Source: Pelagomonas calceolata (lineage: Eukaryota). From it: a stretch of DNA of 64,000 bases. Below, one piece after another: positions 1-64,000 of this stretch; the stretch's first letter is position 1; the number at the start of each line of letters is the position of its first letter. A model generated the notes under the pieces. The model did not search any database. It was not told the DNA's origin and saw only the letters and a program-made list of their open reading frames with translations. Made by a program: the position numbers and the translations under genes. Where the stretch lies: NCBI GenBank assembly GCA_918797485.1, contig CAKKNE010000002.1, forward strand, positions 1,612,001 to 1,676,000, given 5' to 3'.

Positions 1-1782
1 CAACGTGGCAACTAGTGGATCTTGACGTGTCCTGTGCGATCGGCGATCCCTTTGGCACGAAGAAGCCGTCCCTAGGCTACTGTCCGCCGGAGATGGCTCA
101 GACCTGTGTGGAAATCAACCAGTGCGTCGGGTGCACCCGACAATTCTTCACTAATTCATTTCTTGGCGACAACGCGGCCGTGCTGGCTCGGTCGAGCGGT
201 GAGGAACTTGCATCGCTACGCCATCGAGCAGGCGTCGCGTTGATGGCGTGGAGGCCGACGCGACGAGTCAGCACGAACGCGTCGTAAAATTTTGATTTAC
301 ACACAGGCTCAGACTATCCTCGACGCGATGGATGCCTCAGATCGGCTGGACACGGCCCTACTCAGCGCCTACACCGCGGACAAGGCCTACGACCTCTGGT
401 CGCTCGGCGTCGTTCTTTTTCATCTTGCCACAGGCACACCCCTGTGGAAGACCGATAAAAATGACGACACGTCCCCGAAAGGCCTGCGCAAGCTGGTCAA
501 GCGCTGCTTCGACCTCGATCGCAAACTGGCCGTCGCGGCGCCGCGCCCGACGGACGATTTCGATGGTGACCTCCAAATGCTGGCGTTCGACCTCATCCGC
601 AAGCTTCTGACGCCCGAGCCGGACGAGCGACTCAAGGCCTTCAAGGGGGCCACGCCAATGCGAGGCGTCCTGCAGCACGGCTTCTTTTCCAACGAGCGAG
701 GCGCGGCCGGGCGGGGAGACGCGGGCCGAGACGACGAGGTGATGAAAGTGTTCGCGGAGGTACGGGCGTCGCAGGCGCAAATCCTTCGGTCGGTCAACGC
801 CGTCCGAGACCTGGGCGAAGAACATCGAGACGAGCTCCGGGCGACGGGGAAGTCCCTGCGGAAGGCTATCTTTGAAGCCAGCGAGGTGAAGACACCGACC
901 GCCTTTGTTGTGCTCAAGGAGAAACTGCCTCCGCTGGAGGAGGACGAGCAGCTACGCGTGAAGGTCAAAGAGGATGGCGAAGTCGTGGCAGGTGGGGCGC
1001 TCCCCGACGAAGTGAACCACCGGGTAAAGCAGGCGAAGGCGTGGCTGAAATTCTGCAGCGAGTGCGTCGAAGGCGTCGCGGAGTGCTCTCCAAAGGCGAT
1101 CGCGGGGGCAGCGAAGGGCGCACCCGAGTGCGTCGAGGACCTTAAGAAAGCCGCCGGAGACCTACTGGTCGGCGAGGAGATGTGGTTCTACCTTATAGAC
1201 GAGCTCACCGGCGAGCCCGTGCGGAGCGCCGGCGGCGTCTACCCCATTCGCATCACCGAGCCCTCGGAGCTCGTCGGAAAACTGCTGCCGGTCATGCAGG
1301 TAGGGCTGCACGCCGCCACTCTCGTGAACGGCGTGTCAGGGGTGGTCCGCCTGTTCGGCTATCCGTTCCCGAGCGTGCCCGAGAAGTTGCGCGAGGGCGC
1401 GGAGCGCTCCGTCGAGGTGCTGAAACAGGAGAGCTCGGTTGAGAAGTTCGGGGCTATCCAAGAGCACGTCGAGACGCAAGACGAGCAGGCCACGAGCGTG
1501 CGCGGCGCGTCGCTCCGGGAGCTGGAGAAGTTCCTAGCAAAAGAGGACCCGCGCGGCACCTACGCCGGGCTCCAGAAAGTCGGCGACGATTCCGACGGCA
1601 CGGCCGTGTGGACGACGCTGACGGACCCCGAGGAGGTACAGGAGGCGCTCAAGACGCGCATAGCGAGTCGGCGCGCCGAGCGGCGTTTCCAGGAGGCGGC
1701 GTCGCTCGGAATGCTCCAGGCGAAGTTCGCGGCGAAGCTGCGCGACGCGGTGCAGGCGATGCGCGCGGAGGACGGTGTGTAA
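1..1782 (+). CDS. Ser/Thr protein kinase-like protein, 5' partial; join(<1..95,307..1782)
   Basis: Kinase C-lobe motifs GYCPPEM, YDLWSLGVVLFHLATG, DLIRKLL..P.ER; removing intron 96-306 joins PPEM to AQTIL in frame. Confidence 0.8.
96..306 (+). mobile_element. Introner family A (GC-AG intron); element 104-306
   Basis: TIR ctgtgtggaaatcaa...ttgatttacacacag; 8-bp TSD gctcagac at 96-103 and 307-314; closely similar to 57900-58101. Confidence 0.9.
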
Positions 1783-1803
1783 GACTGTGACATCACACAC
1801 AGA

Positions 1804-2646
1804 TTAAGCACCTAAGAACGCCGGCCCCTCGTCCCGCGCCTGGTCGCTCGCGAAGGAGCTCACGAACACCGTGTGCGCGTCCTCGTTGAGCGTCGCGTGC
1901 CACCAGCTCGGCGGAAAGTAGAGGACCTCGCCGGGCCCGAGGACGCAGTCGTGGCGCGGCCGCTTATGGGGAGGCAGCGTCGGCAGCACGTCGCGGACCC
2001 ACGCCGCCGTGGACACGTCCGGGTCGTGGCCCGGGGGCGGCGCGGCGGACGGCGAGTACAACAGCCAGCGCTTGCGGCCGTGGAGCACTTCCCCGAAGCC
2101 GGAGCCGTGAGTGTGATACGATACACCGGAATCGCGGCCCGCGACGCCGAACGAGGCCGCGAGGTTCGACGGCGCGCACCAGGCGCCGCCGCATTTCGGA
2201 AACTCGTACGAGGCGACGAGTTTAGCAAGCCGCGCGTCCGTCGGCGGCCCAAACAAGTAGTACGACTCGTTCGCGCGCCCGCCCGACGGCGTCGCCGCGA
2301 GGTATTCTGCCAGGGACGCCTCGACGGCGCCCTCGGAGAAGCTGTTCGAGCTCGTCAGGTGGACGCGCGCGTCGCCATGGTCCCGCAGCAGGGCCGCCCG
2401 CGCGGTCCGAATCCTTAACTCAGAGTTTGCGTGGAACGGAGCAAGTACCACCGGCTCCGGCGGCGGCCGCCTCCAGGTGAGCGCCGTGCTAATGGGTACG
2501 CGTCTCAGGCCGCAGGCGGGCCGGTCGTACTGTGATACGGCTACGGCTGCGCCCGCGAGTGCGAGCGCCACGAAAGTGGCGTCGCGCAGTGACGGTGCGT
2601 GCTCGGCCGGCGCGTGCAGGGCGCGGTCTTGCCGGCGTTTTGTCAT
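1804..2646 (-). CDS. JmjC/cupin-8 domain protein (JMJD8-like)
   Basis: FGVAGRDSGVSYHTHG, HGRKRWLLY, GPGEVLYFPPSWWHATLN; N-terminal hydrophobic stretch. Confidence 0.8.
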   Translation of the reverse strand: MTKRRQDRALHAPAEHAPSLRDATFVALALAGAAVAVSQYDRPACGLRRVPISTALTWRRPPPEPVVLAPFHANSELRIRTARAALLRDHGDARVHLTSSNSFSEGAVEASLAEYLAATPSGGRANESYYLFGPPTDARLAKLVASYEFPKCGGAWCAPSNLAASFGVAGRDSGVSYHTHGSGFGEVLHGRKRWLLYSPSAAPPPGHDPDVSTAAWVRDVLPTLPPHKRPRHDCVLGPGEVLYFPPSWWHATLNEDAHTVFVSSFASDQARDEGPAFLGA

Positions 2647-2809
2647 GTTGCTGCCAAGTCTGCCAGCAAGGTTGATTGGGGTACCGCACGTGTTGGAGTA
2701 AGGCTTCGATTGCAATCGTGATGTAAACTATGGAGTCGACGGTGACCTCTGGCGGCTCGTACGGGCAGAAACGCTGCAAATACGTCCGCCCAGGCGCGCG
2801 CAGCGCTAG

Positions 2810-2832
2810 CTAGCGTCATGTAAGACACTAGC
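2810..2832 (+). promoter_or_regulatory. Recurrent promoter-proximal motif CTAGCG-N-TAAGACACTAGC (copy 1)
   Basis: ctagcgtcatgtaagacactagc between divergent genes. Confidence 0.65.
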
Positions 2833-2887
2833 ACATAAAGCCGCTTCGCAGCCCGGCAGCCGAGGCTGCCCCAAAGACGCAGGACCC

Positions 2888-4780
2888 ATGTCAGACGAGG
2901 AGGACGCCGTGGAGGCCCTCCTCGACGAGCTGGCCGAGGCCCCGCCGGACGACGCCCTCGACGCCGCCGCGGAGCGGCTGGCCGAGGACGCCCTGGCGGC
3001 GGCGTGCGCGGAACAGCTCGCGGACGCGGCCGCGCGCGACGTCGTGAACGAAGCGGTGATTGACGCGGCCGCGGCCTGTATTGTCGAGAACGCCATCAAA
3101 ACAGCGGGGAACGAGATCGACGCGGCCGACGAGGCGCTCGCCGCGAGCGCGACCGAATTGTTAATCGAGCACGCGATCATTGATGCTGCGGCCGAGACCG
3201 ATGATCAAGACGATCGCACGTCGAGCGACACCGTGGCCCGGGTCCAAACGGAGGTCGCGACGACGATAATAGAAGGCGCCATTGATACTTTGAAGGACGA
3301 CGACACGTTGAAGGAGGCCTTCATGGAAGCGGTCGACGAGAGAGCGGCGATGATTGCATCACACGCAATAGAGGCGGCTCGAGACCAGCTCGCCGCGGAC
3401 GCGCAAATGGCCCACGAGGCCGAGGTCGCCGAGCGCGCCGCGCGCGAGTCCGAGCGCGCCGCCGGCTTCAGCCTGCTGTCCTCCCAGCTCGCGGACCTGG
3501 GCAGCCTCATGTCCGGCATTTTGGGCCGGACCGACGCCGACGTCGCGGCGGCGTTCCCCGAGCCGGAAACCGTGGCCGCGGACGACGGCAACGCGCCCGA
3601 GCTCGACGCGCCGTCGCCGGCGGGCGACCTGGCCACTCGTTTAGCTGATCTGGACGAGACGGTCTCATCGATGGGAGCGAAGGACGCGGACGAGGACCTC
3701 CCGAAGGACCTCGTCGAGCAGGAACAAGCATTGGCGGGCCTCCGGGCGCGCCTCGAGCACGCGCGCCTCGAGGGCGCGCGGCTCCGCGCGCTCGCCGAGA
3801 CGTCGCCGCCCGCGACGGCCGAGCCACACAACGACGAGGACGCGTCGGACGGCGACGCCGCGCCGAGCCACGCGGACCTCGCGCGGTTGGTGGATGAGGC
3901 GCGCGAGGCGCTCGAGGGCACGCGCACCGCGCCGTCGGATCTGACGCAGCCGCAGCCCGCGGCGCCCCTCTTCGGCGGCTCGGCCGAGCCGCCGCCGCCG
4001 CCGACGCCCGTCGCCGGCAGCGCGGCGACGCTCTTCGCGCCGGCGCTGCCCCAGGGCCCCGAGGTGCTGGGCCGCTTCGACCGCCTCAAGTCGCAGCTCT
4101 CGGACCTCGGCGATAGCGTGGCAAACCTCGCCGACGGGCGCCGGCCGCCCGCCACCGCGCCGGCCGCCGTCCTCGTGCCCGCGGCGCAGCCGCCGGAGCC
4201 CGCACCTCCCATCGAGCAGCCTCCGGTGGCGGCGGCGCCGCGGCCGCCGCCGGCGTCGTACGGCTTCGCCGCCCGCGAGCCGGGCTTCCTCGCGCCGCGG
4301 CGCGTCGAGGGCGCGCCCGCGATCCTCTCGCCCGCGGGCACCACGCGGCTCGGCGGCTTCCGCGGGCCCGAGGCGCCGGAGTACGCCGCGTCGCCGCACT
4401 CCGTCGCGGGCGATTATTTTGCGGGCGACTACGCGCACGACGCCGCCGCGCCCGAGTCCGAGGTCTACCTGCCGACGCCCGCGGGCCCGGCGACGTACCG
4501 CGAGGCGCCCGCCGAGCCAACGTTCGAGGCGCCCGCCGAGCCGCCCGTCACGTGGCACGCGCAGCCGCTCATTTTGCCGCCGCCGCCGACGGCGCCCGCG
4601 ACGCCGCAGCCGCTCCAGTACACGGTCCCGGCGCCGCCGCCGGGGCACGTCGCCATCCCGGGGCTGGACCTCGTCGACGACACGCGGCCGGGCATGCCGC
4701 GCTTCGGCTACGCGTACGACGACCGGAACGCGGCGCCGGATGCGCCGCCGGAGTTCATCCGGGACGCGGACGACATATAG
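2888..4780 (+). CDS. Hypothetical acidic Ala/Pro-rich protein
   Basis: 630-aa ORF with GC-ending codons; no recognised domain. Confidence 0.7.
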   Translation: MSDEEDAVEALLDELAEAPPDDALDAAAERLAEDALAAACAEQLADAAARDVVNEAVIDAAAACIVENAIKTAGNEIDAADEALAASATELLIEHAIIDAAAETDDQDDRTSSDTVARVQTEVATTIIEGAIDTLKDDDTLKEAFMEAVDERAAMIASHAIEAARDQLAADAQMAHEAEVAERAARESERAAGFSLLSSQLADLGSLMSGILGRTDADVAAAFPEPETVAADDGNAPELDAPSPAGDLATRLADLDETVSSMGAKDADEDLPKDLVEQEQALAGLRARLEHARLEGARLRALAETSPPATAEPHNDEDASDGDAAPSHADLARLVDEAREALEGTRTAPSDLTQPQPAAPLFGGSAEPPPPPTPVAGSAATLFAPALPQGPEVLGRFDRLKSQLSDLGDSVANLADGRRPPATAPAAVLVPAAQPPEPAPPIEQPPVAAAPRPPPASYGFAAREPGFLAPRRVEGAPAILSPAGTTRLGGFRGPEAPEYAASPHSVAGDYFAGDYAHDAAAPESEVYLPTPAGPATYREAPAEPTFEAPAEPPVTWHAQPLILPPPPTAPATPQPLQYTVPAPPPGHVAIPGLDLVDDTRPGMPRFGYAYDDRNAAPDAPPEFIRDADDI

Positions 4781-5102
4781 TTTTGCTCTTGTTTTTACTA
4801 CGTCCCACTGCCGCCATCGCCGCGTCTGCTCGATGGCGTGGAGCTTCAACGCCATCGACGCGTTCCCTAGTGTGTTGATGAGCTAGGTCTGCAAGCCGGA
4901 GGCGGCAAAAAAAGGCAACCTAGCTCGCTTGCTGACCTCGGGAAACTGCAAGAGTGCAGCATTGATGCACAGCGCTGGTCTTCACTCAACGGTTGCAGCA
5001 CTGGATCCAGTTTAGGTGATTTCACCAGCCAGCAGCCTAGTATTGCAGTGCCGCAGTCCCGACGCGAGCGCGGTCCCGACGCGAAGGGCTACGCAGCATA
5101 CC

Positions 5103-5780
5103 ATGTCAGCCCTCGACAACAATGCAAACGACAGCGACAGCAGCGACGGCGTCCCCGAAATCGGCCTCGACGCGCTCCGGCCCGAGGCGCTGGCCGCGCT
5201 GCTGAGCGTCAAGCAGGCGCGGGAGACCGCATCAATGGATACGACGGCGCTGCCCGACGATTTTGGGATGAGCCAGTTCTGGTACACGGACGCGTGCGCG
5301 GATGCATTAGCGGCGGCGGTGCGCGACCGCGGCCGCGTCGCCGTCGTGAGCTGTCCGACGGCGCACCGCGCGCTCTGCCGCGCGGGTGATGGGGAGAGCG
5401 TCCTCTTCGAGTTCGACGCCCGCTGCGGTGTTAATTTAGGCGACCGCTTCTGCCGGTATGATTTTACCGAGGACTTCCATACAAAAATTCCGAGTCACTT
5501 CGAAGGGTCTTTTGACGTCGTCGTTCTGGACCCGCCCTACGTGTCGCGGGACTGCTTGGAGGCGTTTTGGAGTTTTGCCGCGTGGTTAAGTAGAGGCGCC
5601 GCGGCCAAGGTCGTCCTGACCTCGGTCGTGAACCGGCCCTGGCTGCGCGCGGACTGGGGCCTCGCGCTGACGGATTTTGAATTGCGCTTCACGTCGAAGC
5701 TGTGCACGCCGCTCCGGGCGTTCACGGACTGTGAGGAGGTCGCGAAACGTTTGGGAGGATTTGCGCCGCCGGAGGACTAG
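5103..5780 (+). CDS. EEF1AKMT1: eEF1A lysine methyltransferase 1 (N6AMT2 family)
   Basis: DDFGMSQFWY, VAVVSCPT, LFEFD, VVVLDPPY motifs. Confidence 0.85.
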   Translation: MSALDNNANDSDSSDGVPEIGLDALRPEALAALLSVKQARETASMDTTALPDDFGMSQFWYTDACADALAAAVRDRGRVAVVSCPTAHRALCRAGDGESVLFEFDARCGVNLGDRFCRYDFTEDFHTKIPSHFEGSFDVVVLDPPYVSRDCLEAFWSFAAWLSRGAAAKVVLTSVVNRPWLRADWGLALTDFELRFTSKLCTPLRAFTDCEEVAKRLGGFAPPED

Positions 5781-5791
5781 TTTAACAACAA

Positions 5792-6886
5792 TTACCCACT
5801 ACCGGACCTATCCCGCGAGGCCTGGACGAGCGAATCCTCGGAGACCTGGGGCGGCGACACCTGGACGTCGCAGCCTATCTCCGCAAACTTCTCCGCGAGG
5901 TCCCCGCGCAGGGACCTCGGATCAATGCGCGTGCCGCAGAGGAGCAGGCGTTTGAGGGAGACGCAGTTGACCAGCGACGGCGGCAGCGCTCCCCTCAAAT
6001 TCGCGTTGTCGTGTAACAGTATCAATTCGAGCTTCGTGCAGTCGCCGAGCTCGTCCGGTAACTTGCCCGACAACCGGTTCCGCTGGGCGCAGAGCTCTTC
6101 CAGATTTTCCATGACACCAATGTTCACGGGGCCGAACAGGTTGTTGTCTTCCAGTCTCAAAACTCGCAACTGTTTACAGTACACCAAATCTGATGGAATG
6201 GCGCCCTCCAAGTCATTCTCCGCCAGATCTAAATGTTCCAAGGCGACCATATTCCCAATATCGCCCGGGATATTTCCCGACAGGGCGTTGCCTCTTAGGT
6301 TAAGAACGACGCACGTCCGCAAAACCGCCAAACCTCGGGGACCGGGCAGCGGTCCTTCCAACCCATGTCTTACGAGTTCGAGCTTGCACACGGCCCCGTC
6401 GACCCAGGTCACGCCCCGTCTGGGCTTGAACTCGAGATCTTTCCCGCAGAGCTTCTCGAGCGGATCATCAACATCGTCGTGCTCGTCCAGATTCAACTTG
6501 GGCGGCGGCGGCCGCCAGCCCTCGTCCGCGACCCAGCGCCCGAGCCGCCCGCCCGTGGAGCCCCAGAACTCGCGCAGTCCAAAAACCTGCCTCTCGTCGG
6601 GGCACAGCCTACTTTCCCAGGGGTCCCACCACGGCGGCCGCTCGACGTCCGCCGCCGTCGACTTCGACGCGATCGAGGCCGTGGGCGAGGCCGACCGCGA
6701 CGCCGACCGCCCGCGGCTCCGCGACGAGCGTCCCGAGGACGCCGAGCCCGACCGCGCGCTCCGCGAGCCGTGCGGCGACGGCGTGCGGCGGCGGCTCCTT
6801 GACGATCTTCCGGAGGAGGCCGAGCCGGACCGGCCCGAGTCCGTGCGGCGGAGGCGCCGCGTCGGCGTGCGCGGCGGGGTGCTCAT
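5792..6886 (-). CDS. Leucine-rich repeat protein with Ser/Arg-rich N-terminus
   Basis: Plant-type LRRs such as LNLRGNALSGNIP and LDLAENDLEGAIP. Confidence 0.85.
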   Translation of the reverse strand: MSTPPRTPTRRLRRTDSGRSGSASSGRSSRSRRRTPSPHGSRSARSGSASSGRSSRSRGRSASRSASPTASIASKSTAADVERPPWWDPWESRLCPDERQVFGLREFWGSTGGRLGRWVADEGWRPPPPKLNLDEHDDVDDPLEKLCGKDLEFKPRRGVTWVDGAVCKLELVRHGLEGPLPGPRGLAVLRTCVVLNLRGNALSGNIPGDIGNMVALEHLDLAENDLEGAIPSDLVYCKQLRVLRLEDNNLFGPVNIGVMENLEELCAQRNRLSGKLPDELGDCTKLELILLHDNANLRGALPPSLVNCVSLKRLLLCGTRIDPRSLRGDLAEKFAEIGCDVQVSPPQVSEDSLVQASRDRSGSG

Positions 6887-7285
6887 CGGCTGTTTTGGTC
6901 ACTTCCGCGCCGTTTTCCGCGCGGGAAGCTGGGCGGGCCTCGTGGCTGCCTTCGTTGATGTCTTGCACGCGGACTGGCGGTCCGTCGCTACGCGCGGGCT
7001 GCCTTCGCGGCGGCAGCGGCGCTGCGCAGGGTCGGGTTTTGCCGGCGTTGTCCCGGCGGATTGGGCCCTGGACGCGCCGGGCGCGGCGGCTGGTCTCCGG
7101 AGCAGCATCAAGGAGGCCCCCACGCGACGTTCGAAAGCTGCACGGGTCGGCCGCGTACCGCTCACCAGGTGCTGGGGGCTGCCCACGAGATTGGCAGGTA
7201 CGGCTCGTAGGACGCCGCGGCGGGGCCACACGGGCCGCGGACGGTTCCTACGGGCCCACACCCGTAGAGGGGGCAGCCGGAGACG

Positions 7286-10211
7286 ATGGCGCTCCGCGCC
7301 CTCGTCCTCGTCGCGAGCCTCCGGCCCACGCTCCAACAGGGCAAGGAGGAGGACCCGAACATCCTGGGGCGCATCGAGCTCGAGACGACGCAGGTCGAGC
7401 CCGTCAACGTGCGCGCGCTATGCTTCGAGGGTTTGGGGCAGCAATTGCCAGAAACCAGCTGCACGATGCTCGATCCCCGTACTTGTACCAAAATTGATAG
7501 CAAAGGCCGAGAAACCTGGGATGAAGATACATGCGACACGCTCCCAAAAGGCTCACCAATTTTCATGGAACGAAGCCCGGGCTGGAACGCCGCCGTTCAA
7601 TCCACGCCGGCCGGCGAGTCGGCCATGCTGTGTCTCCAGTGCTGCAATTCTATAGTACTAGAACCCTGCACGTCGAAAAACGGCAAACGACGGAAATGCA
7701 AGCAGAGCGAGGGCGTGAACGAGTACTGGCCCTTTCGGTGCCAGATCCCGCCGCGGCCGACGGGCGACGCGATGCGCAATATGCTACTCCGAGACTTCTA
7801 CGGCTACGAATTTAGGTTTGCGCGGAACCAGGGGAACCGGGCCATGGGCGTGCCGCACTACGACGACAAGCAGGTGGTCAAGTGCGCGTTGCCGCGCATG
7901 GGCTGCCAGTACGAGTACCCACGCGGGGTCTCGTACCAAGAAGCGCGCGTCAAACGGACGCCGGAAACGACCATCGACCCGCACCCGGGCTACGGCGATC
8001 CGACGTACGAAATCCCCGAGTGCTGCACGGACAAGGTGATCCAGGCTGGGAGGGGCCCCGCGAAGCATGTTGAGAGCGGGTGCACCTACGACGCGCGGTG
8101 CATGTCCTCCCAGGTCTTTGAGCGGGGTTTGCAATCGTGGATCAACGTCGCCGAAGCGAGTGCGTTGATGGACCTGCCCGTCCCATCACCTCCCGGCAGG
8201 GTCAAGCTCTGGGAGGCCGCGGTGGCCGCCGTCGCCGCGGCCGAGGAGGCCGAGGCCGCCGTTGTTGTGGATCGGGCGATCTGTTCCAGTAATACAACCA
8301 CCACAACCGAGGAGCAGGCGCTCTGCAGCGACCTCGCGACGAAGCAGCGCGCCGTCGAGAAGGCTAGGGACCACGAGAATCTCGCTCGATTGCATCGCGA
8401 CCGGCGGGACCTCGCCTGTTCGTCGACGGCGAACTCCTTCGAGGAGTCTGACGACTTCGGGTGGAAGCAGAAGGATGCATTTAATCGGACGGAGTACAAG
8501 TGCCGGTTGCCCGGTTCTGTGTATCGGGGCGAAGGCCCTTACGGTTTACCGGACGGTTCCGGATCCCCGACCGATAAATTAGCGAAGAAGTACGACAATC
8601 CCGCCAACGTCAGTGACTCAGTGTCTGTTTCTGACGTTTTCTGAACTTCAAGTTCGCGTCGACGGCGTCGTCGCGATGCCACTTCGCGTCGATGGCGTCG
8701 TGATGATCACATGAGAGTCTACGCGTCTCGTGAGTGAACGGAGACAGTTTCGCGACGGTGTCCGTTCCACACAGGCGAGGGACGCGTACCTCGACGGCGT
8801 GCGGAGTCGCGAATTGGAGTCCTCATGTAATTACAGAGACAGCCGCGACCGAGAACGCGGTAGCTACTTCCTGAAGGGCTACGACCTCACAATCTTCGTC
8901 GAAGAAAAAAGTTCGAACACGTACGGCTTCTGGAAGAGCGTCGTGGGCTGCCACGCGGAAACTACCGAAGTAGAACAGTTGTACGTCGACGGCGACATCT
9001 CCCAGGAGACGCCGGACGAGTCCCAGTACTTCCAGCGCATCAAGCTGCGACAGATGTATTCCGCGAGCTACGATTTTACGTATCACGACCAGGGCCTGCC
9101 CTTCATCATTATTGGGGTTGGCGTGTTTTTATTTATTGTCAGTAGGATCGTGCAGTGTATTAGAGATGAGCCCTGTCCCACCTGTGGCACTCGCTTGATT
9201 CTAGCGGGTCTGTCGGAACTCGCACCGTATCCCTTAGATAAGCGGCAATGTGCTCTATGCAGATTTTATGGCGCGGAGATGCCGGATCCGGTGTTGTTAG
9301 CTAGAATGAAAGCTAGATCAAAGTTCGTGCACGGCCGGGGCTTCTGCGAATACATCACCAGTCCACCAGGCGGGCGACCGAAGGGCTATTTTGGATGGTG
9401 TCGGTTATATGTATACAGATGTATCCGGGCGTCCATCATCATGCTGGCCTACGGGATCTACTATACGCTGCGATATATATTCGTACTTTTACTTATTATA
9501 GGAGACGCTTTATTACATTTCGGCGCACGATGTATCCTTCGTAGGAGGAGAGGCCCGGGGCCCGTGTGCTTACGAACGTTTATCCCGCGCGAGGAGGACA
9601 TTGTTGATGAAGATCCGCCCGTGCCCACCAAAATTTATGTCGCAGAACCGGCATTACGGTGCGAGAACTCGTTCCTGGCGTTAACACGACCCGTGCCCAA
9701 CGCTGAAAGGAGGATGGTCACGAAGGAACAAGCCTATGTCAGAAGGCAGAGAGCGGAGAGAAGGAAGAAGAAAATTGTACGAAAACGGGAACGCTTGCAA
9801 TACGCCATGCGCTACCTCGGCGCGAACTCCGAGAAAGATCAAGCGCAGCTGGCCAAATTGGATGCGGTGGTGGCGCACTTGGACGACGAGATCGAGAAGG
9901 CCAGAGTTGCGGAGGCCGACGACATCCTTTCCGTCAAGGAGGACGTCGAGGCGCCCTTAGCGTTGGAGGAGACGAAGGAACCAGGTCAAGCGGGGTTCGA
10001 CGCCGTGCGCGCCGTCTCCCGCTTTGCGGATCCTGCTCCCGAGCCGGAGGAGGAGCCGTCGCCTCCTGAAGAAGAACCCGAGAAGACGCCCAAAAAGTTC
10101 GCCGTCGCCTCCGAGAAAGGTGTGGGCGCCGGCGTCGCCCTCTTCCTGCAGAAGGAGCAGCCGGAGTTCGTCAACGGCGTACGGGTCCGGGCGCCGAAGA
10201 AGGATAAATAA
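7286..10211 (+). CDS. Cys-rich membrane protein with signal peptide; join(7286..8608,8775..10211)
   Basis: Signal-like N-terminus and two hydrophobic segments; phase-0 intron 8609-8774 joins the two ORFs. Confidence 0.65.
8609..8774 (+). mobile_element. Introner-like intron, family B
   Basis: GT...ccacacag; shares tgactcag.gtctgtttc and gtgagtgaacggagacagtttcg.gacggtgtc with intron 14550-14714. Confidence 0.8.
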
Positions 10212-10227
10212 TACGTGTGTTAACAAC

Positions 10228-11175
10228 CTACCACAGGGGCCGCAGCGCGTAGACCTCGGCGTCGTCCACGGAAAAGTCGCCCTCCTCCAAACCGTGCAAA
10301 CGAGGACTCCCAAAGGGCTCGGAAGCGTCCGACCAGCCCGCGGCGAGGTCCGCGTCGATACGAAAAGCGGCGCCGCCCGTCGCCGCATCCAAACCGACCG
10401 CGAGGTAGCTTTGTGTGCGCTTGCAGTTGATGAAGCCGGAGTCGGGGCGCGCAACCAACGGAAACGCCCGCTCGCCGCAAAACAAACCAACGTCGATGCG
10501 CCTCCTCCCATTCACCGTCGGCACCCGTCCTAGAAAGCACCCAAACACCTCACCACAGGCCTCGACGACGACAACAACAGGCGTGCGCCCGTCGAACTTC
10601 TGCAGCGCTCGATCCAAATCGTAGCCGTCCTCGGACGCTTGGTGTATCACCTCGAGCGTCCTTTCATGGAGCGTCTCGGGTACTATGGAAGCAATAGCGG
10701 CTCGTCTTTGAACAGAGGCGAGGAGGCGCCCCTTCGTGATCTGGAGCGGCTCCGGTTCTCGCGAAGGCGGCGGCTCGGAGGCTCTCCGGCCCCGATGTAA
10801 CGGCAATCTTTTAAACTTCGTGCCGTCCACATAAAGCGCCGGCCGGACGCCCCGATATAGTTTTGATTCTACCCTCACATCAAGGGTGTGGGCCCCGGGC
10901 AGCGTTATCGAGTGCGACCGCTTGAAGCCTTGGACTCGTTCGCCGTCGACCGTGAGCGTCCGCTTGCCGCTCCACTTGCTCAGGTCCACAATAACTTCGT
11001 GGAGGCGGCTGCCGATCGCGAAGCTGTACGTGTGCTTCGTCTTCGAGGCGGAGACGCGCTTGCCGACCGAGTCCTGCCTTTTCATCACGGCGCGCGGCGT
11101 CGCGGCGCGCAGCTCGGCGTCCGACGCCACCGCGTCGCTCTTCACCGAGGCGCCGCAGGCGTCCACCAGGTCCAT
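10228..11175 (-). CDS. TLDc domain protein
   Basis: GEVFGCF, YLAVG...AAFRIDADLAAGWS.ASEPFGSP.L, FSVDDAEVY. Confidence 0.8.
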   Translation of the reverse strand: MDLVDACGASVKSDAVASDAELRAATPRAVMKRQDSVGKRVSASKTKHTYSFAIGSRLHEVIVDLSKWSGKRTLTVDGERVQGFKRSHSITLPGAHTLDVRVESKLYRGVRPALYVDGTKFKRLPLHRGRRASEPPPSREPEPLQITKGRLLASVQRRAAIASIVPETLHERTLEVIHQASEDGYDLDRALQKFDGRTPVVVVVEACGEVFGCFLGRVPTVNGRRRIDVGLFCGERAFPLVARPDSGFINCKRTQSYLAVGLDAATGGAAFRIDADLAAGWSDASEPFGSPRLHGLEEGDFSVDDAEVYALRPLW

Positions 11176-11337
11176 AATGCAGCCTGATTTGCTCTCCAAG
11201 GTGTACTGGAGTTACTGCACCAAACGAGCTGTCGCAGCGATGAAAACGCAACGTTTCTGGTGCGAAGACGTACTTGGAGCAGCGATTCTTGCCCAATGGG
11301 CAGTGCTACGCCCGCGCGGCGCTTGCTCAGCTCGATT

Positions 11338-11361
11338 GCTAGTGCCTTACAAGCCCGCTAG
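11338..11361 (-). promoter_or_regulatory. Promoter-proximal CTAG motif (copy 2)
   Basis: Reverse complement ctagcgggcttgtaaggcactagc between TLDc and the Thg1-PAZ gene. Confidence 0.55.
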
Positions 11362-11503
11362 CTCTGCCTGTGCCGCCCGCGAGCCGTGCGATGCAACAGA
11401 GGACAAGATCGCACTGTTGTGCATCGCTTACAGCCCCCGTGAAGCATCGTGACTGAGCGCCGAAGTTACAACGCATCACTGCGAGAGCTGCGATTAGCAC
11501 AGC

Positions 11504-13921
11504 ATGCCCGGCGTTCAGAGGGACGCGGGCGCGTGGGACAAATCCGACGCGGGAACCGACAGCGATACTGACAGCAGCGACGGCCGCGTCGTACGCGTGA
11601 ACATGGGCGACGCCAGCGACGACGAGGCAACGCCGGACGAGTACCGCTGGCTCGGCGACGAGCACGAGGACCTCGGCCGGGTTGATTCCGTGCCGGCTCG
11701 GCTCGACGGGATCGGCTGGACCGACGACGCCTTCCGCGCGGCGGCACTGCATGGCGAAGGCGACAGCAAGTTCCACGAGGTGCTGGGCCGCGCGGCGGAG
11801 GCCTCGCGGAGCTTGGACCCCTACGACCCGACGTGCCGGAGCTTCTACGTCCGCGTCGACGGCGTCGGTTTCACGAACTGGTCGAAGACGCACGGAATAG
11901 CGAAGCCGTACGACGGCGCCGTCCACGGCGCCTTCGTGAGCGCGGCGGCCGCGACGATGCGCCACTTCAGACAAAAGGGCCTGGGCGTCGTCGCCGCGTA
12001 CACGCAGAGCGACGAGGTCACGTTCCTGTGCGCGGGCCCGGCGGTGCTCGCGGGCGGCGCGTCGGACCCCAGTAGGCGGCTCCTCACGCTCTTCACGAGC
12101 GTCTTCTCGAAGCGCTTCGAGCAGGCGCTGCGCGCGACGAAGCCCGAGGCCGCCGCCGAGGCCTTCTTCGAGGCGCGCGTCGTTGCCGCGGCGACGCGGT
12201 CCGCCGGCATCCTGGCGCTGATCTGGCGCCGCCTCGACGCCACGCGCAACGCCTCGTCGCAGGCGCTGCGGCACCTGCACGGCGTCCGTGTCCAGCAGGA
12301 GCTCCCGCCCGTCGACGAGGCGCTGCTCGCCGACCTCACGGCCGGGGGCGTCCCCGAGATGCGCGCGCGGAGGGCCCTGATGGCGGGGAGCGCGACCGCG
12401 GACGCCGCTCGAGCCTGGCTCCGGAGCCACGCGGAGGGCATTGATGACCCGATCGAGATGATCGGCCGCCCCCACGCGCGGCAGCGGCTCTTGTTAGCGG
12501 AATGTGGCACGCCGTGGGACACGCTGCCGCCGGCGCTTCGGTACGGGACTTTACTCTTCGCCGGCGACGACCGCGGCCGCCACGTTCGGTTACGTGTGCC
12601 GCGCACGCGCGACGAGGCCGAGGCGCTTGAGCGCGCCATCTTCGACGAGCAGTCCTGGGACACTCTTGGCGACGCGCATCCGGAGGCGCCGGCCGCGGCC
12701 GCGGCGGGCCCGGCACGCGGCAGGCCCGTGCCAGCGGCGCGCCCGGCCCCAGCCGCGCCGGTTATTGGACCGGCGCCCCCCGCTGGCTTTGTCCGCGTCG
12801 ACCGGGGCTGTCCGGCCCTCGACCGAGAAGGCCGCGACGACCGGTGGTGCGACGCGGTGGAAACAAACCCGAGCCAGAACGCGTGGGGCCGCCTCGCCGA
12901 GCGCGTCGCCAACGAGTTCGCCGGCGTGCTGCTCTGGGCGAAACCGGTCCAGCCGGCAAGATCCGGCGATCCGTCGGCGGGTTGGCGCGTGGCGGTCCTG
13001 CGCCTCGAGCGCGTCGAGCCTGCCGGACCCACGCTCACGTTCGCCGTCGAGGGCGCGGGGTTCATCAGTCAACAGAAGGCGGCGAAACACGCGGCGGCGG
13101 CATCAGTGGCGCCCCTCCTCGACGCGGCGCTCGCCGCGGACCGGGCGAACGACGTGACGACCGCGCGGCAACGCGCGCGGCCGCTGAGCATCCTCGAGCG
13201 GCTGTCGCAGGCCCGCAGCTGGCCGGCGCCGGAACCTTCGGGAAGCGACGCGGTCACGTGGGGGCCCGAAGGCGCCGTGGCGCGCGCGCCAAGGTGCGCC
13301 AAGGGCGGCGGCGACAAGCTACAGCTCGCCGCGCTCGTCGCGCTGCGCTCGCTCGACCTGGACGCCGTCGCCGCGGCCCCGGTAGCACCCGCACCGCCGC
13401 CGCCGCCGCGCCCGCAAGAACAGTCGGTACCGCCACCGGCGCCCAGCGCGGCCGGCGGCCGCGTCCTCGACCTCGCGATCGCGATCTGCGGCGATACAAA
13501 CGCCGGTCGGCGGCGGGACCGAGGCGGCCGCGAGATGACGCGGGAAGAAGTCGACCAGCTCAAGAAACGCGTCGAGGGCCGGCGGGTGGCATGGGGTTCT
13601 CCGGGCAACACGTCGAGCGGCGTTGTCGAAGATGTTACTCTCATCGGCGCGGACTCGCTCAAGTTGTCTGGATTTTCCGGTCTGGACGTGACGGTGGCGA
13701 CCTACTACCGCCTCCAGGGCGACGGCGAGAAATGGGGCGTCCGCGCGGCCGTGAAGCACCTCGGCCACGACGACGACCGCGTCGCCGAGCTCCGGGCGGC
13801 CCTCGTCCGGCGGAAGCCGCTGGAGTACCAGTCCTTCCCGTGCCTCGTCGTGCGGCAGTCGCGGAAACAAAAAGTGCCGGACAACGTGCCCGTCGAGCTC
13901 GCGTCGCTCGTCGGCGCCTAG
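11504..13921 (+). CDS. Thg1-like 3'-5' polymerase fused to two dsRBD-like domains and a C-terminal PAZ domain
   Basis: Thg1: YVRVDG, KPYD, YTQSDEVTF, FEARV, WRRLDATRN, WDTLPPALRYGT. dsRBD-like: GAGFISQQKAAKHAAA and PLSILERLSQAR...LAALVALRSL. PAZ: LKKRVEGRRV...VTVATYY...LEYQSFPCLVV...VPVELASLV. Confidence 0.85.
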   Translation: MPGVQRDAGAWDKSDAGTDSDTDSSDGRVVRVNMGDASDDEATPDEYRWLGDEHEDLGRVDSVPARLDGIGWTDDAFRAAALHGEGDSKFHEVLGRAAEASRSLDPYDPTCRSFYVRVDGVGFTNWSKTHGIAKPYDGAVHGAFVSAAAATMRHFRQKGLGVVAAYTQSDEVTFLCAGPAVLAGGASDPSRRLLTLFTSVFSKRFEQALRATKPEAAAEAFFEARVVAAATRSAGILALIWRRLDATRNASSQALRHLHGVRVQQELPPVDEALLADLTAGGVPEMRARRALMAGSATADAARAWLRSHAEGIDDPIEMIGRPHARQRLLLAECGTPWDTLPPALRYGTLLFAGDDRGRHVRLRVPRTRDEAEALERAIFDEQSWDTLGDAHPEAPAAAAAGPARGRPVPAARPAPAAPVIGPAPPAGFVRVDRGCPALDREGRDDRWCDAVETNPSQNAWGRLAERVANEFAGVLLWAKPVQPARSGDPSAGWRVAVLRLERVEPAGPTLTFAVEGAGFISQQKAAKHAAAASVAPLLDAALAADRANDVTTARQRARPLSILERLSQARSWPAPEPSGSDAVTWGPEGAVARAPRCAKGGGDKLQLAALVALRSLDLDAVAAAPVAPAPPPPPRPQEQSVPPPAPSAAGGRVLDLAIAICGDTNAGRRRDRGGREMTREEVDQLKKRVEGRRVAWGSPGNTSSGVVEDVTLIGADSLKLSGFSGLDVTVATYYRLQGDGEKWGVRAAVKHLGHDDDRVAELRAALVRRKPLEYQSFPCLVVRQSRKQKVPDNVPVELASLVGA

Positions 13922-13953
13922 GTCGCGGCGCCATGTGTGTATGTTGCACTGTA

Positions 13954-15853
13954 CTAGGAATACTTATTCGGCGACGTAAATGAGGGAGGCGCGTGGAAGG
14001 ACTCCTTGAAGGCCACATATCTCGATAAGTCCGAAGCCAGCGCGCTTTCGTCTCGCAACTCCGCCTCGGACTTCGCGTTGTTGTAGTCGACGCACGCTTG
14101 CGCGACGACGCGTTCACACAACCTTTCCAGATAATGCGATGCCATGGCGTCGTCCATGGTGCACAAGACGGGCAACCGTCCTTGATGGGTCGTCTTCGCG
14201 CCGCCGCCGCCCCGAACCTTGGCTAGGAACGTTATGGTAAATTCGTCGCCACGTCTCTGCGTCTCGACTTCCACTTCTAAAGGTAGATTCGGCTTCCCAC
14301 TCGCATCACAAGCCTTCAGGTCGTCTCTCCTTACTAAATGGCGGGCCTCTCCCGCTTTACTGACGGGCACGGGCTCGCTCTTTTTGAGGGGAAACCGCCC
14401 GACCGTGTAGGGCGTGTCGTAGTCGCGGTCCAGGAAGTCGCGGTCGATGATCGGCTCGGGCAGCGGCGTCACGGGTCTCGTATTGGGCGTCCGCACCCTT
14501 CTAGGTTCCGCACCTGGTTGATCGTAGTCTGAATCGTCTTCGTCAAATCCTGTGTGGGAACGACACCGTCACGAAACTGTCTCCGTTCACTCACGAGGCG
14601 CGTAGACGCCCATGCGGTCGCATCGACGGCGTCACGGTGGCATCGCATCGCGTTGACGCCATCGACGCGAAGTTCAAGTTGAGAAATTGAAGGAAACAGA
14701 CGCTGAGTCAGCACCATCGTCCCCATAATTCTCGTCGGGGTGGAAGCCGTCGTCGCCCCTCACCTCCGAGGCCGTACCTCGTCCTCTACCAACCGTCGTG
14801 CCCGGCCTTCCTTCGTGAAAGCGTTTTTTCGGTTTTGTGGTTCCGGGCCGCGCCGCGGGACCCTCAAAATCAAAACCCGCGGGCATCTCGAAGTCGTCGT
14901 CGGCGTACTCGTCTTCACTTTCTGTTTCTCCTTTCAGTCTAGCCTTCATCTTGGCCAGTCGTCGCGTCTTGCCCGAGGCCAATGCAGCTAAATCGCGATC
15001 CCTCTGCACCAACCGATGCTTCGCTCTTTCCACGGCTAACCGGACCTTCGCTTCTCTCTCCGGAGTCGTCCGGGCTCTTCGTTTACACCACGCGTCCCTC
15101 GCCCTCGATATTTCCGACATCGACGGCTCCGGTTCCAAGGCAGCGCACTTCGACTTTTGGTCGAGCAGCGAAAAGTCCTTCATGTGCCGCTTCAGGAACA
15201 CCAACTGGTCCATGCGATCCTTGTCCCACTGCTTCGACGAGTAGCAGGGGTTGAGCTTCCGGAGCCGTTCGGCGTGGTACGCGTTCGCCGCGTTGATGCG
15301 CCGTTGTTCTCTTTTCGCGCCGATGATGTTCTTACTATTCGAGATCTTGTGTTCCACCGCCGCCACTTCAAATTCGGTGGGCGTCGAAATAATGCTAGCG
15401 AACCTTTTTATCAACCCGACGTTCGCGCTCCGGATCTCCCTTTGTCTTTCGTTGTGGGCGGCCTTCTTCTTGGCCCCGTAGGTTTTGGAACCAAATCTCA
15501 GGTGTTCGTGCGTCGCCGAGTAGGGGAGCCTGCGCGGAGCATTTCTGTCAAGAATGGCCTCAAAGTCGAAAAAGAAACGACCCACGACCTCGTCTCATGG
15601 ACACGAGTCACATCAACAAAGTGAAGGCGCCTCCACACCTCAAAACGCGGAGATCGCACGTGTGGTCCGTGCCCTTCTTGTCGGAGCCCGGTTTGCGATG
15701 CGCGGTCTGCTCGAGCGTCTTTCGGTGTTTGCTGTAGAGTCGGTTCGAGGCCTGGACCCTCCCATCGATGCGCATGACGGGCTTCGGCGCCTTGAGGAGC
15801 TTCTCGTACTGGTCCCGCACGGACGTCGGGCGCTCCTTGGCGGCGGCGCCCAT
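13954..15853 (-). CDS. CFAP97/Hemingway-domain ciliary protein, two introns
   Basis: RQREIRSANVGLIKRFASI, REQRRINAAN...RLRKLNPCYSSKQW; intron 14550-14714 plus one at about 15546-15660; start codon uncertain. Confidence 0.6.
14550..14714 (-). mobile_element. Introner-like intron, family B
   Basis: gtgctgactcagcg...cccacacag; phase 1, restores frame; homologous to 8609-8774. Confidence 0.8.
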
Positions 15854-16208
15854 GGTGGCTGGCTGCCCGCGCGGGCGGTCCGTGGGCTTGGCGTGGGCCT
15901 CGGCGCGGGCTTCGGGCACCCGCGGGCAGCCGGTGCTTGGCTCCTGGTGCGGCTGTGCTGCGGCTTTTGGCGCGGCGTTGAGAGCGCCTCCACTGCCTCC
16001 GCTAGAGGGGCGCCGTCGTCGGAAGGATGCCTGCCCTTGCCGAGGGATGTCCTCGCTCTCGACGGGTCCGCGGGGAAGCCTGATACCGACAAAACCCCGC
16101 ACGTCGACCGCGCGCGGCCGGCCTGACATACCTCGTGCCTGCTCGACGGGATATGTTACTGGCTATGGCCCGTCGATGGGTCAACGGAGTTTTCACATGC
16201 TTCTTATT

Positions 16209-19200
16209 TCACATGAACGGGAGCTTGCCGTCCAATAGGGCGGGGTGGAACGGGAAGTCGTCGCCGACCCCCGGCGCCTCCTCACCGTTCTTGATGACCA
16301 GGCGCTTCGCGTCGCAGACCAGCGACGCCATGTAGGAGAGGGCGGGCAGCTTGACCGCGCGGTTGGCCTTCGGGTAGGCGTACGCGAGCGCCGCGACGAT
16401 GCTCATGAGGACGTCGGGCGGGCACTGGGCCTCGTTGAGGATGACGCGGCAGTGCTGCAGGTTGTTGCAGCCCTGGATCCCGGCGTACGTGTTCACGAAG
16501 AACTCGTGCGCCGTCGGGTGCGTCAGGCCCGAGTCGACGAAGAGCGACGGCGGCACGTTCATGGAGCGGTCGTTGTCGGTGCCCGACTCGCGGCTCGGGA
16601 AGACGCGGACCCGGCTCTTGGTCATCGGGCAGTAGGTCAGATGCACCTCGCCGTCGAAATGCGCGGACGCTTTCTCGCGGATCCGACGCTTGATCGCCGC
16701 CGGCTCGAGCTCCAGCATCCGGCGATGGTCCTCGCCCGCGAACGCGCCCGTGCGGAACGCGACGACGAGCTGCGGTGGACCATTAATTTCTGCGAACTGG
16801 CTTAGCACGTCGCAGACGGCGAGGCCGATCACATCCGCGAGGTGCTCGTCCAGGCGCGCGTCCAGGGGCGCGACGCGCGACGCGAACCGGAACTGCGACA
16901 TGAGTTTGTCGACGGTGCAGGCCGCCGTGACCATCGAGGGGATCGCCGAGTCGTAGGCGCCGGCGAGCGTGACGTGCACGGCGACGAGGGCCGTCGGCGC
17001 CGCGCCCGTCCACGGGTGGAAGTCCACCGGCGGCTCGCCGTTCGGCCTCGCGGACTCCGCGGAGACGACGGCCCGGTTCACGCCGCCGAACTTGGCGTTG
17101 ATCTTGGCGGCGATCGCGCGGACGATGTCCCGGTACCGCGCTGATCCCGCCGTCTTCAGCGACTCGACGGTGACGCACGACGTCATGACGCCCGTCTGGT
17201 GCTGGAACCGCTTGATCACACCGTAGTCGTTCTCGCTCAGGGACGCCTGGGTTTTCTTGATGACGGCCAGTACGAGGTCCGGCTTGGCGACGCCGCAGCG
17301 CTGGCAGGCTCCATACACCTCGTGGGTCACGTCGCCAACAGAGGAATCCGGCCGGACGACCGCCACCAACACCGGGCCGGGGCCGCCCCGCCCCGACGGG
17401 TCGAACGGGTCGCCGAGCTGGATGTCGATGTCCCTGCACGCGCGGCGGAGTTCGTCCACGTAGTTCCTGACGGCGTCGGGCGACGCGCGGCCGCCGCCCA
17501 TGTCGAGGACCAGGACGTTCCGGTGCTCGGGCGCCGCGACGCGGAAGACCTGGTTCTCTTGTCTCCACTCGCCGAGCTTGTGCCCCCCGAGCTGGAGGAC
17601 GCGTCCTCGGTTCCGCGCGAAGAGAAGCGGCGCCGGAAAAATCTTGGCGACGACGGCGAGCGATCGCGGCGCGAGCTGGAGCCCGATCGCCGCGAGGGCC
17701 GGCGACGACGTGATGCGGCTCCGCGCGACGTGGTCGACGATCTGCCCGTGTCGCGCGGAAGGCCGCACGGAGAGCAACCTGATGATTTCGTCGGCCATGT
17801 TGATGCCGCGCGCGTGCTGGCCCTCCTCGAGCCGCAGGCGCTCGGCCGGGATGTAGATGACCTTCTCGATCTTCTTGCCGTCAGCGTCGCGCTTGGGCTG
17901 GCGCCGCTTAAGGCCGTCCTCGCCCATGACCTCTACGTACTCGAGGCCCGCGTCGATGCGGATGACGGGGTGGTGCGGAAACCGTAACGGGTGGCCCTTG
18001 CGCTCCTGGTACGTGGCGATGGAGATGGTCTCGCCGTTGCGCTCGAAGGTCATGTCGCTGGCCGACGTGGCGACGAGGCGGCCCTTGTCCTTGAAGTTCT
18101 TGCGCGAGATCTCCGCGAACTCGTCGGCCCCGCCGAAGTCCTTCCGCAGGATCGTGACGTTCTTGCGGTGCAGCAGCTGCTTGAGCTTCTCTACGTCTTT
18201 CGGCGAGCGCGGGCCCCGCTCGCCGAAGAGCGCGATGATCAGGTCCGCGACGGTGGAGAGAGCGCCCGGCGTGCGCACCGCTGCCTTCGCCACGAGGTCG
18301 ACCGCGAGGCACATGCCCGCCTCGCAGTTGCGCACCCCCACGTCGACGCCGAGGAGGATGTCCAGGCCGCCCTCCCGGCAGCGCACCGGCTCGCCCTGGA
18401 CCAGGTACGTGCCGCTGCCGAGGTCCCAGTACCCGTTCTGCGTCATGTGCGCCTTGATCGCGAGGTCGATGATGGTCGAGAAGTGGTGCCGCTCGCCCGT
18501 GCAGGCGTCCACGAGCTCGCCGCTCGCCGTCCGCGCCACGTCGACGGCGGTGCTCCGGAGCGCCTCGGCCACGTCGATGGTGGTGGCCGCCTGCAGCTGC
18601 ACGCGCCACCGGCGCCACGGCTTGCCGGCCACGGGCGCGACCACGACGCCCGACGCGGACATGTGCGGCTCGAGCCGCCCGCACGCGTAGAGCATCCGCG
18701 CGCCGTCCGAGAAGACCTGGACGCGCGCCTGTTCGCCCACGGCGCGCATCGCCTCGAGCGTCCGCCGCTTCTGCGTCTCGGAGGGCTTGCGCGTGCCATC
18801 GGCGAGGACCTCCTCGGGCCGGGCGCCCGCGCCCGCGGGCGCGGCGACCACCGGGGGCGGGGGCGCCGGCGCGGCGTCCGGCGCGGCCGGCGCGGCGTCG
18901 CCGTCGGCCACGAACTCCTTCTTCAGGTGCCGGACGTGATAAACCCAGATCGTGTCCGTGGCGGCGCCGGGCGCCGGTACGAGGCGCCAGACGTTCGTAG
19001 CCACCGGCGCTTCTCTATAAGGCACCCCCAAAGACGGACCCCGCGGCTCGATCCATCCGCCGCCGACGGTGAGCGCCGAGAGTCGATCTTCGAGCGACCC
19101 GCCCGGCTCCACCGTGGACAGCTGCCGCTCCTCCGTGCCGACAATATCGTGGTTGTCGATCGGTATCAGCTCGCCTCGACCGCGGCCGCGGCCTCCACCG

Positions 19201-19313
19201 CCGCGGCCTCCGCCGCGGCCTCCTCGGCCGCGGCCGTCGAACGGGCGCCGCCCGCCGCCGTAACCGCCGCCGCCCTCGTGCGGCCGGCGCCTGCCGCCGG
19301 CGCCGCCGTACAT
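16209..19313 (-). CDS. AGO: Argonaute protein (RG-rich N-terminus, PAZ, MID, PIWI), predicted slicer-inactive
   Basis: PAZ ISIATYQ...LRFPHHP...YIPAE.L.L..GQ; MID YGVIKR...TSCV...KINAKFGGVN; PIWI NVPPSLFVDSGLTHP...EFF...GIQG...LAYAYPKANRAVKLPA. Confidence 0.93.
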   Translation of the reverse strand: MYGGAGGRRRPHEGGGGYGGGRRPFDGRGRGGRGGGRGGGGRGRGRGELIPIDNHDIVGTEERQLSTVEPGGSLEDRLSALTVGGGWIEPRGPSLGVPYREAPVATNVWRLVPAPGAATDTIWVYHVRHLKKEFVADGDAAPAAPDAAPAPPPPVVAAPAGAGARPEEVLADGTRKPSETQKRRTLEAMRAVGEQARVQVFSDGARMLYACGRLEPHMSASGVVVAPVAGKPWRRWRVQLQAATTIDVAEALRSTAVDVARTASGELVDACTGERHHFSTIIDLAIKAHMTQNGYWDLGSGTYLVQGEPVRCREGGLDILLGVDVGVRNCEAGMCLAVDLVAKAAVRTPGALSTVADLIIALFGERGPRSPKDVEKLKQLLHRKNVTILRKDFGGADEFAEISRKNFKDKGRLVATSASDMTFERNGETISIATYQERKGHPLRFPHHPVIRIDAGLEYVEVMGEDGLKRRQPKRDADGKKIEKVIYIPAERLRLEEGQHARGINMADEIIRLLSVRPSARHGQIVDHVARSRITSSPALAAIGLQLAPRSLAVVAKIFPAPLLFARNRGRVLQLGGHKLGEWRQENQVFRVAAPEHRNVLVLDMGGGRASPDAVRNYVDELRRACRDIDIQLGDPFDPSGRGGPGPVLVAVVRPDSSVGDVTHEVYGACQRCGVAKPDLVLAVIKKTQASLSENDYGVIKRFQHQTGVMTSCVTVESLKTAGSARYRDIVRAIAAKINAKFGGVNRAVVSAESARPNGEPPVDFHPWTGAAPTALVAVHVTLAGAYDSAIPSMVTAACTVDKLMSQFRFASRVAPLDARLDEHLADVIGLAVCDVLSQFAEINGPPQLVVAFRTGAFAGEDHRRMLELEPAAIKRRIREKASAHFDGEVHLTYCPMTKSRVRVFPSRESGTDNDRSMNVPPSLFVDSGLTHPTAHEFFVNTYAGIQGCNNLQHCRVILNEAQCPPDVLMSIVAALAYAYPKANRAVKLPALSYMASLVCDAKRLVIKNGEEAPGVGDDFPFHPALLDGKLPFM

Positions 19314-19478
19314 GCTACTGGACTCCGTGTGCTACTTAGTGCACCCTCTCTGTAGCCTCTGCAGGCTGCGTAAAAAACGTGCCAGCTCGACCAATCGCAG
19401 GAGCTGCACTGCGGTTCTGCTTGCACGACTTCCGGAAGCTCCTGTGCTGGCGGAAGGCAACTGAGCGCAATTTGAGGG

Positions 19479-19501
19479 CTAGCGGCATGTAAGACACTAG
19501 C
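19479..19501 (+). promoter_or_regulatory. Promoter-proximal CTAG motif (copy 3), upstream of AGO
   Basis: ctagcggcatgtaagacactagc. Confidence 0.65.
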
Positions 19502-19732
19502 GCACAAATCCGCACGCAGGCTCTAGAGCCCTTCAAACGCTAGCAAACTAGTAGCTTTGAAGACAACCTCCGCCGGAATCCACCGGCTAGATGGCGAGCG
19601 CTCTCAGGTCCGAGAGCTTCGCCGTGTTCCCACTGAGCCCCGGCTGCCGGGTAAGGTATCGTTATGGTACTTATACCTCGGCAGTAGGGGGTCAGGAGCC
19701 TGAATCCGCACGGAAGGATACAAACAGACAAA

Positions 19733-20527
19733 TTAGCCAGGCGGTGGCGGCGGAGCCGTCGGCGGCGGCGGCGACGCCGTCCGCTGCGCCGCCTCGGGAT
19801 CCAACTTCGCGAGCGCGGAGTCCTGCGCGTCGCGCAGTACGGGGTGCGCCAGCAGCAGGAGGAGGTAGGACTTGAGCTTCTCCTGCGAGCGCGTCGTCTC
19901 CATGACGTAGGAGCTCCGGTGCACCAGGAGCTTCCGGAGCGTGTCGTAGACGGCCTGGACGTCGCGGACCGGAGGCGCCGCATTCTCGTGCAGGTAGATC
20001 GCGTCCAGGAAGAAGTCTCCCTTGTTTTTTAGTTCGAACTCGCCGGTCGCCACCGGTACGGCCCGGCTTCGACCGAAGACCACCAAACATCGGTCGACGG
20101 CGCCGTCCGGCCGCGCCGTCCCAAAGGCAGCGCCCAGCACGTTGTATAAACTAGAGAAGTCGAAGGGCGCGTCGGCGACGCCGTCGTCCTCCTCCTCGAA
20201 GGCGTCACGGCGCCGCGGCTGCGCCACGCTGTTCAGCGTCGCGAGCATGATATCGCGCTCCGTCGGCGCGAGGAGCAGTTCCGCCTCGGCGTCGCGCAGC
20301 ACGACGAGGCCCCACTGCGTCGTAGCAGTTGATAAGCTGGACTTCTGCGTGATCCACGTCCGCAGCGCCGGCAGCACGACGGCGAGGCGCGTCGGGCCGT
20401 CGGGCCGCCGCGCGTCGAAGGCGTCGTGCATCTCGAGCCCGACGTCGAGCGCGACGCAGATGCGCTCGACCGTGCCGCCCTGTTCCGCCTTGCGGCAGTA
20501 GGCGTCGAAGCCGTGCGAGGACGGCAT
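19733..20527 (-). CDS. BABAM1: BRISC/BRCA1-A complex member 1 (MERIT40)-like vWA protein
   Basis: ERICVALD, FDFSSL, RCLVVFGRS, FFLDAIYLHE, LLAHPVLR. Confidence 0.8.
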   Translation of the reverse strand: MPSSHGFDAYCRKAEQGGTVERICVALDVGLEMHDAFDARRPDGPTRLAVVLPALRTWITQKSSLSTATTQWGLVVLRDAEAELLLAPTERDIMLATLNSVAQPRRRDAFEEEDDGVADAPFDFSSLYNVLGAAFGTARPDGAVDRCLVVFGRSRAVPVATGEFELKNKGDFFLDAIYLHENAAPPVRDVQAVYDTLRKLLVHRSSYVMETTRSQEKLKSYLLLLLAHPVLRDAQDSALAKLDPEAAQRTASPPPPTAPPPPPG

Positions 20528-20699
20528 TTGTCGTGCGAATGCTCTCCTGCCTAGCAAGCACTGAAACGCCTCCGGGGATTGCGCACAAACTTTTGTGGGG
20601 AAACTGGCCACTCTCAGGATCACTGCCAGCTCGTTTGTTAGCAGCAGTTGCCCACGGGAGGGCGAGACAAGGCAGTCCCTCGATTAACAATGGCCCTAG

Positions 20700-20722
20700 C
20701 TAGCGGCCTGTAAGACACTAGC
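20700..20722 (+). promoter_or_regulatory. Promoter-proximal CTAG motif (copy 4)
   Basis: ctagcggcctgtaagacactagc between divergent genes. Confidence 0.65.
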
Positions 20723-21035
20723 AAGACAAACCAAAACTCGGCCGCGCAGTTTGAGCTGTGCGCGACCTAGGCTTCTCCTAGCGCCAGGAGTAGTGTACTA
20801 GGGGCCCGGCAGTCTGCAGAGGCGCTTGCGCTTGCCGACCGCGTCGCGGGGACAGCTCGCATTCAAAACGGAGAGCAAAACCGCGGGGCGCTCTGGACGG
20901 CGCGCGAGGCCCTGACGCCGAACGCGTACACGGTAGCAGCACCGTAGCAGCGTTGCCGGACAGCCGCGCGTCCAAAAAGGAGACAAAACCGCTCAGGAGC
21001 CGCGGACACCCGACGCCGCACGTAACAACACTAAG

Positions 21036-23678
21036 ATGGCGGACACCCCGGCATCAACAACCGGCACGAGCCATGATTTTGACCTGTCGAGCGACGAGGA
21101 GGACGACATCCTCCAGAACCTGAAGCAGCAGGCCCAGCGCGGCACACGGAGCTCGGCATCCTACGACCCCGACGCGTCGTCGAACTTCGGCAAGACGACG
21201 GCGTCGTCGGAGGGCACGCCGAACTTCGAGTCCATGCGCGACGCGTTTCGGGAAGCGGGGATGGAGGCCCTCGAGACGAAGTCGCCCGTCGCCGCGCCGC
21301 CGACCGTGGCGAGTGCCGACGAGTCGATCCGGGTGGACTTTGGCGCTGCCGCGCAACGGCAGTCGCTCGCGCACCAGTCCATCGCGTCGGTCGACGGCGT
21401 GATGCTGCAAAGCAGAGACGGAGGTGTCGATGCGGTCGCCGAGGAGCCCCAGCCGCAAACGGACGAGACGTCCGTCTACAGTCCGCCGGGAGCGGAGGAG
21501 GAAAAAGCACCTCTGGCGACCGACGCCACGTCGGTGTATAGTCCACCTGGCGCCTCGGAAGCCCAACCGACGGTGAACACGTCGGCCGACGAGTTTGCTG
21601 CGTTAGCCGCGGCGCAGGAGGACGACTCCGAGTCCGAGGAGGAAGAAGGCGACGATCCGGAGGACCGGCAAGCCCGCGAGGACGTCGGCGCGGCTCTCAA
21701 ACCCGCCAAAAAAGAAGCCTTGGAGCGCCTCGTCGAGCAGTTGCAGCGCGACAACGATAGGTTACAAGCTTCCTTACAATTAGCCTATGAACGGGCCGAA
21801 GCGGCCAAGGGTGAATGGGAGGCTGAACGCGAAGGGTTGGTGCGCCAGGCCAAGGAGGCCGCCACCGAAGCTAAATTAGCGATCGCGTCATCTAAAAGTC
21901 CTACTAAGAGGGAGCCCGGGGAACTGGCGAAGAGCGCGATGGACCCGAGGGCGTCTCGCCTTGCCGCGGAGTTACAGCTAGCAAAAGAAAGAGATGCGTT
22001 GCGGGATGAGGTCAATCAATTGAATGCTTTAAGAGCCAAGGACCAGCAGACCATCAAGCAACTCCAGAGGCAGCCGCCGACGCCGCCGCCGCCGCGGGCG
22101 CCGCCGCCCGAGCAGCGAGCTTTTCAAGATGTGGAAAGGAGGTGTACCGATCTAGAAAGGGAGCTCGAGGACCAACGCGCGGCCCACGAGTACCGGATCC
22201 ACGCTCTTAGAGATGAATTTGAGAAGCTGCGAGACGCCCACGAGCGGAAGCTGCGCGCCGTGAAAGCGGAGGCGGCGCGGAAGGCCAAACAACAACCAGT
22301 AAGGAAGGCACCTACACTGACAGAAAACACGGTGGTAGGCCCCAAGAAGGCCGCCGGCATCTCGCGGCAGGCCCTGCACGCGATCGAGGAGCAGAGTCGC
22401 AAGGACCATGAGGCGAAACTAAAAGCTGAACAGAAGGCCGAGCGCTTACAGAGAGAGCTGGAGGAGGCGAAACAGTCGTTGGTGCGCGCGCGGAACAAGC
22501 TCAAGGCGTCGAACGCGCAGCGCGGGTCCACCGAGACGCTCGCTTCTGTGTCTGCTACCTCATCACCGCCGCCGCCGCGACGGTCGCGCGAGAAGTCGCC
22601 TCACAAACGGAGAGATGAGGAGGCATCGAGTCCGGCGCCGCCGCCGCCCGCGAAACGTCGGGGCGTCGACGTAGGGACGCAGTCACCACGTAGAAAACAC
22701 AAAGACGCCGAGGCGGCGTCGCCCGCGCCTCCACAAAAGCGCCGCGGCGTCGACGCCGGCACGCAGTCGCCCAAGCCTAGGACGACCTCGACCGGCGTGC
22801 AGTCGCCGCGGCCTCCCCAGGAACCGCGGCGCGCCGAGTCGCCCGCGCCGGCTAGAAGAGCGCCGCGCACGGTCGAATCGGAGGACCAAACTTTAGTTGC
22901 TTCTGTCGAGTCCGTGCCGCCGCCGCCTCCACCAGTGGCGCCTGATCTCGAGGGCGAGGCCACGAAGGAGCAGCTCGAGTTGAGGGCGCTGCGGACGGAG
23001 CTCGAGAGAGAGCGCGAGATCAATAGGAGACTGGCGGACGAGCGCGACGCGCCGGAAGAAGAATTAGGTGTGTACAAGGAGCGCGCGGCGGCGTTGAGAG
23101 ATGCGCTGGAGCAGGCGACGCGCGACGCGGAGAAGGAAATGCGGCTGCGGAGAGAAGCCGAGGAGACGCTCCATGCGGTTCAAGCCCAGAAGCCTGAGAA
23201 CGATGCTCTGACGAGTGAAGTCAACAAACTACGAAGTGAACATCGAGACATGGTGCGCGAATTGTCGTCGTCGCGGGAGACCGCACGCCTCGCGGCCGAG
23301 GACGCGGCTCGCTTGCATCGTGCTTTACAGTTACGAGGACCAGGAACGACGACGGAAGTTGCCGTCGCGGCCCTAGCGGCGCAGGTCGATGAACTTGAGT
23401 TAAGAGCGAAGCGCCGGCAAGAAGAAGTGGCTTCTGCTGTATTGGAGGCGAACGCGTCCGCGAAGCTCGAGCTCGCGCGCCACGAGACGCGGGCCGCGGA
23501 AGCCCTCGCGGCGAAGGACGCGCAGCTCATGCGGTTTCGCGGCGAGCTCGACTCGCTCTTGGACGCGTTGCGAGCCGCGGTCGCCGACAAAGCCAGAGCT
23601 CAGGCGGCCGTCTCCGAGAAATTGGCCCAGGACCACCTCACGTTTGCCAACGAAGCCTTCGACGTGGGCGCCGAGTAA
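21036..23678 (+). CDS. Coiled-coil protein, CEP162-like C-terminus
   Basis: KDAQLMRFRGELDSLLDALR resembles the CEP162 C-terminus; long coiled coils. Confidence 0.6.
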   Translation: MADTPASTTGTSHDFDLSSDEEDDILQNLKQQAQRGTRSSASYDPDASSNFGKTTASSEGTPNFESMRDAFREAGMEALETKSPVAAPPTVASADESIRVDFGAAAQRQSLAHQSIASVDGVMLQSRDGGVDAVAEEPQPQTDETSVYSPPGAEEEKAPLATDATSVYSPPGASEAQPTVNTSADEFAALAAAQEDDSESEEEEGDDPEDRQAREDVGAALKPAKKEALERLVEQLQRDNDRLQASLQLAYERAEAAKGEWEAEREGLVRQAKEAATEAKLAIASSKSPTKREPGELAKSAMDPRASRLAAELQLAKERDALRDEVNQLNALRAKDQQTIKQLQRQPPTPPPPRAPPPEQRAFQDVERRCTDLERELEDQRAAHEYRIHALRDEFEKLRDAHERKLRAVKAEAARKAKQQPVRKAPTLTENTVVGPKKAAGISRQALHAIEEQSRKDHEAKLKAEQKAERLQRELEEAKQSLVRARNKLKASNAQRGSTETLASVSATSSPPPPRRSREKSPHKRRDEEASSPAPPPPAKRRGVDVGTQSPRRKHKDAEAASPAPPQKRRGVDAGTQSPKPRTTSTGVQSPRPPQEPRRAESPAPARRAPRTVESEDQTLVASVESVPPPPPPVAPDLEGEATKEQLELRALRTELEREREINRRLADERDAPEEELGVYKERAAALRDALEQATRDAEKEMRLRREAEETLHAVQAQKPENDALTSEVNKLRSEHRDMVRELSSSRETARLAAEDAARLHRALQLRGPGTTTEVAVAALAAQVDELELRAKRRQEEVASAVLEANASAKLELARHETRAAEALAAKDAQLMRFRGELDSLLDALRAAVADKARAQAAVSEKLAQDHLTFANEAFDVGAE

Positions 23679-23682
23679 ATAC

Positions 23683-24837
23683 CTACCTTCCTATGGCTCT
23701 AGCGCCCCGGATCGCGTCGGCCCGCCGCCGCCGCGCGTTGACCAGCTGCCCGTACTCGAAGTTCGAGGGCCTCGCCTTCGAGGGTTGGGGGTCGTAGTCC
23801 TTCAACAATTCCTTCGCGCGCGCGACAAGCTCCGCCTCCTCGGTCGGTATCTCGTATGAAGGCGGCGGCGCCGCCACGACCACCGGCGCCGCGGGCGCGC
23901 CCCCTAGGTCCGCCGTGATCTGCGCGGCCGTGTCCCGCAGCGCCCTCGCGCGTTTTAAGAGAGGGTCATCATCAAAAGTCGCGCCGGGCGGCAGATACGA
24001 CGCGTAGGGGTTGTGGAGCTGCGGCGCTTGGGGTATCACGCCGTCCTTGTAGCCTAGACGTTTTCTGGCGGCGGCCAGGTCTCGTCTATTAGCGGCCGCC
24101 TGTTGCGTTGATTCGCGTCTTGCTCTCGTATTTTGCGTGATGCTGGCCCTATCATTCATCTTCCGCTCGGAGGCCTTCGCCGCCCGCGCCTCAAAGTTCT
24201 CCGTTAAAGCGTCTCTCCTCCTCTGCGCGTCCCGCGCATCCGCTTGTCTCTTGCTCTTGATGTTTGAGGAGCGTTGTTCGGCTTTGGCTCGCCGCTCGAG
24301 TTTCCTTCTCACCTCCTCCGGGCCCTCGCCGGACACGGCGCACGCGATCGCGCTATTCAGAGCCGCGGCGGCGGCGGCCGCGGCCGTGATGCCCGAGGCG
24401 CCCTGGCCCTGGTGCGCTCTTGCCAACGCCTCGAGATCTAGCGAATCGAGCGACGCCGCGACGGACGCTAATCTATTCGCGTGCTTGACGAGCTCCGTGT
24501 CGGCGGACGTGCCGTCTCTTGGTATTTTGCTCGGCGACGTCGGGATTTTGTTTCTACGGCGCAGCGGCGACGGCGACCGCGGCAGCTCAAGTACGGAGGG
24601 CGGCGGCGCCTGCCGCGGCTGTTCCATTACTGAGGGCGGCGGCGCTGCCTCCGCGGGCGCGGCGTGGACGCGCGGCGGCGGCGTCTCCGCCGCGGGCGCG
24701 ACGTGGACGCGCGCGTCGCGGCGCGGCGCGGCTGCCTTTGGCTTGGTGCGTTTTTTGCGGGGCTTCGGCGTCCTCACGCGCGGCGTGATCTGGAGCTCTT
24801 CCCGGCATTCATCGAAGACGTCGTCGAGGAAGCCCAT
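23683..24837 (-). CDS. Hypothetical protein
   Basis: Open ORF from MGFLDD; no recognised domain. Confidence 0.6.
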   Translation of the reverse strand: MGFLDDVFDECREELQITPRVRTPKPRKKRTKPKAAAPRRDARVHVAPAAETPPPRVHAAPAEAAPPPSVMEQPRQAPPPSVLELPRSPSPLRRRNKIPTSPSKIPRDGTSADTELVKHANRLASVAASLDSLDLEALARAHQGQGASGITAAAAAAAALNSAIACAVSGEGPEEVRRKLERRAKAEQRSSNIKSKRQADARDAQRRRDALTENFEARAAKASERKMNDRASITQNTRARRESTQQAAANRRDLAAARKRLGYKDGVIPQAPQLHNPYASYLPPGATFDDDPLLKRARALRDTAAQITADLGGAPAAPVVVAAPPPSYEIPTEEAELVARAKELLKDYDPQPSKARPSNFEYGQLVNARRRRADAIRGARAIGR

Positions 24838-25148
24838 CTGGGCAGCCGTGCGCCGCGATGGCTCGGCGCGAGGACTCCTGTGGGGCGTGGGCAGCCCTGC
24901 GGCGCGCGGGGCAGCCCTTGGCCCGGCCAAAGGTCGATGCGGCGCTGCCAACCACTTCGGCTGTGGGCCCGGGGGTGGAAGGAAGGCTCGGGAGGCCCGA
25001 GCCAGCGGGTCGGGAGGGCGGTGAGCGCTCGGAGCGGCGCGGAAGGGGCTGGGGGGAGAGCGGAAAAATTAATTAAAATCCCGGTCGATCGAGCGGCGCG
25101 TGGCGGCCAGTGGCGGAAGTCCATCAAGGTTGCTTCGGTATGTAGGGT

Positions 25149-25164
25149 GGTTTTTGTAAAAACC
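25149..25164 (-). promoter_or_regulatory. Histone mRNA 3' stem-loop (H2A)
   Basis: GGTTTT-TACA-AAAACC then ACCCTAC, about 55 nt after the stop. Confidence 0.8.
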
Positions 25165-25219
25165 GGGTAGATGAGGTTGGCGCGCTCGTGGGAGCGGCCG
25201 AAGTCAGCAAGCGAGGCGC

Positions 25220-25609
25220 TTACTTCTTGGAGGCCGACTTCTTCGGGAGAAGCGTGGCGTGGATGTTCGGGAGAACACCGCCGGACGCGATCGTGACCGA
25301 GCCCAGGAGCTTGTTGAGCTCCTCGTCGTTGCGGACGGCGAGCTGGATGTGGCGCGGCACGATGCGCGTCTTCTTGTTGTCGCGCGCGGCGTTGCCCGCG
25401 AGCTCGAGGATCTCGGCGCAGAGGTACTCGAGGACGGCGCCCATGTAGACACCGGCACCGACGCCGACGCGCGAGGCGTACTTGCCCTTGCGGAGGTAGC
25501 GGTTGAGGCGCGCCACCGGGAACTGGAGGCCAGCCTTGGACGCCGAGGACGACGAGCCGGAGGACTTGGCCTTGCCCTTGCCGCGGCCACCTTTACCTTT
25601 GCCAGACAT
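25220..25609 (-). CDS. H2A: Histone H2A
   Basis: AGLQFPVAR...[22 protein letters not shown]...GGVLPNIH. Confidence 0.98.
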
Positions 25610-25620
25610 GATGTTTTGGG

Positions 25621-25867
25621 GGTGTTTTTTTTCCGATGTGTTGGAGTGGAGAGGCAGCCCGCTGGAGCGCACACATTTCCGGGGCGTCAGCGCGCCGCTA
25701 ATTTTTGGCGACGAATCATTTTGCGACCCCAATTAGCGGCTCGCTCACGCCCCGAAATGTCACAATTTCATTCGTCGCCAAAAGTTAGCGGCTCGCCTGC
25801 GCCCCGGAAATTCGAGCAGCACATCGGGCTGCCTCCCCCAGTCCAACACATCGGAAACAAAAACACC
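25621..25867. promoter_or_regulatory. Palindromic bidirectional histone promoter (arms about 25621-25727 and 25759-25867)
   Basis: Arms are imperfect reverse complements sharing ttccgatgtgttgga, gaggcagcccg, atttccggggcg and gccgctaa.ttttggcgacgaat. Confidence 0.8.
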
Positions 25868-25873
25868 ACAAAA

Positions 25874-26224
25874 ATGGCCAAGACCCCCTCCAAGAAGTCG
25901 GCGAAAGCCCCCAAGAAGGCCGGCGGCGCCAAGAAGAAGAAGTCGCGCACGGAGTCGTACTCGACGTACATCTACCGCGTGCTCAAGCAGGTGCACCCGG
26001 ACACGGGCATCTCCAAGAAGGGCATGTCGATCATGAACTCGTTCATCAACGACATCTTCGAGCGCATCGCCCTCGAGGCCTCCAAGCTGTGCCGCTTCTC
26101 CAAGAAGGCGACGCTCTCGTCCCGCGAGATCCAGACGTCCGTCCGCCTCATGCTCCCGGGCGAGCTCTCCAAGCACGCCGTGTCCGAGGGCACCAAGGCC
26201 GTCACCAAGTTCTCGAGCTCGTAA
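25874..26224 (+). CDS. H2B: Histone H2B
   Basis: [21 protein letters not shown]...[13 protein letters not shown]. Confidence 0.98.
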
Positions 26225-26296
26225 GCGCTCACCGCCGTCTGAGTAGCAGCTCGCGCTGCGATACGCTCTTGTGACGACGGCACCCACATTTCACCC

Positions 26297-26312
26297 GGTT
26301 TTTCTAAAAACC
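26297..26312 (+). promoter_or_regulatory. Histone mRNA 3' stem-loop (H2B)
   Basis: GGTTTT-TCTA-AAAACC then ACCCTAC. Confidence 0.8.
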
Positions 26313-26716
26313 ACCCTACTCCTCGAAGACACGAGACGGCAGCCTCGCGCGTGTGTTGGGCTGCGCCTTCCTTTTACCTTCGCGCGTCGCCGCGCCCCGA
26401 ACGCCGAGAGACCGCTCCGCCACGCCGTCCCTTCGGCCTCTCTCCCGCTGCGCGCGCCGCCCGTGCCTAAGCATGTTCTGCTACTCTGCTTAGATAGAGC
26501 TAGGCTGCCTAGCCACCGAGCCGGCGTGCCGACGCCTCCCCGCCGGACCCCACGTGACCGCTGCAGACCGCACGCGCCGGCGCACGCGGCGCACGCCCGT
26601 CCCGCCCCCCGGCCCCCATACGCCGTTGCCCCGAGTGGTAGCTCGGAGACGACGACGAGGGGGAGCAGGCGGACGCCAGAAACCCGGGGCCCCGCCGGCC
26701 GCGGGGTAACTGCGCC

Positions 26717-27222
26717 AGGGGGGGGGAAGCCAGATTTTGACAGGCCACAGCGCATACATACGTAGCCCGGTGCGGTGGATTTTCATAAACTAAGGTTCCC
26801 GGGGTCTATTCCCACCTTTTGACCAAGGGAAAGACGAAACGGTTAGGATCTGACGATTTTAGTGGACCGCGAACGTCGCGCCAGTGGCGTTTCGTGCCGC
26901 GCCGGGCGATACTTTTGGCACGCCATCAAGCTAGACGATCGCGTTTGCGCATCAGCTCCACGGAACAGGTACCTAAGGGCCCTCGGGAGACCAAATCACC
27001 GGCGTAGGGCGAAGTTTATTTTTGAAGAAAACCCGAACTGGGAGGGTCGCAATTTGGTTGGCCACACCATGGTACTTTGCGTCCACGTCCCACCGCGAAA
27101 GTGACCCCTCCCGAGTAAAGCGGTGTCGGGGTGTCCTTAGGATGTCCCCAGGTGCCTTCACACCAAAAAGCCACCGCATACGGAGCGATAACAAATTGGG
27201 GATGTCTGGCGTCCCCCCCCCT
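26717..27222. mobile_element. Non-autonomous DNA transposon (MITE), 506 bp
   Basis: 18-bp TIRs AGGGGGGGGGAAGCCAGA / TCTGGCGTCCCCCCCCCT (1 mismatch); 8-bp TSD actgcgcc at 26709-26716 and 27223-27230. Confidence 0.85.
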
Positions 27223-27309
27223 ACTGCGCCCTACCAGGAAAGGATTCTACTACACAATAAATTACTGAGTACGTTCGCGCCCGCAGCACCGCGACGCCAT
27301 CGACTCTCA

Positions 27310-28624
27310 CTACTTCACCTGACACGCGGCGCGCAGCGCATCAGAAAACGTCGCCGCGTCCCACTGTCCGAGTTGCCGCAGCAGCCGTTTGGCGGGCTCG
27401 GCACTCACCAACTTGTACGGGTCCGGATCCAGCCTAAAATGGTGCGCCGCATTCAATATAGTTTGGCAGTTCCGCGCGCGAATTAGGACATACAACGCGT
27501 CGATCTCACAACGTTGCAGGGGACAAACACTATGATATGCTGCCGTAATCGCACAAGCTCGCTGTAGAATCAACATGGTCTCGGCCGGGTCCAGCACCGA
27601 ATCGGCCAACAGTGAAGTCATGCTTGACCCTTTCCCGTCGAAGAGCGCGTAAGCCAGCAAAATGGCCAGATCAAACACGCGACAGCTCCGCACGAAGTCC
27701 CCGAAGTCCACGAGACCCGGCCTGACACCAGCTTCGTCGACCTGTGTTGATTGATACCGTCGCGAAACTGCCGCTGCTCTCTCGCGAGACGCGTGGACTC
27801 TCATGTGGTCATGAAGACGGCGTCGACGCAGCGAGGCACCGCGGCGACGCCGTCGACGCAACTTGAAGTTCGGAAACGTTCGGAAATCACGCTGCGTCGC
27901 GGACCAGGATGTTCTCGTCGTTCGCGTCCCCATGAATTAATTGGCGAGGCAACAACGCGTACGGCGGCGACGCGAGGAAGGCGTCGAACGCATCCAAAGC
28001 TTTCGTGACTCTCTCCTTGACCTCGTCGTCGAACAATTCGTTGAGATAAGGTCTTGACACTGTTGAAACGTTCGCGAGGTCCCAAGCAAGCATCCTCTCG
28101 GAAGAGTCGGCTCCATCACTACGCGGTTCAAAGTGCTCCAATGCGACATCAGTTGCGCCCATGACCTGGCCCAGGGCCCGGTCCAAAGCGCCATTCGCCT
28201 GGCCCCGACACTCGCTCAGTGGAATACCCTCGACCCACGTAATGACGCGCGCGAAACACGTCAGGGACTTCCAGGTGAACTGGACCACGGCCTCACCATG
28301 ATCAGACGCGCGGACGTCCGGCGCCCGGACGCCCGTCGTCCGCACGGCGCGCATCATCGTGTGTTCACAGTCCAAGGCCGCCCTCGTCGCGTCGTCGCCC
28401 GCATGGCCCCTACAAGCGGCGCCACTGGCAGCGATTTTGAGGACGTATGTTTTATCTATCGCTTCTTGTGAGCATTGGACTATCACTTTCCAGTTTTGGT
28501 CGTCATAAGACGGTAACGGTAGGCAGCGGCGGACGGCGCCGACTTTGGCGTAGTGGTCCTTCATTAATTGAGTGGCTTCGGCTGGCGTGAGGAGGGGGCG
28601 GACCTCTTCCGTGAAGGTGGCCAT
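27310..28624 (-). CDS. Aminoglycoside phosphotransferase / hydroxylysine kinase-like; intron 27742-27904
   Basis: LPSYDDQNW, YVLKI, LIHGDANDENIL|VD, GLVDFGD, FDLAILLAY. Confidence 0.8.
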
Positions 28625-28911
28625 GGCGCTCGCGTTTGTTGGCAGCTTAAATCTCTGAGAGCGCTCTCGGAGGCTGTGCGGCACGAGGACGCCTGAGCTC
28701 TCTCGCAGCCAGAGAATGGTAAGTCAGCTTGCAAATGCAGGCGCACGCAAGTCTGCGGTGCCGTAGAGCGGCAGCTATAGCGACAACAAAGCTGCTCCCG
28801 GCCCCGGCTTAAAGTACGGGTTCCACCACCTCGTACACGCGTCCACGTGGTCCCTGGTGGCGCAGAGTCGCCGAACGGCATCCCAGACGCGAGAAGGACG
28901 GGTCCTTCTGT

Positions 28912-28936
28912 GCTAGTGTCTTTACAGGGACGCTAG
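28912..28936 (-). promoter_or_regulatory. Promoter-proximal CTAG motif (copy 5)
   Basis: Reverse complement ctagcgtccctgtaaagacactagc between divergent genes. Confidence 0.55.
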
Positions 28937-29374
28937 CTAATTTTGCATGATACCGGCAACCATGGCGTATAACGCAGCGTGGACGACTCAGAATCACCCC
29001 AGAGCTCGGGGACCTTATTATTGATGCTCGCCGCCCGTCCTGGCTTTCAAACAGCTCGCGAAATGGCCGTCTTGGTGCCGAGTTAGCCGTGGCAGCTGCT
29101 CTGGGCTTTTGGAGGCCCAGCGCGAGCCGCGCGGCGAACGCGCAGCCGAGGACGTTCGCGACACTACCCGCCGCGCCGCCGGACCCGGCAAGAGCACCAA
29201 ATTCGCACGACGAGAGCCGCCTACTGGACCGCCGTTCTCCGATGTCGACTTCGCCGGATGAGCCAACACCGCACAACGAGAGAGCCAGCTCGCCCAAACG
29301 AGCTGAACCGACGCGCAATTCGCCCGAAAGAGCCCAGAACGACGAGAGCCCAGAACGAGCCACATATCACACAG

Positions 29375-30011
29375 GCGCTCCGTTGTGGCGCTGCTGGCGC
29401 TCGCGCCGGCGAGCGGCTACGTCGCGCGCGCGCCGCTGTCCGCCCGGCCGCGGAGGACGGCGCGCGTCGCGCCGTCGATGGCGCTCATCACGGGCTCGCC
29501 CTTCGGCTACTTCGACCCCTTGCAGCTGTCCAAGGGCAAGACGGAGGCCGAGATGAACCAGCTCCGGGAATACGAGCTCAAGCACGGCCGCGTAGCCATG
29601 GCCGCGGTCTTTGGGCTCATCGTCGAGCCGTACATCCACCCTTTGGCGAAGTCGTGCCACCTCGCGCACCCGACGGACCCCATTCTCAGCGGAGTGGAAC
29701 TGAACTTCGCGGGCAAGGCGCAAATTCTCGGCTTCTGCGGCGGCGTCGAGGCCCTCAACTACTTCATCAAGAAGGGCGACAAGTACAAGCCGGGCGACTT
29801 GTTGGGCGCGGCCTACTACGTCGCCGACGAGGAGGACGAGTTGTGGGTCAGTTACCAGGAGAAGGAGCTGAACAACGGCAGATTAGCGATGGTCGCGTTC
29901 GCCGGGTTCATCACGCAGTACGGCCTCTACGGCAACGTCGACGACATGCTCTTCAAGCCCATGATCAAGCCGGCGTCCGAGCTGACGTGCTACGGCTGGC
30001 TCTGCGTGTAG
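29375..30011 (+). CDS. Light-harvesting complex (chlorophyll a/c-binding, LHC/FCP family) precursor; first exon unresolved
   Basis: FGYFDPL, ELKHGRVAM, KELNNGRLAM; bipartite presequence; probable acceptor cacacag at 29374. Confidence 0.9.
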
Positions 30012-30229
30012 ATTGTTTCTGAAGGGGAGTTAAGAAACATTCATTATCCTCATGCGGCGACGGCGTGCCCCCGTCGCCGCTCGCGACGCTCACTCCGACA
30101 AAACTACCTACGACGGCTGTGTGTGTAGAGTGCGGCTCACGGGGGGTCTAGTCCCTAGTCCATAGCATAAGCACAGCAGCAGAGTGGTAAGAGTGGCAGC
30201 CCTGGGCCGGGGGGGCGGCGGGGCGCGAA

Positions 30230-33200
30230 CTAACTACTCAACCTTAGCTCCCTCACGAGCTCCGCGAGCTTCGCCATCGCGGCGCGCTTCCGATGGCCCG
30301 CAAAACCGTTGGAGGTCGCGTCCGAGACGAGGGATAAGAGAGACGCCGTGTCCTTCGGCGTCAGCTCGACCGCCTCGTCAGTCGCCGCCGCGAGCGCCGC
30401 CAATTTCTCCTTCAGAGTACTCTGATCAGTACCGTCCCCGACCATGCGCGCCATCGACACCAAGCGCGCCCCGTTCAGCGTCAGCGCGCGACTTAGCCGC
30501 TGCCAGCAGCCCCACGTCCGGAAGTGCTTGTAGAACAAGGACAGGGCCGGCTCCTGCTCGAGCAAGTGACAAAAGTCCATCGCATCCAGCGCGTGCATCT
30601 GCGTCACCGCCGTCGCGTGGCAGGAATAATGCCTCAAAATCTTCTCACGCGCGCCGCACGCCTGTGTGCTCAAAATCAAAAAAGAAACGACCCCCGGCAT
30701 CGTGCGATGGCCACGAGTCTCATGGACACGACGGGACGCCGTATACATACCAGCATCGCGATGTCATCGCCGATGAACTCGTCGTCCTGCTTCACACTTA
30801 TCCCGAAAGTTTTTCTCGCGTCGTAGTTCAAACAACACACTTTCCCGTGCTCGATGACGTACATGACGTCGTTCAGACTCAGGTCCTTGTGGACGATGAC
30901 GTCGAAGGTCATGAACAGTCGCGTCGTGAATAAGGAAGCGACCTTCGAGAGAAATAGATCCCGCTGGAAGTGCAAGCGTTGTATTTCACCTCGTCTAAGA
31001 TGTAACAAGTCCGGAGGTAGAGGTGGGGGCTCGATGTGCGTATGCCTGACGTTCTTTTGGACCTCGCCTGCGCGGAGCATCGCGGTCTATGGACACGAGT
31101 CGCGTCGATGGCGTGAAGGGACGCCGCGAGCGCACCGTCGTCGAACTGCACATCATATCGCAACAGTGAAGGAGATCTAAGTACGAGAGCAGGTCTACCC
31201 ACACTCATTTCTTCATCGTCGCCCCGCTCCCACTCGCGGTCATGGACCAAGACGCGCTGGCCCTTGGGGTAGCCCCCCGTCCGCTGCACCGTGTGAGCAT
31301 AAAAAGGGATCTTCTCGACGACGTGGCCCATCTTCTTGCGAGCCACTACCGATATAAGTGTAGGTGATAGTTTCGTGAGCATCTCCTTGTTGAAGTGGTC
31401 CCGGAAACAAGGTTCCGACAGCATGATGTACTCCCGCAGCTTGAGTCGTAGGTCGTTGTCGAAGCCGCTCCGATGCATGTAGTCGTTCAAATTATCTAAA
31501 GTTTGTTTAAATTCATTCGCCACGGGGTCCAAATTACTCATGATGTTCGACAGGTCGCCGATGAGGAACGCCATCACGATGATGCCCCCGAGCATCACCT
31601 GCGTGGCGGTTTCGCGTGTTGCCGCGGTTTTCTGGCGAGATGACGCCATCGACGCGACTCGTCTCCGTCTCACAATGAAGTGGGTGCTTTGGTTTTCGAT
31701 TTTGGGCCGATTCGGGCGAAGGCGACGGGACGCCGCGACGCGACCAGCAGACCTAGCACGCCCTCGCCGTGCGTTCTTGTACTAGCCTCACCGTTAATAG
31801 CGACGAGCGCCCAGACCGCCGCCTCCACGTACTGCGCCCAGATGCCGTCCCGGTAGTTACTCGTCGAAGTTAATATGGTCTGGGGGCAATCATCCCATGA
31901 GCACTCTGCTAGTGTATACTCCGTCACCAATTTCAAAGCGCAGGCCGTCCAGTGGACGATGACGATGAGCACGACGCAGTATTTGATCACGGTCTGTAAT
32001 TTGGTGGACATGTCGACGTGCTTGGCGATGTTGTTGACGAGCTCCTGCGACCGGAGGACCTGCGTGGCGCTTCGTCGATTTCGGAGGCGCGCTCGCGAGA
32101 CACTCACCTTGGCGAGCTTCATCAGCCGGAAGACTCGCAGTAGTCTTATCGCAGAAGCTTGTTTGGATTTGATCATGTACTCGACGGGCAGCATCGACAC
32201 AACGTCCAACGCCATCCAGCCGCGCGCGTAGTGGAGTGCTATCTGGTCGAAGCGCAACAGCCACTTGTTGAGCTGTGGATCGTAGACGGCCGTTAAGAAA
32301 TTGAAGATAATATCGACAATGAATAACAAATTAACAGTCCAATTTGTTATAAACAATCCGGTATATTTATTGGGAAACGGCGTGTAGTTCTTGCTCCAGC
32401 CCACCGCAGACACAAAGGCCAGCTCGAAGGGCGTCACGATCATCACGAAGCCTGCGTGGAAGTGACGCTATCTCGGCACCGCGGTCCTCGGAGAGGCCCA
32501 AACCCGGACACGACGTTCCTCAGACCACGAGAGACCACGAATTGAAGGGCGCTTGAACTTTGCTTGCCACACGGGACCACACAGATCATGAGCATCATCA
32601 AAATGTCCCATTTCAATCGCCATTTTTGTAGAGGGTCCATGACCAGCCAGTGGGCCCGATGCCTCGGGAACTTGTTCGACCGCATGTCATCGAGCAGCTC
32701 CTTCTCGATGTCGTCGTCCTGCTTCTCGAAGAGGCCTATGAGGTCCGTGAAGGTCGTTCGTGAGCGGGCGCGTTTCATTTTCCGCAGCCGTTGGCGTTTT
32801 TCTTTCGCGAGGGTCGAAGAGGTGGAGTCCGACGACGACGTGCGCTTGATCTTTGCCGGTGTCTTGTGCCACGAACTTCGCGTCGGTGCGGCTTGTTGCG
32901 CCGTCATCGTCAATAATTGGCCGCCCGTCGGCGTTTGGTCAACTGGCTTCTTTTTGAGGAGCTTGGCCGGGTTGAGGAGGGAGACGGCGTGCTTGGCCTT
33001 GCGCCAGCGGCGCTTCGCTGCGGGTGTGGGAGGCGCCTGGACGTCGTCGGGGCTCCCCTCGACCTCGGGCGCGTCGTCGCTCGGCGTCGCGACCGGCGAA
33101 GGCGCATCGTTCAGGGCCGCGTCGGTCTGCCTTCGCAACGACACGACGTGCTTGACGTCGCCGTCCTTCGTTTCGCTGGGACTGCCCTTGTCTTCGAAGG

Positions 33201-33237
33201 ACTCGCCGCGCGGCCGGTCGCCCGGCGCCGCACTCAT
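30230..33237 (-). CDS. Cyclic-nucleotide-binding 6TM cation channel (EAG/HCN/CNG-like), about 5 introns
   Basis: WDILMM...VTPFELAF, DIIFNF.TA, IALHYARGWMALDVVS.LP, S4 IRLLRVFRLMKL, C-linker LNDYM...LRLKLREY, CNBD MYVIEHGKV. Confidence 0.85.
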
Positions 33238-33403
33238 CAGTGGTGCTGTCTGGGTTCGAAAAATGGGCAGCCGCAGCCCAATGGCGCTACCACTGGTGCG
33301 ACCAGCGCGACCAGCACCGAGGCAGCCGCAGCCGTTCGATGCCTTCGCGCTCCGGCCTCGCGTGAAATATGACAGCACAAATCGCGAGTGCTTCCCGGCT
33401 CGG

Positions 33404-33425
33404 GCTAGTGTCTCACGGACGCTAG
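33404..33425 (-). promoter_or_regulatory. Promoter-proximal CTAG motif (copy 6)
   Basis: Reverse complement ctagcgtccgtgagacactagc upstream of the channel gene. Confidence 0.55.
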
Positions 33426-33662
33426 AGCTCGCCGTGCCTATCGCCAACGGAGGTCCCCGAGGGCCTCCCGGCGAGGAACCGGGACAGGTATGTCGCCGAG
33501 ACGCCCAGAAAATGACGAAAGGGGCCGTCGCGGCGGACGTCGACGCGCGGTGTGTCTCCTCCCCAGCAGGCGCTCCGCCCACTAGTCCTAGCACCGAACC
33601 AATACACGGACGTCGTCGGTGCCACGAGAAGAGTCCCCCAAGTTACGCGGGAGCACAGACGC

Positions 33663-36600
33663 CTAGCCCCGCAGCCGCGCCTCGACGGCGGCGTCGAGCG
33701 CGGCGTCGCCCGGCACTCCCACGACCTCGGGCTCCGGCTTGCCGTAGCAGTGGGCCGTCAGCTCGTTCCGCAGCCCGTCCAGCCACTTCACGTGGGAGTG
33801 CATGCGGCCCTGCGCGTGCTCACGATTCACCGCCCACTCCCGCAGCGGCGTCGCCATCGTCGGTTGTGGTACTACGGGAGGCGGTGGTGGTGCCCAATGA
33901 GTACCAGAAGGTGCCTGGGCCTGGGCCTGTTGATAATAATCGTCCGTCGGGCGCGGCGGCGGAGGCGGCGGCGGCGGCATGCAGTAGTAGAAGGCTTGCG
34001 GCGGCCGGTACGGGTCGTACATGCCGTAGTGCACCTCCGGCGCGCGTCGATAACGGCGTCTCCTCCGGTGGGGCGTCTCGCTCACCGAGGAACAGAATGT
34101 TTCGTCGTCGAGCAGGTCGAGCTCCGCCAGCGGCGACGCGCCGGCCTCGACGCGCCGCACCTTCTCGTTCCTATCCTCGATCCAGCTCTGCGCCTTGCGC
34201 AGTTGCCTCACCAGCTTGTTCAGGTCCGACGCCTCGCGATCGAGGTGCTGGCGCTCCCGCGTCGACCCGCGCGACTCCTTGAGGGCCGCCCGGGAGCGCC
34301 ACGCGTTCCGCTTCTCCTCGAGCTGTCGTTGGCGCTCCTTGAGCCAGGCGCGCTGCTTCTGTACCAATTCTTTGGCCTCCCTGAGCGCGCTCCGCTCGTC
34401 GTCGACGCGAGATCGGGGAGACTCCTGCTGTTGCCGTAACTTGGCCTCCGCATGTCGTAACGCGTCGACGGCGGCGTCGCGCTCCCGTCTCGCGGACCGC
34501 GCGGCGCGGTCGTCGTTACCGGGTGTCGTGGGCGCCTGAGTCCGCGCCCGGGCCAGCTCCGTCTCCAGGTGCAGCGCCCGCTTCGTGGCGGCGTCTCGCT
34601 CACTCTCGGCCTTCTCGGCTCTGAGTCGAAGCGACTCGACGAGCACGGCGTCGCCGCCGCCACCGTCAACCGACGCCCGCAAGGACGCGAGGTCGCGCTC
34701 CGCGGACACGCGCTTCGCCGCTTCGCCGTCGGCCCGCTGCGAGAGCTTGTCGAGCTTCTCCTGCTTCCACGTCTGCTCCTTTTCCAGTTCCGTGGCCCGG
34801 TCCTCGGCATCACTCAATTTGCGCGCCATGTCTCGCGCGTCGGCCTTGAGCTTGCGCACGGCCTCCTCGGACGCCGCCAGGCGCTCCTCGGCGTCGTGGC
34901 ACTGCTGTTGCATTTCGTTCTTCGACCGGTTGGCTTCATCAGTATTGCGCTTGGCGCGTTGCGCGTCGGCCTCGGCGGCCTGCGCTCTATTCAGCAACGC
35001 GCTGTCCTGGGCGCCCGACCGGTCGTCGAGCTGCCGCCGCAGGTCGTCGATCGTCGCCCGCGCGTCGTTCTCGGCGCGCTTCGAGCCCTCGGCCCGCTCC
35101 TCCAACGCTCTCAATCGCGCGTCACTTCTCGATTTGGCGTCCTCGAGGGCCTTGCGCTCATCCCTACGGTCCCTTTCTAGCAATTCAAGGCGCGCCTCGG
35201 CCTCGCGCGCGCGGCGGTCCGCCGTGTCGTCCGCTCTAGCTTTGCTCAGTTCCGAGCGCGTCTCCGTCACCTCGCTTCGAGCCTGGCTCGCGCGGGCCTC
35301 GGCTTCAGAAAGCGCCCTCTGCGACGCGTCGCGCGCCGACCGCGCCACGGATAACTCCTCCTGCAGCGTCTTGACCAAGGCCGTCTGCGCGGCCAGCGCC
35401 GTTTCCTTGGCGCCGCACAACTCCTTGGCCTTGTCGGCGTCCCGCTGCAGCGCGTCCCTCTCGGCCTTGAGTTCCTGCGACGCCGTCTCGGCGGCCTCGC
35501 GGCGCCGCGTCTGCTCGGCCGCGTGCTGGGCGATCTCCGCGGCGTCCTTTTTCACAGTCTCCAACTCCCGTTCCAGCGCCGCGGCCCGGGGCAGCGACTC
35601 CCTTAACTTATCAGTTTCGTCGTCGCCGCTCGGCTCGACCTTTTGAACGGCATCTAAAGCCGCCTGGAGGCTCTCGCTCTTGCGCCTCTCCGCCTTGAGT
35701 TCGAGGTTGCGCTCGTCCAGGCACGTCTCGACGGCCTTCGACGCCGCGAAGTCGCGCGCCAGGTCCGCCTCGAGCTTCTTCACGAGCTCGTCCGCCTTCG
35801 CGCAGCGCTCCTCGCAGGTCCGCTCGGCCTCGGCCGCGCGGGCCTCTGCTGCCTTACAACGGGCCTCGGCCGCCTCCTCCGCCTGCGCCGGGGTTGTTGT
35901 TGGCTCTCCGTCGCACGCCATCGCCGCGCCCCCAGTGAAAAAAGACGCCGCCGCACGTACCGCCTTGAGGCGCTCGTGCGCGTCTCCAGTATCCGACGAC
36001 GTGCGGAGCCGGTCGACCTCCCTCTTGAGCTCGTCTCTCTCCAGTTCCAGGGACTTCACGAGGGACGTCTGCACCGGCGATGCCGCCGTCGGTTTTGGTG
36101 AAGGCACGGCGAAGTCCTTCGAGTCGGCGACGGCCGCGAGCGCCCTATTTCGGGAGCGCGGCCGGTCGCCGTTGCTCGAACCGTTCTGCGACGGCGGCCT
36201 CTCATTATTCAATAAACCTTCGATCTTCGTCTCCGTTTGTTGGATCGTCGCGGAGACGTCCGAGTCGCTCGCGGAGACGGCCGCGGCGAGCTTGTTGCGC
36301 GCGCGCGACGGCGGCCTATCATCGTCGCCCGTGCGCGTCGGCTCCTTCTTGACCTCGCCCAGATGGTCTCCCGTCCTCTTCGGCTCCTTCTTGGCCATTG
36401 TAGGAGACGTCGCGCCGATCGGGGCCAGCTCGCTCTTCTTGTCGGTTCCTTTCAGCGCGCCGAGCGGGGCCTTCTCGAGGGCCTTCTTCCTCTTCGCCTT
36501 CTTGGGCTTCTTATCTAGTAATTTACGGACGTCGTCCTTCTCCTTCTGCTTCGCGGTAGACGAATTTTTGAGGTCGTTGGCCTTCTTCTTGCGTTGCTCC

Positions 36601-37049
36601 TGCGTGGGCAGTGCGAAGCGTCGACGTCCACCTCGACGCCATCGACGCGGCGCTTCTCTCCGTGTCTCTCTCCACGTCCTCACGCCATCGACGCGCAGCT
36701 TCTCTCGATGATGCGAAGGAGGACGCCGCGGCGGGACCTCGTAGAGCGTGCGATAGTACTCGTCGCAGGGGTGGTCCCAGGTAGATTCTCCAGAAGAAAA
36801 ATTAAAGTAGTAGATCTCGTCCGTGTCCGTCGTCTTGCACGGTTTCCAATGTTCTGGTAGAGGCGCTTTCAGCCCTTCGCGCGCGATCCACTGCAAATCT
36901 TTGTCTTGCTGCAGGTCCATGCCGAGCCACTTCGCATATTCATCAATCTCGTCCTGGCTGGGCACGTAGTTCGGGTCGATCTCCTCCTCGAGGATGATCG
37001 AGTCGCCGGGCGGACTGGGGCCCGTGGGGGACGGGGAGACTTCCGGCAT
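33663..37049 (-). CDS. CEP164: Centrosomal protein CEP164-like (WW domain and coiled coil); in-frame introns 36600-36737 and 35883-35960
   Basis: ILEEEIDPNY.P...EYAKWLGMD...WIAREGLKAPLPEHWKPC...YYFNF.SGESTWDHPCD. Confidence 0.88.
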   Translation of the reverse strand: MPEVSPSPTGPSPPGDSIILEEEIDPNYVPSQDEIDEYAKWLGMDLQQDKDLQWIAREGLKAPLPEHWKPCKTTDTDEIYYFNFSSGESTWDHPCDEYYRTLYEVPPRRPPSHHREKLRVDGVRTWRETRREAPRRWRRGGRRRFALPTQEQRKKKANDLKNSSTAKQKEKDDVRKLLDKKPKKAKRKKALEKAPLGALKGTDKKSELAPIGATSPTMAKKEPKRTGDHLGEVKKEPTRTGDDDRPPSRARNKLAAAVSASDSDVSATIQQTETKIEGLLNNERPPSQNGSSNGDRPRSRNRALAAVADSKDFAVPSPKPTAASPVQTSLVKSLELERDELKREVDRLRTSSDTGDAHERLKAVRAAASFFTGGAAMACDGEPTTTPAQAEEAAEARCKAAEARAAEAERTCEERCAKADELVKKLEADLARDFAASKAVETCLDERNLELKAERRKSESLQAALDAVQKVEPSGDDETDKLRESLPRAAALERELETVKKDAAEIAQHAAEQTRRREAAETASQELKAERDALQRDADKAKELCGAKETALAAQTALVKTLQEELSVARSARDASQRALSEAEARASQARSEVTETRSELSKARADDTADRRAREAEARLELLERDRRDERKALEDAKSRSDARLRALEERAEGSKRAENDARATIDDLRRQLDDRSGAQDSALLNRAQAAEADAQRAKRNTDEANRSKNEMQQQCHDAEERLAASEEAVRKLKADARDMARKLSDAEDRATELEKEQTWKQEKLDKLSQRADGEAAKRVSAERDLASLRASVDGGGGDAVLVESLRLRAEKAESERDAATKRALHLETELARARTQAPTTPGNDDRAARSARRERDAAVDALRHAEAKLRQQQESPRSRVDDERSALREAKELVQKQRAWLKERQRQLEEKRNAWRSRAALKESRGSTRERQHLDREASDLNKLVRQLRKAQSWIEDRNEKVRRVEAGASPLAELDLLDDETFCSSVSETPHRRRRRYRRAPEVHYGMYDPYRPPQAFYYCMPPPPPPPPRPTDDYYQQAQAQAPSGTHWAPPPPPVVPQPTMATPLREWAVNREHAQGRMHSHVKWLDGLRNELTAHCYGKPEPEVVGVPGDAALDAAVEARLRG

Positions 37050-37352
37050 CGTTGCGCGCTGCTGCCCCGGCCGCGCGGCTGCTTTGGGTGCTGGGGCCCG
37101 CGCTGCTGCGCCGCTGCGCTGCTGGCGCGCGTCTTTGGGGGCCAAACGATGGCTTTTGGCAAAGGACAGTTTGGTGCAAATCGCACTAGCGGCGCGGCGG
37201 TTAAAACTCGAGTCGTGGGGTCGGGGGAACCCTGGGGATGCTTCTGGACGGATTGTTGCGACAAATCCTGCTTACATTTCGTGCGGGTTCCTAGTGGGCA
37301 CCAGAGTTGCTTTTCAGCTCCAGCGGCCAATCCTGCCCTGTACGCCGTAATT

Positions 37353-37970
37353 ATGGATCGAAGGCGGATATCCCTCGGGTTCTGGGCTTTGGCCACCGTT
37401 CTCAGCTTTGCACCCGGCGCGCGGCGCCCCGCGTCGCCTAGACGAAGAGTTAGCGCAGCCCTGCGCGTATCCACCGGCGACGCGGCCCCCGGCGGCTCGG
37501 ACGCCATCTACGCCGGCCTCCGGGCCCGCTGCGAACAGCTCCAAGCCGCGGCGGCCCGGGAACTGACGGACCTCGCGGACCTGCGCCACGCGTGGGTCGT
37601 CCTTTTTAGGGGGGACGAGACGGGCGATGGGATCCACTCGCTGTCGAGCGAGGGCCGGGAAATAGTCTTAGCGTTTGAGGCCGGCGCGGAGGCGCAGCGC
37701 TTCGCCCTCGTCTTAAAGGCCCAGGGGTTCTACGAGCCGACGCCCCGCAAAATGGACGTCCGCGACCTCGAGGCTTTTTGTGCCTCTGATGAACGTATAT
37801 CATTATTACGCGTGCCCGAGGGCACGGCGCTGGTGCCGCCGGAAGATAGGGTGGATGACGTCGAGTTTTCGCCTCGCGGCGCGCCGTCGGCCGAGTCGAC
37901 AGAGGAGCTTGATGAAGCGTCGCGGTCCCTCGACGAGGCGCGCGCGCGCTTGGAATTGCTGTTCCAGTAG
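37353..37970 (+). CDS. DUF3110-like putative plastid-targeted protein
   Basis: Signal-like presequence; WVVLF...DGIHSL...VLAFE...AQRFALVLKAQGF. Confidence 0.65.
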   Translation: MDRRRISLGFWALATVLSFAPGARRPASPRRRVSAALRVSTGDAAPGGSDAIYAGLRARCEQLQAAAARELTDLADLRHAWVVLFRGDETGDGIHSLSSEGREIVLAFEAGAEAQRFALVLKAQGFYEPTPRKMDVRDLEAFCASDERISLLRVPEGTALVPPEDRVDDVEFSPRGAPSAESTEELDEASRSLDEARARLELLFQ

Positions 37971-38007
37971 TCCTTTCCTAAGCTGAGTTTGTTGTAGTCA
38001 CATGATC

Positions 38008-39564
38008 TTACGGGATGGCGGGCCGCAGCTCGAGGAAGCGGCCCAAACATTGGGCGGCGGCAACGGCATCATCGGGTGTCACTGCGGCCGCCTGCAAACA
38101 TTGGCCGTAGATACTTGGCTCGTTGCTCGCCACGAAGACGGCCCCGTCGGCCCGGACGATGAGCGACGACGCCGCGCCGTCAAGCAAACCACCGGCGGCG
38201 ACGTGCACGGCATTACCGACGTTGGGTACGAGACGCGCCCGCTGCCGCGCCTCTATATCGTCATCGGCACCATGACCGAGGGCCAAAAGGGCTGAGCGGT
38301 GAACGCCGCCCCACGTGTACACGCGGCCTTCGGCCGTGCGACAGATGGCGTGCGCGTGTCCGCAGGCCACGGAAACAACCTTCTCGTGGCGCCCTCCACG
38401 GCCCCAGAGCGCGTCGACCTCGTTTGACGAAAGATCGGACCGGTCAAAAATCTCGGCCGCCCACCGCGTGTCTTCGTCGCCGATGGGCACGCGCTGGAAG
38501 CGCTGCGCAACCGAAACAAAGAACGGCGGGCCGCCGAGGCCCATCGCGCCGGTGCGATTGGTACCGGCCGCGTGCACACCGCCGTCGGCGTCAACCGCAA
38601 GCGAGAAGGCGTTGCCGGCCGCGCAGTCGACGACGGTGACGCCGTCGAGCGAACAGGCCAATGGCACGAGCGGGTGGCTGCGTACTGGCATGGGCACAGC
38701 TCGCTTTTTTTGCCCGGGGTCGCCGAGCTGCCCAAATTTTCGGGCACCCCACGCATACAGGACTCCTCCGGCGACAGCGAGAGCGTGATTCACTCCCGCG
38801 GCGATGCACGTGACGCCGATGAGCTCCGCGCCGACGCCATCGCCGGGCTTCCAACGCCGCGCCGGGCCGTCCTCGAGGCCCACGCGACAGCGCTGCACGG
38901 AGGTTGTCCTTGCGGTGTAGTCGCCGGTCCCGAGCTGGCCGTGGTTGTTCGCCCCTAGACCGACAACCGCTCGGTCGTCGCCGACGATCCACAGCGAATA
39001 GTCGACCCCCGCCGCGCACCTCCACACGCGCGTCCTCAGCTCGGGAATCTGCCGCGGCGTCGAGCACGACCGAATGGGCGCTGGCGCGGTCCCAAGCTGG
39101 CCCTGCTCCCCGTTGCCGCAGCCGTATGCCACGCCGCCACCGATGACGAACACCGTAAAGTCCCTGCCGACTGACAGCTGCGCGACGCGCGGCGGCGTAG
39201 AGAATTCGCGGCCCCAGCGAACCGCCTCGACGTTGGAGGAATCGCCGACGCTCCAGACGCCGCGCTGGCCTTGGCCTCCGCGACCGCACGCAATCGCGCC
39301 GCGCGCGTCCGCCGCGACGACGTGGGCACCGCAGGCCGCGGCGACGCCCGCTATGTCTAAAAATGCCGCACTGTCGACAAGTGCGCCGCGGCACGGCGTC
39401 GTGCCGTCGTCAGCGTTCTTCGGCGCTTTGATACGCCGCGCCGCAGCGCGTGCAGCCCACGCGAGGCCGGTGCGACTCGTACGAAATACCCTGGCGAGAC
39501 CGGTGCCATCGATTAGGTTGGTGTCCACCAGCAGGTCAAACACCAGCTGGTGCTGCAGGAGCAT
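38008..39564 (-). CDS. RCC1-repeat protein
   Basis: Repeated GxNxxGQLG, VACGHAH and GRVYTWG blades. Confidence 0.88.
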   Translation of the reverse strand: MLLQHQLVFDLLVDTNLIDGTGLARVFRTSRTGLAWAARAAARRIKAPKNADDGTTPCRGALVDSAAFLDIAGVAAACGAHVVAADARGAIACGRGGQGQRGVWSVGDSSNVEAVRWGREFSTPPRVAQLSVGRDFTVFVIGGGVAYGCGNGEQGQLGTAPAPIRSCSTPRQIPELRTRVWRCAAGVDYSLWIVGDDRAVVGLGANNHGQLGTGDYTARTTSVQRCRVGLEDGPARRWKPGDGVGAELIGVTCIAAGVNHALAVAGGVLYAWGARKFGQLGDPGQKKRAVPMPVRSHPLVPLACSLDGVTVVDCAAGNAFSLAVDADGGVHAAGTNRTGAMGLGGPPFFVSVAQRFQRVPIGDEDTRWAAEIFDRSDLSSNEVDALWGRGGRHEKVVSVACGHAHAICRTAEGRVYTWGGVHRSALLALGHGADDDIEARQRARLVPNVGNAVHVAAGGLLDGAASSLIVRADGAVFVASNEPSIYGQCLQAAAVTPDDAVAAAQCLGRFLELRPAIP

Positions 39565-39696
39565 GTTTGAGCCGCACCGCTCGGACGAAGACTTCGCAGC
39601 GTCGCAGCGGTCAACCAGCGACCTCGTGCTCAACGGTAAGCGGCTGACAGGCTCCGCAAACCGGCGCCAGCGCAAAAAGTTAATGCGTCCCGCGGG

Positions 39697-39715
39697 CTAG
39701 GTGTAAGACACTAGC
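39697..39715 (+). promoter_or_regulatory. Promoter-proximal CTAG motif (copy 7)
   Basis: ctaggtgtaagacactagc upstream of RCC1. Confidence 0.55.
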
Positions 39716-39765
39716 AGGCAAAACGACCCGTGCGCCCCGAAACGACACATAAAACGAATCACAAG

Positions 39766-40635
39766 TTACCGCCGCCGATTATGCAGCGGGTCCACGAGCC
39801 ACGCCTCTCCACTAAGGGTCCCCGCGGCCAGGCAAAAGTCGACCGGCTCCTGAACGCCCGTGCAGCCGAAGCCCGCGCCGTGGGCCCAGTCATCTTTCGA
39901 ATCCCCCATGAGCCAGGAGCAGTAGTCCGCCGCGTTGAAGGGCCCGTCCGTTGCCGAGCCAAATTCTGACAACCAATTGGCCTCCGCGAGCGCCGTGATC
40001 GACTCCAGTTGGTCTTTGCTACCCGTATCTACGTAATCTTTTGGTTTACTAAAGATCCAGGTCGCGTCGCAGTTGAAGAAGTAGAGTTTATTGGAGACAA
40101 TGACCCAGGGCTGACCCATCGTCTTCTCTTCGTACGGATCTTTCTGCCCGACACAGATGGGCACGGACGAGTCGCCGGTCACGACCTTCGACGCGCCGTC
40201 GACGTAGGCCACCGACGCCGTGCAGTGGCCGCCCATGCGCGGGGCATAGCGCCAAGGATCGCTTACGAACAGGTCCCGGTTGTGACCGTTCCGGAACCAG
40301 AAGACGTACGTGCCGTAAGATGTGGAAAGAGAGGCGCTGTATTCGGAACTGCCGGGCACGCCACCCTGGCTCGGCCGGACCTCGCCCAGATGATACGCAA
40401 CGACGTCGTACCCAAATACCACGGGGCAGCTCGCGGCGCCCGCCGTCGCCGTCAGCGCGACGGCGCGCGTCGGGAGTTTCGCGTTCCGGGCGCCGTTCAC
40501 CGCAAAGAGCCCGAGAAGCGCTATGGCGCCCGCCGCGAGCTGCCGCCGCCGTCTCTTCGAGCTCAGGACCATCATGGTCGCCCGCGCGGCGTCGTCGGCG
40601 GCGACGCTGCCGTATATTGGTGCTGCTGCGGCCAT
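39766..40635 (-). CDS. Membrane-anchored YHS-domain-like protein
   Basis: GYDVVAY...G...Y.FWF....NRDLF.SDP.RYAP..GGHC...W.IV.NKLYF. Confidence 0.7.
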   Translation of the reverse strand: MAAAAPIYGSVAADDAARATMMVLSSKRRRRQLAAGAIALLGLFAVNGARNAKLPTRAVALTATAGAASCPVVFGYDVVAYHLGEVRPSQGGVPGSSEYSASLSTSYGTYVFWFRNGHNRDLFVSDPWRYAPRMGGHCTASVAYVDGASKVVTGDSSVPICVGQKDPYEEKTMGQPWVIVSNKLYFFNCDATWIFSKPKDYVDTGSKDQLESITALAEANWLSEFGSATDGPFNAADYCSWLMGDSKDDWAHGAGFGCTGVQEPVDFCLAAGTLSGEAWLVDPLHNRRR

Positions 40636-41054
40636 GTTTGTTTTTGGCTGCCCTTTTGCCTAGCCAGGCGCGCGGTGGTCGTAGGGCCCGGCTCGGAGCT
40701 TCTTCTCTTCGGATGGTACACCGGGGCTGCCTCCGGGCGTCGCTCGGGCTGCCGTCCCTCTATGATTAGCGGATTTGGACCACAGCAGCAGGAGATCGAA
40801 ACAGGAGTTGCACTTTTTAGGGGACGTGGCACTAGGATGGGGCGCATGTGGACGAGGGCGTCACGAGCAGGGTCAGCCCTTCGTCGGGCCGTGGCGACGG
40901 CGTCGTGTGGGTTGGGTGTCCTTGACTGGCGCGGACGCGCCGCCGCGGCCCGCGGACTGCGCTCCACACACCCCAGCACGCCGTCGAAGCGAACGATGTC
41001 GAAAAGCGAACGCCGCGAAAGAAGGATACTCCTATAGAACGTTACGCCGCACCT

Positions 41055-41753
41055 CTAGAGCAGCGACATCGACGTCATGCTCATCGACTGCACCTCGTCC
41101 GCGAAGAGGTCCTCCGTGATTTCCTCGATGATCGCGTCCATGGACAGCGTCTGGTTGACGACGGCAGTACAGATGATTTTCTGCACGCCAAACGCGACGT
41201 CGACCAATTTTAGGCCCTCCGACCACTTGAGCCCGTCCTTCACGACGGTCTTCTTGATCTTTGCATAGAGAGCTTTCAGGTCCTGGTCCGCCTCCCAGGG
41301 CTTGATCTCGAGGTTACACAACGACCGTTGGTTCGCCTCCTTCTTCGCGAGCTTGGCCATGGCCTTGGCCTTGGCCTCCTCGAGCTCCTTGGCGGCCTGG
41401 GCCTTCTCCTCCTCGGTCTGCTCCTCGTCGTCGCCCCAGAAGTCGTCGTCGTCCTCCTCCTCGGCGGCGGCCGCGGGCGCCGGTTTGGCGGGCGCGGCTT
41501 TTTTGGGCGCGGCGGCCTTCGCCGGCGCGGGCGTCGGTTTGGATCCGGCGCCGCCCGCCACCAACGCGAGGCACTTGCTGCCGCTCAGGGCCGCCGTGTG
41601 CACGTACCAGCGGTACGCGTGCGGGTGCGCTTTTTGGTCCGGCAGGCCGATCTTGCCAAACACTTCCACGTCCTTGGCGGAGAAGGCGTAGCCCTCGACG
41701 TAGGACCGCGTCTTCATGTAGTCATTTACTTCCGCTGCGGTGGAGAGACCCAT
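41055..41753 (-). CDS. EEF1B: Translation elongation factor 1-beta
   Basis: RSYVEGY, HAYRWY.H, acidic linker, EIKPWE, GLKWS..KLVDVAFGVQK. Confidence 0.92.
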   Translation of the reverse strand: MGLSTAAEVNDYMKTRSYVEGYAFSAKDVEVFGKIGLPDQKAHPHAYRWYVHTAALSGSKCLALVAGGAGSKPTPAPAKAAAPKKAAPAKPAPAAAAEEEDDDDFWGDDEEQTEEEKAQAAKELEEAKAKAMAKLAKKEANQRSLCNLEIKPWEADQDLKALYAKIKKTVVKDGLKWSEGLKLVDVAFGVQKIICTAVVNQTLSMDAIIEEITEDLFADEVQSMSMTSMSLL

Positions 41754-42027
41754 GCTGCTGACTGTGACTAGCTTTGTGAGCTCGTCTTGTGCGGCTAGCG
41801 ATGCAACGCCGTTGGCGCTGTGTTGCAAGCTGGTTTTGAATTTATAATGCAGCGCAGATGCACGTGTTGCCAGGCAACAATGGCGATGCGACGCGGCAAA
41901 AATAGATGCTTATCTCGCCAATGCTGGACGCTGGTCATCGAGTCGACGGCCTCGACGCCTCCTGCTCCGCCGAAGTCGTGACGAAGCCGTCCTTCCAAGA
42001 CTCCTCTTCTCCTAAAAGGGATCCGGG

Positions 42028-42047
42028 CTAGCGGCCTAAGACACTAG
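42028..42047 (+). promoter_or_regulatory. Promoter-proximal CTAG motif (copy 8)
   Basis: ctagcggcctaagacactag between divergent genes. Confidence 0.6.
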
Positions 42048-42241
42048 GCATCCAAGCAAGCAAGCAGTGAGTGCCAGCGCGCGGCGTGTGGCGCATCCAA
42101 GGCGCTGTCACTCATTGATAAGATCAATACGAGCTGGTGCGATCCGAAAATCCAGCAGTTCAACGCCTATTGTCGCGCTTCGTATAGGTGCACTACCTGC
42201 CAGCAGAGCAGCACTCAGCAGCACTCAGCAAGGCAGCAGCA

Positions 42242-43213
42242 ATGCGCGGGAGCCGCGGCGCCATCGCACGGCTCCTCGTCGCCATGACAATCACGCGCGC
42301 GCACCGCCTCGTCCGCCGCCGCACGGCGATCGCCGCGCTCGCACCCATACCAGCAAACGCGATGTGGCAGCTCTGGCTGCCGAGCGACATGGAGCGCTTC
42401 GTGGCCGAGGCCGACGCGAATGCTGACAGTGTCCTCGCGGCCATGGATAAATGCGCCGAGACGTCGTGGATGATGAACATGGGCAGCGCCAAAGGCGTTT
42501 TAATAGAAAAAGTTATACAGCAGAGAAGGCCCAAACGCCTGCTGGAGATCGGCACCTTCCTGGGCTACATGTCCATCCGCTTGGCAAGGAGCATGCCCGT
42601 CGACGCAATCCTGACGACGGTCGAAATTGATGAAGATAACTATGCGGCCTCGAGACGGATCCGGGCGAAAGCTCTGGGGAAGCGAGATGACAGTGTCGTG
42701 GCGCTCAAGGCGAACGCGAGCGAAGCTCTCAAATCGTTGAAGGGGCCCTTCGACTTCGTGCTCATGGACCACTGGAAGCCGGACTACGCGAGGGACCTCG
42801 AGGCGTTACGAAGAAAAGGTTTATTGGCAGATAAATGCATGGTCGTGGCGGACAACGTCTTGTTTCCGGGCGCGCCGGAGTTGCTGGATTATTTAAATGT
42901 ACCCTACGTGCCGGCGACCGACGCGGTGAGCGGCCAAGCTTGTTTACAGGCTGCTGCGGATATTGACCAGAAGTTCCTGAAGCGCGCCGAGAACGACTTG
43001 AAGGCGATCCGGCGGCGGGGCGGCGACGATGTCGAGGCGGACCTCGCGGACGCGTCGGCGCGCCTCGAGGCGTATAAGCGGGCGGCGGCGAGCAGACCGG
43101 CGCGCGACGCGGTGTACTCCGGGAATGGCTTCGCCACGACGTTAGCAAGGACGCCCTTCGAATATAGACCGGACACGCCCGACGCGATGACGTTCTCGGA
43201 GTACTCTCGATAA
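42242..43213 (+). CDS. Catechol O-methyltransferase-like protein
   Basis: WMMNMGSAKG, LLEIGTFLGY, DFVLMDHWKPDY, VVADNVLFPGAP. Confidence 0.85.
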   Translation: MRGSRGAIARLLVAMTITRAHRLVRRRTAIAALAPIPANAMWQLWLPSDMERFVAEADANADSVLAAMDKCAETSWMMNMGSAKGVLIEKVIQQRRPKRLLEIGTFLGYMSIRLARSMPVDAILTTVEIDEDNYAASRRIRAKALGKRDDSVVALKANASEALKSLKGPFDFVLMDHWKPDYARDLEALRRKGLLADKCMVVADNVLFPGAPELLDYLNVPYVPATDAVSGQACLQAAADIDQKFLKRAENDLKAIRRRGGDDVEADLADASARLEAYKRAAASRPARDAVYSGNGFATTLARTPFEYRPDTPDAMTFSEYSR

Positions 43214-43245
43214 CTATTGTGTTGTAAACAAGTATCTTAACAAAT

Positions 43246-44007
43246 CTAACGGTGCCCGCACCCAAACGCCACAGTCGGCGGGTCCCAGCCCAGGCCCGCC
43301 GCGAGGAACGCCAGGTTCTTGTAGTTCTGGCCCATATCACCCAAAGCTCCGTTGATGCCGCTAATCGACGACATGCGGACCTTGGCGTTGCCGCCGCTCG
43401 TCACGCCGACGGAGAACTTCAGCTGATCAACATACCCGCCGCTCGTGGCGTGAAACCCACTGGTCGTGTAGCGCCACGGCAACGCGGGAGAGAACTGGAA
43501 CGGGTAGTCGCCCTGGTCGTCCTCGGAGACGTGTCCGACGGTGTCGCTCGCCGGGGCCTTGGCGTAGAGGCCGTCGCCGCCGCCGTTCTCGAGGTACGCG
43601 GCCAGGGCGTCGTAGGCGTCGTCGACGCCTCCATCGACGTGGACGTCCAAGACGCAGCACGCGTTTCCGCAGGACCCTTGGTCCCACTTGTCGCAGTCGA
43701 CGGGCTGACTGCCCGCCTTCATGCCGCAGGTCGCGTCCCCGAGGGTCGGCTGATGCGTCGGCTGGCGCGACGGCGGCCTCGTATGCGTCGCGGCGAGGTA
43801 CTCGGGCACGCGCGTCTGGCGCCGCAGCGAGCGTATCGAGACGGTGGCTGCGAGAGCGACGCAGCCCAGCGCGAGCACGAATGCGGCTGCGCGGCCGCCA
43901 GCGCCCCGCGGTCGCCGCTGTGGCCGGAAGGAGAACACTGGAGAGTCTGCTGAGTCTGCGTCGTCGATGGCACAGGCAGGGGAGGTCGTGAATTCCAGTT
44001 CAGGCAT
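43246..44007 (-). CDS. Type II membrane hypothetical protein, possibly DUF1499-like
   Basis: One TM segment; YVDQLKF...S.SG...GDMGQNYKN. Confidence 0.55.
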   Translation of the reverse strand: MPELEFTTSPACAIDDADSADSPVFSFRPQRRPRGAGGRAAAFVLALGCVALAATVSIRSLRRQTRVPEYLAATHTRPPSRQPTHQPTLGDATCGMKAGSQPVDCDKWDQGSCGNACCVLDVHVDGGVDDAYDALAAYLENGGGDGLYAKAPASDTVGHVSEDDQGDYPFQFSPALPWRYTTSGFHATSGGYVDQLKFSVGVTSGGNAKVRMSSISGINGALGDMGQNYKNLAFLAAGLGWDPPTVAFGCGHR

Positions 44008-44072
44008 TGCTGTTGGCCTTCTTGTGTGAAGTAATGGCTGTATTTGGACGAATGGCAGCCAGAGAGCAGCTT

Positions 44073-44094
44073 GCTAGTGTCTTACCGACGCTAG
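44073..44094 (-). promoter_or_regulatory. Promoter-proximal CTAG motif (copy 9)
   Basis: Reverse complement ctagcgtcggtaagacactagc between divergent genes. Confidence 0.6.
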
Positions 44095-44346
44095 GACAGC
44101 TGTGCGGATGCTTCTCCGCACCCCTCGCATCGCGCAGACGACAGCTCATTCGGGACGCGTCCGATTCAAAGCACAGCGTAGCACAGCGGAGGCGCAGCGC
44201 AGCAATATGATGGCAATTACGGCCGGCACGAGGACAGTGATGGACGGCCAGGGCGCGTGGGCGCTGCAGGCGGCTGCCCAGTGATCACGCAACCGGGGGG
44301 AATTCCAGCGGTGGCGCGCAGGACCTGCCGGAGACGAATTGGCACC

Positions 44347-47300
44347 ATGAGGCTGCCCAAAGTCCTGCTGATGATGGCAGCCGCCCGGGCCCAGGAGCTC
44401 GAACAAATACGCCTCGAGTTCTTGGTAGATCATCTCCAGGAGACCATGGCCGACGCCTGGGACGTCACGGGCACGGTGGCCGAGCTCGTCGAGTCGGCCG
44501 TGCCGGACCACCAAGCTGATTTGGTAGGGGGCGCCGAAGCTTTACGCAAGGCCATCTTCGCGTCCCTGCGCATGTTGGCCGAAGAGGGCCGGGTCTACAT
44601 GATGTACGCGGGCTTCGAGGCGGACGGGACCTTCTGCGGGTACTACGGCGAGGGACAGAGCTCGCGAGGCGACGACTACTACTACACGCTGCTGCGGGGC
44701 TGGGACTGCGCCTGGAACTACGTGGATTCGTGCGCGACGGACTGCGCCGGGGACTGCGTTGCAGACGTGACCGTGCCGTGTGTTGATGGCTACAAGGGCG
44801 CCAACCCCGATTGTAGGCGCTACTACGACGTGTCCAGCGACACGGGCGTACCTGATACTTGCGCCTCGGCCGTGAGCTGCACGACGTATTTTGATGATCA
44901 CTACAACACGGCAGTCTACGACCCGCGCATGCGGCCCTGGTACACTAAGGTCAATGCCGCGACGCCGCGCGCCTGGTCGAGCGTCTACCCCTTCGCGAGC
45001 GAGGGCGTGCTGGGCATCACGGCGGCCTGGCGCTTCGCCAACAGCGGCGGCGGCGTCGTCGGGTTGGATCTGAAATTGGGCTCCATAAGACAGATCGTCG
45101 CCGACGCCTACGCCGCCGCCGACGGCTCATTCACGCCGGCCTACGTGACGACGGCCGATGGTTTATTAGTGGCCGCCTCGGATTCTAGTGTTGCGCTCGT
45201 GGATGGTGACGGAAATCCAGTAACCGCTACAAATTGCTCGTCGGCCGCGATCCGCGCCGGCGAGGCGTACCTGGCGACGTCAACCAGTTTCACGGGCCGG
45301 GCGGACGCGATCCTAGAAATAGAGGGCGTCCCGTACTGGCTCTTCCGCGGCGCCGTGGCCGACGCCTACGGCCTCGACTGGAGAGTCATCGCATTACATA
45401 CAGCCGCGTGCCGCGCGGGCTACGGTTTGCGGGGCAGCGCCTGCGCGCCCTGCCCCAAGGGCGCGGCGTCGGCCGCTGGAAAACCGTATTGCGACGTCCG
45501 CGCGCACCACTACCGCTTCGTGGAGAACGCGGTTGAAGTGTATGCGTGCCCGGCGCACGACGACGCCTGCCGCGGCCAGCGCGGTGATCATGGAGCCGGC
45601 GACGCGTTGTGCGCGCGCCGGGCGACGGGCCCGCTCTGCATGAGATGTATGAGGGGGCACCACCGGGTCGTCACGCGGAACGGTAGAGCAAGATGTAAAA
45701 AATGTGGCGACTGGCGGTCCATCGCGGGCGTCTACGTTTATTTGGTTGTTTTTGTGGGCTTGGCGTTCATCTGGTTGGCGTGGGCGCGCAAGGCGTTAGC
45801 GCGCGAGGTGCGGACGCTCGCCGACCGCTTACGAGCTAGAAGCCGGCTCCAGGGCTTCGACCGCGCGCTGCCGACGCTCTGGATCGTGGCGCGCCAGGCC
45901 ATCTACGCGATCACGGTCATGTCTCAAGTCAGGAGCATCGAGCGGTTGAGTCTGCCGCGGCCGTATAGTCATCTCATGGACGCGCTGACGGCGTTCGCGA
46001 TCGATATTGATAAATACTTGGGGCCGTTGGCGTGCTTCGAACTTGGGTATTATCAACAATTGATATTTTGGACTCTGTTACCTCCCGTACTGTTGATGAT
46101 AGCGGTGTCCCTGACGGTCGCGTCGGTCTCGATGCATCAATTACTCGCTAAACATCGCCTGACCTCAAAATTCAAGCGCCAGGACGAGTTCCGACGATCC
46201 TCAAGACCATCATTGCAGGAAGCTTCAAGAAGGGCCTGGGAGGCCGTGCGGACGCAGATTAATGCTGTGGTTGCCTTTAGAGCAAATACCCATTACAAAC
46301 CACCTATACAAGAAGACAAGGTCGTGACGATGGCGGACGCGCTACGTAAAGTCGTCACGGGCTGGGTCATCCTGTGCATCTATCTCCACTCATTTATTTG
46401 TGGGGTCATTTATAAGGCGTTCGTCTGCGCAAGGCCTTTACAGAGTGAAAAGTTCTTGACGGGACGAGGTGAGAAAGCTTTTTTACGGGCGGACTACGGC
46501 TTGGTGTGCGGCACGCAAACACACAAAGCTTACGTATTGTACGCTACACTAATGTTAGTAGTGTACGCGACCTTCCCCGCTATATTAGCGTTACGACTTT
46601 ATATCAACAGAAAAGACGGTAAACCGGACAAGTATCTAGGGTTCATGGTGTCCCACCTGCGGCCGGGCGCCTGGTGCCTCGAATGCGTCGCGATGTGGTA
46701 TCGCATGGTGCTAAGTGGCGCCTTGTGGTTGTTTTTCCGGAGGGATGATGATGTGGTGCGCTTGGGGTTGTGTGTGGTCTTCGTCATCTTGTTCGTGGCC
46801 GCCATCAGTTTTTTGCGACCCTATGCCACGGAAGGTAAGAGGCAAGCGTGCACGATGATCCAGCACTCTCTCTTAATTTTCTTCTGTCTGGCTATTGCCG
46901 TCAAAGGTGAACTTTTCAGTCCGAAACGCTTCGCCTTGTTTGGCACTTTGGCGTTTGTCGCCACGATTGGACTGGCGTGTGGCGTGGCCTGGCATGTCTG
47001 GCGGGCCGACGTTCGAGCACTCGTGGATGGCCTGCACGCCCATAAGCTAGATAGACTGGCACTCAGAAGGTTGTATGAAGGGGCCGAGAAGGCGGTGATC
47101 GGTGAAGCGATCCTCGAAGCGGCGTTGGTACCGATCGAGGGCGGCGTCGAGGCTAGTGACGAGCGCTGGGAGTTTGTGGAGAGCGAGCTGTTCGGGTCGC
47201 ATGGGGCGACGCGCGACGTGTTGCGGGACGTCTGGGACGACCCCGGTACCGAAGATCTGGAGCCCTGGCTTGGGGCCGTAAGAGCCCAGGCGTCGCGGAA

Positions 47301-48435
47301 GCTCTGGGCGGAGAATGATGACACGATGACCGTGGAGGCCTTTGCGAGTGACGTCGACGAGGCGGCGCCCTGGCTTCGAAATTGGCTGCGACCCTTTGTG
47401 GAGAGGGCCTACGCTTGCGTCGCTGAAGAGGGTCCCTTGAAATGTTGCGACGCGCTCTTGGCGTTCGACCTGGCGGTCATTCACGCGCTGGGCGGGGAGT
47501 GCACCGTCGACCAGGTGCGCAAGAAGCTCCACGGCCTGGCGCACCAAGCTACAGATAAAAAACACGCCTGGTCCTTCGCGCATGGTAAGGTGGCGCCGGC
47601 ATCATCATTTTCTGATGCTTTAAGAAGGGCAAGTCGTACTATTTTACATCAGCACGACGACCCCTACGCCTTCGTCAAGCCCGAGCAGCCGCCGCTGTGC
47701 TCGCGATATACTGTTTTAGCTATCCGAGCCAAGGCCCTTGCGTTACAATCAGACGACGCGATGGCCCAGATAGCTAGAGTGGCTTTGGAGGACGACGCAG
47801 GTCTCAAATTGGTCGAACGGGGCTCTGTTGGTTTAGAGATGAGTGTCGAGCAGCCGTCGCTGACGGATGCACAACTGGCGGCCTACGTGCAGACGCTCGG
47901 CGGATCATCTTTAAGGGATCGAGTGGACGCGGACGCGCTGCCGGACATTTTGCACGATTTAGCTGGTTGTGCTCATACTTCTTTTCGTAATGCTCTAGAG
48001 GCCATCGTCAAGGCGTGCCCCGGCAGCTCTTTGCTAGGTGGATGCGCGTCGGATACCGCGGTCAAATCTGTCTCGAGGATGCGCGCCAAGGTCCACGAGT
48101 ATCGAGCCGAGGAGGGGGCGACGTGGCCGGCCTGCGCGCGCGTCCAGGATCCGCTCCGCGCGACCATACTATGTGAAAGTAGTGCGGTCATGCTCGCGGC
48201 ACTGGAGCAGGTCGAGGCAAGACCGTTCCGGCTGTTGCGGCTGAAGAACAACCTCGCGAGCGAGAAGAAGCCCTTCAACCTCCACGCGGTCCTCGAGTAC
48301 ACTACAAAAGCGGTCGGCGTGCCGTTGGTCGTCGAGGTCCAGTTGTTGTTTGACGACCTGCTCCCGCTCTTCGAGCACACGCACAACCTGTACTCCGTCT
48401 ACCGGGCGCGGTCGTTCGCCGAAAGGCACACGTGA
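44347..48435 (+). CDS. Receptor-like protein: signal peptide, dCache, Cys-rich region, multi-TM, RelA/SpoT-like nucleotidyltransferase
   Basis: YDPRMRPWY...WSSVYPF...GVVGLDL; C..GPLCMRC; several TM helices; KSVSRMRAK...DPLRATI...LKNN...H...EVQL...H..Y...R. Confidence 0.75.
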   Translation: MRLPKVLLMMAAARAQELEQIRLEFLVDHLQETMADAWDVTGTVAELVESAVPDHQADLVGGAEALRKAIFASLRMLAEEGRVYMMYAGFEADGTFCGYYGEGQSSRGDDYYYTLLRGWDCAWNYVDSCATDCAGDCVADVTVPCVDGYKGANPDCRRYYDVSSDTGVPDTCASAVSCTTYFDDHYNTAVYDPRMRPWYTKVNAATPRAWSSVYPFASEGVLGITAAWRFANSGGGVVGLDLKLGSIRQIVADAYAAADGSFTPAYVTTADGLLVAASDSSVALVDGDGNPVTATNCSSAAIRAGEAYLATSTSFTGRADAILEIEGVPYWLFRGAVADAYGLDWRVIALHTAACRAGYGLRGSACAPCPKGAASAAGKPYCDVRAHHYRFVENAVEVYACPAHDDACRGQRGDHGAGDALCARRATGPLCMRCMRGHHRVVTRNGRARCKKCGDWRSIAGVYVYLVVFVGLAFIWLAWARKALAREVRTLADRLRARSRLQGFDRALPTLWIVARQAIYAITVMSQVRSIERLSLPRPYSHLMDALTAFAIDIDKYLGPLACFELGYYQQLIFWTLLPPVLLMIAVSLTVASVSMHQLLAKHRLTSKFKRQDEFRRSSRPSLQEASRRAWEAVRTQINAVVAFRANTHYKPPIQEDKVVTMADALRKVVTGWVILCIYLHSFICGVIYKAFVCARPLQSEKFLTGRGEKAFLRADYGLVCGTQTHKAYVLYATLMLVVYATFPAILALRLYINRKDGKPDKYLGFMVSHLRPGAWCLECVAMWYRMVLSGALWLFFRRDDDVVRLGLCVVFVILFVAAISFLRPYATEGKRQACTMIQHSLLIFFCLAIAVKGELFSPKRFALFGTLAFVATIGLACGVAWHVWRADVRALVDGLHAHKLDRLALRRLYEGAEKAVIGEAILEAALVPIEGGVEASDERWEFVESELFGSHGATRDVLRDVWDDPGTEDLEPWLGAVRAQASRKLWAENDDTMTVEAFASDVDEAAPWLRNWLRPFVERAYACVAEEGPLKCCDALLAFDLAVIHALGGECTVDQVRKKLHGLAHQATDKKHAWSFAHGKVAPASSFSDALRRASRTILHQHDDPYAFVKPEQPPLCSRYTVLAIRAKALALQSDDAMAQIARVALEDDAGLKLVERGSVGLEMSVEQPSLTDAQLAAYVQTLGGSSLRDRVDADALPDILHDLAGCAHTSFRNALEAIVKACPGSSLLGGCASDTAVKSVSRMRAKVHEYRAEEGATWPACARVQDPLRATILCESSAVMLAALEQVEARPFRLLRLKNNLASEKKPFNLHAVLEYTTKAVGVPLVVEVQLLFDDLLPLFEHTHNLYSVYRARSFAERHT

Positions 48436-48711
48436 TTGGGCCCCCAGGGCTCCCTGTGCTAAGTATCTTTGTGTGAATCTTTGAGAGATATCGAGATAAA
48501 CCCGTTTTGTAGCTTTAGTTTTTAGGCGTTTTAGACGTTTTTTTGCATCCTGCGCGGCCGCATCCAGCGCATTCGCACATGCACTGCGCCTTTTAGCAGC
48601 TCTACTTGTCTATTAGCGTGTCTGCACCCACCCGTGCCCAGCCGCCTCGCGTAAAACAAGACCCAGCAGCCAAGCCAGTCCAGGCAGCAAAAGCAGCCAA
48701 GCCGCAAACCG

Positions 48712-49560
48712 ATGGGCGCCGACCAGCCCCCAGCGCTCCTCGCCGAGCCGTCGGGCATAGTATTATGGCTCTGGTTCGAGGTCGCGGTCGGTCTGAGTGT
48801 TGTCGTCGTCGTCCTCTCGGCGCTCATTTTGGGGCTAGATGTGGACGGCGCGCCACCCATACCCGTCATCGTCGCGTTAATTTTGGGTGTGGGCTGCTTG
48901 ACGCTGGCGCACCAGGCTAGAAGTTACAGACGAACAGCAGGCTGGGTCGATGTGGATGACGACGGCTGGGACGAGCTGCGGCGCGAGGCGCAGTCCGAGC
49001 GCGACCTGCGGGGCTGGGAGGAGCTCGCGCCGCCGCCGACGGCCGCCGACGTCGCGGCCGCGCGCCACGAGTCCTTCTCGGCGCACGCGTCGCGGCTCTG
49101 CGCCGTTGCCTTTGCGACGGTCATAGCGTGGGCGGGCCTCGTCGGTTGTCTGATAGCCGGCGCCGTCCTCGCTAAAGAGTGGAGCACGGAGTTTATATTG
49201 TGGTGCGCGTGCGTCGCATGTCTTTCGATCTCCGTTTCCACATTACCGCTGTTCGCGCGGGCGCACTCCTGCGCCGCGGCGAACGGCGAGTCGTCCGCAT
49301 TACGATTCGCGCTCGCCTGTTCACAACCACCATGGCAATTGTGCGCGGGCGCGACGCGCGCGGCGCGCGGCACGGCCGCCTTCTTCCGGTCCGTCGACGC
49401 GCGACTGCCCTGCTGCCACCACGTGCGCAAGGCCCACAAGGCCGCGAGGGCGCCCAAGGGGCCGAAGGGTTCCGAGTCTCCTCGAAAGAAGAACGCGGAG
49501 GCGACGGCCGAGGAAACGGACGACCAATTCGCGGCCCCGGACGAGTTCCCCGAGGCATGA
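48712..49560 (+). CDS. Hypothetical 4-TM membrane protein
   Basis: Four hydrophobic segments. Confidence 0.65.
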   Translation: MGADQPPALLAEPSGIVLWLWFEVAVGLSVVVVVLSALILGLDVDGAPPIPVIVALILGVGCLTLAHQARSYRRTAGWVDVDDDGWDELRREAQSERDLRGWEELAPPPTAADVAAARHESFSAHASRLCAVAFATVIAWAGLVGCLIAGAVLAKEWSTEFILWCACVACLSISVSTLPLFARAHSCAAANGESSALRFALACSQPPWQLCAGATRAARGTAAFFRSVDARLPCCHHVRKAHKAARAPKGPKGSESPRKKNAEATAEETDDQFAAPDEFPEA

Positions 49561-49654
49561 TGTCCCCGCCATCGACCGCGCCTGCTCGTTGGCGTGGAGC
49601 CTGCAATTCATCGACGCGACGTTATTCCCGTGTAATATTATTCTGTGGTACTTA

Positions 49655-52600
49655 TCACATATCCTCCGTCTCCTCCACGGCCCCGTCCCCGTCGGGCTCC
49701 TGCGCCGCGACGTCCTGTTCCGCGCACCACAGCGGGAAATCTAAAGATGTCCGCGTCGAGCGCGGGTCCGACAGCTGCGCTTTGCTGAGGTACTTCGGGA
49801 TTAGGGAGAGCGGTTTGCCGCCACCCAACAACACCCCATTCCGTTTCAGCGCGACCCGCGCGATGACGTGGCGCAGGAGCCAGTCTAGCTTCGCGGCATG
49901 CACTTTTCGCAGCGCCGCGTCGGAGACCGGGACATCAACTTCCTCCGGTACATCAACGGAAGGAGCGTCCCGCAAAGCCGCGAGGTCCACCCCTAACGCC
50001 GTCTTGACGGACGAGCCCGCTTTCTTACCCTTCTTCTTCGGTTTCGCCGCCTCCTGCTCGGCGAGGATGGCCGCCCGCGCCTGCTCCGCCGCCTCGCGCC
50101 GCTTTTCCGCCCGCTGCGTTTCCAGCACGTCCTCAATTTTCAAAGGATCCGAGAAGTCGCACGCGCCCGGCAGCTCCGCACACGCAGCGGCCACGCGCGA
50201 CAGCGCTTCGAGAAAGTCCACGAAGGCTAAGGCCTGCTCCGGTACCAAACTAAGGGGCCGCGCCCGGAAGAAGGCCAGGTGTAGCACCTGCGGCGTCAGT
50301 TCCATATACGTCGTCTGCAGGACGTCTCCGTCACTCATCAGGTCGAGCCACTTCTGGAGGGGCAGCCGCCCGTTCACGTGCGCTATGACGCGCGTCGCAT
50401 CATCATCAGAGGCAGAGTACACCACAAAAAGTCGTTGGAGCTCCTTGACGTGCGCGCCAAAGGCCCGCTCCGTGTCCCTCGCATAAAACAACTTGGCCCT
50501 ATGATCATCATCGGCCGCGGCCGGCGTTTTTGAGACGCGGCCCATCAGTTTGGAGATGGCCTGGTGGGGCCGCTTCTTGGACGCGCGCAACGCGAGTCTC
50601 ACGAGCGCGTGCAGGAACGTCGCCCGCGTCAGCGTGGGACCCTCGGCGGCCCGCTCGAAGGTCTTGCGCGCCTTCCGCCCGGGCAGCTTCAGGCCGATCT
50701 CCCTGAGAAAGACGCGGAAGTGCGGCTCGTGGAGGCCGAACAAATTACTTGGGTCCACATAATTGGCCGACTCCGGCGCGCTGAAGAAACCTACAACTGA
50801 TGCGGACGGCGAATTCAGGGGACTCATCACCGTCGACTCGAGGCTCGCCACCGTCGGCGAGTCGAGGCTCTGCAGCGAGCTGTCGAGGGTGTCCATGGCA
50901 CTCGACTGGAGCGTGTCCATCGATCCTCTAGATGCCCGCTTGGATCGGATCTTGAGGAAGTTCTGGCACGCGCAGTAGTGGTCGAAGACCCTCGCAATAA
51001 CACGGAAGTCCTTCTTTAATGAATCGTGGACGCTCTCGAGCACCACATCGAGGCCCGAGGGCGGCTTGGGCGTTTCCCCCACCTCGACCTCCTGCTGTAA
51101 TTCGTCAGGCAGCTGTGTTTGAACGACACCCTCGACCTCGATGTCCTCCAGCCCAGATATGGCGACCTTCTGCTTCTCGAGCTCGAGCTTGTACTCCTCC
51201 ACAGCCAAAGCCCGTTGCTTGGCCAGCTTCATCCGCGACTTGTGCTTCTTCTCGTCGTTTTTGGCACCATCCTTCTCGCATTTTTCTAGCAGCTCGACGA
51301 GAGCAGTGTTTGTTTTGATCGAATCCCAGTCGGCGGCCAGGACATTTCGTGATACTTCCTCAGAGTCGTCAAAGGTGTTAAAGTCGGTCTGGAACTGGCG
51401 CTGCGCGTAGAGCGACTGCTCGACGCGCCAGTCGTCTTCCTCGTCCTCCTCGCATGCGTCGCCGAGTTGTGACGTGACCAGCGTCAACGGTAGGACAGGT
51501 ATCATGCTGTCCATCGGTGATGGTCTGGGTGCTTTTTTAGCGAGAATGACGGGAGGGAGGTTTATGGGAGGCGCCCTTGCGAGACGAGGTCCTTGCATGG
51601 CCACTTCCAGTAAAGGATGCGGGAGCTGGAGCAAGGCGTCAGGCGCGGAGGCCACGCAAGCGACCTGGGGCGCGTGGTAGAAGTAGCAGCCCTCTCCATT
51701 ATCGTTGCCGACTGAGTCGAAGAGGCCCTCGGAGACGCGCGCGCCCGCGACTCGCTTCCACTTCACGAGCTTGGGCGGCGCCCTATCCAACGTCCGCCTC
51801 CTCCCATCGGACGCGAAGTGGAAGAATTCTTTTTCAGACGTGTCTGTCGATGCTAACACGACCCAGGACGCGTCTGGTGATGATGATGGCTCCGGTGGTG
51901 ACGAGGGACCGGCCTCGACGGTCTGGTGGCCCCGCGCCAACTTCTCGCGCACCTCAGCGTCGTCCGGGCGCGTGAGCAACTTGGCCAATATACCAGCCTT
52001 TGACGGGCTCTTGCGGGCTTCGGGCGTGGCCTCCGGCTCCTCTTGCGGCGCGGGCGCGGGCGCCGGCGCTTCGACGGGCTCGGGTTCGGCTTCCGGCAGC
52101 GTCGTATCGACGCCGCAAAACCTAGACACGGGCGGTTTCCACCTAGAACCGTCCGCGCCGCCCAATAATAGTGTCGATTTATGAGTCGCGTTCAGCTTCT
52201 TCAGCTCAGTACCATCAGCTTGCCACAGGTTCAGGGCGCTGCCCCTCAACAAGGTATTGACGGCCGGCGGCACCAACGGCGGTGCCACCGGATACAGGTC
52301 CGCCCTAGACTTAATCTCCTTCGGCGGCCGCCTCCTTTTTATGGTCTTCCGCTGCTCTATCACACCTTTGGAGGCCTCGGCGAGCTGGTAGTGGTATAAA
52401 GCGGCTCGAGAAGCGCCGTCGCACATGAGGTTGGCCAAGACCGCGCGCGCGAAGTCGCCGAGTCCATCGACGTACGCCGCGGCCTTGAGCAGCAGCGGGA
52501 CCGCCGCGTCGCAGAGGGCCGGCCTTGCACAGGGCTCCGCCGACAAATTGAGCAGCGCGCGGAAGGCGTCCGCGGTTATTGATCTGATCTTGGCCGATAA

Positions 52601-55384
52601 TGAAGCGAGGGACGCGGACCGCGGCGTATTGACATCATCATCTTGATCCGCGCCGTCGCCGTGGCGCGCTACTGATGCGAGGGCTCTTACCAAGGAACGG
52701 TCCACGCCCAGGCGCTTCCTCGAAGCGGGCGCCGTCGTGAGTAAGACGACGGCCCTTACAGAAGCGGCGAGATTGCCAGAAGACCAGGCTTCATTGTCAG
52801 GCAGGAAGGACGCGCAGGCCACGACGAGGGCTCCTAATACGCTTTCGAGGAAGCCCGCTTCCGTACATCGCTGGAGCGCGGCTCTTTGCCTAAGTGATTG
52901 GTCGCACAGCGCGACGCCGAGCAAGACGGACCCCGCTCTCAGGGCGAGGCCCGGCCCCGCTTCACTAAGAGACGCCGCGTCCTTCGCTAGTAACGCGGCG
53001 ACGGGCATCGGGCGCTCATCCAAAGAATCGAGTCTTGACTCGTCGACCTCGCGGCCGCGGACGAGCGCATATAAAGCGGCGACGGCCAGCGACCGTATGT
53101 GGACGAATCGGGCCATGTCTCCGGCGTCTGCCGTGCGCTCGCGCGCGAAGGCCCTCCCTGCTTCATCCGCGAGGCGCTCCAGGCCGCCCGCTTCAAGTAG
53201 AGCTCGGCCCTCGGTCCGCGCGAGCAAAGCTAGTGCGGCCAACGCGACGGCGTCGTCAACGTCCGGGCAGCGAATACAATCGAGCAACAGGTGCGCCGCG
53301 CCCGCCCTCGCGGCGGCGCGTCGATGTTCTTTCCGCCGCAGCAGCGCCCAGAGGGCGCGGCAGCCATGGCCGCGCACCTTGCCGCTCCGCTCCGACGTGC
53401 ACAATGCGACCGCGGCCTCGACGTCGCACTTGCGCCACCCTTCAGTGTGTAGTATGTTGTTGTCGTGTGGGTCCGGACTGTTGGCTCTCCCGTCGTAGTT
53501 GTCCCGCGCTGCGCATCGAGCCACGAAGGACGCGAGGTGCTGTGCCGTGCGCCGCAACGCGGCCTCCGCCTCCGCGTCGTCCCCGGCGTACCGGATGCGG
53601 TCCTCCGCCGTTCTTATGGATGCTAAGGCCCTTATGCAAGTATTGTGTTCCTCGCGCGCCCAATTTAGTTCTGCGGAAGGCGCGGAACATCCAAACTCGC
53701 TCGCTTCGGACCGTCCAAATTCGCTCAAACATGCCGCAGCCGTCTCCATGACGTGCCACGCCGGCCCTCCGACCAAACTGGTCCGCTCTTCGTCGTCGAT
53801 CGGGCGCGTGACCACGCACGCCGCCGACCCGCGGGGCCGCGCTGCCTCAACGAGCGCCAGGCACAGCGCCGGCACTTCATGCTCGAAGACTTTGCATTTG
53901 CATTTGAAACACCAGGGCCCCAGCACGGCGAGCGTGCCAAGAGCGGCACCGGCGGCAGACACGCCGGCGGCCGCCTCCCCTGGAGGGATGGCCTCGACGG
54001 GCGCCGGTGCCGGCGCCGGTGCGCAAGCGCAGTCCTCAAAGGCCGGCGCCGGCGCCCAGGCGTCCGGTTCCGCTTCATCGTCCACGAGGTGCGCCTTGGC
54101 CCGTGCCGCGACGGCGAGGCACACGTGCAACACCTTGTCGGCGTTTCCACTGTGCAGAACCGGGCCCCACTCGGTCGGATCTCCGTCGACCGCCGCGCGG
54201 GCCGCGCTCCAGAGGGCGACGGTCGCGTGCGCCAGGAGCCGCGGCGAATCACTAAGTCCTTGGGACCGCTGCGCCAGCGCCAGCCGCGCGCGTGTCGACG
54301 CGACCGCCGCTTCGTCATCCAGGAGCCGCACAGCGTCGGACCGCGTCGCCACCGCCTTGAGTAGTTGGTCGCACAGGTCGGCGAGCGGGCGTATCAAGGA
54401 CGCGGCATCCGCGGGCAGGATCGACGCCTGCTCGTCCCGCAAGACACAACTCGCGGCCTGGCAGATCGCGGCCGCCAGCTCCGTCGAAGGTGATTTGAGG
54501 AAGGGCCCCAGACTTTGCAAACGATGTTGGTCCGCGAACGCCGCGCGCGCGGCCGGCACATTTGATAGCCACCCGCAGAGGGCGTTCGCCGCTATTTTGG
54601 AAGTGGCTTCCTTCGCTATTAATTGAAGGAGGCAGGGCACTGGATCAAAATCTCGCGGCGCGTTTCCGGGCGATTCGAGGCAGCACGCGAGCGCAGAAGC
54701 ATGTTCAACACCCTTGTCGCGGCAGACCGCGTCCACCAAACGCTGGCCCCAGAGCAAGGACGCCATGCGCCTATCTAAATGCGCCGCGAGGCGCCAGACG
54801 ACCCTCGCCGAGGCCTCGTCCAAAGGCACAGACTGTAAACACTCACTTAGAGCTCGACAAGCGTTCTCGTCAAAACCCCGCAAATTTGCAGAAGTCGACG
54901 CCAACATTTCAAGATCTTCCAAAGCCGTGCGGCGGCCGTCTTCCCCGTATTTTTCTGATCTAGCAGTAGAAGCCGCTTTCAGCACCCGAAAGTCGACCTC
55001 CTCGTCGCGCCTAGCACCACAGCCGTCGACCCACTCCCTCCAGCAGTCCTCCCACTCAACTAACCTTTTCATGCGCACCCGCTCGGTGGGGTGGCCCAGA
55101 TGGCGTTTTTTCTTACCAGCAGGTGGCTTCGGACAAACGTCCACCACAACTTGTTTCGTGTACCCAAACTGCGCCGCCGCCGTCCTTCTCACGAGGTTGA
55201 GCGACCCCGTGAGTGGGAGGAGCTCATTTAGTTCCTCGCCCGTCTTTTGATCGACGATTTTTATCGGTAGGCCCTTGCCGTCGAGCACTTCAAAACCGGT
55301 CGTCGCGACGTCGCGCGTGGCCGTGACGTTTCGCACCAGAAAGCCGGCCTTCCTCCACTTCGACTGCTTGGCTGCTCCCCTCAT
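49655..55384 (-). CDS. Large armadillo-like helical repeat protein
   Basis: About 1900-aa ORF with ARM-like motifs (CRALWAL, ALLNLS). Confidence 0.7.
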   Translation of the reverse strand: MRGAAKQSKWRKAGFLVRNVTATRDVATTGFEVLDGKGLPIKIVDQKTGEELNELLPLTGSLNLVRRTAAAQFGYTKQVVVDVCPKPPAGKKKRHLGHPTERVRMKRLVEWEDCWREWVDGCGARRDEEVDFRVLKAASTARSEKYGEDGRRTALEDLEMLASTSANLRGFDENACRALSECLQSVPLDEASARVVWRLAAHLDRRMASLLWGQRLVDAVCRDKGVEHASALACCLESPGNAPRDFDPVPCLLQLIAKEATSKIAANALCGWLSNVPAARAAFADQHRLQSLGPFLKSPSTELAAAICQAASCVLRDEQASILPADAASLIRPLADLCDQLLKAVATRSDAVRLLDDEAAVASTRARLALAQRSQGLSDSPRLLAHATVALWSAARAAVDGDPTEWGPVLHSGNADKVLHVCLAVAARAKAHLVDDEAEPDAWAPAPAFEDCACAPAPAPAPVEAIPPGEAAAGVSAAGAALGTLAVLGPWCFKCKCKVFEHEVPALCLALVEAARPRGSAACVVTRPIDDEERTSLVGGPAWHVMETAAACLSEFGRSEASEFGCSAPSAELNWAREEHNTCIRALASIRTAEDRIRYAGDDAEAEAALRRTAQHLASFVARCAARDNYDGRANSPDPHDNNILHTEGWRKCDVEAAVALCTSERSGKVRGHGCRALWALLRRKEHRRAAARAGAAHLLLDCIRCPDVDDAVALAALALLARTEGRALLEAGGLERLADEAGRAFARERTADAGDMARFVHIRSLAVAALYALVRGREVDESRLDSLDERPMPVAALLAKDAASLSEAGPGLALRAGSVLLGVALCDQSLRQRAALQRCTEAGFLESVLGALVVACASFLPDNEAWSSGNLAASVRAVVLLTTAPASRKRLGVDRSLVRALASVARHGDGADQDDDVNTPRSASLASLSAKIRSITADAFRALLNLSAEPCARPALCDAAVPLLLKAAAYVDGLGDFARAVLANLMCDGASRAALYHYQLAEASKGVIEQRKTIKRRRPPKEIKSRADLYPVAPPLVPPAVNTLLRGSALNLWQADGTELKKLNATHKSTLLLGGADGSRWKPPVSRFCGVDTTLPEAEPEPVEAPAPAPAPQEEPEATPEARKSPSKAGILAKLLTRPDDAEVREKLARGHQTVEAGPSSPPEPSSSPDASWVVLASTDTSEKEFFHFASDGRRRTLDRAPPKLVKWKRVAGARVSEGLFDSVGNDNGEGCYFYHAPQVACVASAPDALLQLPHPLLEVAMQGPRLARAPPINLPPVILAKKAPRPSPMDSMIPVLPLTLVTSQLGDACEEDEEDDWRVEQSLYAQRQFQTDFNTFDDSEEVSRNVLAADWDSIKTNTALVELLEKCEKDGAKNDEKKHKSRMKLAKQRALAVEEYKLELEKQKVAISGLEDIEVEGVVQTQLPDELQQEVEVGETPKPPSGLDVVLESVHDSLKKDFRVIARVFDHYCACQNFLKIRSKRASRGSMDTLQSSAMDTLDSSLQSLDSPTVASLESTVMSPLNSPSASVVGFFSAPESANYVDPSNLFGLHEPHFRVFLREIGLKLPGRKARKTFERAAEGPTLTRATFLHALVRLALRASKKRPHQAISKLMGRVSKTPAAADDDHRAKLFYARDTERAFGAHVKELQRLFVVYSASDDDATRVIAHVNGRLPLQKWLDLMSDGDVLQTTYMELTPQVLHLAFFRARPLSLVPEQALAFVDFLEALSRVAAACAELPGACDFSDPLKIEDVLETQRAEKRREAAEQARAAILAEQEAAKPKKKGKKAGSSVKTALGVDLAALRDAPSVDVPEEVDVPVSDAALRKVHAAKLDWLLRHVIARVALKRNGVLLGGGKPLSLIPKYLSKAQLSDPRSTRTSLDFPLWCAEQDVAAQEPDGDGAVEETEDM

Positions 55385-55866
55385 GGTCTCCCTGTAGCTT
55401 ACGGTCCTGGTTCTGCGACGCCCGGCGGTGGGCGGAGGTGTAGTTTCCACTTTCCACGAGTGGGGTTGTGGCCTCCGGGCAGCCCGGCGGCCGCTCCTCG
55501 CGGTGCCGCTCGGCCGGCGCTGCCAAGCTCTCTGAGCAGCAAAGGCTAGTGCCTCTGCTAGGCGAGTGTGACGCGAGGCCCCGCGAGGGCGTCGCGCGCG
55601 AGGCGTGCCTGGGGCCACACGCCTGGAGCGGTCCTCCGCCCCGCCTGTCTTCAAATGGTCTTGTGTGAAACCCCCAAGCTCTCCCAGCGCTCGGTGTTTG
55701 CGCGCCGCGCCCACGCCCCAGCGGTGGTGACGGGCGCTTCCGGCGAGGCAGCAGCACGCCGTGACACCGCAGCAAGCGCACCACCGCAGAGAGACAAGGG
55801 CAGCACGCCGTAAGAGGCAGCCCCCTCTACAGACAGCAAGCGCCCGGCCGCCGCCGCAGCGTAAGG

Positions 55867-58800
55867 ATGCCCTCCATCCAGGCCGTACTAAAACGTAGAG
55901 ACACGATCCAGCCGCCGCCCTTCCTTAAGAGCAAGCTAAAGAAGCTCGGCCCGCGCGCAACCACCATCGCTTTACAACCCCTCGATCTGGTCAAGAGGCG
56001 AGCCTTGGACGAGGATGAAGGGACACGAGCGTTCAGCAAGAAGCCAGTACCTCCCACGAGCCAGTTCGCACCGTTACAACGAAGACATTCCTTCCACACT
56101 TTGACAGACGAAGAACCGACGCTCCTCCACGACCTAAGGTCATATTTTGACCCCCAGTATCGACTGTACTTGGTGAAGAAACAACTGCTGAGCTTAGTAC
56201 GCGACGACGACGTCAGTGTCGAGGAGATGTTCGACCTCGTGGATGAAGATTTTTCCGGTGTTTTAGAACGAGATGAGTTGTGTAAAATGATACACATGTT
56301 ACAAATTAAGGTGAAGGAGGTCGAGATTGATACATTAATGGACATCCTGGATGAAGACGGCTCTGGAGGAGTGGACATCGACGAGTTCCAGGATTGGTTG
56401 TTCGCGACCGAAGATCAGTGGCTCGAAAGAAGACGTACTAGGGACGACGATGAATTTAATGATCAAAGGTTATTACAGCGGGATATTTTGAGGTTCGATG
56501 CGGACATACGAGGCATGCTCGGCGCCCTGTGGGACCTGGTCGATGCCGATGACTCGGGACAGGTCGACGTCGACGAATACGTGACGCTGTCTGTGAATTT
56601 ACAACGGGCGGTCACGGACGACTTTGATTTAGATGAGGCAAAAAAGATAGCTAAAAGAGAATTCGAGTTCGACGCCCAAGGCCACGAGACGATGGACAGG
56701 ACGCTGTTCTTTTGGTCGTTCTTTCAACTAGCGGACGCCTGGCGCGACGGGCCCGCCATCAACTCTGGGTCGTACTGTTATTTTATGGACTTTCTCTCGG
56801 ATCGATGCACGTCCATCGAAGTTGTTGAGGGTAAGCCTACGTTAGTGTGGAAGTGGAGCAGCGACCCGGAGTGGTACAGTAAGATCGAGCCGATGCGGCT
56901 CGTGGAGAAGAGGCGTAATGCAAGGCGCAAGAAGGGCCTGCCGCCGGAACCGATACCTTCTTCTCCTCTCAGGGAGATGGCCCTGTACAATCGCCAGCAA
57001 CAATATCCTGACGCGGTCGAGGCCTGTGTGGAAATCAAACTTCAGACGCCCCACGCCATCGACGCGACGTTGTCCCCGTAACTGCGTCTGCTCGATGGCG
57101 TGGAGGTTCACGAAGGTCTCTTGCAATCCTCAGGGTAACCTAGCTCACTGGTTGATTTCCACACAGGTCGAGGCCCCGGCGCCCAGCAAGAAACTGACCC
57201 TGAAGGAGGCCGCCAAGGCCGCTAAAAATGCAGTGAAAGCTCGAAAGAACCAGCAACGGCGCAAGGCGAGACGGTCCTGGGACCTCGAGCAGGAGGAAAA
57301 AGCACGACTGCAAGCTAGAAACGACGCCGACGCGAGTTATCTGGAGGCCGAGCGGCTGCGGCTCGAGATGGAGGCGGCTCGTTCCGAAGCTTTACGGGCC
57401 AAACAAGAGAAGCAGCGCGAGGCCCTTCGATCGAAAGCCGAGGCCAAAGCCCTTAGAGAGCTCGAGAAACGGGAAGCGGCGGCGAAGCGCGAAGCTGCGC
57501 GCCTGGAGAAGCTCGGCGAGAAGCAGAAGGCCGCTGACTTGAGGGAACAAGCTCGGAGAGAGGCGCAGCAGGAGCAGGCCCGTCTTAAAAGAGAGGCCGC
57601 GGCGGCGCGCGAATTCTCCCTGAAAAAGAAACTGGAGGACAAACTACGAGCGAAGGCCGCGTCCGCGGACCGGAAACGAAGACTCATGGAGGGCAAGGTC
57701 GAGGAGGCCGAACGTAGAAGATTGATGGACATCGAGCAAAAAGCGGCAGCTGCTAAAGCTCGCCGCCGTTCTTGTATAGGTGCGCCGGCGCCCGCTCCCT
57801 TTGTGGAGGACGATGAGTATGACTACCGGAAGATGCTCGGTTCTATTGCTAGAGAGTCGTACGACGACTTCAGCTACGCGTCGACGCAGCCGTCACCACC
57901 TGTGTGGAAATCAACCAGTGCGTCGGGCGCACCCGACAATTCTTCACTAAGTCATTTCTCGGTGATGGGGCGGCCGTGCTGGCTCGGTCGAGCGGTGGGG
58001 GGCTGGCATCGCCACGCCGTCGAGCAGGCGTCGCGCCGATGGCGTGGAGGACGATGCGACGATTCAGCGCGAACGCGCCGTAAATTTTGATTTTCACACA
58101 GGTCACCACCCAAAGATCGTAAGAAGAAGAGCTTCGCGTCGCCCCCGAAGGATGCGACGGAGTCCGAGGCCCCGCTGCCCGACTGGGACGCGGCGTCCTA
58201 CGCCGCAAGCCATAGGAGCGACGGGCCGCCGTCGGCGCGAAGCTTCGCGCGGTCGTTTCGCAGCGACGGCTCCGAAGTTAAGCAGCAGGATCCCGATTTT
58301 GATGAGAGGAGCGTCTCAAAATCGTATCGGTCGGACGGCACGGAGATTAAGGAGGGAGATGAAGACTACGACGACCCGAGTGCGGTGGCATCGGTAAGAT
58401 CTTACAGGGCGGACGGCACCGAACTCCGACCGGGCGACGCGGACTGGGACGACCTCTCGCACGTTTCTTTTGCTCGCTCCGTCACTTCTGTGGATGAGCT
58501 CTCGGTGCAGTCGTACCGGTCGGACGGCTCGCCGCTCAAGGTGCCGAGCCCCGGCAAATCCGATGCGCTCATCAAGGACTTCTTGTCGAGCCCCAGCAAA
58601 TCCGACATCTCGTCTCATAAAGCGCAGTACCAGGAGGCGGCGAGCCCCGTCCAGTCCGACCTGTCCTCACCAGCAAAAGATGATCTCAGCTATAGATCGG
58701 ACGGCTCGCTCATCAAGCCTACGGACCCCGACTCCGCGACGGACGGGCTCCGGTACCGCGAGGACGGTTCTCAGAAACTTCCTGAGGATGACGATTATAA

Positions 58801-60910
58801 CATTCCACCATCGTATCGAAGCGACCGCACTCTCATAAAAAGAGGTGATCCCGACTATATCGCTGGTACCTTCGACCGACGTAAGAGATTGGCGGAGCAG
58901 GCGGCCGAAGAGCTGAGGATCAAAGAACAAGAGGCTCTACAGAGGAGGGAGGAGCGGGAACAGGCGGCCGCGGCCCGTAGATTGGCAAGAGCCGCCGAGG
59001 CGGACCAACGTAGGATACAGAGAGAGGCCGCAGCTTTAGCTAGAAAGCAGCAGCGCGAGGCCGAGGCCGCGAAGAAGATCGAAGCAGCTAGACTGAAGGG
59101 CGACCTCAAGGCCATCGACCGCATCTCCGAAGCGTTATCACTTAAAAACCGCAGGGAGGCCGAGGAGCTCGCTCGCGTCAATAAGAGCGAATTGGCGGCG
59201 CTCGAACGGGCGAATCAAGTATCGAGGCAGAAGCTCCGGGCTCAGCAGCTCGAGGACGAGCAAAAGTTGAGAGCAGAAGCGGCGGAGCTGCGGCGGCAGT
59301 TGCGGGAGGCCGCGGCGATCGAGGAGATCCATGAAAGTTGGGTTGTGGGTGACGAGATGAGAGCGGAGTCCATCGCCGAGGGTCTCGTGAAGGCTAATAG
59401 AGCTTCACTGATGGGGTTAGAAAGAGCTGAAGCGGACGCGGCCGCGGATCTGGCGAGGAGAGATAGAGCGTCGCTCGAGGCGTTTTCCGAGGCGTCCGGG
59501 CGAACCTATAGGACTGATGGGTCTTTAATACGAGAGACGGACCCCGACTTTCTGACGGACGGCAAGGCCTACCGCGCCGATGGCACCGTAAAACATCCTG
59601 GAGATGCGGACTACGTCACGCTCCCGAACTTTAGGAGTGACGGTACGGAAGTGAGGCGGGGCGACCCGGACTACTACTCTGGCGGGCGGCGGGCGGGCCC
59701 TCTGTCGCCGGTAAGTTACGACAGTATGTCGTCGCCCGCCAAGTCCCCGCAGCGAAGTGACGGCTCGTACGTCAAGCCCGGTGATAGTGACTACGACGAG
59801 TGGTCCTTCGTCTCGAAACTCACGAACCCCGAGGAGGCCTCGTTCACGACTGCTTCTTGCGTCGGGGGCGGGCCCGTCGGCGCGGAAGACATGGTCTCGT
59901 ATCGTTCTGGAGACACGAAGACTCTAGAGTATGTGCCGTCGTCGCCTGGTGACCATTCGTCTGTCACGCCGTTTCCACGTGAAAAGACGCCGCAGGACCT
60001 CGCAAATGAAGCCCACGACGGCGACTTCGACCATTTGACCCATGAGTCGAGCCTCTCGCCCCTCGATAGACAAGGACCGAGGGACGCCGGCTGGTTCCCG
60101 CCCGGGGGCCACGGCTCGTACATCGCGCGCGGCCTCGTGCTGAACCACTCCCCCCAATACTTCAAGGAGAAGATGGCACAGAGGAAGCCGCCGACGCCGC
60201 CCGAGAAGCACACGGACTTTGGTTTAAGGTATTGCTACCCTCCCAGTAACAGTGTGGAAGTTTCGGACGGGGTCTGTTGTTCTCCTAGAAAACCTTCGGA
60301 GGACTACTTCGTGCTGGATCCCGGTAAACAGTCTACTTTCGAGCTCCCGGCGCCGCCGGTGACCAAGGAACAACCGCGGTGTCCGATCTGGAGCTTTGGA
60401 GATACGCCTTGGTTCTCGAAAGTTTTAGATGAACAGACCATGGCCCTCACGGACGGTGCGCTAGATGTGGGTGGTGCCCGAGCCATGCGTTTGATCTCGA
60501 AGCAGCGCCTGGCGCGCAAATTAGGGGCGCCGCAAAGAAGGCGGAACAAAAGACGTCATTTCGGCATCAAGCCGCCGCGGTGGGGTCCCGGCGACGACGA
60601 GCCCTTCGTGCCCGGCGGCGTGGCTATCAGGGACAAGCGGGACGCGCGCTATACTCGCTTGTTCTCGGGCGAGCCGCCGCCGCTCGAGGAGCCGTCGCCG
60701 CGCGAGTCGCTCGAGCGTCTTTCTTCCTTCATCGAGACATTCCGCCGTGAAGACGAGCCGAACGACGTCTGGGCCAAAATTAGCAAGGGCGGCGTCAAGC
60801 CCATGACTATTAGTCGGAGACGGTCCCTCGACTCCATCGGCGTCGGGCGGACGGTGCCGCGGGGCCAGGAACCGGACGAGCCGCGGCTCATTATGCGAGG
60901 AATGCGGTGA
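55867..60910 (+). CDS. EF-hand / coiled-coil protein with YRSDG repeats; join(55867..57015,57167..57891,58102..60910)
   Basis: EF-hand loops DEDFSGVLERDE, DEDGSGGVDIDE, DADDSGQVDVDE; removing two introner introns joins three ORFs in frame. Confidence 0.8.
57016..57166 (+). mobile_element. Introner with family A termini and a different interior; element 57024-57166
   Basis: TIR ctgtgtggaaatcaa/ttgatttccacacag; TSD gtcgaggc at 57016-57023 and 57167-57174. Confidence 0.9.
57892..58101 (+). mobile_element. Introner family A; element 57900-58101
   Basis: TSD gtcaccac at 57892-57899 and 58102-58109; homologous to 104-306. Confidence 0.9.
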
Positions 60911-61256
60911 ATAATTACTGTTTTAGAACCTATCCACCACCATCGAGCGCTCAGCGCTATGAGTGGCCCGAATGTACTAGTACTAGAAGTGTTACCTCCG
61001 AGTCACAAGTGGAAGACGAGCGGCCCGTGCCCATGGATCTCGCGCGCCCGACCTTTCCCCACCTTCCGGGCGATCATTTCTGCGAGCGCGCCATCTGCCG
61101 CCATCATGGAGCCGGCCCCCTGTGGTCGATTACCTGGACGTCGCCGCCCCGCGGCCAGCCGTTTCCCCCGTTCGTAGCGTCGAACAATAAAGGTCAGGTT
61201 CTTCCGGTCGAGGTACTGTGCCCTGAAAAGCATGGCTGCGAGATCGATGCTCTTGA

Positions 61257-61655
61257 CCCGTAAGTGACCGGGCGACGACTCGTAGGGCTGATGGATCGAC
61301 GATCATAGCTGCCAACAACTACGCGAATACCCTGATCCATCTAGAGCGCATCGAAGAATCCAAGGCACTGCTGCGCAGAACGGTGCCCGTGGCGCGACGT
61401 GTTCTCGGAGAGGATGATAGAATCACGCTCACGATGAGCTGGATTTACGGAGAGGCGCTCTACGAGGACTCCGCCGCCACGCTCGACGATCTCCGCGAGG
61501 CCGTGACGACGTTCGAGGACTTGGAACGGATTGCGCGGCGCGTGCTCGGTGGCGCGCACCCGACCACGTTGGGGATTGAACATAACCTACGAAAGTCGCG
61601 AGCCGCGCTCGCCGCCCGCAAGACGCCGTCGCCGCCTCCGGCGAGGAGCGTGTAA
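61257..61655 (+). CDS. TPR-like helical repeat fragment (ARRVLGxxHP type); 5' end unresolved, possibly a pseudogene
   Basis: AANNYA..L...ARRVLGEDD...DLREAVTTFEDLERIARRVLGGAHPTT. Confidence 0.55.
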   Translation, partial: PVSDRATTRRADGSTIIAANNYANTLIHLERIEESKALLRRTVPVARRVLGEDDRITLTMSWIYGEALYEDSAATLDDLREAVTTFEDLERIARRVLGGAHPTTLGIEHNLRKSRAALAARKTPSPPPARSV

Positions 61656-61692
61656 TGGTAGCAATATAGCGACTAAACCACAACACCAGAAG

Positions 61693-62625
61693 TTACTCGT
61701 CCTCCCCCTCGGGAAACGCGAGCTCGACGCCGACGATCGGGTAGCGCGCCGCCGAGCAGTTCAGCGTGACGCGCGCGATCGCCGCATTCTTCAATTTCTT
61801 CTTTGAGAGGTGCGCCAGCGTCTCGTCCCTCGCCTTCGCCTCGGAAGACGCGAAGTTGTCAAAAACGGTCCTGAAGAATAAGGAATGGCCGACGACAATA
61901 ATGTCGTCATCCTCCGACGTCCGCAAGCGGTCCACAAAAGCCTGCATGCGGTCCGTCACCGCTCTAGGCCCCTCGGGGCCCCACCAGTCCGCCTCGGCCT
62001 CGGTCACGTCGACTTTTACTGTTCCTCTGCTGATGGACTTGAGTTGCGTTTTTGGAGCGACCTTCTTCGCGCGGCGCACGGCCCGCCTCAAAATCTCCGA
62101 TCCTGTTGTTCCTCTTATAGAGTCAAAACCGCCAACAGGATAGCAGAGTTCTCGACAAGCCGGCACGAGCGTCACTCCTTTCCCTGACGCCCTCAAACAA
62201 GGATGATCTCGCAGCGCCACGAGGCACGTCTGCAGCGCCCTCGTCAAGGGTGAACAGTAGATCATGGTGCAGCGCTCGAACGCGCGCCGCTCGTCCTTCC
62301 ACTGCGGTGTCTTCGCGATGCGCCTCGCGAGCCGGTCGGCCTGCTCCAGGCCTTCGGCCGTGAGGGCGTGGTCGAACTTGCCGAACATTTTCACGGGATT
62401 GCGATTCGCCTGCGCCTCGTTCCACTGGCTCTCGCCGTGCCGCAGGAAGTACACCGTCTTCAGCTCTTCTCGGGCCCTTGTCGCGACGAAGGTCCTATCG
62501 GGAAGAAGCTTGAGGGGCGCGTTCTTCTTCCGTTTGGCTTCGTTGATCAAGGTCGCGGCCGCCAAGAGGAGGGTGAGTTTTTTCAGCGCGGCGTTGAGGA
62601 GGTGCTGCGGCACGCGCGGCACCAT
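61693..62625 (-). CDS. Histidine phosphatase / phosphoglycerate mutase family protein
   Basis: VYFLRHGES, SPLTRALQT, IIVVGHS. Confidence 0.88.
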   Translation of the reverse strand: MVPRVPQHLLNAALKKLTLLLAAATLINEAKRKKNAPLKLLPDRTFVATRAREELKTVYFLRHGESQWNEAQANRNPVKMFGKFDHALTAEGLEQADRLARRIAKTPQWKDERRAFERCTMIYCSPLTRALQTCLVALRDHPCLRASGKGVTLVPACRELCYPVGGFDSIRGTTGSEILRRAVRRAKKVAPKTQLKSISRGTVKVDVTEAEADWWGPEGPRAVTDRMQAFVDRLRTSEDDDIIVVGHSLFFRTVFDNFASSEAKARDETLAHLSKKKLKNAAIARVTLNCSAARYPIVGVELAFPEGEDE

Positions 62626-62898
62626 GGTGATCAATGCCGTGCGGTGCTTGCTCTGTTGAATGGGTGCCGTGCAGCTTTGCTGTTGAATGGGTGCAGTGCG
62701 GCTTGTAGACTGCAGCTGCTGCAGGTTGCAGCCGAGTGCAGCTTGCTGTAAGGTGCAGCTTTGCTGTGAGGTGCTACCCGAGTGTAGTCGATGCAAACGC
62801 GTTATACGTGCACGACGATAGGTGCTTGGGACAAATGGCGTGCCTTGTCGGCGACAGCGCCAAAAGAGCGCGGTTTTACGCGAGTGCCAAAGCGCTTG

Positions 62899-62920
62899 CT
62901 AGCGGCAGTAAGACACTAGC
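62899..62920 (+). promoter_or_regulatory. Promoter-proximal CTAG motif (copy 10)
   Basis: ctagcggcagtaagacactagc upstream of the PGAM gene. Confidence 0.6.
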
Positions 62921-63158
62921 AAAAAATAGCCAGTGGCCAGTTCCACATCCTGACGGGGGTCGTCCCAAAAGAAGGGGGGGCGTGCGAGTCCCTGTGACTC
63001 AGCCCTTGCGTCCTAGTCCAGCCGGACGGGTGGGCCCGGGGGGAGCGGGAGGGGTACGGGGAACCCTGCGACGTAACTAGCCTCAGCCTCAGCCTCAAAA
63101 ATACGCGTCGACGCCATCGAGATGCGGAAGATCTACGTGCAACAAGATTAGGCGTGTG

Positions 63159-64000
63159 TCATCGTCGCCCGAAGTCCGCCGCGAGCAGCTCGCGCGTGGA
63201 CCTCTCCTCCGACGGCGGCGGCGGCGGCGCGCCGGCGGCGGCGCAGAGGTCGTCGAGCGCGGCCGCCCGCGCCGCGCGCGCGCCGTCGACGGCCACCTTC
63301 GCGGCCGGCAGCAGGTCCCGCAGGCGCGCGGCCGCCGCCGCCGCCGCGTCGCCGCGCGCCGCGTCGGCCGGCCCGGCCTCGTCAGCCTCAAACCCCCCCG
63401 CGGCGGCCAGCGCGAGGCGCAGCCGCTTCTCCCGTTCAATGGAAGCCTCCAGCTTGCTCTCCAGCGTCTCTTTGACCGCCGCCGCGGCGTCGAGCGCGGC
63501 GACCTTAAGGAGGTCGTGCAGGTGCGCGAACGCCGCGGCCGCGCGCAGCTCCTCCTCGACGGCCTCGCGACACTTCACGGCCGCGGCGCCGACGGCGGCA
63601 TTTACAACAGGTTCACCGACGACCTCCTCATCCACTTGACAACCGCGGCTCACGCCCGGCCGCCGCAGCTCCGCGAGCTGCGCTCTCAACTCAGCCACGG
63701 CGCCCCGCTCGCGTCTTACCGCATCCTCGGCGGCGTCCCGCTCCGATTCGATCGACGCGAGCCGCGCGTTCGCCAGCTTCAGCGCATCCCTTTCATTCGC
63801 CGCGGCCTGGTGGAGCCGCGCCTGGCGCAGCGCGTCGTCGGCGGCGGCGCAAAAGGCCGCGCTCGCGGCGTCGTCTCTCATATCTTCCAGGGCGTTCTCG
63901 TAGGCGAAGCGCTCTTTCTGCGCTTGCCGGTAGGCGGCCAGCTCGCGCTCGAGCTCATCAATGCGCTGCGCGTCGCCGCGCGCCGCCAGCTCCCGCGCGA
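63159..64000 (-). CDS. Ala-rich coiled-coil protein, 5' partial
   Basis: Frame open to the window end; heptad pattern. Confidence 0.6.
   Translation of the reverse strand, partial: ARELAARGDAQRIDELERELAAYRQAQKERFAYENALEDMRDDAASAAFCAAADDALRQARLHQAAANERDALKLANARLASIESERDAAEDAVRRERGAVAELRAQLAELRRPGVSRGCQVDEEVVGEPVVNAAVGAAAVKCREAVEEELRAAAAFAHLHDLLKVAALDAAAAVKETLESKLEASIEREKRLRLALAAAGGFEADEAGPADAARGDAAAAAAARLRDLLPAAKVAVDGARAARAAALDDLCAAAGAPPPPPSEERSTRELLAADFGRR

What the first reader, a model, noticed from the sequence alone, without database searches (positions are those of the whole stretch)
11504..19313. Putative RNA-silencing mini-cluster: Thg1-dsRBD-PAZ gene convergent with a non-slicing Argonaute
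Seen: two PAZ-containing, intronless genes face each other 2.3 kb apart with one unrelated CFAP97-like gene between them, while many neighbours carry introns. Their PAZ regions share layout (VLDL...DQLKKRVEGRRV...VATYY...LEYQSFPCL...VPVE versus VADL...EKLKQLLHRKNV...IATYQ...LRFPHHPVI...IPAE). Inference: a functional pair of guide-modifying enzyme and guide-binding effector, with the fusion's PAZ possibly captured from an Argonaute. It might target the active DNA transposons seen here, or viruses.
Basis: inference. Interest (0 to 1): 0.88.

Follow-up and report, generated by a model that had tools for sequence, protein, structure and literature searches.

The report
Reverse RNA polymerase fused to PAZ
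This marine alga has an expressed gene that joins a backwards-working (3'-to-5') RNA polymerase domain to two predicted double-stranded-RNA-binding folds and an Argonaute-type PAZ domain, so it likely extends the 5' ends of small silencing RNAs; its place next to a predicted non-cutting Argonaute is real here but probably not a conserved cluster.

Summary
Both genes are real, intronless and transcribed. ORF A (11504-13921+) is a Thg1-like (TLP) 3'-5' polymerase domain with its catalytic residues intact and a UBA insert. Two predicted dsRBD folds and an Argonaute-type PAZ follow it; Pfam misses all three. Aureococcus has the same domains in another order (dsRBD-dsRBD-PAZ-X-TLP), so the combination has been kept through a rearrangement. 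ORF B (16209-19313-) belongs to a divergent Argonaute clade that includes Aureococcus and has lost the slicer tetrad. Intronless genes are the norm in these algae. The fusion's PAZ matches generic Argonautes far better than the neighbour's PAZ, so it was not copied from it. Linkage is seen only in very close relatives, and indirect contig evidence argues against it in a sister lineage. Best reading: the protein fills in recessed 5' ends of short duplexes with 3' overhangs, in a small-RNA pathway (about 50%, untested). Main rival: tRNA 5' repair. I found no paper describing the fusion, but two relevant reviews could not be read.

The parts
11504..13921 (+). ORF A, 805 aa: acidic N-terminus, TLP-type Thg1 domain with UBA insert, dsRBD, dsRBD, PAZ; single exon, transcribed
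11825..12286 (+). Thg1/TLP catalytic core (aa 108-261). R117, D119, K134, S169-D170-E171 and R225 retained; ATRNAS in place of the eukaryotic HINNLYN motif
   Evidence: Pfam Thg1 E 3.3e-17; alignments to solved Thg1/TLP; Foldseek top hit BtTLP 4kgm E 2.9e-8; positions; residue roles from PMC6471195 passages
12305..12454 (+). UBA-like insertion within the Thg1 domain (aa 268-317); absent in Aureococcus
   Evidence: Pfam UBA_7 E 1.5e-4 here, above cut-off in P0004 and P0008; PDB 2dai E 6e-4
12467..12658 (+). Thg1 C-terminal (fingers) segment, aa 322-385, 73% identical to Aureococcus-like P0012
12866..13147 (+). dsRBD-like fold 1 (aa 455-548), predicted at low confidence; two deep sequence types among relatives
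   Evidence: (Dus2 dsRBD Z 8.0; TRBP and Loqs Z 7.4)
13157..13360 (+). dsRBD-like fold 2 (aa 552-619); basic motif of helix 2 looks degenerate (motif recalled)
   Evidence: DCL4 dsRBD2 Z 7.8, HYL1 Z 7.7; weak Pfam dsrm_Ferlin in 6 of 14 relatives, E 0.07-0.23
13451..13918 (+). Argonaute-type PAZ domain (aa 650-805) with a private ~30-aa helical insert; Y734-Y735 of the 3'-end pocket kept, other pocket aromatics lost
13954..15853 (-). Intervening three-exon gene with weak CFAP97 similarity; more highly expressed; no RNA-silencing domain found
16209..19313 (-). ORF B, 1034 aa Argonaute: RGG N-terminus, PAZ (aa 353-495), MID with Y697/K701/K737/K741 kept and Q>S712, PIWI with slicer positions H780, T855, S997; single exon, transcribed

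Best explanation
ORF A is an expressed fusion of a TLP-type 3'-5' RNA polymerase domain with two predicted dsRBD folds and an Argonaute-type PAZ, and it likely fills in the recessed 5' ends of short RNA duplexes that carry 3' overhangs, as a step of a pelagophyte small-RNA pathway. Shown: domain content, intact catalytic residues, transcription, retention of the combination in Aureococcus in permuted order, and co-occurrence there with an orthologous AGO lacking the slicer tetrad. From the literature: TLPs extend 7-19 bp duplexes with 3' overhangs in a templated way in vitro. Inferred: the dsRBDs hold the duplex, the PAZ anchors one 3' end (probably the far end, HEN1-like, since the polymerase needs the near overhang as template), and the TLP adds templated nucleotides to the 5' end. 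That would change guide length, first nucleotide or 5' phosphate state before loading into the non-slicing AGO. The genomic adjacency is probably local to this lineage, not a conserved cluster.
For: Thg1 domain and catalytic residues. HINNLYN anticodon motif absent. PAZ by fold and by profile. dsRBD folds. Same modules in another order in Aureococcus proteins and in an independent contig; Thg1 core 58%, PAZ 44%, dsRBD2 41%, dsRBD1 25% identical. Transcription. AGO clade with 0 of 8 rows keeping the first catalytic Asp, against 27 of 28 generic AGOs; SH-aLRT 100 in a quick tree; includes Aureococcus. TLP activity on short duplexes with 3' overhangs: PMC11404450, passages. Non-tRNA TLP substrates: PMC5041481, abstract and discussion part 1. 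Mosaic, deeply split dsRBD types among close relatives, which fits a conflict-related gene better than a housekeeping tRNA enzyme (inference).
Against: No biochemistry and no small-RNA data. The dsRBD-PAZ model is low-confidence (mean pLDDT 53.9, 4 sequences), and dsRBD Z-scores of 7-8 sit at the tool's caution line. The PAZ pocket is partly degenerate (Y338-equivalent is N). The best fold match for dsRBD1 is the tRNA-binding dsRBD of Dus2. All proven in-vivo TLP substrates are tRNAs. The published duplex assays used 5'-triphosphate substrates and 8-nt overhangs, not 2-nt. No genome is held, so I could not check for a separate canonical Thg1, a Dicer or an RdRP. The K44-equivalent is M/L in Aureococcus and R in the sister lineage. 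Linkage to the AGO does not appear conserved.
Confidence: 0.5

Rival explanations
1. ORF A is a tRNA or structured-ncRNA 5'-end enzyme (G-1 addition or 5' repair). The dsRBDs bind the acceptor-T helix and the PAZ holds the 3' CCA overhang; it has nothing to do with Argonaute.
For: Known in-vivo TLP roles are on tRNA. dsRBD1's top fold match is the Dus2 dsRBD. An acceptor stem also has a recessed 5'-P and a 3' overhang (established knowledge). A canonical Thg1 in this genome was not checked.
Against: No HINNLYN motif. PAZ is Argonaute-type and, from recall, nearly confined to silencing proteins. The dsRBDs are highly polymorphic, and a Thg1-less variant occurs on 2 contigs, which is unexpected for an essential tRNA enzyme.
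Confidence: 0.22
2. ORF A is an AGO-independent conflict enzyme that binds viral or transposon dsRNA, or nuclease-cut RNA, and repairs or blunts its ends.
For: Mosaic dsRBD types. Giant viruses and jumbo phages carry Thg1 domains, and the Atlas's top structural row for the TLP part is a mostly viral cluster (a lead only). Linkage to the AGO is weak.
Against: Viral matches are no better than cellular ones (best E 4e-7 against 3e-8, 18% identity, different libraries). No relative was found in viral contigs. GC3 is high and host-like, 0.88. An AGO orthologue co-occurs in Aureococcus.
Confidence: 0.15
3. One reading: ORF A and the AGO are a selected, co-inherited gene cluster, and the PAZ came from that AGO.
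For: Chance adjacency within two genes is about 0.02% for a fixed pair and 0.1-1% for any pair among 4-10 silencing genes (before allowing for the many windows scanned). Linked in one other close assembly (shared contig length 295,344). Both genes show deep allele types and high GC3, 0.88 and 0.93.
Against: The PAZ is not closer to the neighbour's clade. No shared contig length in the putative sister lineage, though the test does recover known linked ORFs. Different downstream gene in L001. An unrelated spliced gene lies between them.
Confidence: 0.15
4. A decaying or accidental chimera, or a gene-model artefact.
For: Low expression with gaps in raw-read depth; several database relatives are frameshifted.
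Against: One contig spans the ORF unbroken. Full-length fusions occur on at least 7 independent environmental contigs. Catalytic residues and modules are kept in Aureococcus.
Confidence: 0.03

Closest known systems
Thg1-like proteins (BtTLP 4kgk/4kgm, MaTLP 5axk, Dictyostelium DdiTLP3/TLP4, Acanthamoeba AcaTLP2)
   Same: Same palm fold and catalytic residues; no HINNLYN motif; DdiTLP4 and AcaTLP2 extend short duplexes and non-tRNA RNAs in vitro.
   Different: PMC2904730 (parts 2-3 read) says most Thg1 proteins stand alone and names only tandem duplication in plants. Here there is a UBA insert, two dsRBD folds and a PAZ; identity to solved TLPs is only 17-21%.
Plant HEN1 (recalled; not fetched)
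   Same: Layout logic: dsRBDs plus an end-binding domain plus a catalytic domain that modifies small-RNA duplex ends.
   Different: HEN1 methylates 3' ends and uses a La-type domain. This protein has a PAZ and a polymerase predicted to extend 5' ends. No homology is claimed.
Dicer and its dsRBD partners (HYL1, DRB4, TRBP, R2D2, Loqs)
   Same: Tandem dsRBD folds and a PAZ.
   Different: No RNase III or helicase domain; the PAZ aligns with the Argonaute type, including the helix before it.
Non-slicing eukaryotic Argonautes (human AGO1/AGO4, nematode WAGOs; recalled)
   Same: MID pocket largely kept, slicer tetrad lost.
   Different: A separate, long-branched clade with at most 31% identity to generic AGOs among 150 listed hits; MID Q545-equivalent is S or G in 7 of 8 rows.

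Membership tests
Thg1/TLP 3'-5' polymerase superfamily | Thg1 profile match and palm fold | tested here: met
   Pfam 63.1 bits, cut-off 29.2; Foldseek: the 17 shown rows with E<=1.4e-5 are all Thg1/TLP
Thg1/TLP 3'-5' polymerase superfamily | Three metal-binding carboxylates (D29, D76, E77) and R27/K44/S75/R131 equivalents | tested here: met
   D119, D170, E171, R117, K134, S169, R225; K96-equivalent is R; K44-equivalent lost in Aureococcus
Thg1/TLP 3'-5' polymerase superfamily | Templated 3'-5' nucleotide addition | not testable with these tools
   needs an assay
Bona fide eukaryotic Thg1 (tRNA-His G-1) | HINNLYN anticodon-reading motif with N161 | tested here: not met
   ATRNASS at that place, as in BtTLP ASKNSIS; so filed as TLP-type, not Thg1
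PAZ domain (Argonaute type) | PAZ fold and profile homology | tested here: met
   HHalign 97.3%, E 2e-11; Pfam PAZ itself does not hit
PAZ domain (Argonaute type) | Intact aromatic pocket for the RNA 3' end | tested here: inconclusive
   Y311/F312 equivalents kept (Y734-Y735; WW in Aureococcus); F294 and Y338 equivalents lost (human numbering recalled)
dsRBD | alpha-beta-beta-beta-alpha fold | tested here: met
   secondary structure; dsRBD entries dominate the 50 VIA rows over model 27-120 and 124-191, Z up to 8.0; model confidence low
dsRBD | Basic KKxAK motif of helix 2 and actual dsRNA binding | tested here: inconclusive
   QQKAAK here, TRKDAL and SKKDAI in relatives; degenerate in dsRBD2 (motif recalled)
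Eukaryotic Argonaute | N-PAZ-MID-PIWI layout and 5'-phosphate pocket | tested here: met
Slicer Argonaute | DEDH/D tetrad | tested here: not met
   H780, T855, S997; glutamate-finger column ambiguous
Conserved eukaryotic gene cluster | Linkage kept across species | tested here: inconclusive
   shared contig length in one close relative, none in the putative sister lineage, different 3' neighbour in L001; the Aureococcus AGO and fusion records come from different assemblies and cannot be compared
LOTUS/OST-HTH (extra domain in the Aureococcus protein) | Profile or fold match | tested here: inconclusive
   no Pfam or PDB sequence hit; not folded

The most novel reading that the evidence does not exclude
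Pelagophyte algae have an undescribed RNA-silencing step in which a 3'-5' polymerase, aimed by its own dsRBDs and PAZ, rewrites the 5' end of small-RNA duplexes. It would set guide length, first nucleotide and phosphate state for a lineage-specific non-slicing Argonaute whose 5' pocket has changed. This would be reverse polymerisation serving gene silencing rather than tRNA biology.
Probability: 0.4. Interest if true: 0.92.

Novelty: new variant of a known kind. Interest (0 to 1): 0.78.

Why it matters
The natural non-tRNA substrates of eukaryotic TLP reverse polymerases are an acknowledged open question (PMC5041481, PMC11404450). This protein names a candidate substrate through its own domains, short duplexes with 3' overhangs, and the idea can be tested with one purified enzyme and small-RNA 5'-end sequencing. 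Known small-RNA end modifications (recalled) act on the 3' end or on the 5' phosphate; templated 5' extension would be a new kind. A reverse polymerase with built-in duplex targeting may also be useful for 5'-end labelling. The non-slicing AGO alone is a known kind of protein, and the cluster claim adds little unless synteny is shown.

Tried and rejected
Sequence-only searches did not find the dsRBDs or PAZ (Pfam; PDB; Atlas). The A3 profile gave only a weak Ago1 PAZ hit, E 0.79. BLASTP of ORF A against the AGO gave nothing. The first metagenome scan found no relative among 55 pattern matches; the second gave 3 short loci out of 174, none long enough to test linkage to an AGO. Viral contigs: 0 of 79. 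Phage records: 2 weak hits at 30%. NCBIfam: none. Rfam: none in the window. A viral origin of the TLP was considered and is neither supported nor excluded; no TLP tree was built. Word-indexed AGO searches reached only 4 close relatives. Zero raw-read depth at 12176-12469 is not taken as a break, since contigs span it. The careful AGO tree did not finish; the quick tree is quoted, and the Aureococcus row is a long branch. No complex prediction was run because no direct binding is claimed. Earlier-findings look-ups gave nothing on these genes.
Full report
Setting. The window is about 64% GC. The only named relatives of ORF A are from Aureococcus anophagefferens, so the organism is a pelagophyte, probably Pelagomonas-like (inference). 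No whole genome is held.

Observation. ORF A (11504-13921, +, 805 aa) and ORF B (16209-19313, -, 1034 aa) converge 2,287 bp apart. In 4 of 4 stranded polyA runs, all of one sample, both are read on the expected strand at low depth, with no splice joints. The middle gene has two supported joints and higher depth. In a run whose contigs are spliced at those joints, one contig covers 11381-14548 with 0 differences and another covers 16196-19461. Both genes are therefore single-exon and transcribed. Being intronless is not special: P. calceolata has 0.45 (PMC9481584, passages) or 0.186 (bioRxiv 10.1101/2024.10.30.620910, passages) introns per gene.

Polymerase domain of ORF A. Pfam finds Thg1 (aa 113-228, E 3e-17) and a weak UBA. 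A model of aa 43-395 (pLDDT 66.6) matches only Thg1/TLP structures at E<=1.4e-5, best BtTLP. The carboxylates D119, D170 and E171 and residues R117, K134, S169 and R225 align with the catalytic residues named in PMC6471195 (passages; alignments; positions). The eukaryotic HINNLYN motif is replaced by ATRNASS, as in TLPs.

RNA-binding half of ORF A. A model of aa 429-805 from 4 sequences is low-confidence (pLDDT 53.9). Even so, all 44 Foldseek rows shown are Argonaute/Piwi, 17 matches reach E<=0.001, and VIA ranks Ago1 PAZ first (Z 9.8, 114 aligned, rmsd 4.1). dsRBD entries follow over two separate segments (Z up to 8.0 and 7.8). An independent sequence test agrees for the PAZ. A profile from 109 generic AGO PAZ slices scores ORF A 23.9 bits against at most 0.6 for 500 shuffles, and HHalign gives 97.3%, E 2e-11. 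The dsRBD calls rest on fold alone, and their basic motifs are partly or largely degenerate. The PAZ keeps the Y-Y pair and the L-x-Y/F-P-x-x-P-C block but has lost other pocket aromatics.

Conservation. The search returned 15 proteins among 7,994 scored candidates, limited to 442-1409 aa. Four environmental clusters are full-length in the same order. Aureococcus-cluster proteins (P0012, EGB03567.1, P0022) and an independent contig (L001) carry dsRBD-dsRBD-PAZ first, then an unassigned 80-aa domain, then the TLP without UBA. Identity to the window is 58% in the Thg1 core, 44% in PAZ, 41% in dsRBD2 and 25% in dsRBD1. Keeping the same modules in two orders is the strongest sign that the combination is selected (inference). 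Databases label the Aureococcus protein only as Thg1-domain-containing. Among close relatives the dsRBD pair comes in two types, 36-40% and 57-60% identical to the window's, while Thg1 cores are 87-94% and PAZ 75-94% identical. Within the other type identity is 94-100%. A 457-aa form without the TLP occurs on 2 contigs.

The Argonaute. PIWI E 2e-29. Against human AGO2 and 28 generic AGOs, the slicer positions are H780, T855 and S997; the MID pocket keeps Y697, K701, K737 and K741 but has S712 for Q. The exhaustive search found 1,594 proteins at E<=0.001 and listed 150. Eight selected rows (the window, close relatives, two unnamed lineages and an Aureococcus protein whose cluster holds KAK7234460.1, misnamed dienelactone hydrolase) form one side of a branch with SH-aLRT 100. 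That is a quick tree of 36 rows, using 28 of the 110 generic hits. None of the 8 keeps the first catalytic Asp; 27 of 28 generic rows do. Both genes thus co-occur in Aureococcus. Whether these algae also have a slicing AGO, Dicer or RdRP was not testable.

PAZ capture. Fusion against neighbour-clade PAZ: HHalign 6.7%, 37 columns, score 22.6 against a shuffle maximum of 20.8 in 100. With a fusion-PAZ profile over 224 stored proteins, the best domain scores (5-9.5 bits) are generic AGOs, and no neighbour-clade PAZ is in the top 40. Each PAZ has its own insert. The PAZ is Argonaute-derived but not a recent copy of the neighbour.

Cluster. Chance adjacency is low (0.02-1%, uncorrected for the number of windows scanned). 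A fusion fragment and an AGO share contig length 295,344 in one close assembly. In a lineage about 60% identical in both genes (assumed, not shown, to be one species), the 9 fusion-bearing contigs (3.5-79 kb) share no length with 12 + 8 AGO-piece records (2-42 kb). The two AGO pieces do share lengths with each other, which serves as a positive control. Only the longest contig per sequence is reported, and a break between the genes cannot be excluded. L001 has a different convergent neighbour within its 1 kb flank. Aureococcus records come from different assemblies. Verdict: linkage local, conservation doubtful. No other silencing gene and no transposase was among 49 ORFs scanned; the repeats found are short and intron-sized.

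Mechanism. DdiTLP4 and AcaTLP2 extend the 5' end of 7-19 bp duplexes along a 3' overhang in vitro, and their natural substrates are unknown (PMC11404450, passages; PMC5041481, abstract and discussion part 1). A small-RNA duplex has that geometry. I infer that ORF A binds such duplexes by its dsRBDs, anchors one 3' end in the PAZ and fills in the opposite recessed 5' end, altering guides for the non-slicing AGO (0.5). The main rival is tRNA 5' repair (0.22), since an acceptor stem has similar geometry and Dus2 uses a dsRBD for tRNA.

Prior art. Full-text search for Thg1 and PAZ: 0 papers. Thg1 and Argonaute: 15 papers, seen as listings, none about a fusion by title or abstract start. Further searches gave nothing on it. 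PMC2904730 (parts 2-3 of 5 read, plus a term search) reports mostly stand-alone Thg1; PMC6471195 has no 'fusion' or 'fused'. PMC2848206, PMC3145265 and PMC4513859 were seen as passages. Two Burroughs and Aravind reviews and two Cerutti reviews were not held, and no supplements were read, so an earlier mention there cannot be excluded. HEN1, WAGO and dsRBD/PAZ residue conventions are recalled.

Verdict. Observation confirmed. The fusion is real and, as far as searched, undescribed. The AGO is a known kind in a new clade. The cluster and local PAZ capture are not supported. Interest 0.78.

Noticed in passing
window 12866-13360: The dsRBD pair exists as two deeply different types (about 40% and 58% identical) among relatives whose Thg1 and PAZ are 75-94% identical to the window's; this looks like mosaic alleles or module swapping.
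   Followed up: partly
proteins P0010, P0263: A 457-aa variant keeps the N-terminus, both dsRBDs and the PAZ but lacks the whole TLP domain; seen on two contigs.
   Followed up: partly
window 16209-19313; P0017, P0052, P0054: The AGO also has two types: N domain 92-93% identical but L2/MID only 73-77%.
   Followed up: partly
L001 1057-1296: The Aureococcus-type protein has an extra ~80-aa domain between PAZ and TLP that looks winged-helix/LOTUS-like by eye (recalled pattern); no Pfam or PDB hit.
   Followed up: partly
P0012, P0020, P0022 (Thg1 domain): The lysine used for ATP activation of 5'-monophosphate ends (K44-equivalent) is M or L in Aureococcus, which may mean GTP activation or use of 5'-triphosphate RNAs.
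   Followed up: no
window 11504-11590; P0012 N-terminus: Both architectures start with a W-D-acidic motif (DYSKWD in Aureococcus) that recalls Cdc37/Hsp90 co-chaperone N-termini (recalled, untested).
   Followed up: no
KAK7234460.1 (P0225): An Aureococcus Argonaute is annotated as dienelactone hydrolase.
   Followed up: yes
window 14549-14710, 8614-8775, 27753-27859; 15559-15618, 30669-30728; 102-292, 57898-58088: The middle gene's introns belong to dispersed 78-88% identical repeat families, Introner-like.
   Followed up: no
window 13921-13960: The 3' ends of ORF A and the middle gene's transcripts meet or overlap slightly; one contig merges them.
   Followed up: no
window 44182-48435, 49655-55924, 58091-60910: Three long ORFs (1417, 2089, 939 aa) have no Pfam match.
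   Followed up: no
protein P0069: An AGO of the same non-slicing clade carries an N-terminal CCCH zinc finger.
   Followed up: no

Follow-up and report, generated by a model that had tools for sequence, protein, structure and literature searches.

Can an Argonaute that has lost its catalytic residues still be a working protein, and what would it then do with the RNAs it binds? The question is raised by a gene of the alga Pelagomonas calceolata, studied here in a stretch of 64,000 nucleotides (the window):

16209..19313, minus strand: Argonaute ORF (P0001), 1034 aa in a single open frame, AGO clade

An earlier reading of the letters alone (the sequence-only reading) had placed an Argonaute at 16209..17230. 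The gene is real, but this span covers only the end of the MID domain and the PIWI domain, while the ORF reaches 19313. The same reading had called the ORF full length with an RGG-rich N-terminus, in agreement with its 1034 residues and with the three RGG and seven RG in residues 1-60.

The PIWI domain matches Pfam Piwi with 103 bits against a cut-off of 28.9 (E 1.9e-29), and all 27 of the 27 PDB sequence matches are AGO-type, judged by name or length. In the AF2 model (pLDDT 83, pTM 0.83) the N, PAZ and MID domains are arranged in a bilobed fold, and its best Foldseek match is human AGO2 (E 4.7e-49, TM by target 0.81). Most of the AGO-clade chains listed have a TM by target of 0.77-0.84, two target-paired ones 0.70-0.73, and PIWI-clade chains 0.70-0.75; the AGO chains rank above Siwi and Mili. 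The fold match is partly circular because the model was built from an AGO alignment, and the tree used for placement had no labelled PIWI outgroup. By the PDB matches and the Foldseek ranking, the protein is nearer to the AGO clade than to the PIWI clade.

The gene is also expressed. Sense reads are present in three of three raw poly(A) runs from one sample, with antisense depth below 1, and no splice joint lies within the ORF among the joints listed from these reads. Argonaute contigs were found in three of three marine RNA runs. An unexpressed gene, which the sequence-only reading had allowed for, is thus not what we see: sense poly(A) RNA is present and the ORF is intact. Our literature search found no Argonaute study on Pelagomonas and, by title, none on this protein among the Argonaute papers that mention Aureococcus or pelagophytes.

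The slicer positions were located by phmmer and L-INS-i alignments (human AGO2 numbering for the catalytic residues):

16974..16976, minus strand: H780 in place of catalytic D597
16749..16751, minus strand: T855 in place of catalytic D669
16323..16325, minus strand: S997 where AGO2 has catalytic H807; four other clade lineages have K
16845..16856, minus strand: glutamate-finger position, R820 or E823; not conserved in the clade

In the alignment to human AGO2, D597, D669 and H807 correspond to H780, T855 and S997, so the tetrad is not intact. These replacements had been read directly from the sequence, as AVHVTL with H at 16974-16976, RTGA with T at 16749-16751 and S for H at 16323-16325, and each proved to be in its place; the last stretch reads YMAS. 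E637 of human AGO2 pairs with R820 in L-INS-i and with E823 in phmmer, the latter a residue that the relatives P0248 and P0235 lack. Where slicing requires a DEDH/D tetrad, this protein has H780, R820 or E823, T855 and S997. The E637 position, fourth of the tetrad, and a change from R812 to A1002 (see below) were absent from the earlier reading.

Such a replacement goes beyond chance, because D597 and D669 are near-universal in 113 outgroup AGOs (D in 111 and 109, respectively) and none of the 113 has lost both. Within the clade, six lineages cover the D597 position, five with H and one with Q. In the same six the D669 position is T, T, T, C, C and G, and the H807 position S, S, K, K, K and K.

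The recurrent histidine, found in lineages down to 25% identity, together with the fact that most lineages have a basic residue at E637 and at H807, could be taken to mean that RNA is still cut, by a metal-free acid-base site made of the H at the D597 position and an adjoining lysine or arginine. However, P0079 has the Q at the D597 position, the H807 position is S in the Pelagomonas protein itself, and D to H is a single base change that is also seen in 2 of the 113 outgroup AGOs. We know of no RNase H fold that cuts by a metal-free acid-base site, and consider such cutting most improbable.

How old is the loss? The clade of six sequences (FastTree local support 1.0) sits on a long branch and includes an orthologue from Aureococcus anophagefferens that is about 25% identical and shares an insertion in PAZ. 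Judged from these sequences the slicer loss is old: every member of the clade, as far as Aureococcus, lacks the residues, and most of those that bind the guide are kept. The sequence-only reading had proposed a non-cleaving effector; predicted from the tetrad loss, this agrees with a loss common to the whole clade and with a gene that is expressed and intact.

The same loss might instead mark an Argonaute in decay or under weak constraint, still transcribed but of little use, whose lineage is giving up RNAi. The branch is very long, identity to other AGOs is only 19-31%, and naive dN/dS is near 1, not clearly below it. Compared with L001, pN is 0.38 and pS 0.39. Among the 40 listed of 95 differences, 23 codon changes are non-synonymous and 9 synonymous, about 0.9 per site. 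Third-position GC is 0.8-1.0 in the gene, which lowers synonymous counts, and L001 and L002 differ by one synonymous and four non-synonymous changes in 522 codons, too few for use. By these codon counts the protein evolves fast.

However, long ORFs are intact in lineages that are 25-45% identical, the guide-binding motifs are kept, and apparent breaks in relatives are introns (L001). Further, wild variants of the Argonaute differ by a median of 3.8%, compared with 5.1-11.8% for three neighbouring genes (14 members per gene, clusters cut at 90% identity), and PIWI is its least variable and most constrained domain. Compared with a relative at 48% identity there are 90 synonymous differences, against 108 expected at saturation. 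Decay is therefore, in our view, very unlikely.

Diversifying selection was also considered, and was left unsupported once the three neighbouring genes proved more variable. Pseudogenes among the relatives were dropped as well, since the apparent breaks in both L001 and L002 are introns; those in P0004/P0029, P0079 and P0230 are probably introns too. A metagenome scan with P0001 gave 52 pattern matches and no locus, and one with P0248 gave three loci.

If the protein does not cut, does it still hold a guide? The alignments locate the 5' pocket and two nearby changes:

17091..17225, minus strand: MID 5'-phosphate pocket, with Y697, K701, S712, C713, K737 and K741
16308..16310, minus strand: A1002 in place of R812; A only in the two closest lineages
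17223..17261, minus strand: longer loop preceding Y697, located where AGOs have the nucleotide-specificity loop

Y697, K701, S712, K737 and K741 are the equivalents of Y529, K533, Q545, K566 and K570 of human AGO2, the Y529 pairing being taken from the AGO10 row of the phmmer search and from the L-INS-i alignment. The pocket had earlier been described as retaining Y, K and K while TQC reads TSC, correctly in every position: TSC lies at 17175-17183 on the minus strand, with the S712 codon at 17178-17180. Against the canonical Y-K-Q-K pocket, Y, K, C, K and K are kept, as is the C-terminal register, the hydrophobic C-terminus being aligned in register with the pocket; Q to S and R812 to A are changed. 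R812 is kept in the clade members P0315, P0248 and P0235, and from the alignment its loss is recent. RNA-contact residues K899, R903, Q947, Y980, K982, R985 and Y994 are retained, and those lost are at the R710, R761 and H753 positions, R812 in this lineage and K566 in Aureococcus.

The sequence-only reading had further suggested that the TSC pocket is perhaps adapted to unusual 5' ends such as triphosphates. Nematode WAGOs, which bind 5'-triphosphate 22G-RNAs made by RdRP and are mostly non-slicing, are likewise a lineage-specific divergent clade with an altered MID pocket. However, according to PMC12908457, these triphosphate-guide Argonautes carry HKQK, with Y changed to H and Q kept, whereas the pocket here is Y-K-S-K, with Y697 kept and Q changed, and Y-K-Q-K in one clade member, P0079. 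Further, S is found at the Q545 position in 2 of the 113 outgroup AGOs, and these two have an intact D-D-H. The triphosphate argument is weak for these reasons, and Q545 to S was rejected as a triphosphate signature.

The remaining features of the protein are its tail and its PAZ domain:

19170..19313, minus strand: RG/RGG-rich disordered N-terminal tail, residues 1-48 (pLDDT below 50 for 1-44)
17814..18260, minus strand: PAZ domain, about residues 352-500
17847..17969, minus strand: clade-specific beta-hairpin insertion in PAZ, residues 449-489 (alignment, AF2 model)

PAZ was missed by Pfam and found with our own outgroup-built HMM (31 bits, E 1.2e-8 among 901 six-frame pieces of the window). 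The hairpin region is 38-48 residues long in seven clade members but 12-16 in 102 of the 113 outgroup AGOs. The loop at 684-697, which we take to be the nucleotide-specificity loop, has 14 residues compared with 9-10 in 94 of the 113.

Taken together, we think it probable that the protein is an expressed, full-length, non-cleaving clamp that is guided by small RNA onto complementary RNA, and that belongs to an old pelagophyte clade with replaced slicer residues. The slicer residues are replaced in the Argonaute and its relatives, and therefore target RNAs are likely bound without cutting. The retained residues suggest that small-RNA guides are bound: the 5' end of the guide, most likely a monophosphate, would sit in the MID pocket, its backbone would be gripped by the seven retained contact residues and its 3' end would sit in PAZ. 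Where the acidic metal site was, there are now H, R/K and K/S, which would be unable to hold two magnesium ions and might suit a grip on the target backbone. Guide length and the preferred first base likely depend on the longer PAZ hairpin and specificity loop. If diatoms are a guide, transposon and repeat RNA may be silenced by partners that the RGG tail recruits, acting through chromatin or DNA methylation or a translational block; guide type and downstream effect are suggested by this analogy.

This expressed and probably non-cleaving Argonaute has an unusual neighbour:

11504..13921, plus strand: Thg1-like (TLP-type) 3'-5' polymerase ORF (P0263), 805 aa
11840..12187, plus strand: Thg1 catalytic domain, residues 113-228
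12314..12436, plus strand: UBA-like domain inserted in the Thg1 fold, residues 271-311 (profile matches under the Pfam cut-off)
12872..13144, plus strand: small alpha-beta-beta-beta-alpha region, about residues 457-547 (low-confidence single-sequence model)
13466..13909, plus strand: PAZ-like domain of canonical-AGO type, residues 655-802, without the clade hairpin (PAZ HMM, HHalign)
13945..15917, minus strand: intervening spliced gene with a weak CFAP97-like match (Pfam, RNA reads); no sign of system membership

The stop of the Thg1-like ORF is 2288 bases from that of the Argonaute, with one gene between. Identified by Pfam (Thg1, E 3.3e-17), PDB and profile matches, the protein has D119, D170 and E171 at the metal-binding positions (D29, D76, E77), and its best PDB match is the bacterial Thg1-like protein 4kgk (E 2.9e-6). 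The HINNLYN motif of eukaryotic Thg1 is absent, and the aligned stretch resembles bacterial TLP. Its sequence suggests a 3'-5' polymerase of the templated, TLP type.

The PAZ-like domain scores 27.7 bits, with a maximum of 5.5 in shuffles (E 1.6e-5 among the 901 pieces), and HHalign gives 88% and E 3.1e-6. PAZ is the sole Pfam match to this part, at E 0.016 and 15.6 bits against a curated cut-off of 28.8. The YY pair is kept, and other 3'-end pocket positions differ. A PDB sequence search with this part gave nothing relevant, and NCBIfam gave no match, which is no evidence either way. Region 457-547, without a Pfam match, is dsRBD-like by eye only (dsRBD rows at E about 1, best Z 4.3 to other folds). 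The single-sequence model of the whole protein has a pLDDT of 39.5, so low that fold searches are uninformative.

The two PAZ matches are the only significant ones among the 901 pieces, 2.3 kb apart stop to stop. The PAZ of the Thg1-like protein is not a recent copy of that of the Argonaute, because it scores 3.3 bits with the clade profile, far below the 10-26 bits with ten size-matched outgroup profiles; it also lacks the clade hairpin. An RNAi gene cluster was considered and rejected, as no other RNAi-related Pfam family occurs in 20 + 94 ORFs of the 187 listed in the window. Rfam gave no match.

Could the two proteins form one pathway, in which the polymerase feeds guides to the slicer-dead Argonaute? 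A small-RNA duplex would be bound at its 3' end by the PAZ of the polymerase, which would lengthen the recessed 5' end in the 3'-to-5' direction with the overhang as template; the resulting guides, bearing an added 5' nucleotide or a triphosphate at that end, would pass to the Argonaute, where the longer specificity loop and the S712 and A1002 changes might make room for altered 5' ends. A PAZ-like domain on a Thg1-family protein with intact metal-binding carboxylates is in keeping with this, as are the lack of the Thg1-specific motif, as in repair TLPs, and the proximity of two PAZ domains, that of the polymerase being no recent copy of its neighbour. In vitro, TLPs can lengthen short RNA duplexes that carry 3' overhangs, and for the best two of these enzymes the natural substrate is described as unknown (PMC11404450).

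On the other hand, in L002 the 3.1 kb that follow the relative's AGO contain no Thg1 match, L001 and L003 gave none either, and no homologue of the fused protein was found in a shallow search (singleton cluster). RNA of the Thg1-like gene is on the plus strand at both ends and low or none in the middle, where no piece among those listed bridges 12671-13374 and read depth is 0-2.4. The Argonaute retains Y697, unlike the HKQK triphosphate binders, its R812 loss is recent, the full Thg1 reaction includes removal of the 5' pyrophosphate, and no other RNAi gene occurs among the roughly 114 window ORFs scanned. We regard a shared pathway as plausible but unlikely. The sequence-only reading had pointed to Thg1 chemistry from the pocket residue, which lends no support; the Thg1-family protein with its PAZ-like domain is a better basis for what is still a hypothesis.

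If the two do act together, which we doubt, a PAZ-bearing TLP would write small-RNA 5' ends that a slicer-dead Argonaute with a remodelled pocket reads, in a pelagophyte pathway without slicing. That the writing consists of extra templated nucleotides and a transient or lasting triphosphate is similarly doubtful. Such a pathway would give RNA silencing its first 3'-5' polymerase, and the TLP family a natural substrate other than tRNA. With or without an Argonaute partner, the PAZ-like domain on a TLP points to small-RNA duplexes as substrate, and one purified PAZ-bearing TLP would make the open substrate question of the most duplex-active TLPs testable. The Bacillus thuringiensis TLP (4kgk), Dictyostelium TLP4 and Acanthamoeba TLP2 also keep the carboxylates and lack HINNLYN. 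Most Thg1 proteins are described as standalone (PMC2904730), whereas here a UBA-like insert and, at the C-terminus, a PAZ-like domain are added. The supplement of that paper contains no PAZ, UBA or Aureococcus, and no Thg1-PAZ fusion was found in print. Slicer-dead Argonautes are already known, diatoms included; the Thg1-like/PAZ fusion is new here.

The probably non-cleaving Argonaute shares the N-PAZ-MID-PIWI fold and the Y/K/K/K pocket residues with human AGO2, Arabidopsis AGO10 and Ectocarpus AGO. In the structural alignment it is about 17% identical to AGO-clade eukaryotic AGOs, and differs from them by the extra PAZ hairpin, the longer specificity loop and degenerate QKRHH and TxRP motifs. 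As described in PMC12867755, Ectocarpus AGO has a disordered N-terminal tail too, and brown algal AGOs retain the full DEDH that is replaced here. Non-slicing Argonautes are common, and therefore a dead tetrad alone is ordinary. Here, however, the loss is the mark of an old clade; the algae that carry it are abundant in the sea, and we found no study of their Argonautes. With a PAZ hairpin of its own and a longer 5' loop, this clade is a natural experiment on slicing-free silencing. Its Aureococcus member bears the wrong label "dienelactone hydrolase".

Diatom AGOs are similar by description: according to PMC2724275 their catalytic motifs are poorly conserved, presumably impairing cleavage, and their clade is distant from known groups, as for the divergent Pt2_47611 (Phaeodactylum) and Tp3_1029 (Thalassiosira). 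By eye, the N domains of diatom AGOs also have an insertion after the second strand, in the supplement rows of that paper, which do not include MID-PIWI.

The Argonaute gene and its polymerase neighbour, here called TLP-PAZ, are placed as follows:

16209-19313, minus strand: Argonaute, one open frame of 1034 codons
11504-13921, plus strand: Thg1-like polymerase with a UBA-like insert and a C-terminal PAZ-like domain, 805 codons

The sequence-only reading had described an Argonaute with replaced slicer residues at 16209-17230, a span that falls in the first of these frames and is its 3' third. Piwi is the sole Pfam family matched by the frame, and all 27 matches in a PDB sequence search are Argonautes, with human AGO2 and Arabidopsis AGO10 on top. 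In these alignments, which include the proposed check against human AGO2, D597, D669 and H807 are all replaced (by H780, T855 and S997). The bases concerned are precisely those that had been named, and the change of TQC to TSC is found there as Q545 aligned to S712. An L-INS-i alignment puts R820 at the position of E637, at which 45 of 49 outgroup rows carry E; by pairwise alignment this position is instead E823, a residue absent from two of the deeper relatives. Loss of both D597 and D669 is seen in none of 113 outgroup Argonautes, mostly full-length and chosen from search matches including the best 150 of 1538. The observation on these residues is confirmed, and its interpretation, a non-cleaving effector perhaps adapted to unusual 5' ends, is partly supported.

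By sequence comparison the slicer loss is old and clade-wide. Relatives were found in lineages at about 96, 85, 63, 43, 33-38 and 25% identity, the last being the closest named relative, Aureococcus anophagefferens protein KAK7234460.1, annotated as a dienelactone hydrolase. In a tree of 55 sequences and 530 columns, which excludes three short clade fragments, six clade members group together on a very long branch with local support 1.0. Long-branch attraction is possible, but the clade is also united by a PAZ hairpin of 38-48 residues, against 12-16 in 102 of the 113 outgroup Argonautes, and by a loop preceding Y697 that is longer than in the outgroup.

Across the clade lineages the D597 position holds H, once Q, the E637 position R, K or D, the D669 position T, C or G, and the H807 position K or S. 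Y529, K533, C546 and K570 are retained in all six lineages covering them, K566 in five. Further, K709, R714, Q757, Y790, R792 (as K), R795 and Y804 persist for the most part, R710, H753 and R761 are mostly gone, and the S798 position is K or R; in Argonautes these residues have roles in holding the guide.

Some features of individual relatives were also noted. In the Aureococcus orthologue (P0235/P0087), PIWI is lengthened by about 80 inserted residues immediately ahead of the D669 strand, and the NCBI record of this protein, KAK7234460.1, is without part of PIWI. Clade member P0079 carries an N-terminal CCCH zinc finger at residues 33-56 (Pfam zf-CCCH, 23.2 bits, cut-off 20.5), an unusual addition to an Argonaute. 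The 63% lineage (P0004 cluster) has four records on contigs of near-equal length, 41.7-41.8 kb; one region may have been assembled repeatedly, or these contigs may represent a discrete element. In metagenome locus L003 (1-443) the Argonaute fragment stops after residue 387 and is followed by unrelated sequence, being either a truncated copy or a chimeric contig.

The dN/dS check gave a mixed answer. Constraint is indicated by environmental variants and by identity to a relative: for 14 variants of the Argonaute the median difference from the protein is 3.8%, against 6.6, 11.8 and 5.1% for three neighbour genes with 14 variants each (clusters were limited to at least 90% identity; of 10 neighbours checked, four had no entry and three formed clusters of 1-2). 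PIWI is the domain with fewest informative sites, 2.9%. In contrast, codon changes counted from the 40 listed of 95 base differences are non-synonymous in 23 cases and synonymous in 9, and raw pN is 0.38 and pS 0.39 against the relative in metagenome locus L001. Third codon positions are 80-100% GC, and synonymous differences from a relative number 90, against 108 expected at saturation; with this same relative 330 of 685 residues are identical, where 6.5% is expected by chance. From these raw counts we read the Argonaute as a fast-evolving yet probably constrained protein. The environmental variants P0025, P0022, P0078 and P0312 combine parts of the 96% lineage with parts of the 85% lineage, in shared blocks that run from tens of residues to more than 100; either diverged alleles have recombined or the assemblies are chimeric.

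Like its sequence and conservation, the expression of the Argonaute is observed directly, and it is a living gene. Lack of expression, together with neutral evolution, had been named as refuting the proposed reading; sense poly(A) reads are present at a depth of 7-23 towards the 3' end and 0.3-3 towards the 5' end (three raw runs, one sample), and marine RNA contigs (three runs, two studies) span much of the gene. The mate strand is the same as for a spliced minus-strand neighbour gene, antisense depth in the same runs is below 1, and none of the splice joints listed from them lies inside the frame. The window also holds light-harvesting protein and histone genes, and the DNA is algal nuclear. 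The fold is predicted: an AlphaFold2 model from a 78-row alignment has pLDDT 83 and pTM 0.83, and Foldseek places human AGO2 first and PIWI-clade chains lower, a ranking that is partly circular because the input alignment consisted of Argonautes.

The suggestion that TSC marks a pocket for triphosphate guides did not hold. Argonautes with such guides have the tyrosine changed and the glutamine retained, HKQK (accessible parts of PMC12908457; PMC10101689). The Q545 position is Q in 105 of the 113 outgroup Argonautes and S in two, each with intact D-D-H, and clade members have S, Q or G there; TSC is therefore no triphosphate signature. R812 is lost in the two closest lineages only and the specificity loop is lengthened clade-wide. 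Both are real changes, compatible with more than one 5' chemistry of the guide.

Most likely, the Argonaute would load ordinary small RNAs and clamp matching transcripts, with a former active site that is basic instead of acidic, and silencing would most likely be handed on to partners bound via its RGG tail. These proposals on guide type, targets and outcome draw chiefly on diatoms, which are reported to accumulate mainly transposon and repeat small RNAs (available text of PMC12867755; PMC4247016).

TLP-PAZ lies downstream of the Argonaute, with one spliced gene between, and public protein sets contain its protein with an identical sequence. Its Thg1 domain has all three metal-binding carboxylates and is without HINNLYN, the Thg1-specific motif (motif roles as in the accessible part of PMC12632743); the best PDB match is a bacterial Thg1-like protein. 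The final 150 residues match a profile from 112 outgroup PAZ segments (E 1.6e-5), and among 901 six-frame pieces of the window only the Argonaute and TLP-PAZ match significantly. The C-terminus scores 27.7 bits, against at most 5.5 in shuffles (1666 of 2000 reported), HHalign to PAZ gives 88%, and PAZ is the sole Pfam match of this piece, at E 0.016, below the curated cut-off. The domain is nearer to ordinary Argonaute PAZ than to that of the neighbouring Argonaute. A single-sequence model is too poor for the PAZ fold, and a dsRBD-like region is seen there by eye only. RNA covers both gene ends on the correct strand and is thin mid-gene, with no piece among those listed bridging 12671-13374.

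In vitro, Thg1-like proteins use 3' overhangs to extend short duplexes; for the two best of these enzymes the natural substrates are stated as not known (PMC11404450, in part); Thg1 chemistry has a triphosphate-end intermediate and a pyrophosphate removal step (PMC8127993, in part). No TLP-PAZ-like gene lies within 3.1 kb downstream of one relative's Argonaute. Taken together, the evidence for and against leaves a pathway shared by the two genes plausible, not proven, and we consider it rather improbable.

Slicer-less Argonautes are common (PMC10101689, in part). Divergent catalytic motifs were noted in diatom Argonautes in 2009 (accessible part of PMC2724275), a likeness to the present clade; brown algal Argonautes retain DEDH (PMC12867755, in part), whereas this clade is without the tetrad. 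In the mostly non-subscription literature searched we found no study of pelagophyte Argonautes and, including the accessible supplement of PMC2904730, no Thg1-PAZ fusion; within that literature TLP-PAZ beside an Argonaute is previously undescribed, and it adds weight beyond the slicer-dead clade alone.

The relative's Argonaute gene in L001 has four short introns (about 686-751, 1516-1601, 2164-2225 and 2385-2445), the same in locus L002 where covered. They read best as GC-AG, and three of the four have alike GC-rich self-complementary sequence, which suggests a putative introner-type family; introners occur in pelagophytes. Such introns account for truncated gene calls, P0080, P0095 and P0112 among them. 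In the window, a CFAP97-like gene has two spliced introns (14549-14713 and 15529-15658) matched, with loose ends, by reads from other places, pointing to a repeated intron family. Immediately upstream of the Argonaute is an expressed 264-aa gene (19733-20527, minus) with no Pfam family, which by eye we take to resemble the vWA protein BABAM1/MERIT40. A divergent histone pair lies at 25220-26224, H2A on minus and a second core histone on plus. Long frames with no Pfam family are found at 21036-23678 (plus, 880 codons), 44257-48435 (plus, 1392 codons), 49655-55714 (minus, 2019 codons) and 58385-60910 (plus, 841 codons).

What the first reader, a model, noticed from the sequence alone, without database searches (positions are those of the whole stretch)
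44347..48435. Receptor with an extracellular amino-acid-sensing dCache domain and a cytoplasmic RelA/SpoT-like nucleotidyltransferase
Seen: signal peptide; YDPRMRPWY (44917-44943) plus downstream Y and D, fitting the YxxxxRxWY...Y...D amino-acid-binding motif of dCache_1 domains; Cys-rich linker; multi-TM bundle. The C-terminal domain (about 48060-48415) has K..R...K, D.LR, H and EVQ motifs in the order found in RelA/SpoT synthetase-like nucleotidyltransferases. Inference: a ligand-gated enzyme receptor that may make a nucleotide second messenger ((p)ppGpp-like or other) outside the plastid when external amino acids or organic nitrogen are sensed.
Basis: partly seen in the sequence, partly recalled or inferred. 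Interest (0 to 1): 0.8.

Follow-up and report, generated by a model that had tools for sequence, protein, structure and literature searches.

The report
Algal amino-acid receptor with alarmone synthetase
This gene, likely from a marine alga, encodes a membrane protein with a bacterial-type amino-acid-binding motif at one end and a domain with the predicted fold of bacterial 'alarm nucleotide' enzymes at the other, so it would likely turn amino acids sensed outside the cell into a nucleotide signal inside; related receptors with other sensing parts occur in several algae and were not found described in the papers searched.

Summary
One uninterrupted 1362-aa ORF (44347-48435, +), transcribed and polyadenylated, reads: likely signal peptide; dCache_1 sensor with all five amino-acid-binding residues (best PDB match PctA, E 3e-5) and no VWA insert; Cys-rich stalk; a predicted nine-helix TRP/Pkd2-like bundle that puts the C-terminus inside; a conserved helical linker; and a C-terminal RelA/SpoT synthetase fold (model pLDDT 94; Z 14 to RelQ and SaEAS). 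Metal-binding Asp/Glu and the two ATP lysines are kept and under purifying selection, but the guanine-stacking Tyr and three RelP arginines are replaced, so the product may not be (p)ppGpp. Best reading (0.55): a ligand-regulated, non-plastid pyrophosphokinase receptor making a nucleotide messenger. Binding, activity and coupling are untested.

The parts
44347..48435 (+). Single-exon ORF, 1362 aa: dCache_1AA - Cys-rich - 9TM - helical linker - RelA/SpoT-like synthetase
   Evidence: stranded poly(A) RNA reads on this strand, no joints listed; the same 1362-aa protein is in NCBI/UniRef
44347..44391 (+). Likely signal peptide (aa 1-15, cleavage ARA|Q); Gln at +1, not the aromatic/Leu residue of ochrophyte plastid presequences (rule recalled, not tested by a tool)
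   Evidence: sequence; same ARA|QELE junction in orthologues P0002, P0162
44392..45402 (+). dCache_1 ectodomain without VWA insert; carries a Cys-rich insertion (8 Cys, aa 121-178) before the motif
   Evidence: PDB PctA E 3.3e-5; Pfam dCache_1 E 0.0016, 18.5 bits, below cut-off 45; NCBIfam GepA model matches aa 190-347, E 1e-5; no VWA Pfam hit
44917..45069 (+). Amino-acid-binding motif Y191, R196, W198, Y214, D241
   Evidence: identical in 8 of 8 full-length sequences of the two clusters, about 72% identical between clusters
45403..45720 (+). Cys-rich stalk, ephrin-receptor-like/DUF7630 type
   Evidence: weak Pfam hits E 0.01 and 0.038; family profile matches mastigoneme Mst1 and ELAPOR1 Cys repeats
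45721..46998 (+). Predicted nine-helix membrane bundle related to fungal TRP-like (Pkd2/Flc, PF06011) proteins; N out, C in
   Evidence: Atlas look-alikes incl. PF06011 cluster, score 0.93; family member P0154 hits PF06011 E 0.0012; hydropathy, K+R bias and conserved loop Cys
46999..47901 (+). Conserved cytoplasmic linker domain of no known family
   Evidence: no Pfam hit; conserved W941, L948, L959, W963, F999, G1152 in the family alignment; dN/dS 0.04-0.30
47902..48411 (+). RelA/SpoT-type synthetase (SYNTH) fold; K1240, R1244, K1248, D1268, R1271, K1300, N1301, H1313, E1330, Q1332, H1346, Y1349, R1353
48268..48285 (+). Altered acceptor (G-) loop KPFNLH in place of GYRSYH: guanine-stacking Tyr replaced by Pro
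   Evidence: role of the Tyr from PMC5794853
48477..48477 (+). Poly(A) addition site
   Evidence: 5 reads with A tails in run X21

Best explanation
The protein is likely an enzyme-linked cell-surface receptor: an amino acid would bind the dCache domain, predicted to lie outside, the change would pass through the Cys-rich stalk and the predicted nine-helix bundle, and the RelA/SpoT-fold domain, predicted to lie in the cytosol, would transfer pyrophosphate from ATP to an acceptor to make a nucleotide messenger that is probably not, or not only, (p)ppGpp. Shown: the ORF, its transcription, the intact amino-acid motif, the conserved catalytic Asp/Glu/Lys set, purifying selection, and a family in which the same output sits behind different ectodomains. 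Predicted: the fold and the topology. Inferred: ligand binding, catalysis, coupling, product, and whether ligand turns the enzyme on or off.
For: Sensor: all five motif residues align with PctA and are kept in 8 of 8 full-length orthologues. Fold: family profile against PDB gave 6 hits, 6 of 6 small alarmone synthetases (E 0.015-0.32); model pLDDT 93.6, pTM 0.86; Foldseek 47 matches at E<=0.001, the listed ones all RSH synthetases, best TM 0.69 to SaEAS; VIA Z 14.1 RelQ (rmsd 2.5, 146 aligned), 13.8 SaEAS, the first 28 rows all RSH, DNA polymerase X family at 8.7 or less. Catalytic set: 77 of 90 domain-spanning rows keep all 11 core residues, against a median column conservation of 0.33; E1330 and R1244 in 90 of 90, D1268 in 89 of 90. 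dN/dS of the domain 0.07-0.18 in 6 of 6 loci long enough to score (7 fetched). Topology: mean K+R near the membrane 4.6, 4.5, 5.1, 1.7 in predicted inner loops against 1.8, 2.1, 0.8, 0.8 in outer loops; invariant Cys in outer loops 2 and 4 (16/16, 18/18, 18/18); Pkd2 has nine predicted helices, N out, C in (10.1101/2022.08.11.503631). Modularity: of 18 hits of 600 aa or more among the 150 listed, all found through the synthetase alone, 11 carry the same membrane bundle and 4 a Venus-flytrap domain plus one helix; ectodomains include Peripla_BP_6, ANF_receptor, beta-helix and Cys repeats.
Against: Of ten RelP residues named as ATP-, Mg- or guanine-binding (PMC5794853) only five are identical by sequence alignment (K80, K88, D107, E174, H190); R78, R91 and R112 map to A1238, E1251 and T1273, S84 to R1244, and Y151 to P1309. 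Loss of the R78 equivalent goes with inactivity in Arabidopsis RSH1 (PMC6881373). No single sequence of this gene hits Pfam RelA_SpoT (3 of 73 family rows do, best E 0.0032). The dCache match is below the Pfam cut-off and covers mainly the motif half; the ectodomain was not folded. Helix 2 is weakly hydrophobic (mean 0.83) and the K+R contrast between loops 6 and 7 is nil per residue (0.157 vs 0.164); an even helix count would put the enzyme outside. About 300 residues separate the last helix from the enzyme and no coupling path is known. RNA depth falls to zero in some 5' bins of two runs and all four runs are one sample.
Confidence: 0.55

Rival explanations
1. Ligand-gated channel or transporter with a nucleotide-binding regulatory tail: the TRP-like bundle is the output, and the synthetase-fold domain only binds ATP or another nucleotide.
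For: Bundle resembles PF06011 putative channels and keeps polar residues inside predicted helices (H681 15/16, E779 16/19, R786 19/19, R805 17/19); three RelP arginines and the G-loop Tyr are replaced.
Against: The metal-binding Asp and Glu are almost invariant (89/90, 90/90); the same domain follows single-helix flytrap receptors and soluble LRR proteins that have no bundle.
Confidence: 0.18
2. Receptor-coupled defence effector: on detecting a cue from a grazer, bacterium or virus the enzyme depletes ATP as (p)ppApp or blocks tRNA ends and halts the cell's own growth, as bacterial toxic synthetases do.
For: The D-x-x-R and H-x-x-Y-x-x-x-R patterns are those of SaEAS; 4 of 73 rows hit the XopAD model; Tas1/Apk-like phage proteins lead the viral fold search; LRR and adhesion-like ectodomains occur in the family.
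Against: The gene is single-copy in the window, syntenic in relatives, steadily transcribed and under strong purifying selection in all domains; its own sensor has a nutrient-type amino-acid motif.
Confidence: 0.14
3. Canonical (p)ppGpp synthetase placed in an endomembrane next to the plastid (ER or outer plastid membranes), feeding the known plastid ppGpp pathway.
For: Closest folds are (p)ppGpp synthetases RelQ and RelP; 10 of 90 family rows, including the cryptophyte receptors, keep a G-[YF]-R-[DNQ] loop; plastid ppGpp signalling exists in ochrophytes (PMC6881373, PMC10107265).
Against: [quoted passage not shown]
Confidence: 0.08
4. Chance fusion or relic with uncoupled parts.
For: The dCache version was seen only in two sequence clusters.
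Against: One frame in the window and in full-length orthologues at about 72% identity; dN/dS 0.04-0.21 over all five regions against L001; transcribed.
Confidence: 0.05

Closest known systems
Small alarmone synthetases RelQ/RelP (PDB 5DED, 6EX0) and the exported synthetase SaEAS (8VX3), Tas1/Apk1 (6OX6)
   Same: SYNTH fold (Z 14.1, 13.2, 13.8, 10.9); Mg-binding Asp and Glu, two ATP lysines, ExQ, ribose His; D-x-x-R and H-x-x-Y-x-x-x-R as in SaEAS
   Different: Eukaryotic, C-terminal to a sensor and membrane bundle; K-x3-R-x3-K instead of R-x-K-x3-S-x3-K-x2-R; G-loop PFNLH without Tyr; 13-16% identity
Plastid RSH1/RSH2-3/RSH4 of plants and algae; sporadic eukaryotic divRel synthetases
   Same: Synthetase domain in an alga (PMC6881373, PMC3153485)
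   Different: No hydrolase, TGS or ACT domain; membrane receptor layout; the two Guillardia members were not found by accession in the diatom RSH supplement
Bacterial dCache_1AA receptors (PctA; dCache-GGDEF/EAL/cyclase one-component receptors)
   Same: Amino-acid motif; sensor outside, nucleotide enzyme inside (PMC8915833)
   Different: Output is an RSH synthetase, not among the outputs listed in that paper's Fig. 6 legend; joined through a Cys stalk and nine helices, not two helices
Eukaryotic Cache proteins: alpha2delta/CACHD1 and mGlyR/GPR158-GPR179
   Same: Cache ectodomain; in mGlyR a Cache domain on a Cys-rich EGF-like stalk above a membrane bundle (PMC12716839)
   Different: No VWA insert, which PMC8915833 reports for all eukaryotic dCache_1 proteins it found; bundle is TRP-like, not a 7TM GPCR; carries its own enzyme
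Receptor guanylyl cyclases and trypanosome receptor adenylyl cyclases (recalled, no call)
   Same: Logic and, for the cryptophyte members, layout: flytrap ectodomain, one helix, nucleotide-messenger enzyme
   Different: Enzyme is a pyrophosphokinase fold, not a class III cyclase
Fungal TRP-like Pkd2/Flc proteins (PF06011)
   Same: Nine predicted helices, N-terminal ectodomain, cytoplasmic C-terminus
   Different: Ectodomain and tail replaced by sensor and enzyme; similarity is weak (E 0.0012 for 1 of 21 rows)

Membership tests
RSH synthetase (SYNTH) domain superfamily | SYNTH fold, closer to RSH than to other pol-beta nucleotidyltransferases | tested here: met
   Z 14.1 to RelQ against 8.7 or less for pol X family (predicted model)
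RSH synthetase (SYNTH) domain superfamily | Mg-binding Asp and Glu (RelP D107, E174; SaEAS D121, E182) | tested here: met
   D1268 and E1330; 89/90 and 90/90 in the family
RSH synthetase (SYNTH) domain superfamily | Donor-ATP site R-x-K-x3-S-x3-K-x2-R plus stacking Arg (RelP R78, K80, S84, K88, R91, R112) | tested here: inconclusive
   Both Lys kept; R78, R91, R112 replaced; two other near-invariant Arg (R1244 90/90, R1271 88/90), the latter spaced as SaEAS R124. Mapping is by sequence alignment and spacing, not by superposed coordinates
RSH synthetase (SYNTH) domain superfamily | ATP-dependent pyrophosphate transfer | not testable with these tools
   needs an assay
Canonical (p)ppGpp synthetases (Rel/RelA/RelP/RelQ, plastid RSH) | G-loop tyrosine that binds the guanosine acceptor | tested here: not met
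   P1309 at that place; Tyr 6/90, Pro 68/90 at the column; the neighbouring F1310 might stack instead (inference)
Canonical (p)ppGpp synthetases (Rel/RelA/RelP/RelQ, plastid RSH) | Long RSH domains (HD hydrolase, TGS, ACT) | tested here: not met
   no such Pfam or NCBIfam hit in the protein
dCache_1AA sensor domains | Y-x4-R-x-W ... Y ... D motif aligned to PctA | tested here: met
   15 residues between W and Y, 26 between Y and D (paper: about 27-34; PctA alignment shows a 2-residue gap)
dCache_1AA sensor domains | Double-module dCache_1 fold | tested here: inconclusive
   Pfam 18.5 bits, below cut-off; GepA model covers aa 190-347; ectodomain not folded
dCache_1AA sensor domains | Binds amino acids | not testable with these tools
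   needs thermal shift or ITC
Eukaryotic VWA-split dCache proteins (alpha2delta/CACHD1 type) | VWA domain inserted in the dCache | tested here: not met
   motif halves are contiguous; no VWA hit
Fungal TRP-like Pkd2/Flc (PF06011) | Nine-helix bundle matching PF06011 | tested here: inconclusive
   Atlas cluster with PF06011 on 25% of members, score 0.93; 1 of 21 rows hits, below cut-off; this protein itself does not
Fungal TRP-like Pkd2/Flc (PF06011) | Ion or solute conduction | not testable with these tools
   needs electrophysiology or flux assay
toxSAS / Apk / EAS clade | Phylogenetic placement with Apk1, SaEAS or XopAD-type domains | not tested
   no tree with bacterial rows was built; only motif and fold likeness

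The most novel reading that the evidence does not exclude
Marine algae own an undescribed class of cell-surface receptors, 'receptor alarmone synthetases', in which exchangeable ectodomains (amino-acid dCache, Venus flytrap, adhesion and repeat domains) control a cytosolic RelA/SpoT-fold enzyme that makes a pyrophosphorylated nucleotide messenger new to eukaryotic cytosolic signalling; this gene is the amino-acid-sensing member.
Probability: 0.45. Interest if true: 0.92.

Novelty: categorically new. Interest (0 to 1): 0.82.

Why it matters
In the papers read, alarmone synthesis in eukaryotes is a plastid matter, with scattered stand-alone synthetases of unknown role and an open question about cytosolic (p)ppGpp (PMC10107265, PMC3153485). 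A receptor family with this output would add a class of enzyme-linked receptor beside kinases and cyclases, point to a cytosolic nucleotide messenger in abundant phytoplankton, and give a direct handle on how such algae sense dissolved amino acids. Both ends are small soluble domains that can be expressed and assayed separately, so the claim is cheap to test. The parts are each known; the class rating rests on the architecture, which is shown, not on activity, which is not.

Tried and rejected
Single-sequence model of the C-terminal domain: pLDDT 51.5, no fold match; discarded and replaced by the alignment-based model. Single-sequence search of PDB with the domain: 2 weak unrelated hits. Word-indexed protein searches found only 2 near-length relatives for either end and 9 long proteins with the profile, so family size is a lower bound. 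No paralogue in the window; no whole genome is held, so copy number and a partner hydrolase could not be checked. tblastn of the ectodomain against plasmids and of a Tyr-loop family member against phages and plasmids: no match; PHROGs gave only unnamed weak hits: no close prokaryotic donor found. The family profile could not be used for genome or viral locus scans. No solved structure matched the membrane bundle or linker. The wide VIA search was not run; the Z-scores are a second look at Foldseek's candidates. One search had a two-residue numbering slip, so its residue counts are void; one search gives the corrected counts. The tree is the quick version, unrooted, without bacterial rows: the 20 nine-helix rows fall on one side of a branch with support 94, which is only suggestive. 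V1315, against Asn in 68 of 90 rows, first looked like a lost catalytic residue, but it aligns with a Val of RelQ and was set aside. P0116 (cadherin repeats) is a false hit among the 150. A Verrucomicrobiota label on one 1.5-kb contig is taken as likely mis-binning, untested. No complex prediction was made, as no binding is claimed.
Full report
Setting. The window is compact, GC-rich eukaryotic DNA. The finding is one open frame, 44347-48435 on the + strand, 1362 aa. The identical protein is held by NCBI and UniRef. Named family members come from Aureococcus anophagefferens, Pelagophyceae sp. CCMP2097, Chrysophaeum taylorii, Guillardia theta and Cryptomonas curvata, and close orthologues are in marine metagenome contigs, so the host is likely a pelagophyte alga (inference). 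No whole genome is held.

Expression. Four stranded poly(A) runs of one sample, 6-12% of each read, lay on the gene in the orientation expected for a + strand RNA, with depth near 60 at the 3' end and 0-15 in the 5' half, no joints listed, and A tails at 48477. Some 5' bins are empty in two runs, and short reads cannot show one transcript.

Sensor end. Residues 1-15 look like a signal peptide, with the same ARA|QELE junction in orthologues (by eye). The ectodomain's best PDB matches are amino-acid chemoreceptors PctA, PctB and relatives (E 3.3e-5). Y191, R196, W198, Y214 and D241 sit on the five motif positions defined for PctA (PMC8915833) and are identical in 8 of 8 full-length sequences from two clusters about 72% alike. 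Pfam dCache_1 scores below its cut-off; the NCBIfam GepA model covers aa 190-347 (E 1e-5), which suggests both modules. There is no VWA insert, unlike all eukaryotic dCache_1 proteins in that survey; a Cys-rich insertion (aa 121-178) precedes the motif. The ectodomain was not folded.

Membrane part. A Cys-rich stalk leads to a bundle whose look-alikes include a PF06011 TRP-like cluster; one family member hits PF06011 weakly. Seven helices are clear in this protein. In an alignment of 20 rows (this protein plus 19 of 21 candidates that matched) I assigned nine: predicted inner loops carry more K+R near the membrane (means 4.6, 4.5, 5.1, 1.7) than outer ones (1.8, 2.1, 0.8, 0.8), and outer loops 2 and 4 hold invariant Cys. 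Helix 2 is weakly hydrophobic and the last loops show little contrast per residue. Fission-yeast Pkd2 has the same predicted nine-helix, N-out, C-in plan. The C-terminal part is therefore predicted cytosolic, opposite the Cache domain. A 300-residue linker of no known family is conserved in the nine-helix members.

Enzyme end. A search of 1.84 billion representatives with the last 174 residues gave 154 proteins at E<=0.001, 150 listed. A profile of 73 rows hit 6 PDB sequences, all small alarmone synthetases; a second profile aligned the family's G-Y-R-D loop on RelQ's GYRSYH. The alignment-based model is confident (pLDDT 93.6). Foldseek returns RelP, SaEAS and RelQ first (47 matches at E<=0.001, best TM 0.69); VIA gives Z 14.1 to RelQ and 13.8 to SaEAS, 28 RSH rows before the first polymerase-X row at 8.7. 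Of 184 stored proteins that matched the profile, 95 spanned the domain after 24 listed cluster copies were excluded, and 90 after five more were dropped; 77 of 90 keep all of K1240, R1244, K1248, D1268, R1271, K1300, N1301, E1330, Q1332, H1346 and R1353, against a median column conservation of 0.33 (rows were found with this protein as query, which favours its motifs). dN/dS for the domain is 0.07-0.18 in the 6 of 7 loci long enough to score, and 0.04-0.21 across all five regions against L001 (some pairs are near saturation).

What is altered. Against the ten RelP residues named in PMC5794853, five are identical (K80, K88, D107, E174, H190). R78, R91 and R112 map to Ala, Glu and Thr; S84 maps to an Arg found in 90 of 90 rows; the guanine-binding Tyr maps to Pro. 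Against SaEAS, D121, R124, K154, E182 and Q184 match D1268, R1271, K1300, E1330 and Q1332 (the last two from a printed alignment; the others by spacing). Ten of 90 rows, among them the cryptophyte receptors, keep a G-[YF]-R-[DNQ] loop; 53 of 90 have P-[FY]-[NC]-x-H. The site thus looks remodelled as a family trait rather than decayed; since RSH-fold enzymes accept guanosine or adenosine nucleotides or tRNA ends (PMC11782079), the product is open.

The family. Of the 18 listed hits of 600 aa or more, found through the synthetase alone, 11 carry the same membrane bundle, 4 have a Venus-flytrap domain and one helix, 2 have other membrane segments and 1 is a false hit. Ectodomains on the nine-helix type include Peripla_BP_6, beta-helix and Cys repeats; some have a PH domain inside; two shorter members join LRR repeats to the synthetase. 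The dCache version was seen only in this protein's cluster and one sister cluster. Exchangeable inputs on a fixed enzymatic output is the pattern of enzyme-linked receptors (inference).

Mechanism. Most likely (0.55) an amino acid binds the distal dCache pocket, the stalk and bundle relay the change, and the cytosolic domain transfers pyrophosphate from ATP to an acceptor, giving a messenger that is probably not classical (p)ppGpp. Rivals: a channel with a nucleotide-binding tail (0.18), a self-arresting defence effector (0.14), a true ppGpp source near the plastid (0.08), an uncoupled fusion (0.05). It works like a receptor cyclase (analogy recalled), belongs by fold and metal ligands to the RSH synthetase superfamily, and is not filed as a canonical (p)ppGpp synthetase because the G-loop Tyr test failed.

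Literature. Ten full-text searches (one search was unspecific because 'rela' matched common words) listed no paper on a eukaryotic receptor fused to an RSH synthetase. Seen: PMC8915833 parts 1-4 of 5 and a term search of its supplements; PMC12691689 part 1, section 5 and passages, with no occurrence of 'eukary'; PMC6881373 passages, section 8 and a supplement term search that did not find the identifiers tried for the two Guillardia members; passages only of PMC3153485, PMC3482391, PMC10107265, PMC8252717, PMC12716839, PMC5794853, PMC10083569, PMC11782079, PMC7229694, PMC9481584 and 10.1101/2022.08.11.503631. PMC3153485 records scattered stand-alone synthetases in fungi, Dictyostelium and two diatoms and a hydrolase-only protein in Aureococcus, and has no occurrence of 'transmembrane'. 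Most subscription journals are not searched, and unsearched supplements may list members. Earlier notes of this scan hold no sequence look-alike but report other unstudied synthetase fusions; these are leads only.

Verdict. Observation confirmed, interpretation supported as far as computation reaches, and widened from one gene to a receptor family. Interest 0.82.

Noticed in passing
L002:3981-4074: A syntenic orthologue carries a 94-base GT-AG intron, phase 0, in outer loop 2 of the membrane bundle; 94%-identical P0002 has none, and several 823-aa 'truncated' records start just after this point, so it looks like an intron presence/absence polymorphism.
   Followed up: partly
P0139/P0193 (Guillardia theta EKX31446.1, EKX43229.1), P0194, P0076: Single-helix receptors with one or two Venus-flytrap domains (one also a 5'-nucleotidase domain) ending in the same synthetase; the Guillardia pair's branch keeps the Tyr loop and is the best place to test (p)ppGpp synthesis.
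   Followed up: partly
P0154, P0156, P0196 and relatives: Branch with a PH domain between the membrane bundle and the synthetase.
   Followed up: no
P0035, P0053: Proteins with LRR repeats fused to the same synthetase and no clear membrane helix; possible cytosolic sensor-effector forms.
   Followed up: no
window 39766-40635 (-): Membrane-anchored protein with a bacterial-type YHS-domain (seleno)protein match, E 1.8e-12, below cut-off.
   Followed up: no
window 42242-43213 (+), 43246-44007 (-), 48712-49560 (+), 49655-55384 (-): O-methyltransferase, an unknown single-helix protein, an unknown membrane protein and a 1909-aa protein without family hits; all four are syntenic with the receptor gene in at least one relative. 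No functional link shown.
   Followed up: partly
window 41055-41753 (-): Translation elongation factor 1-beta/delta (Pfam EF1_GNE, E 4e-18); ordinary.
   Followed up: no
window 55867-57081 (+): 404-aa ORF with a weak match to a calcium-binding effector model (E 5e-7, far below cut-off), likely only EF-hand repeats (inference).
   Followed up: no
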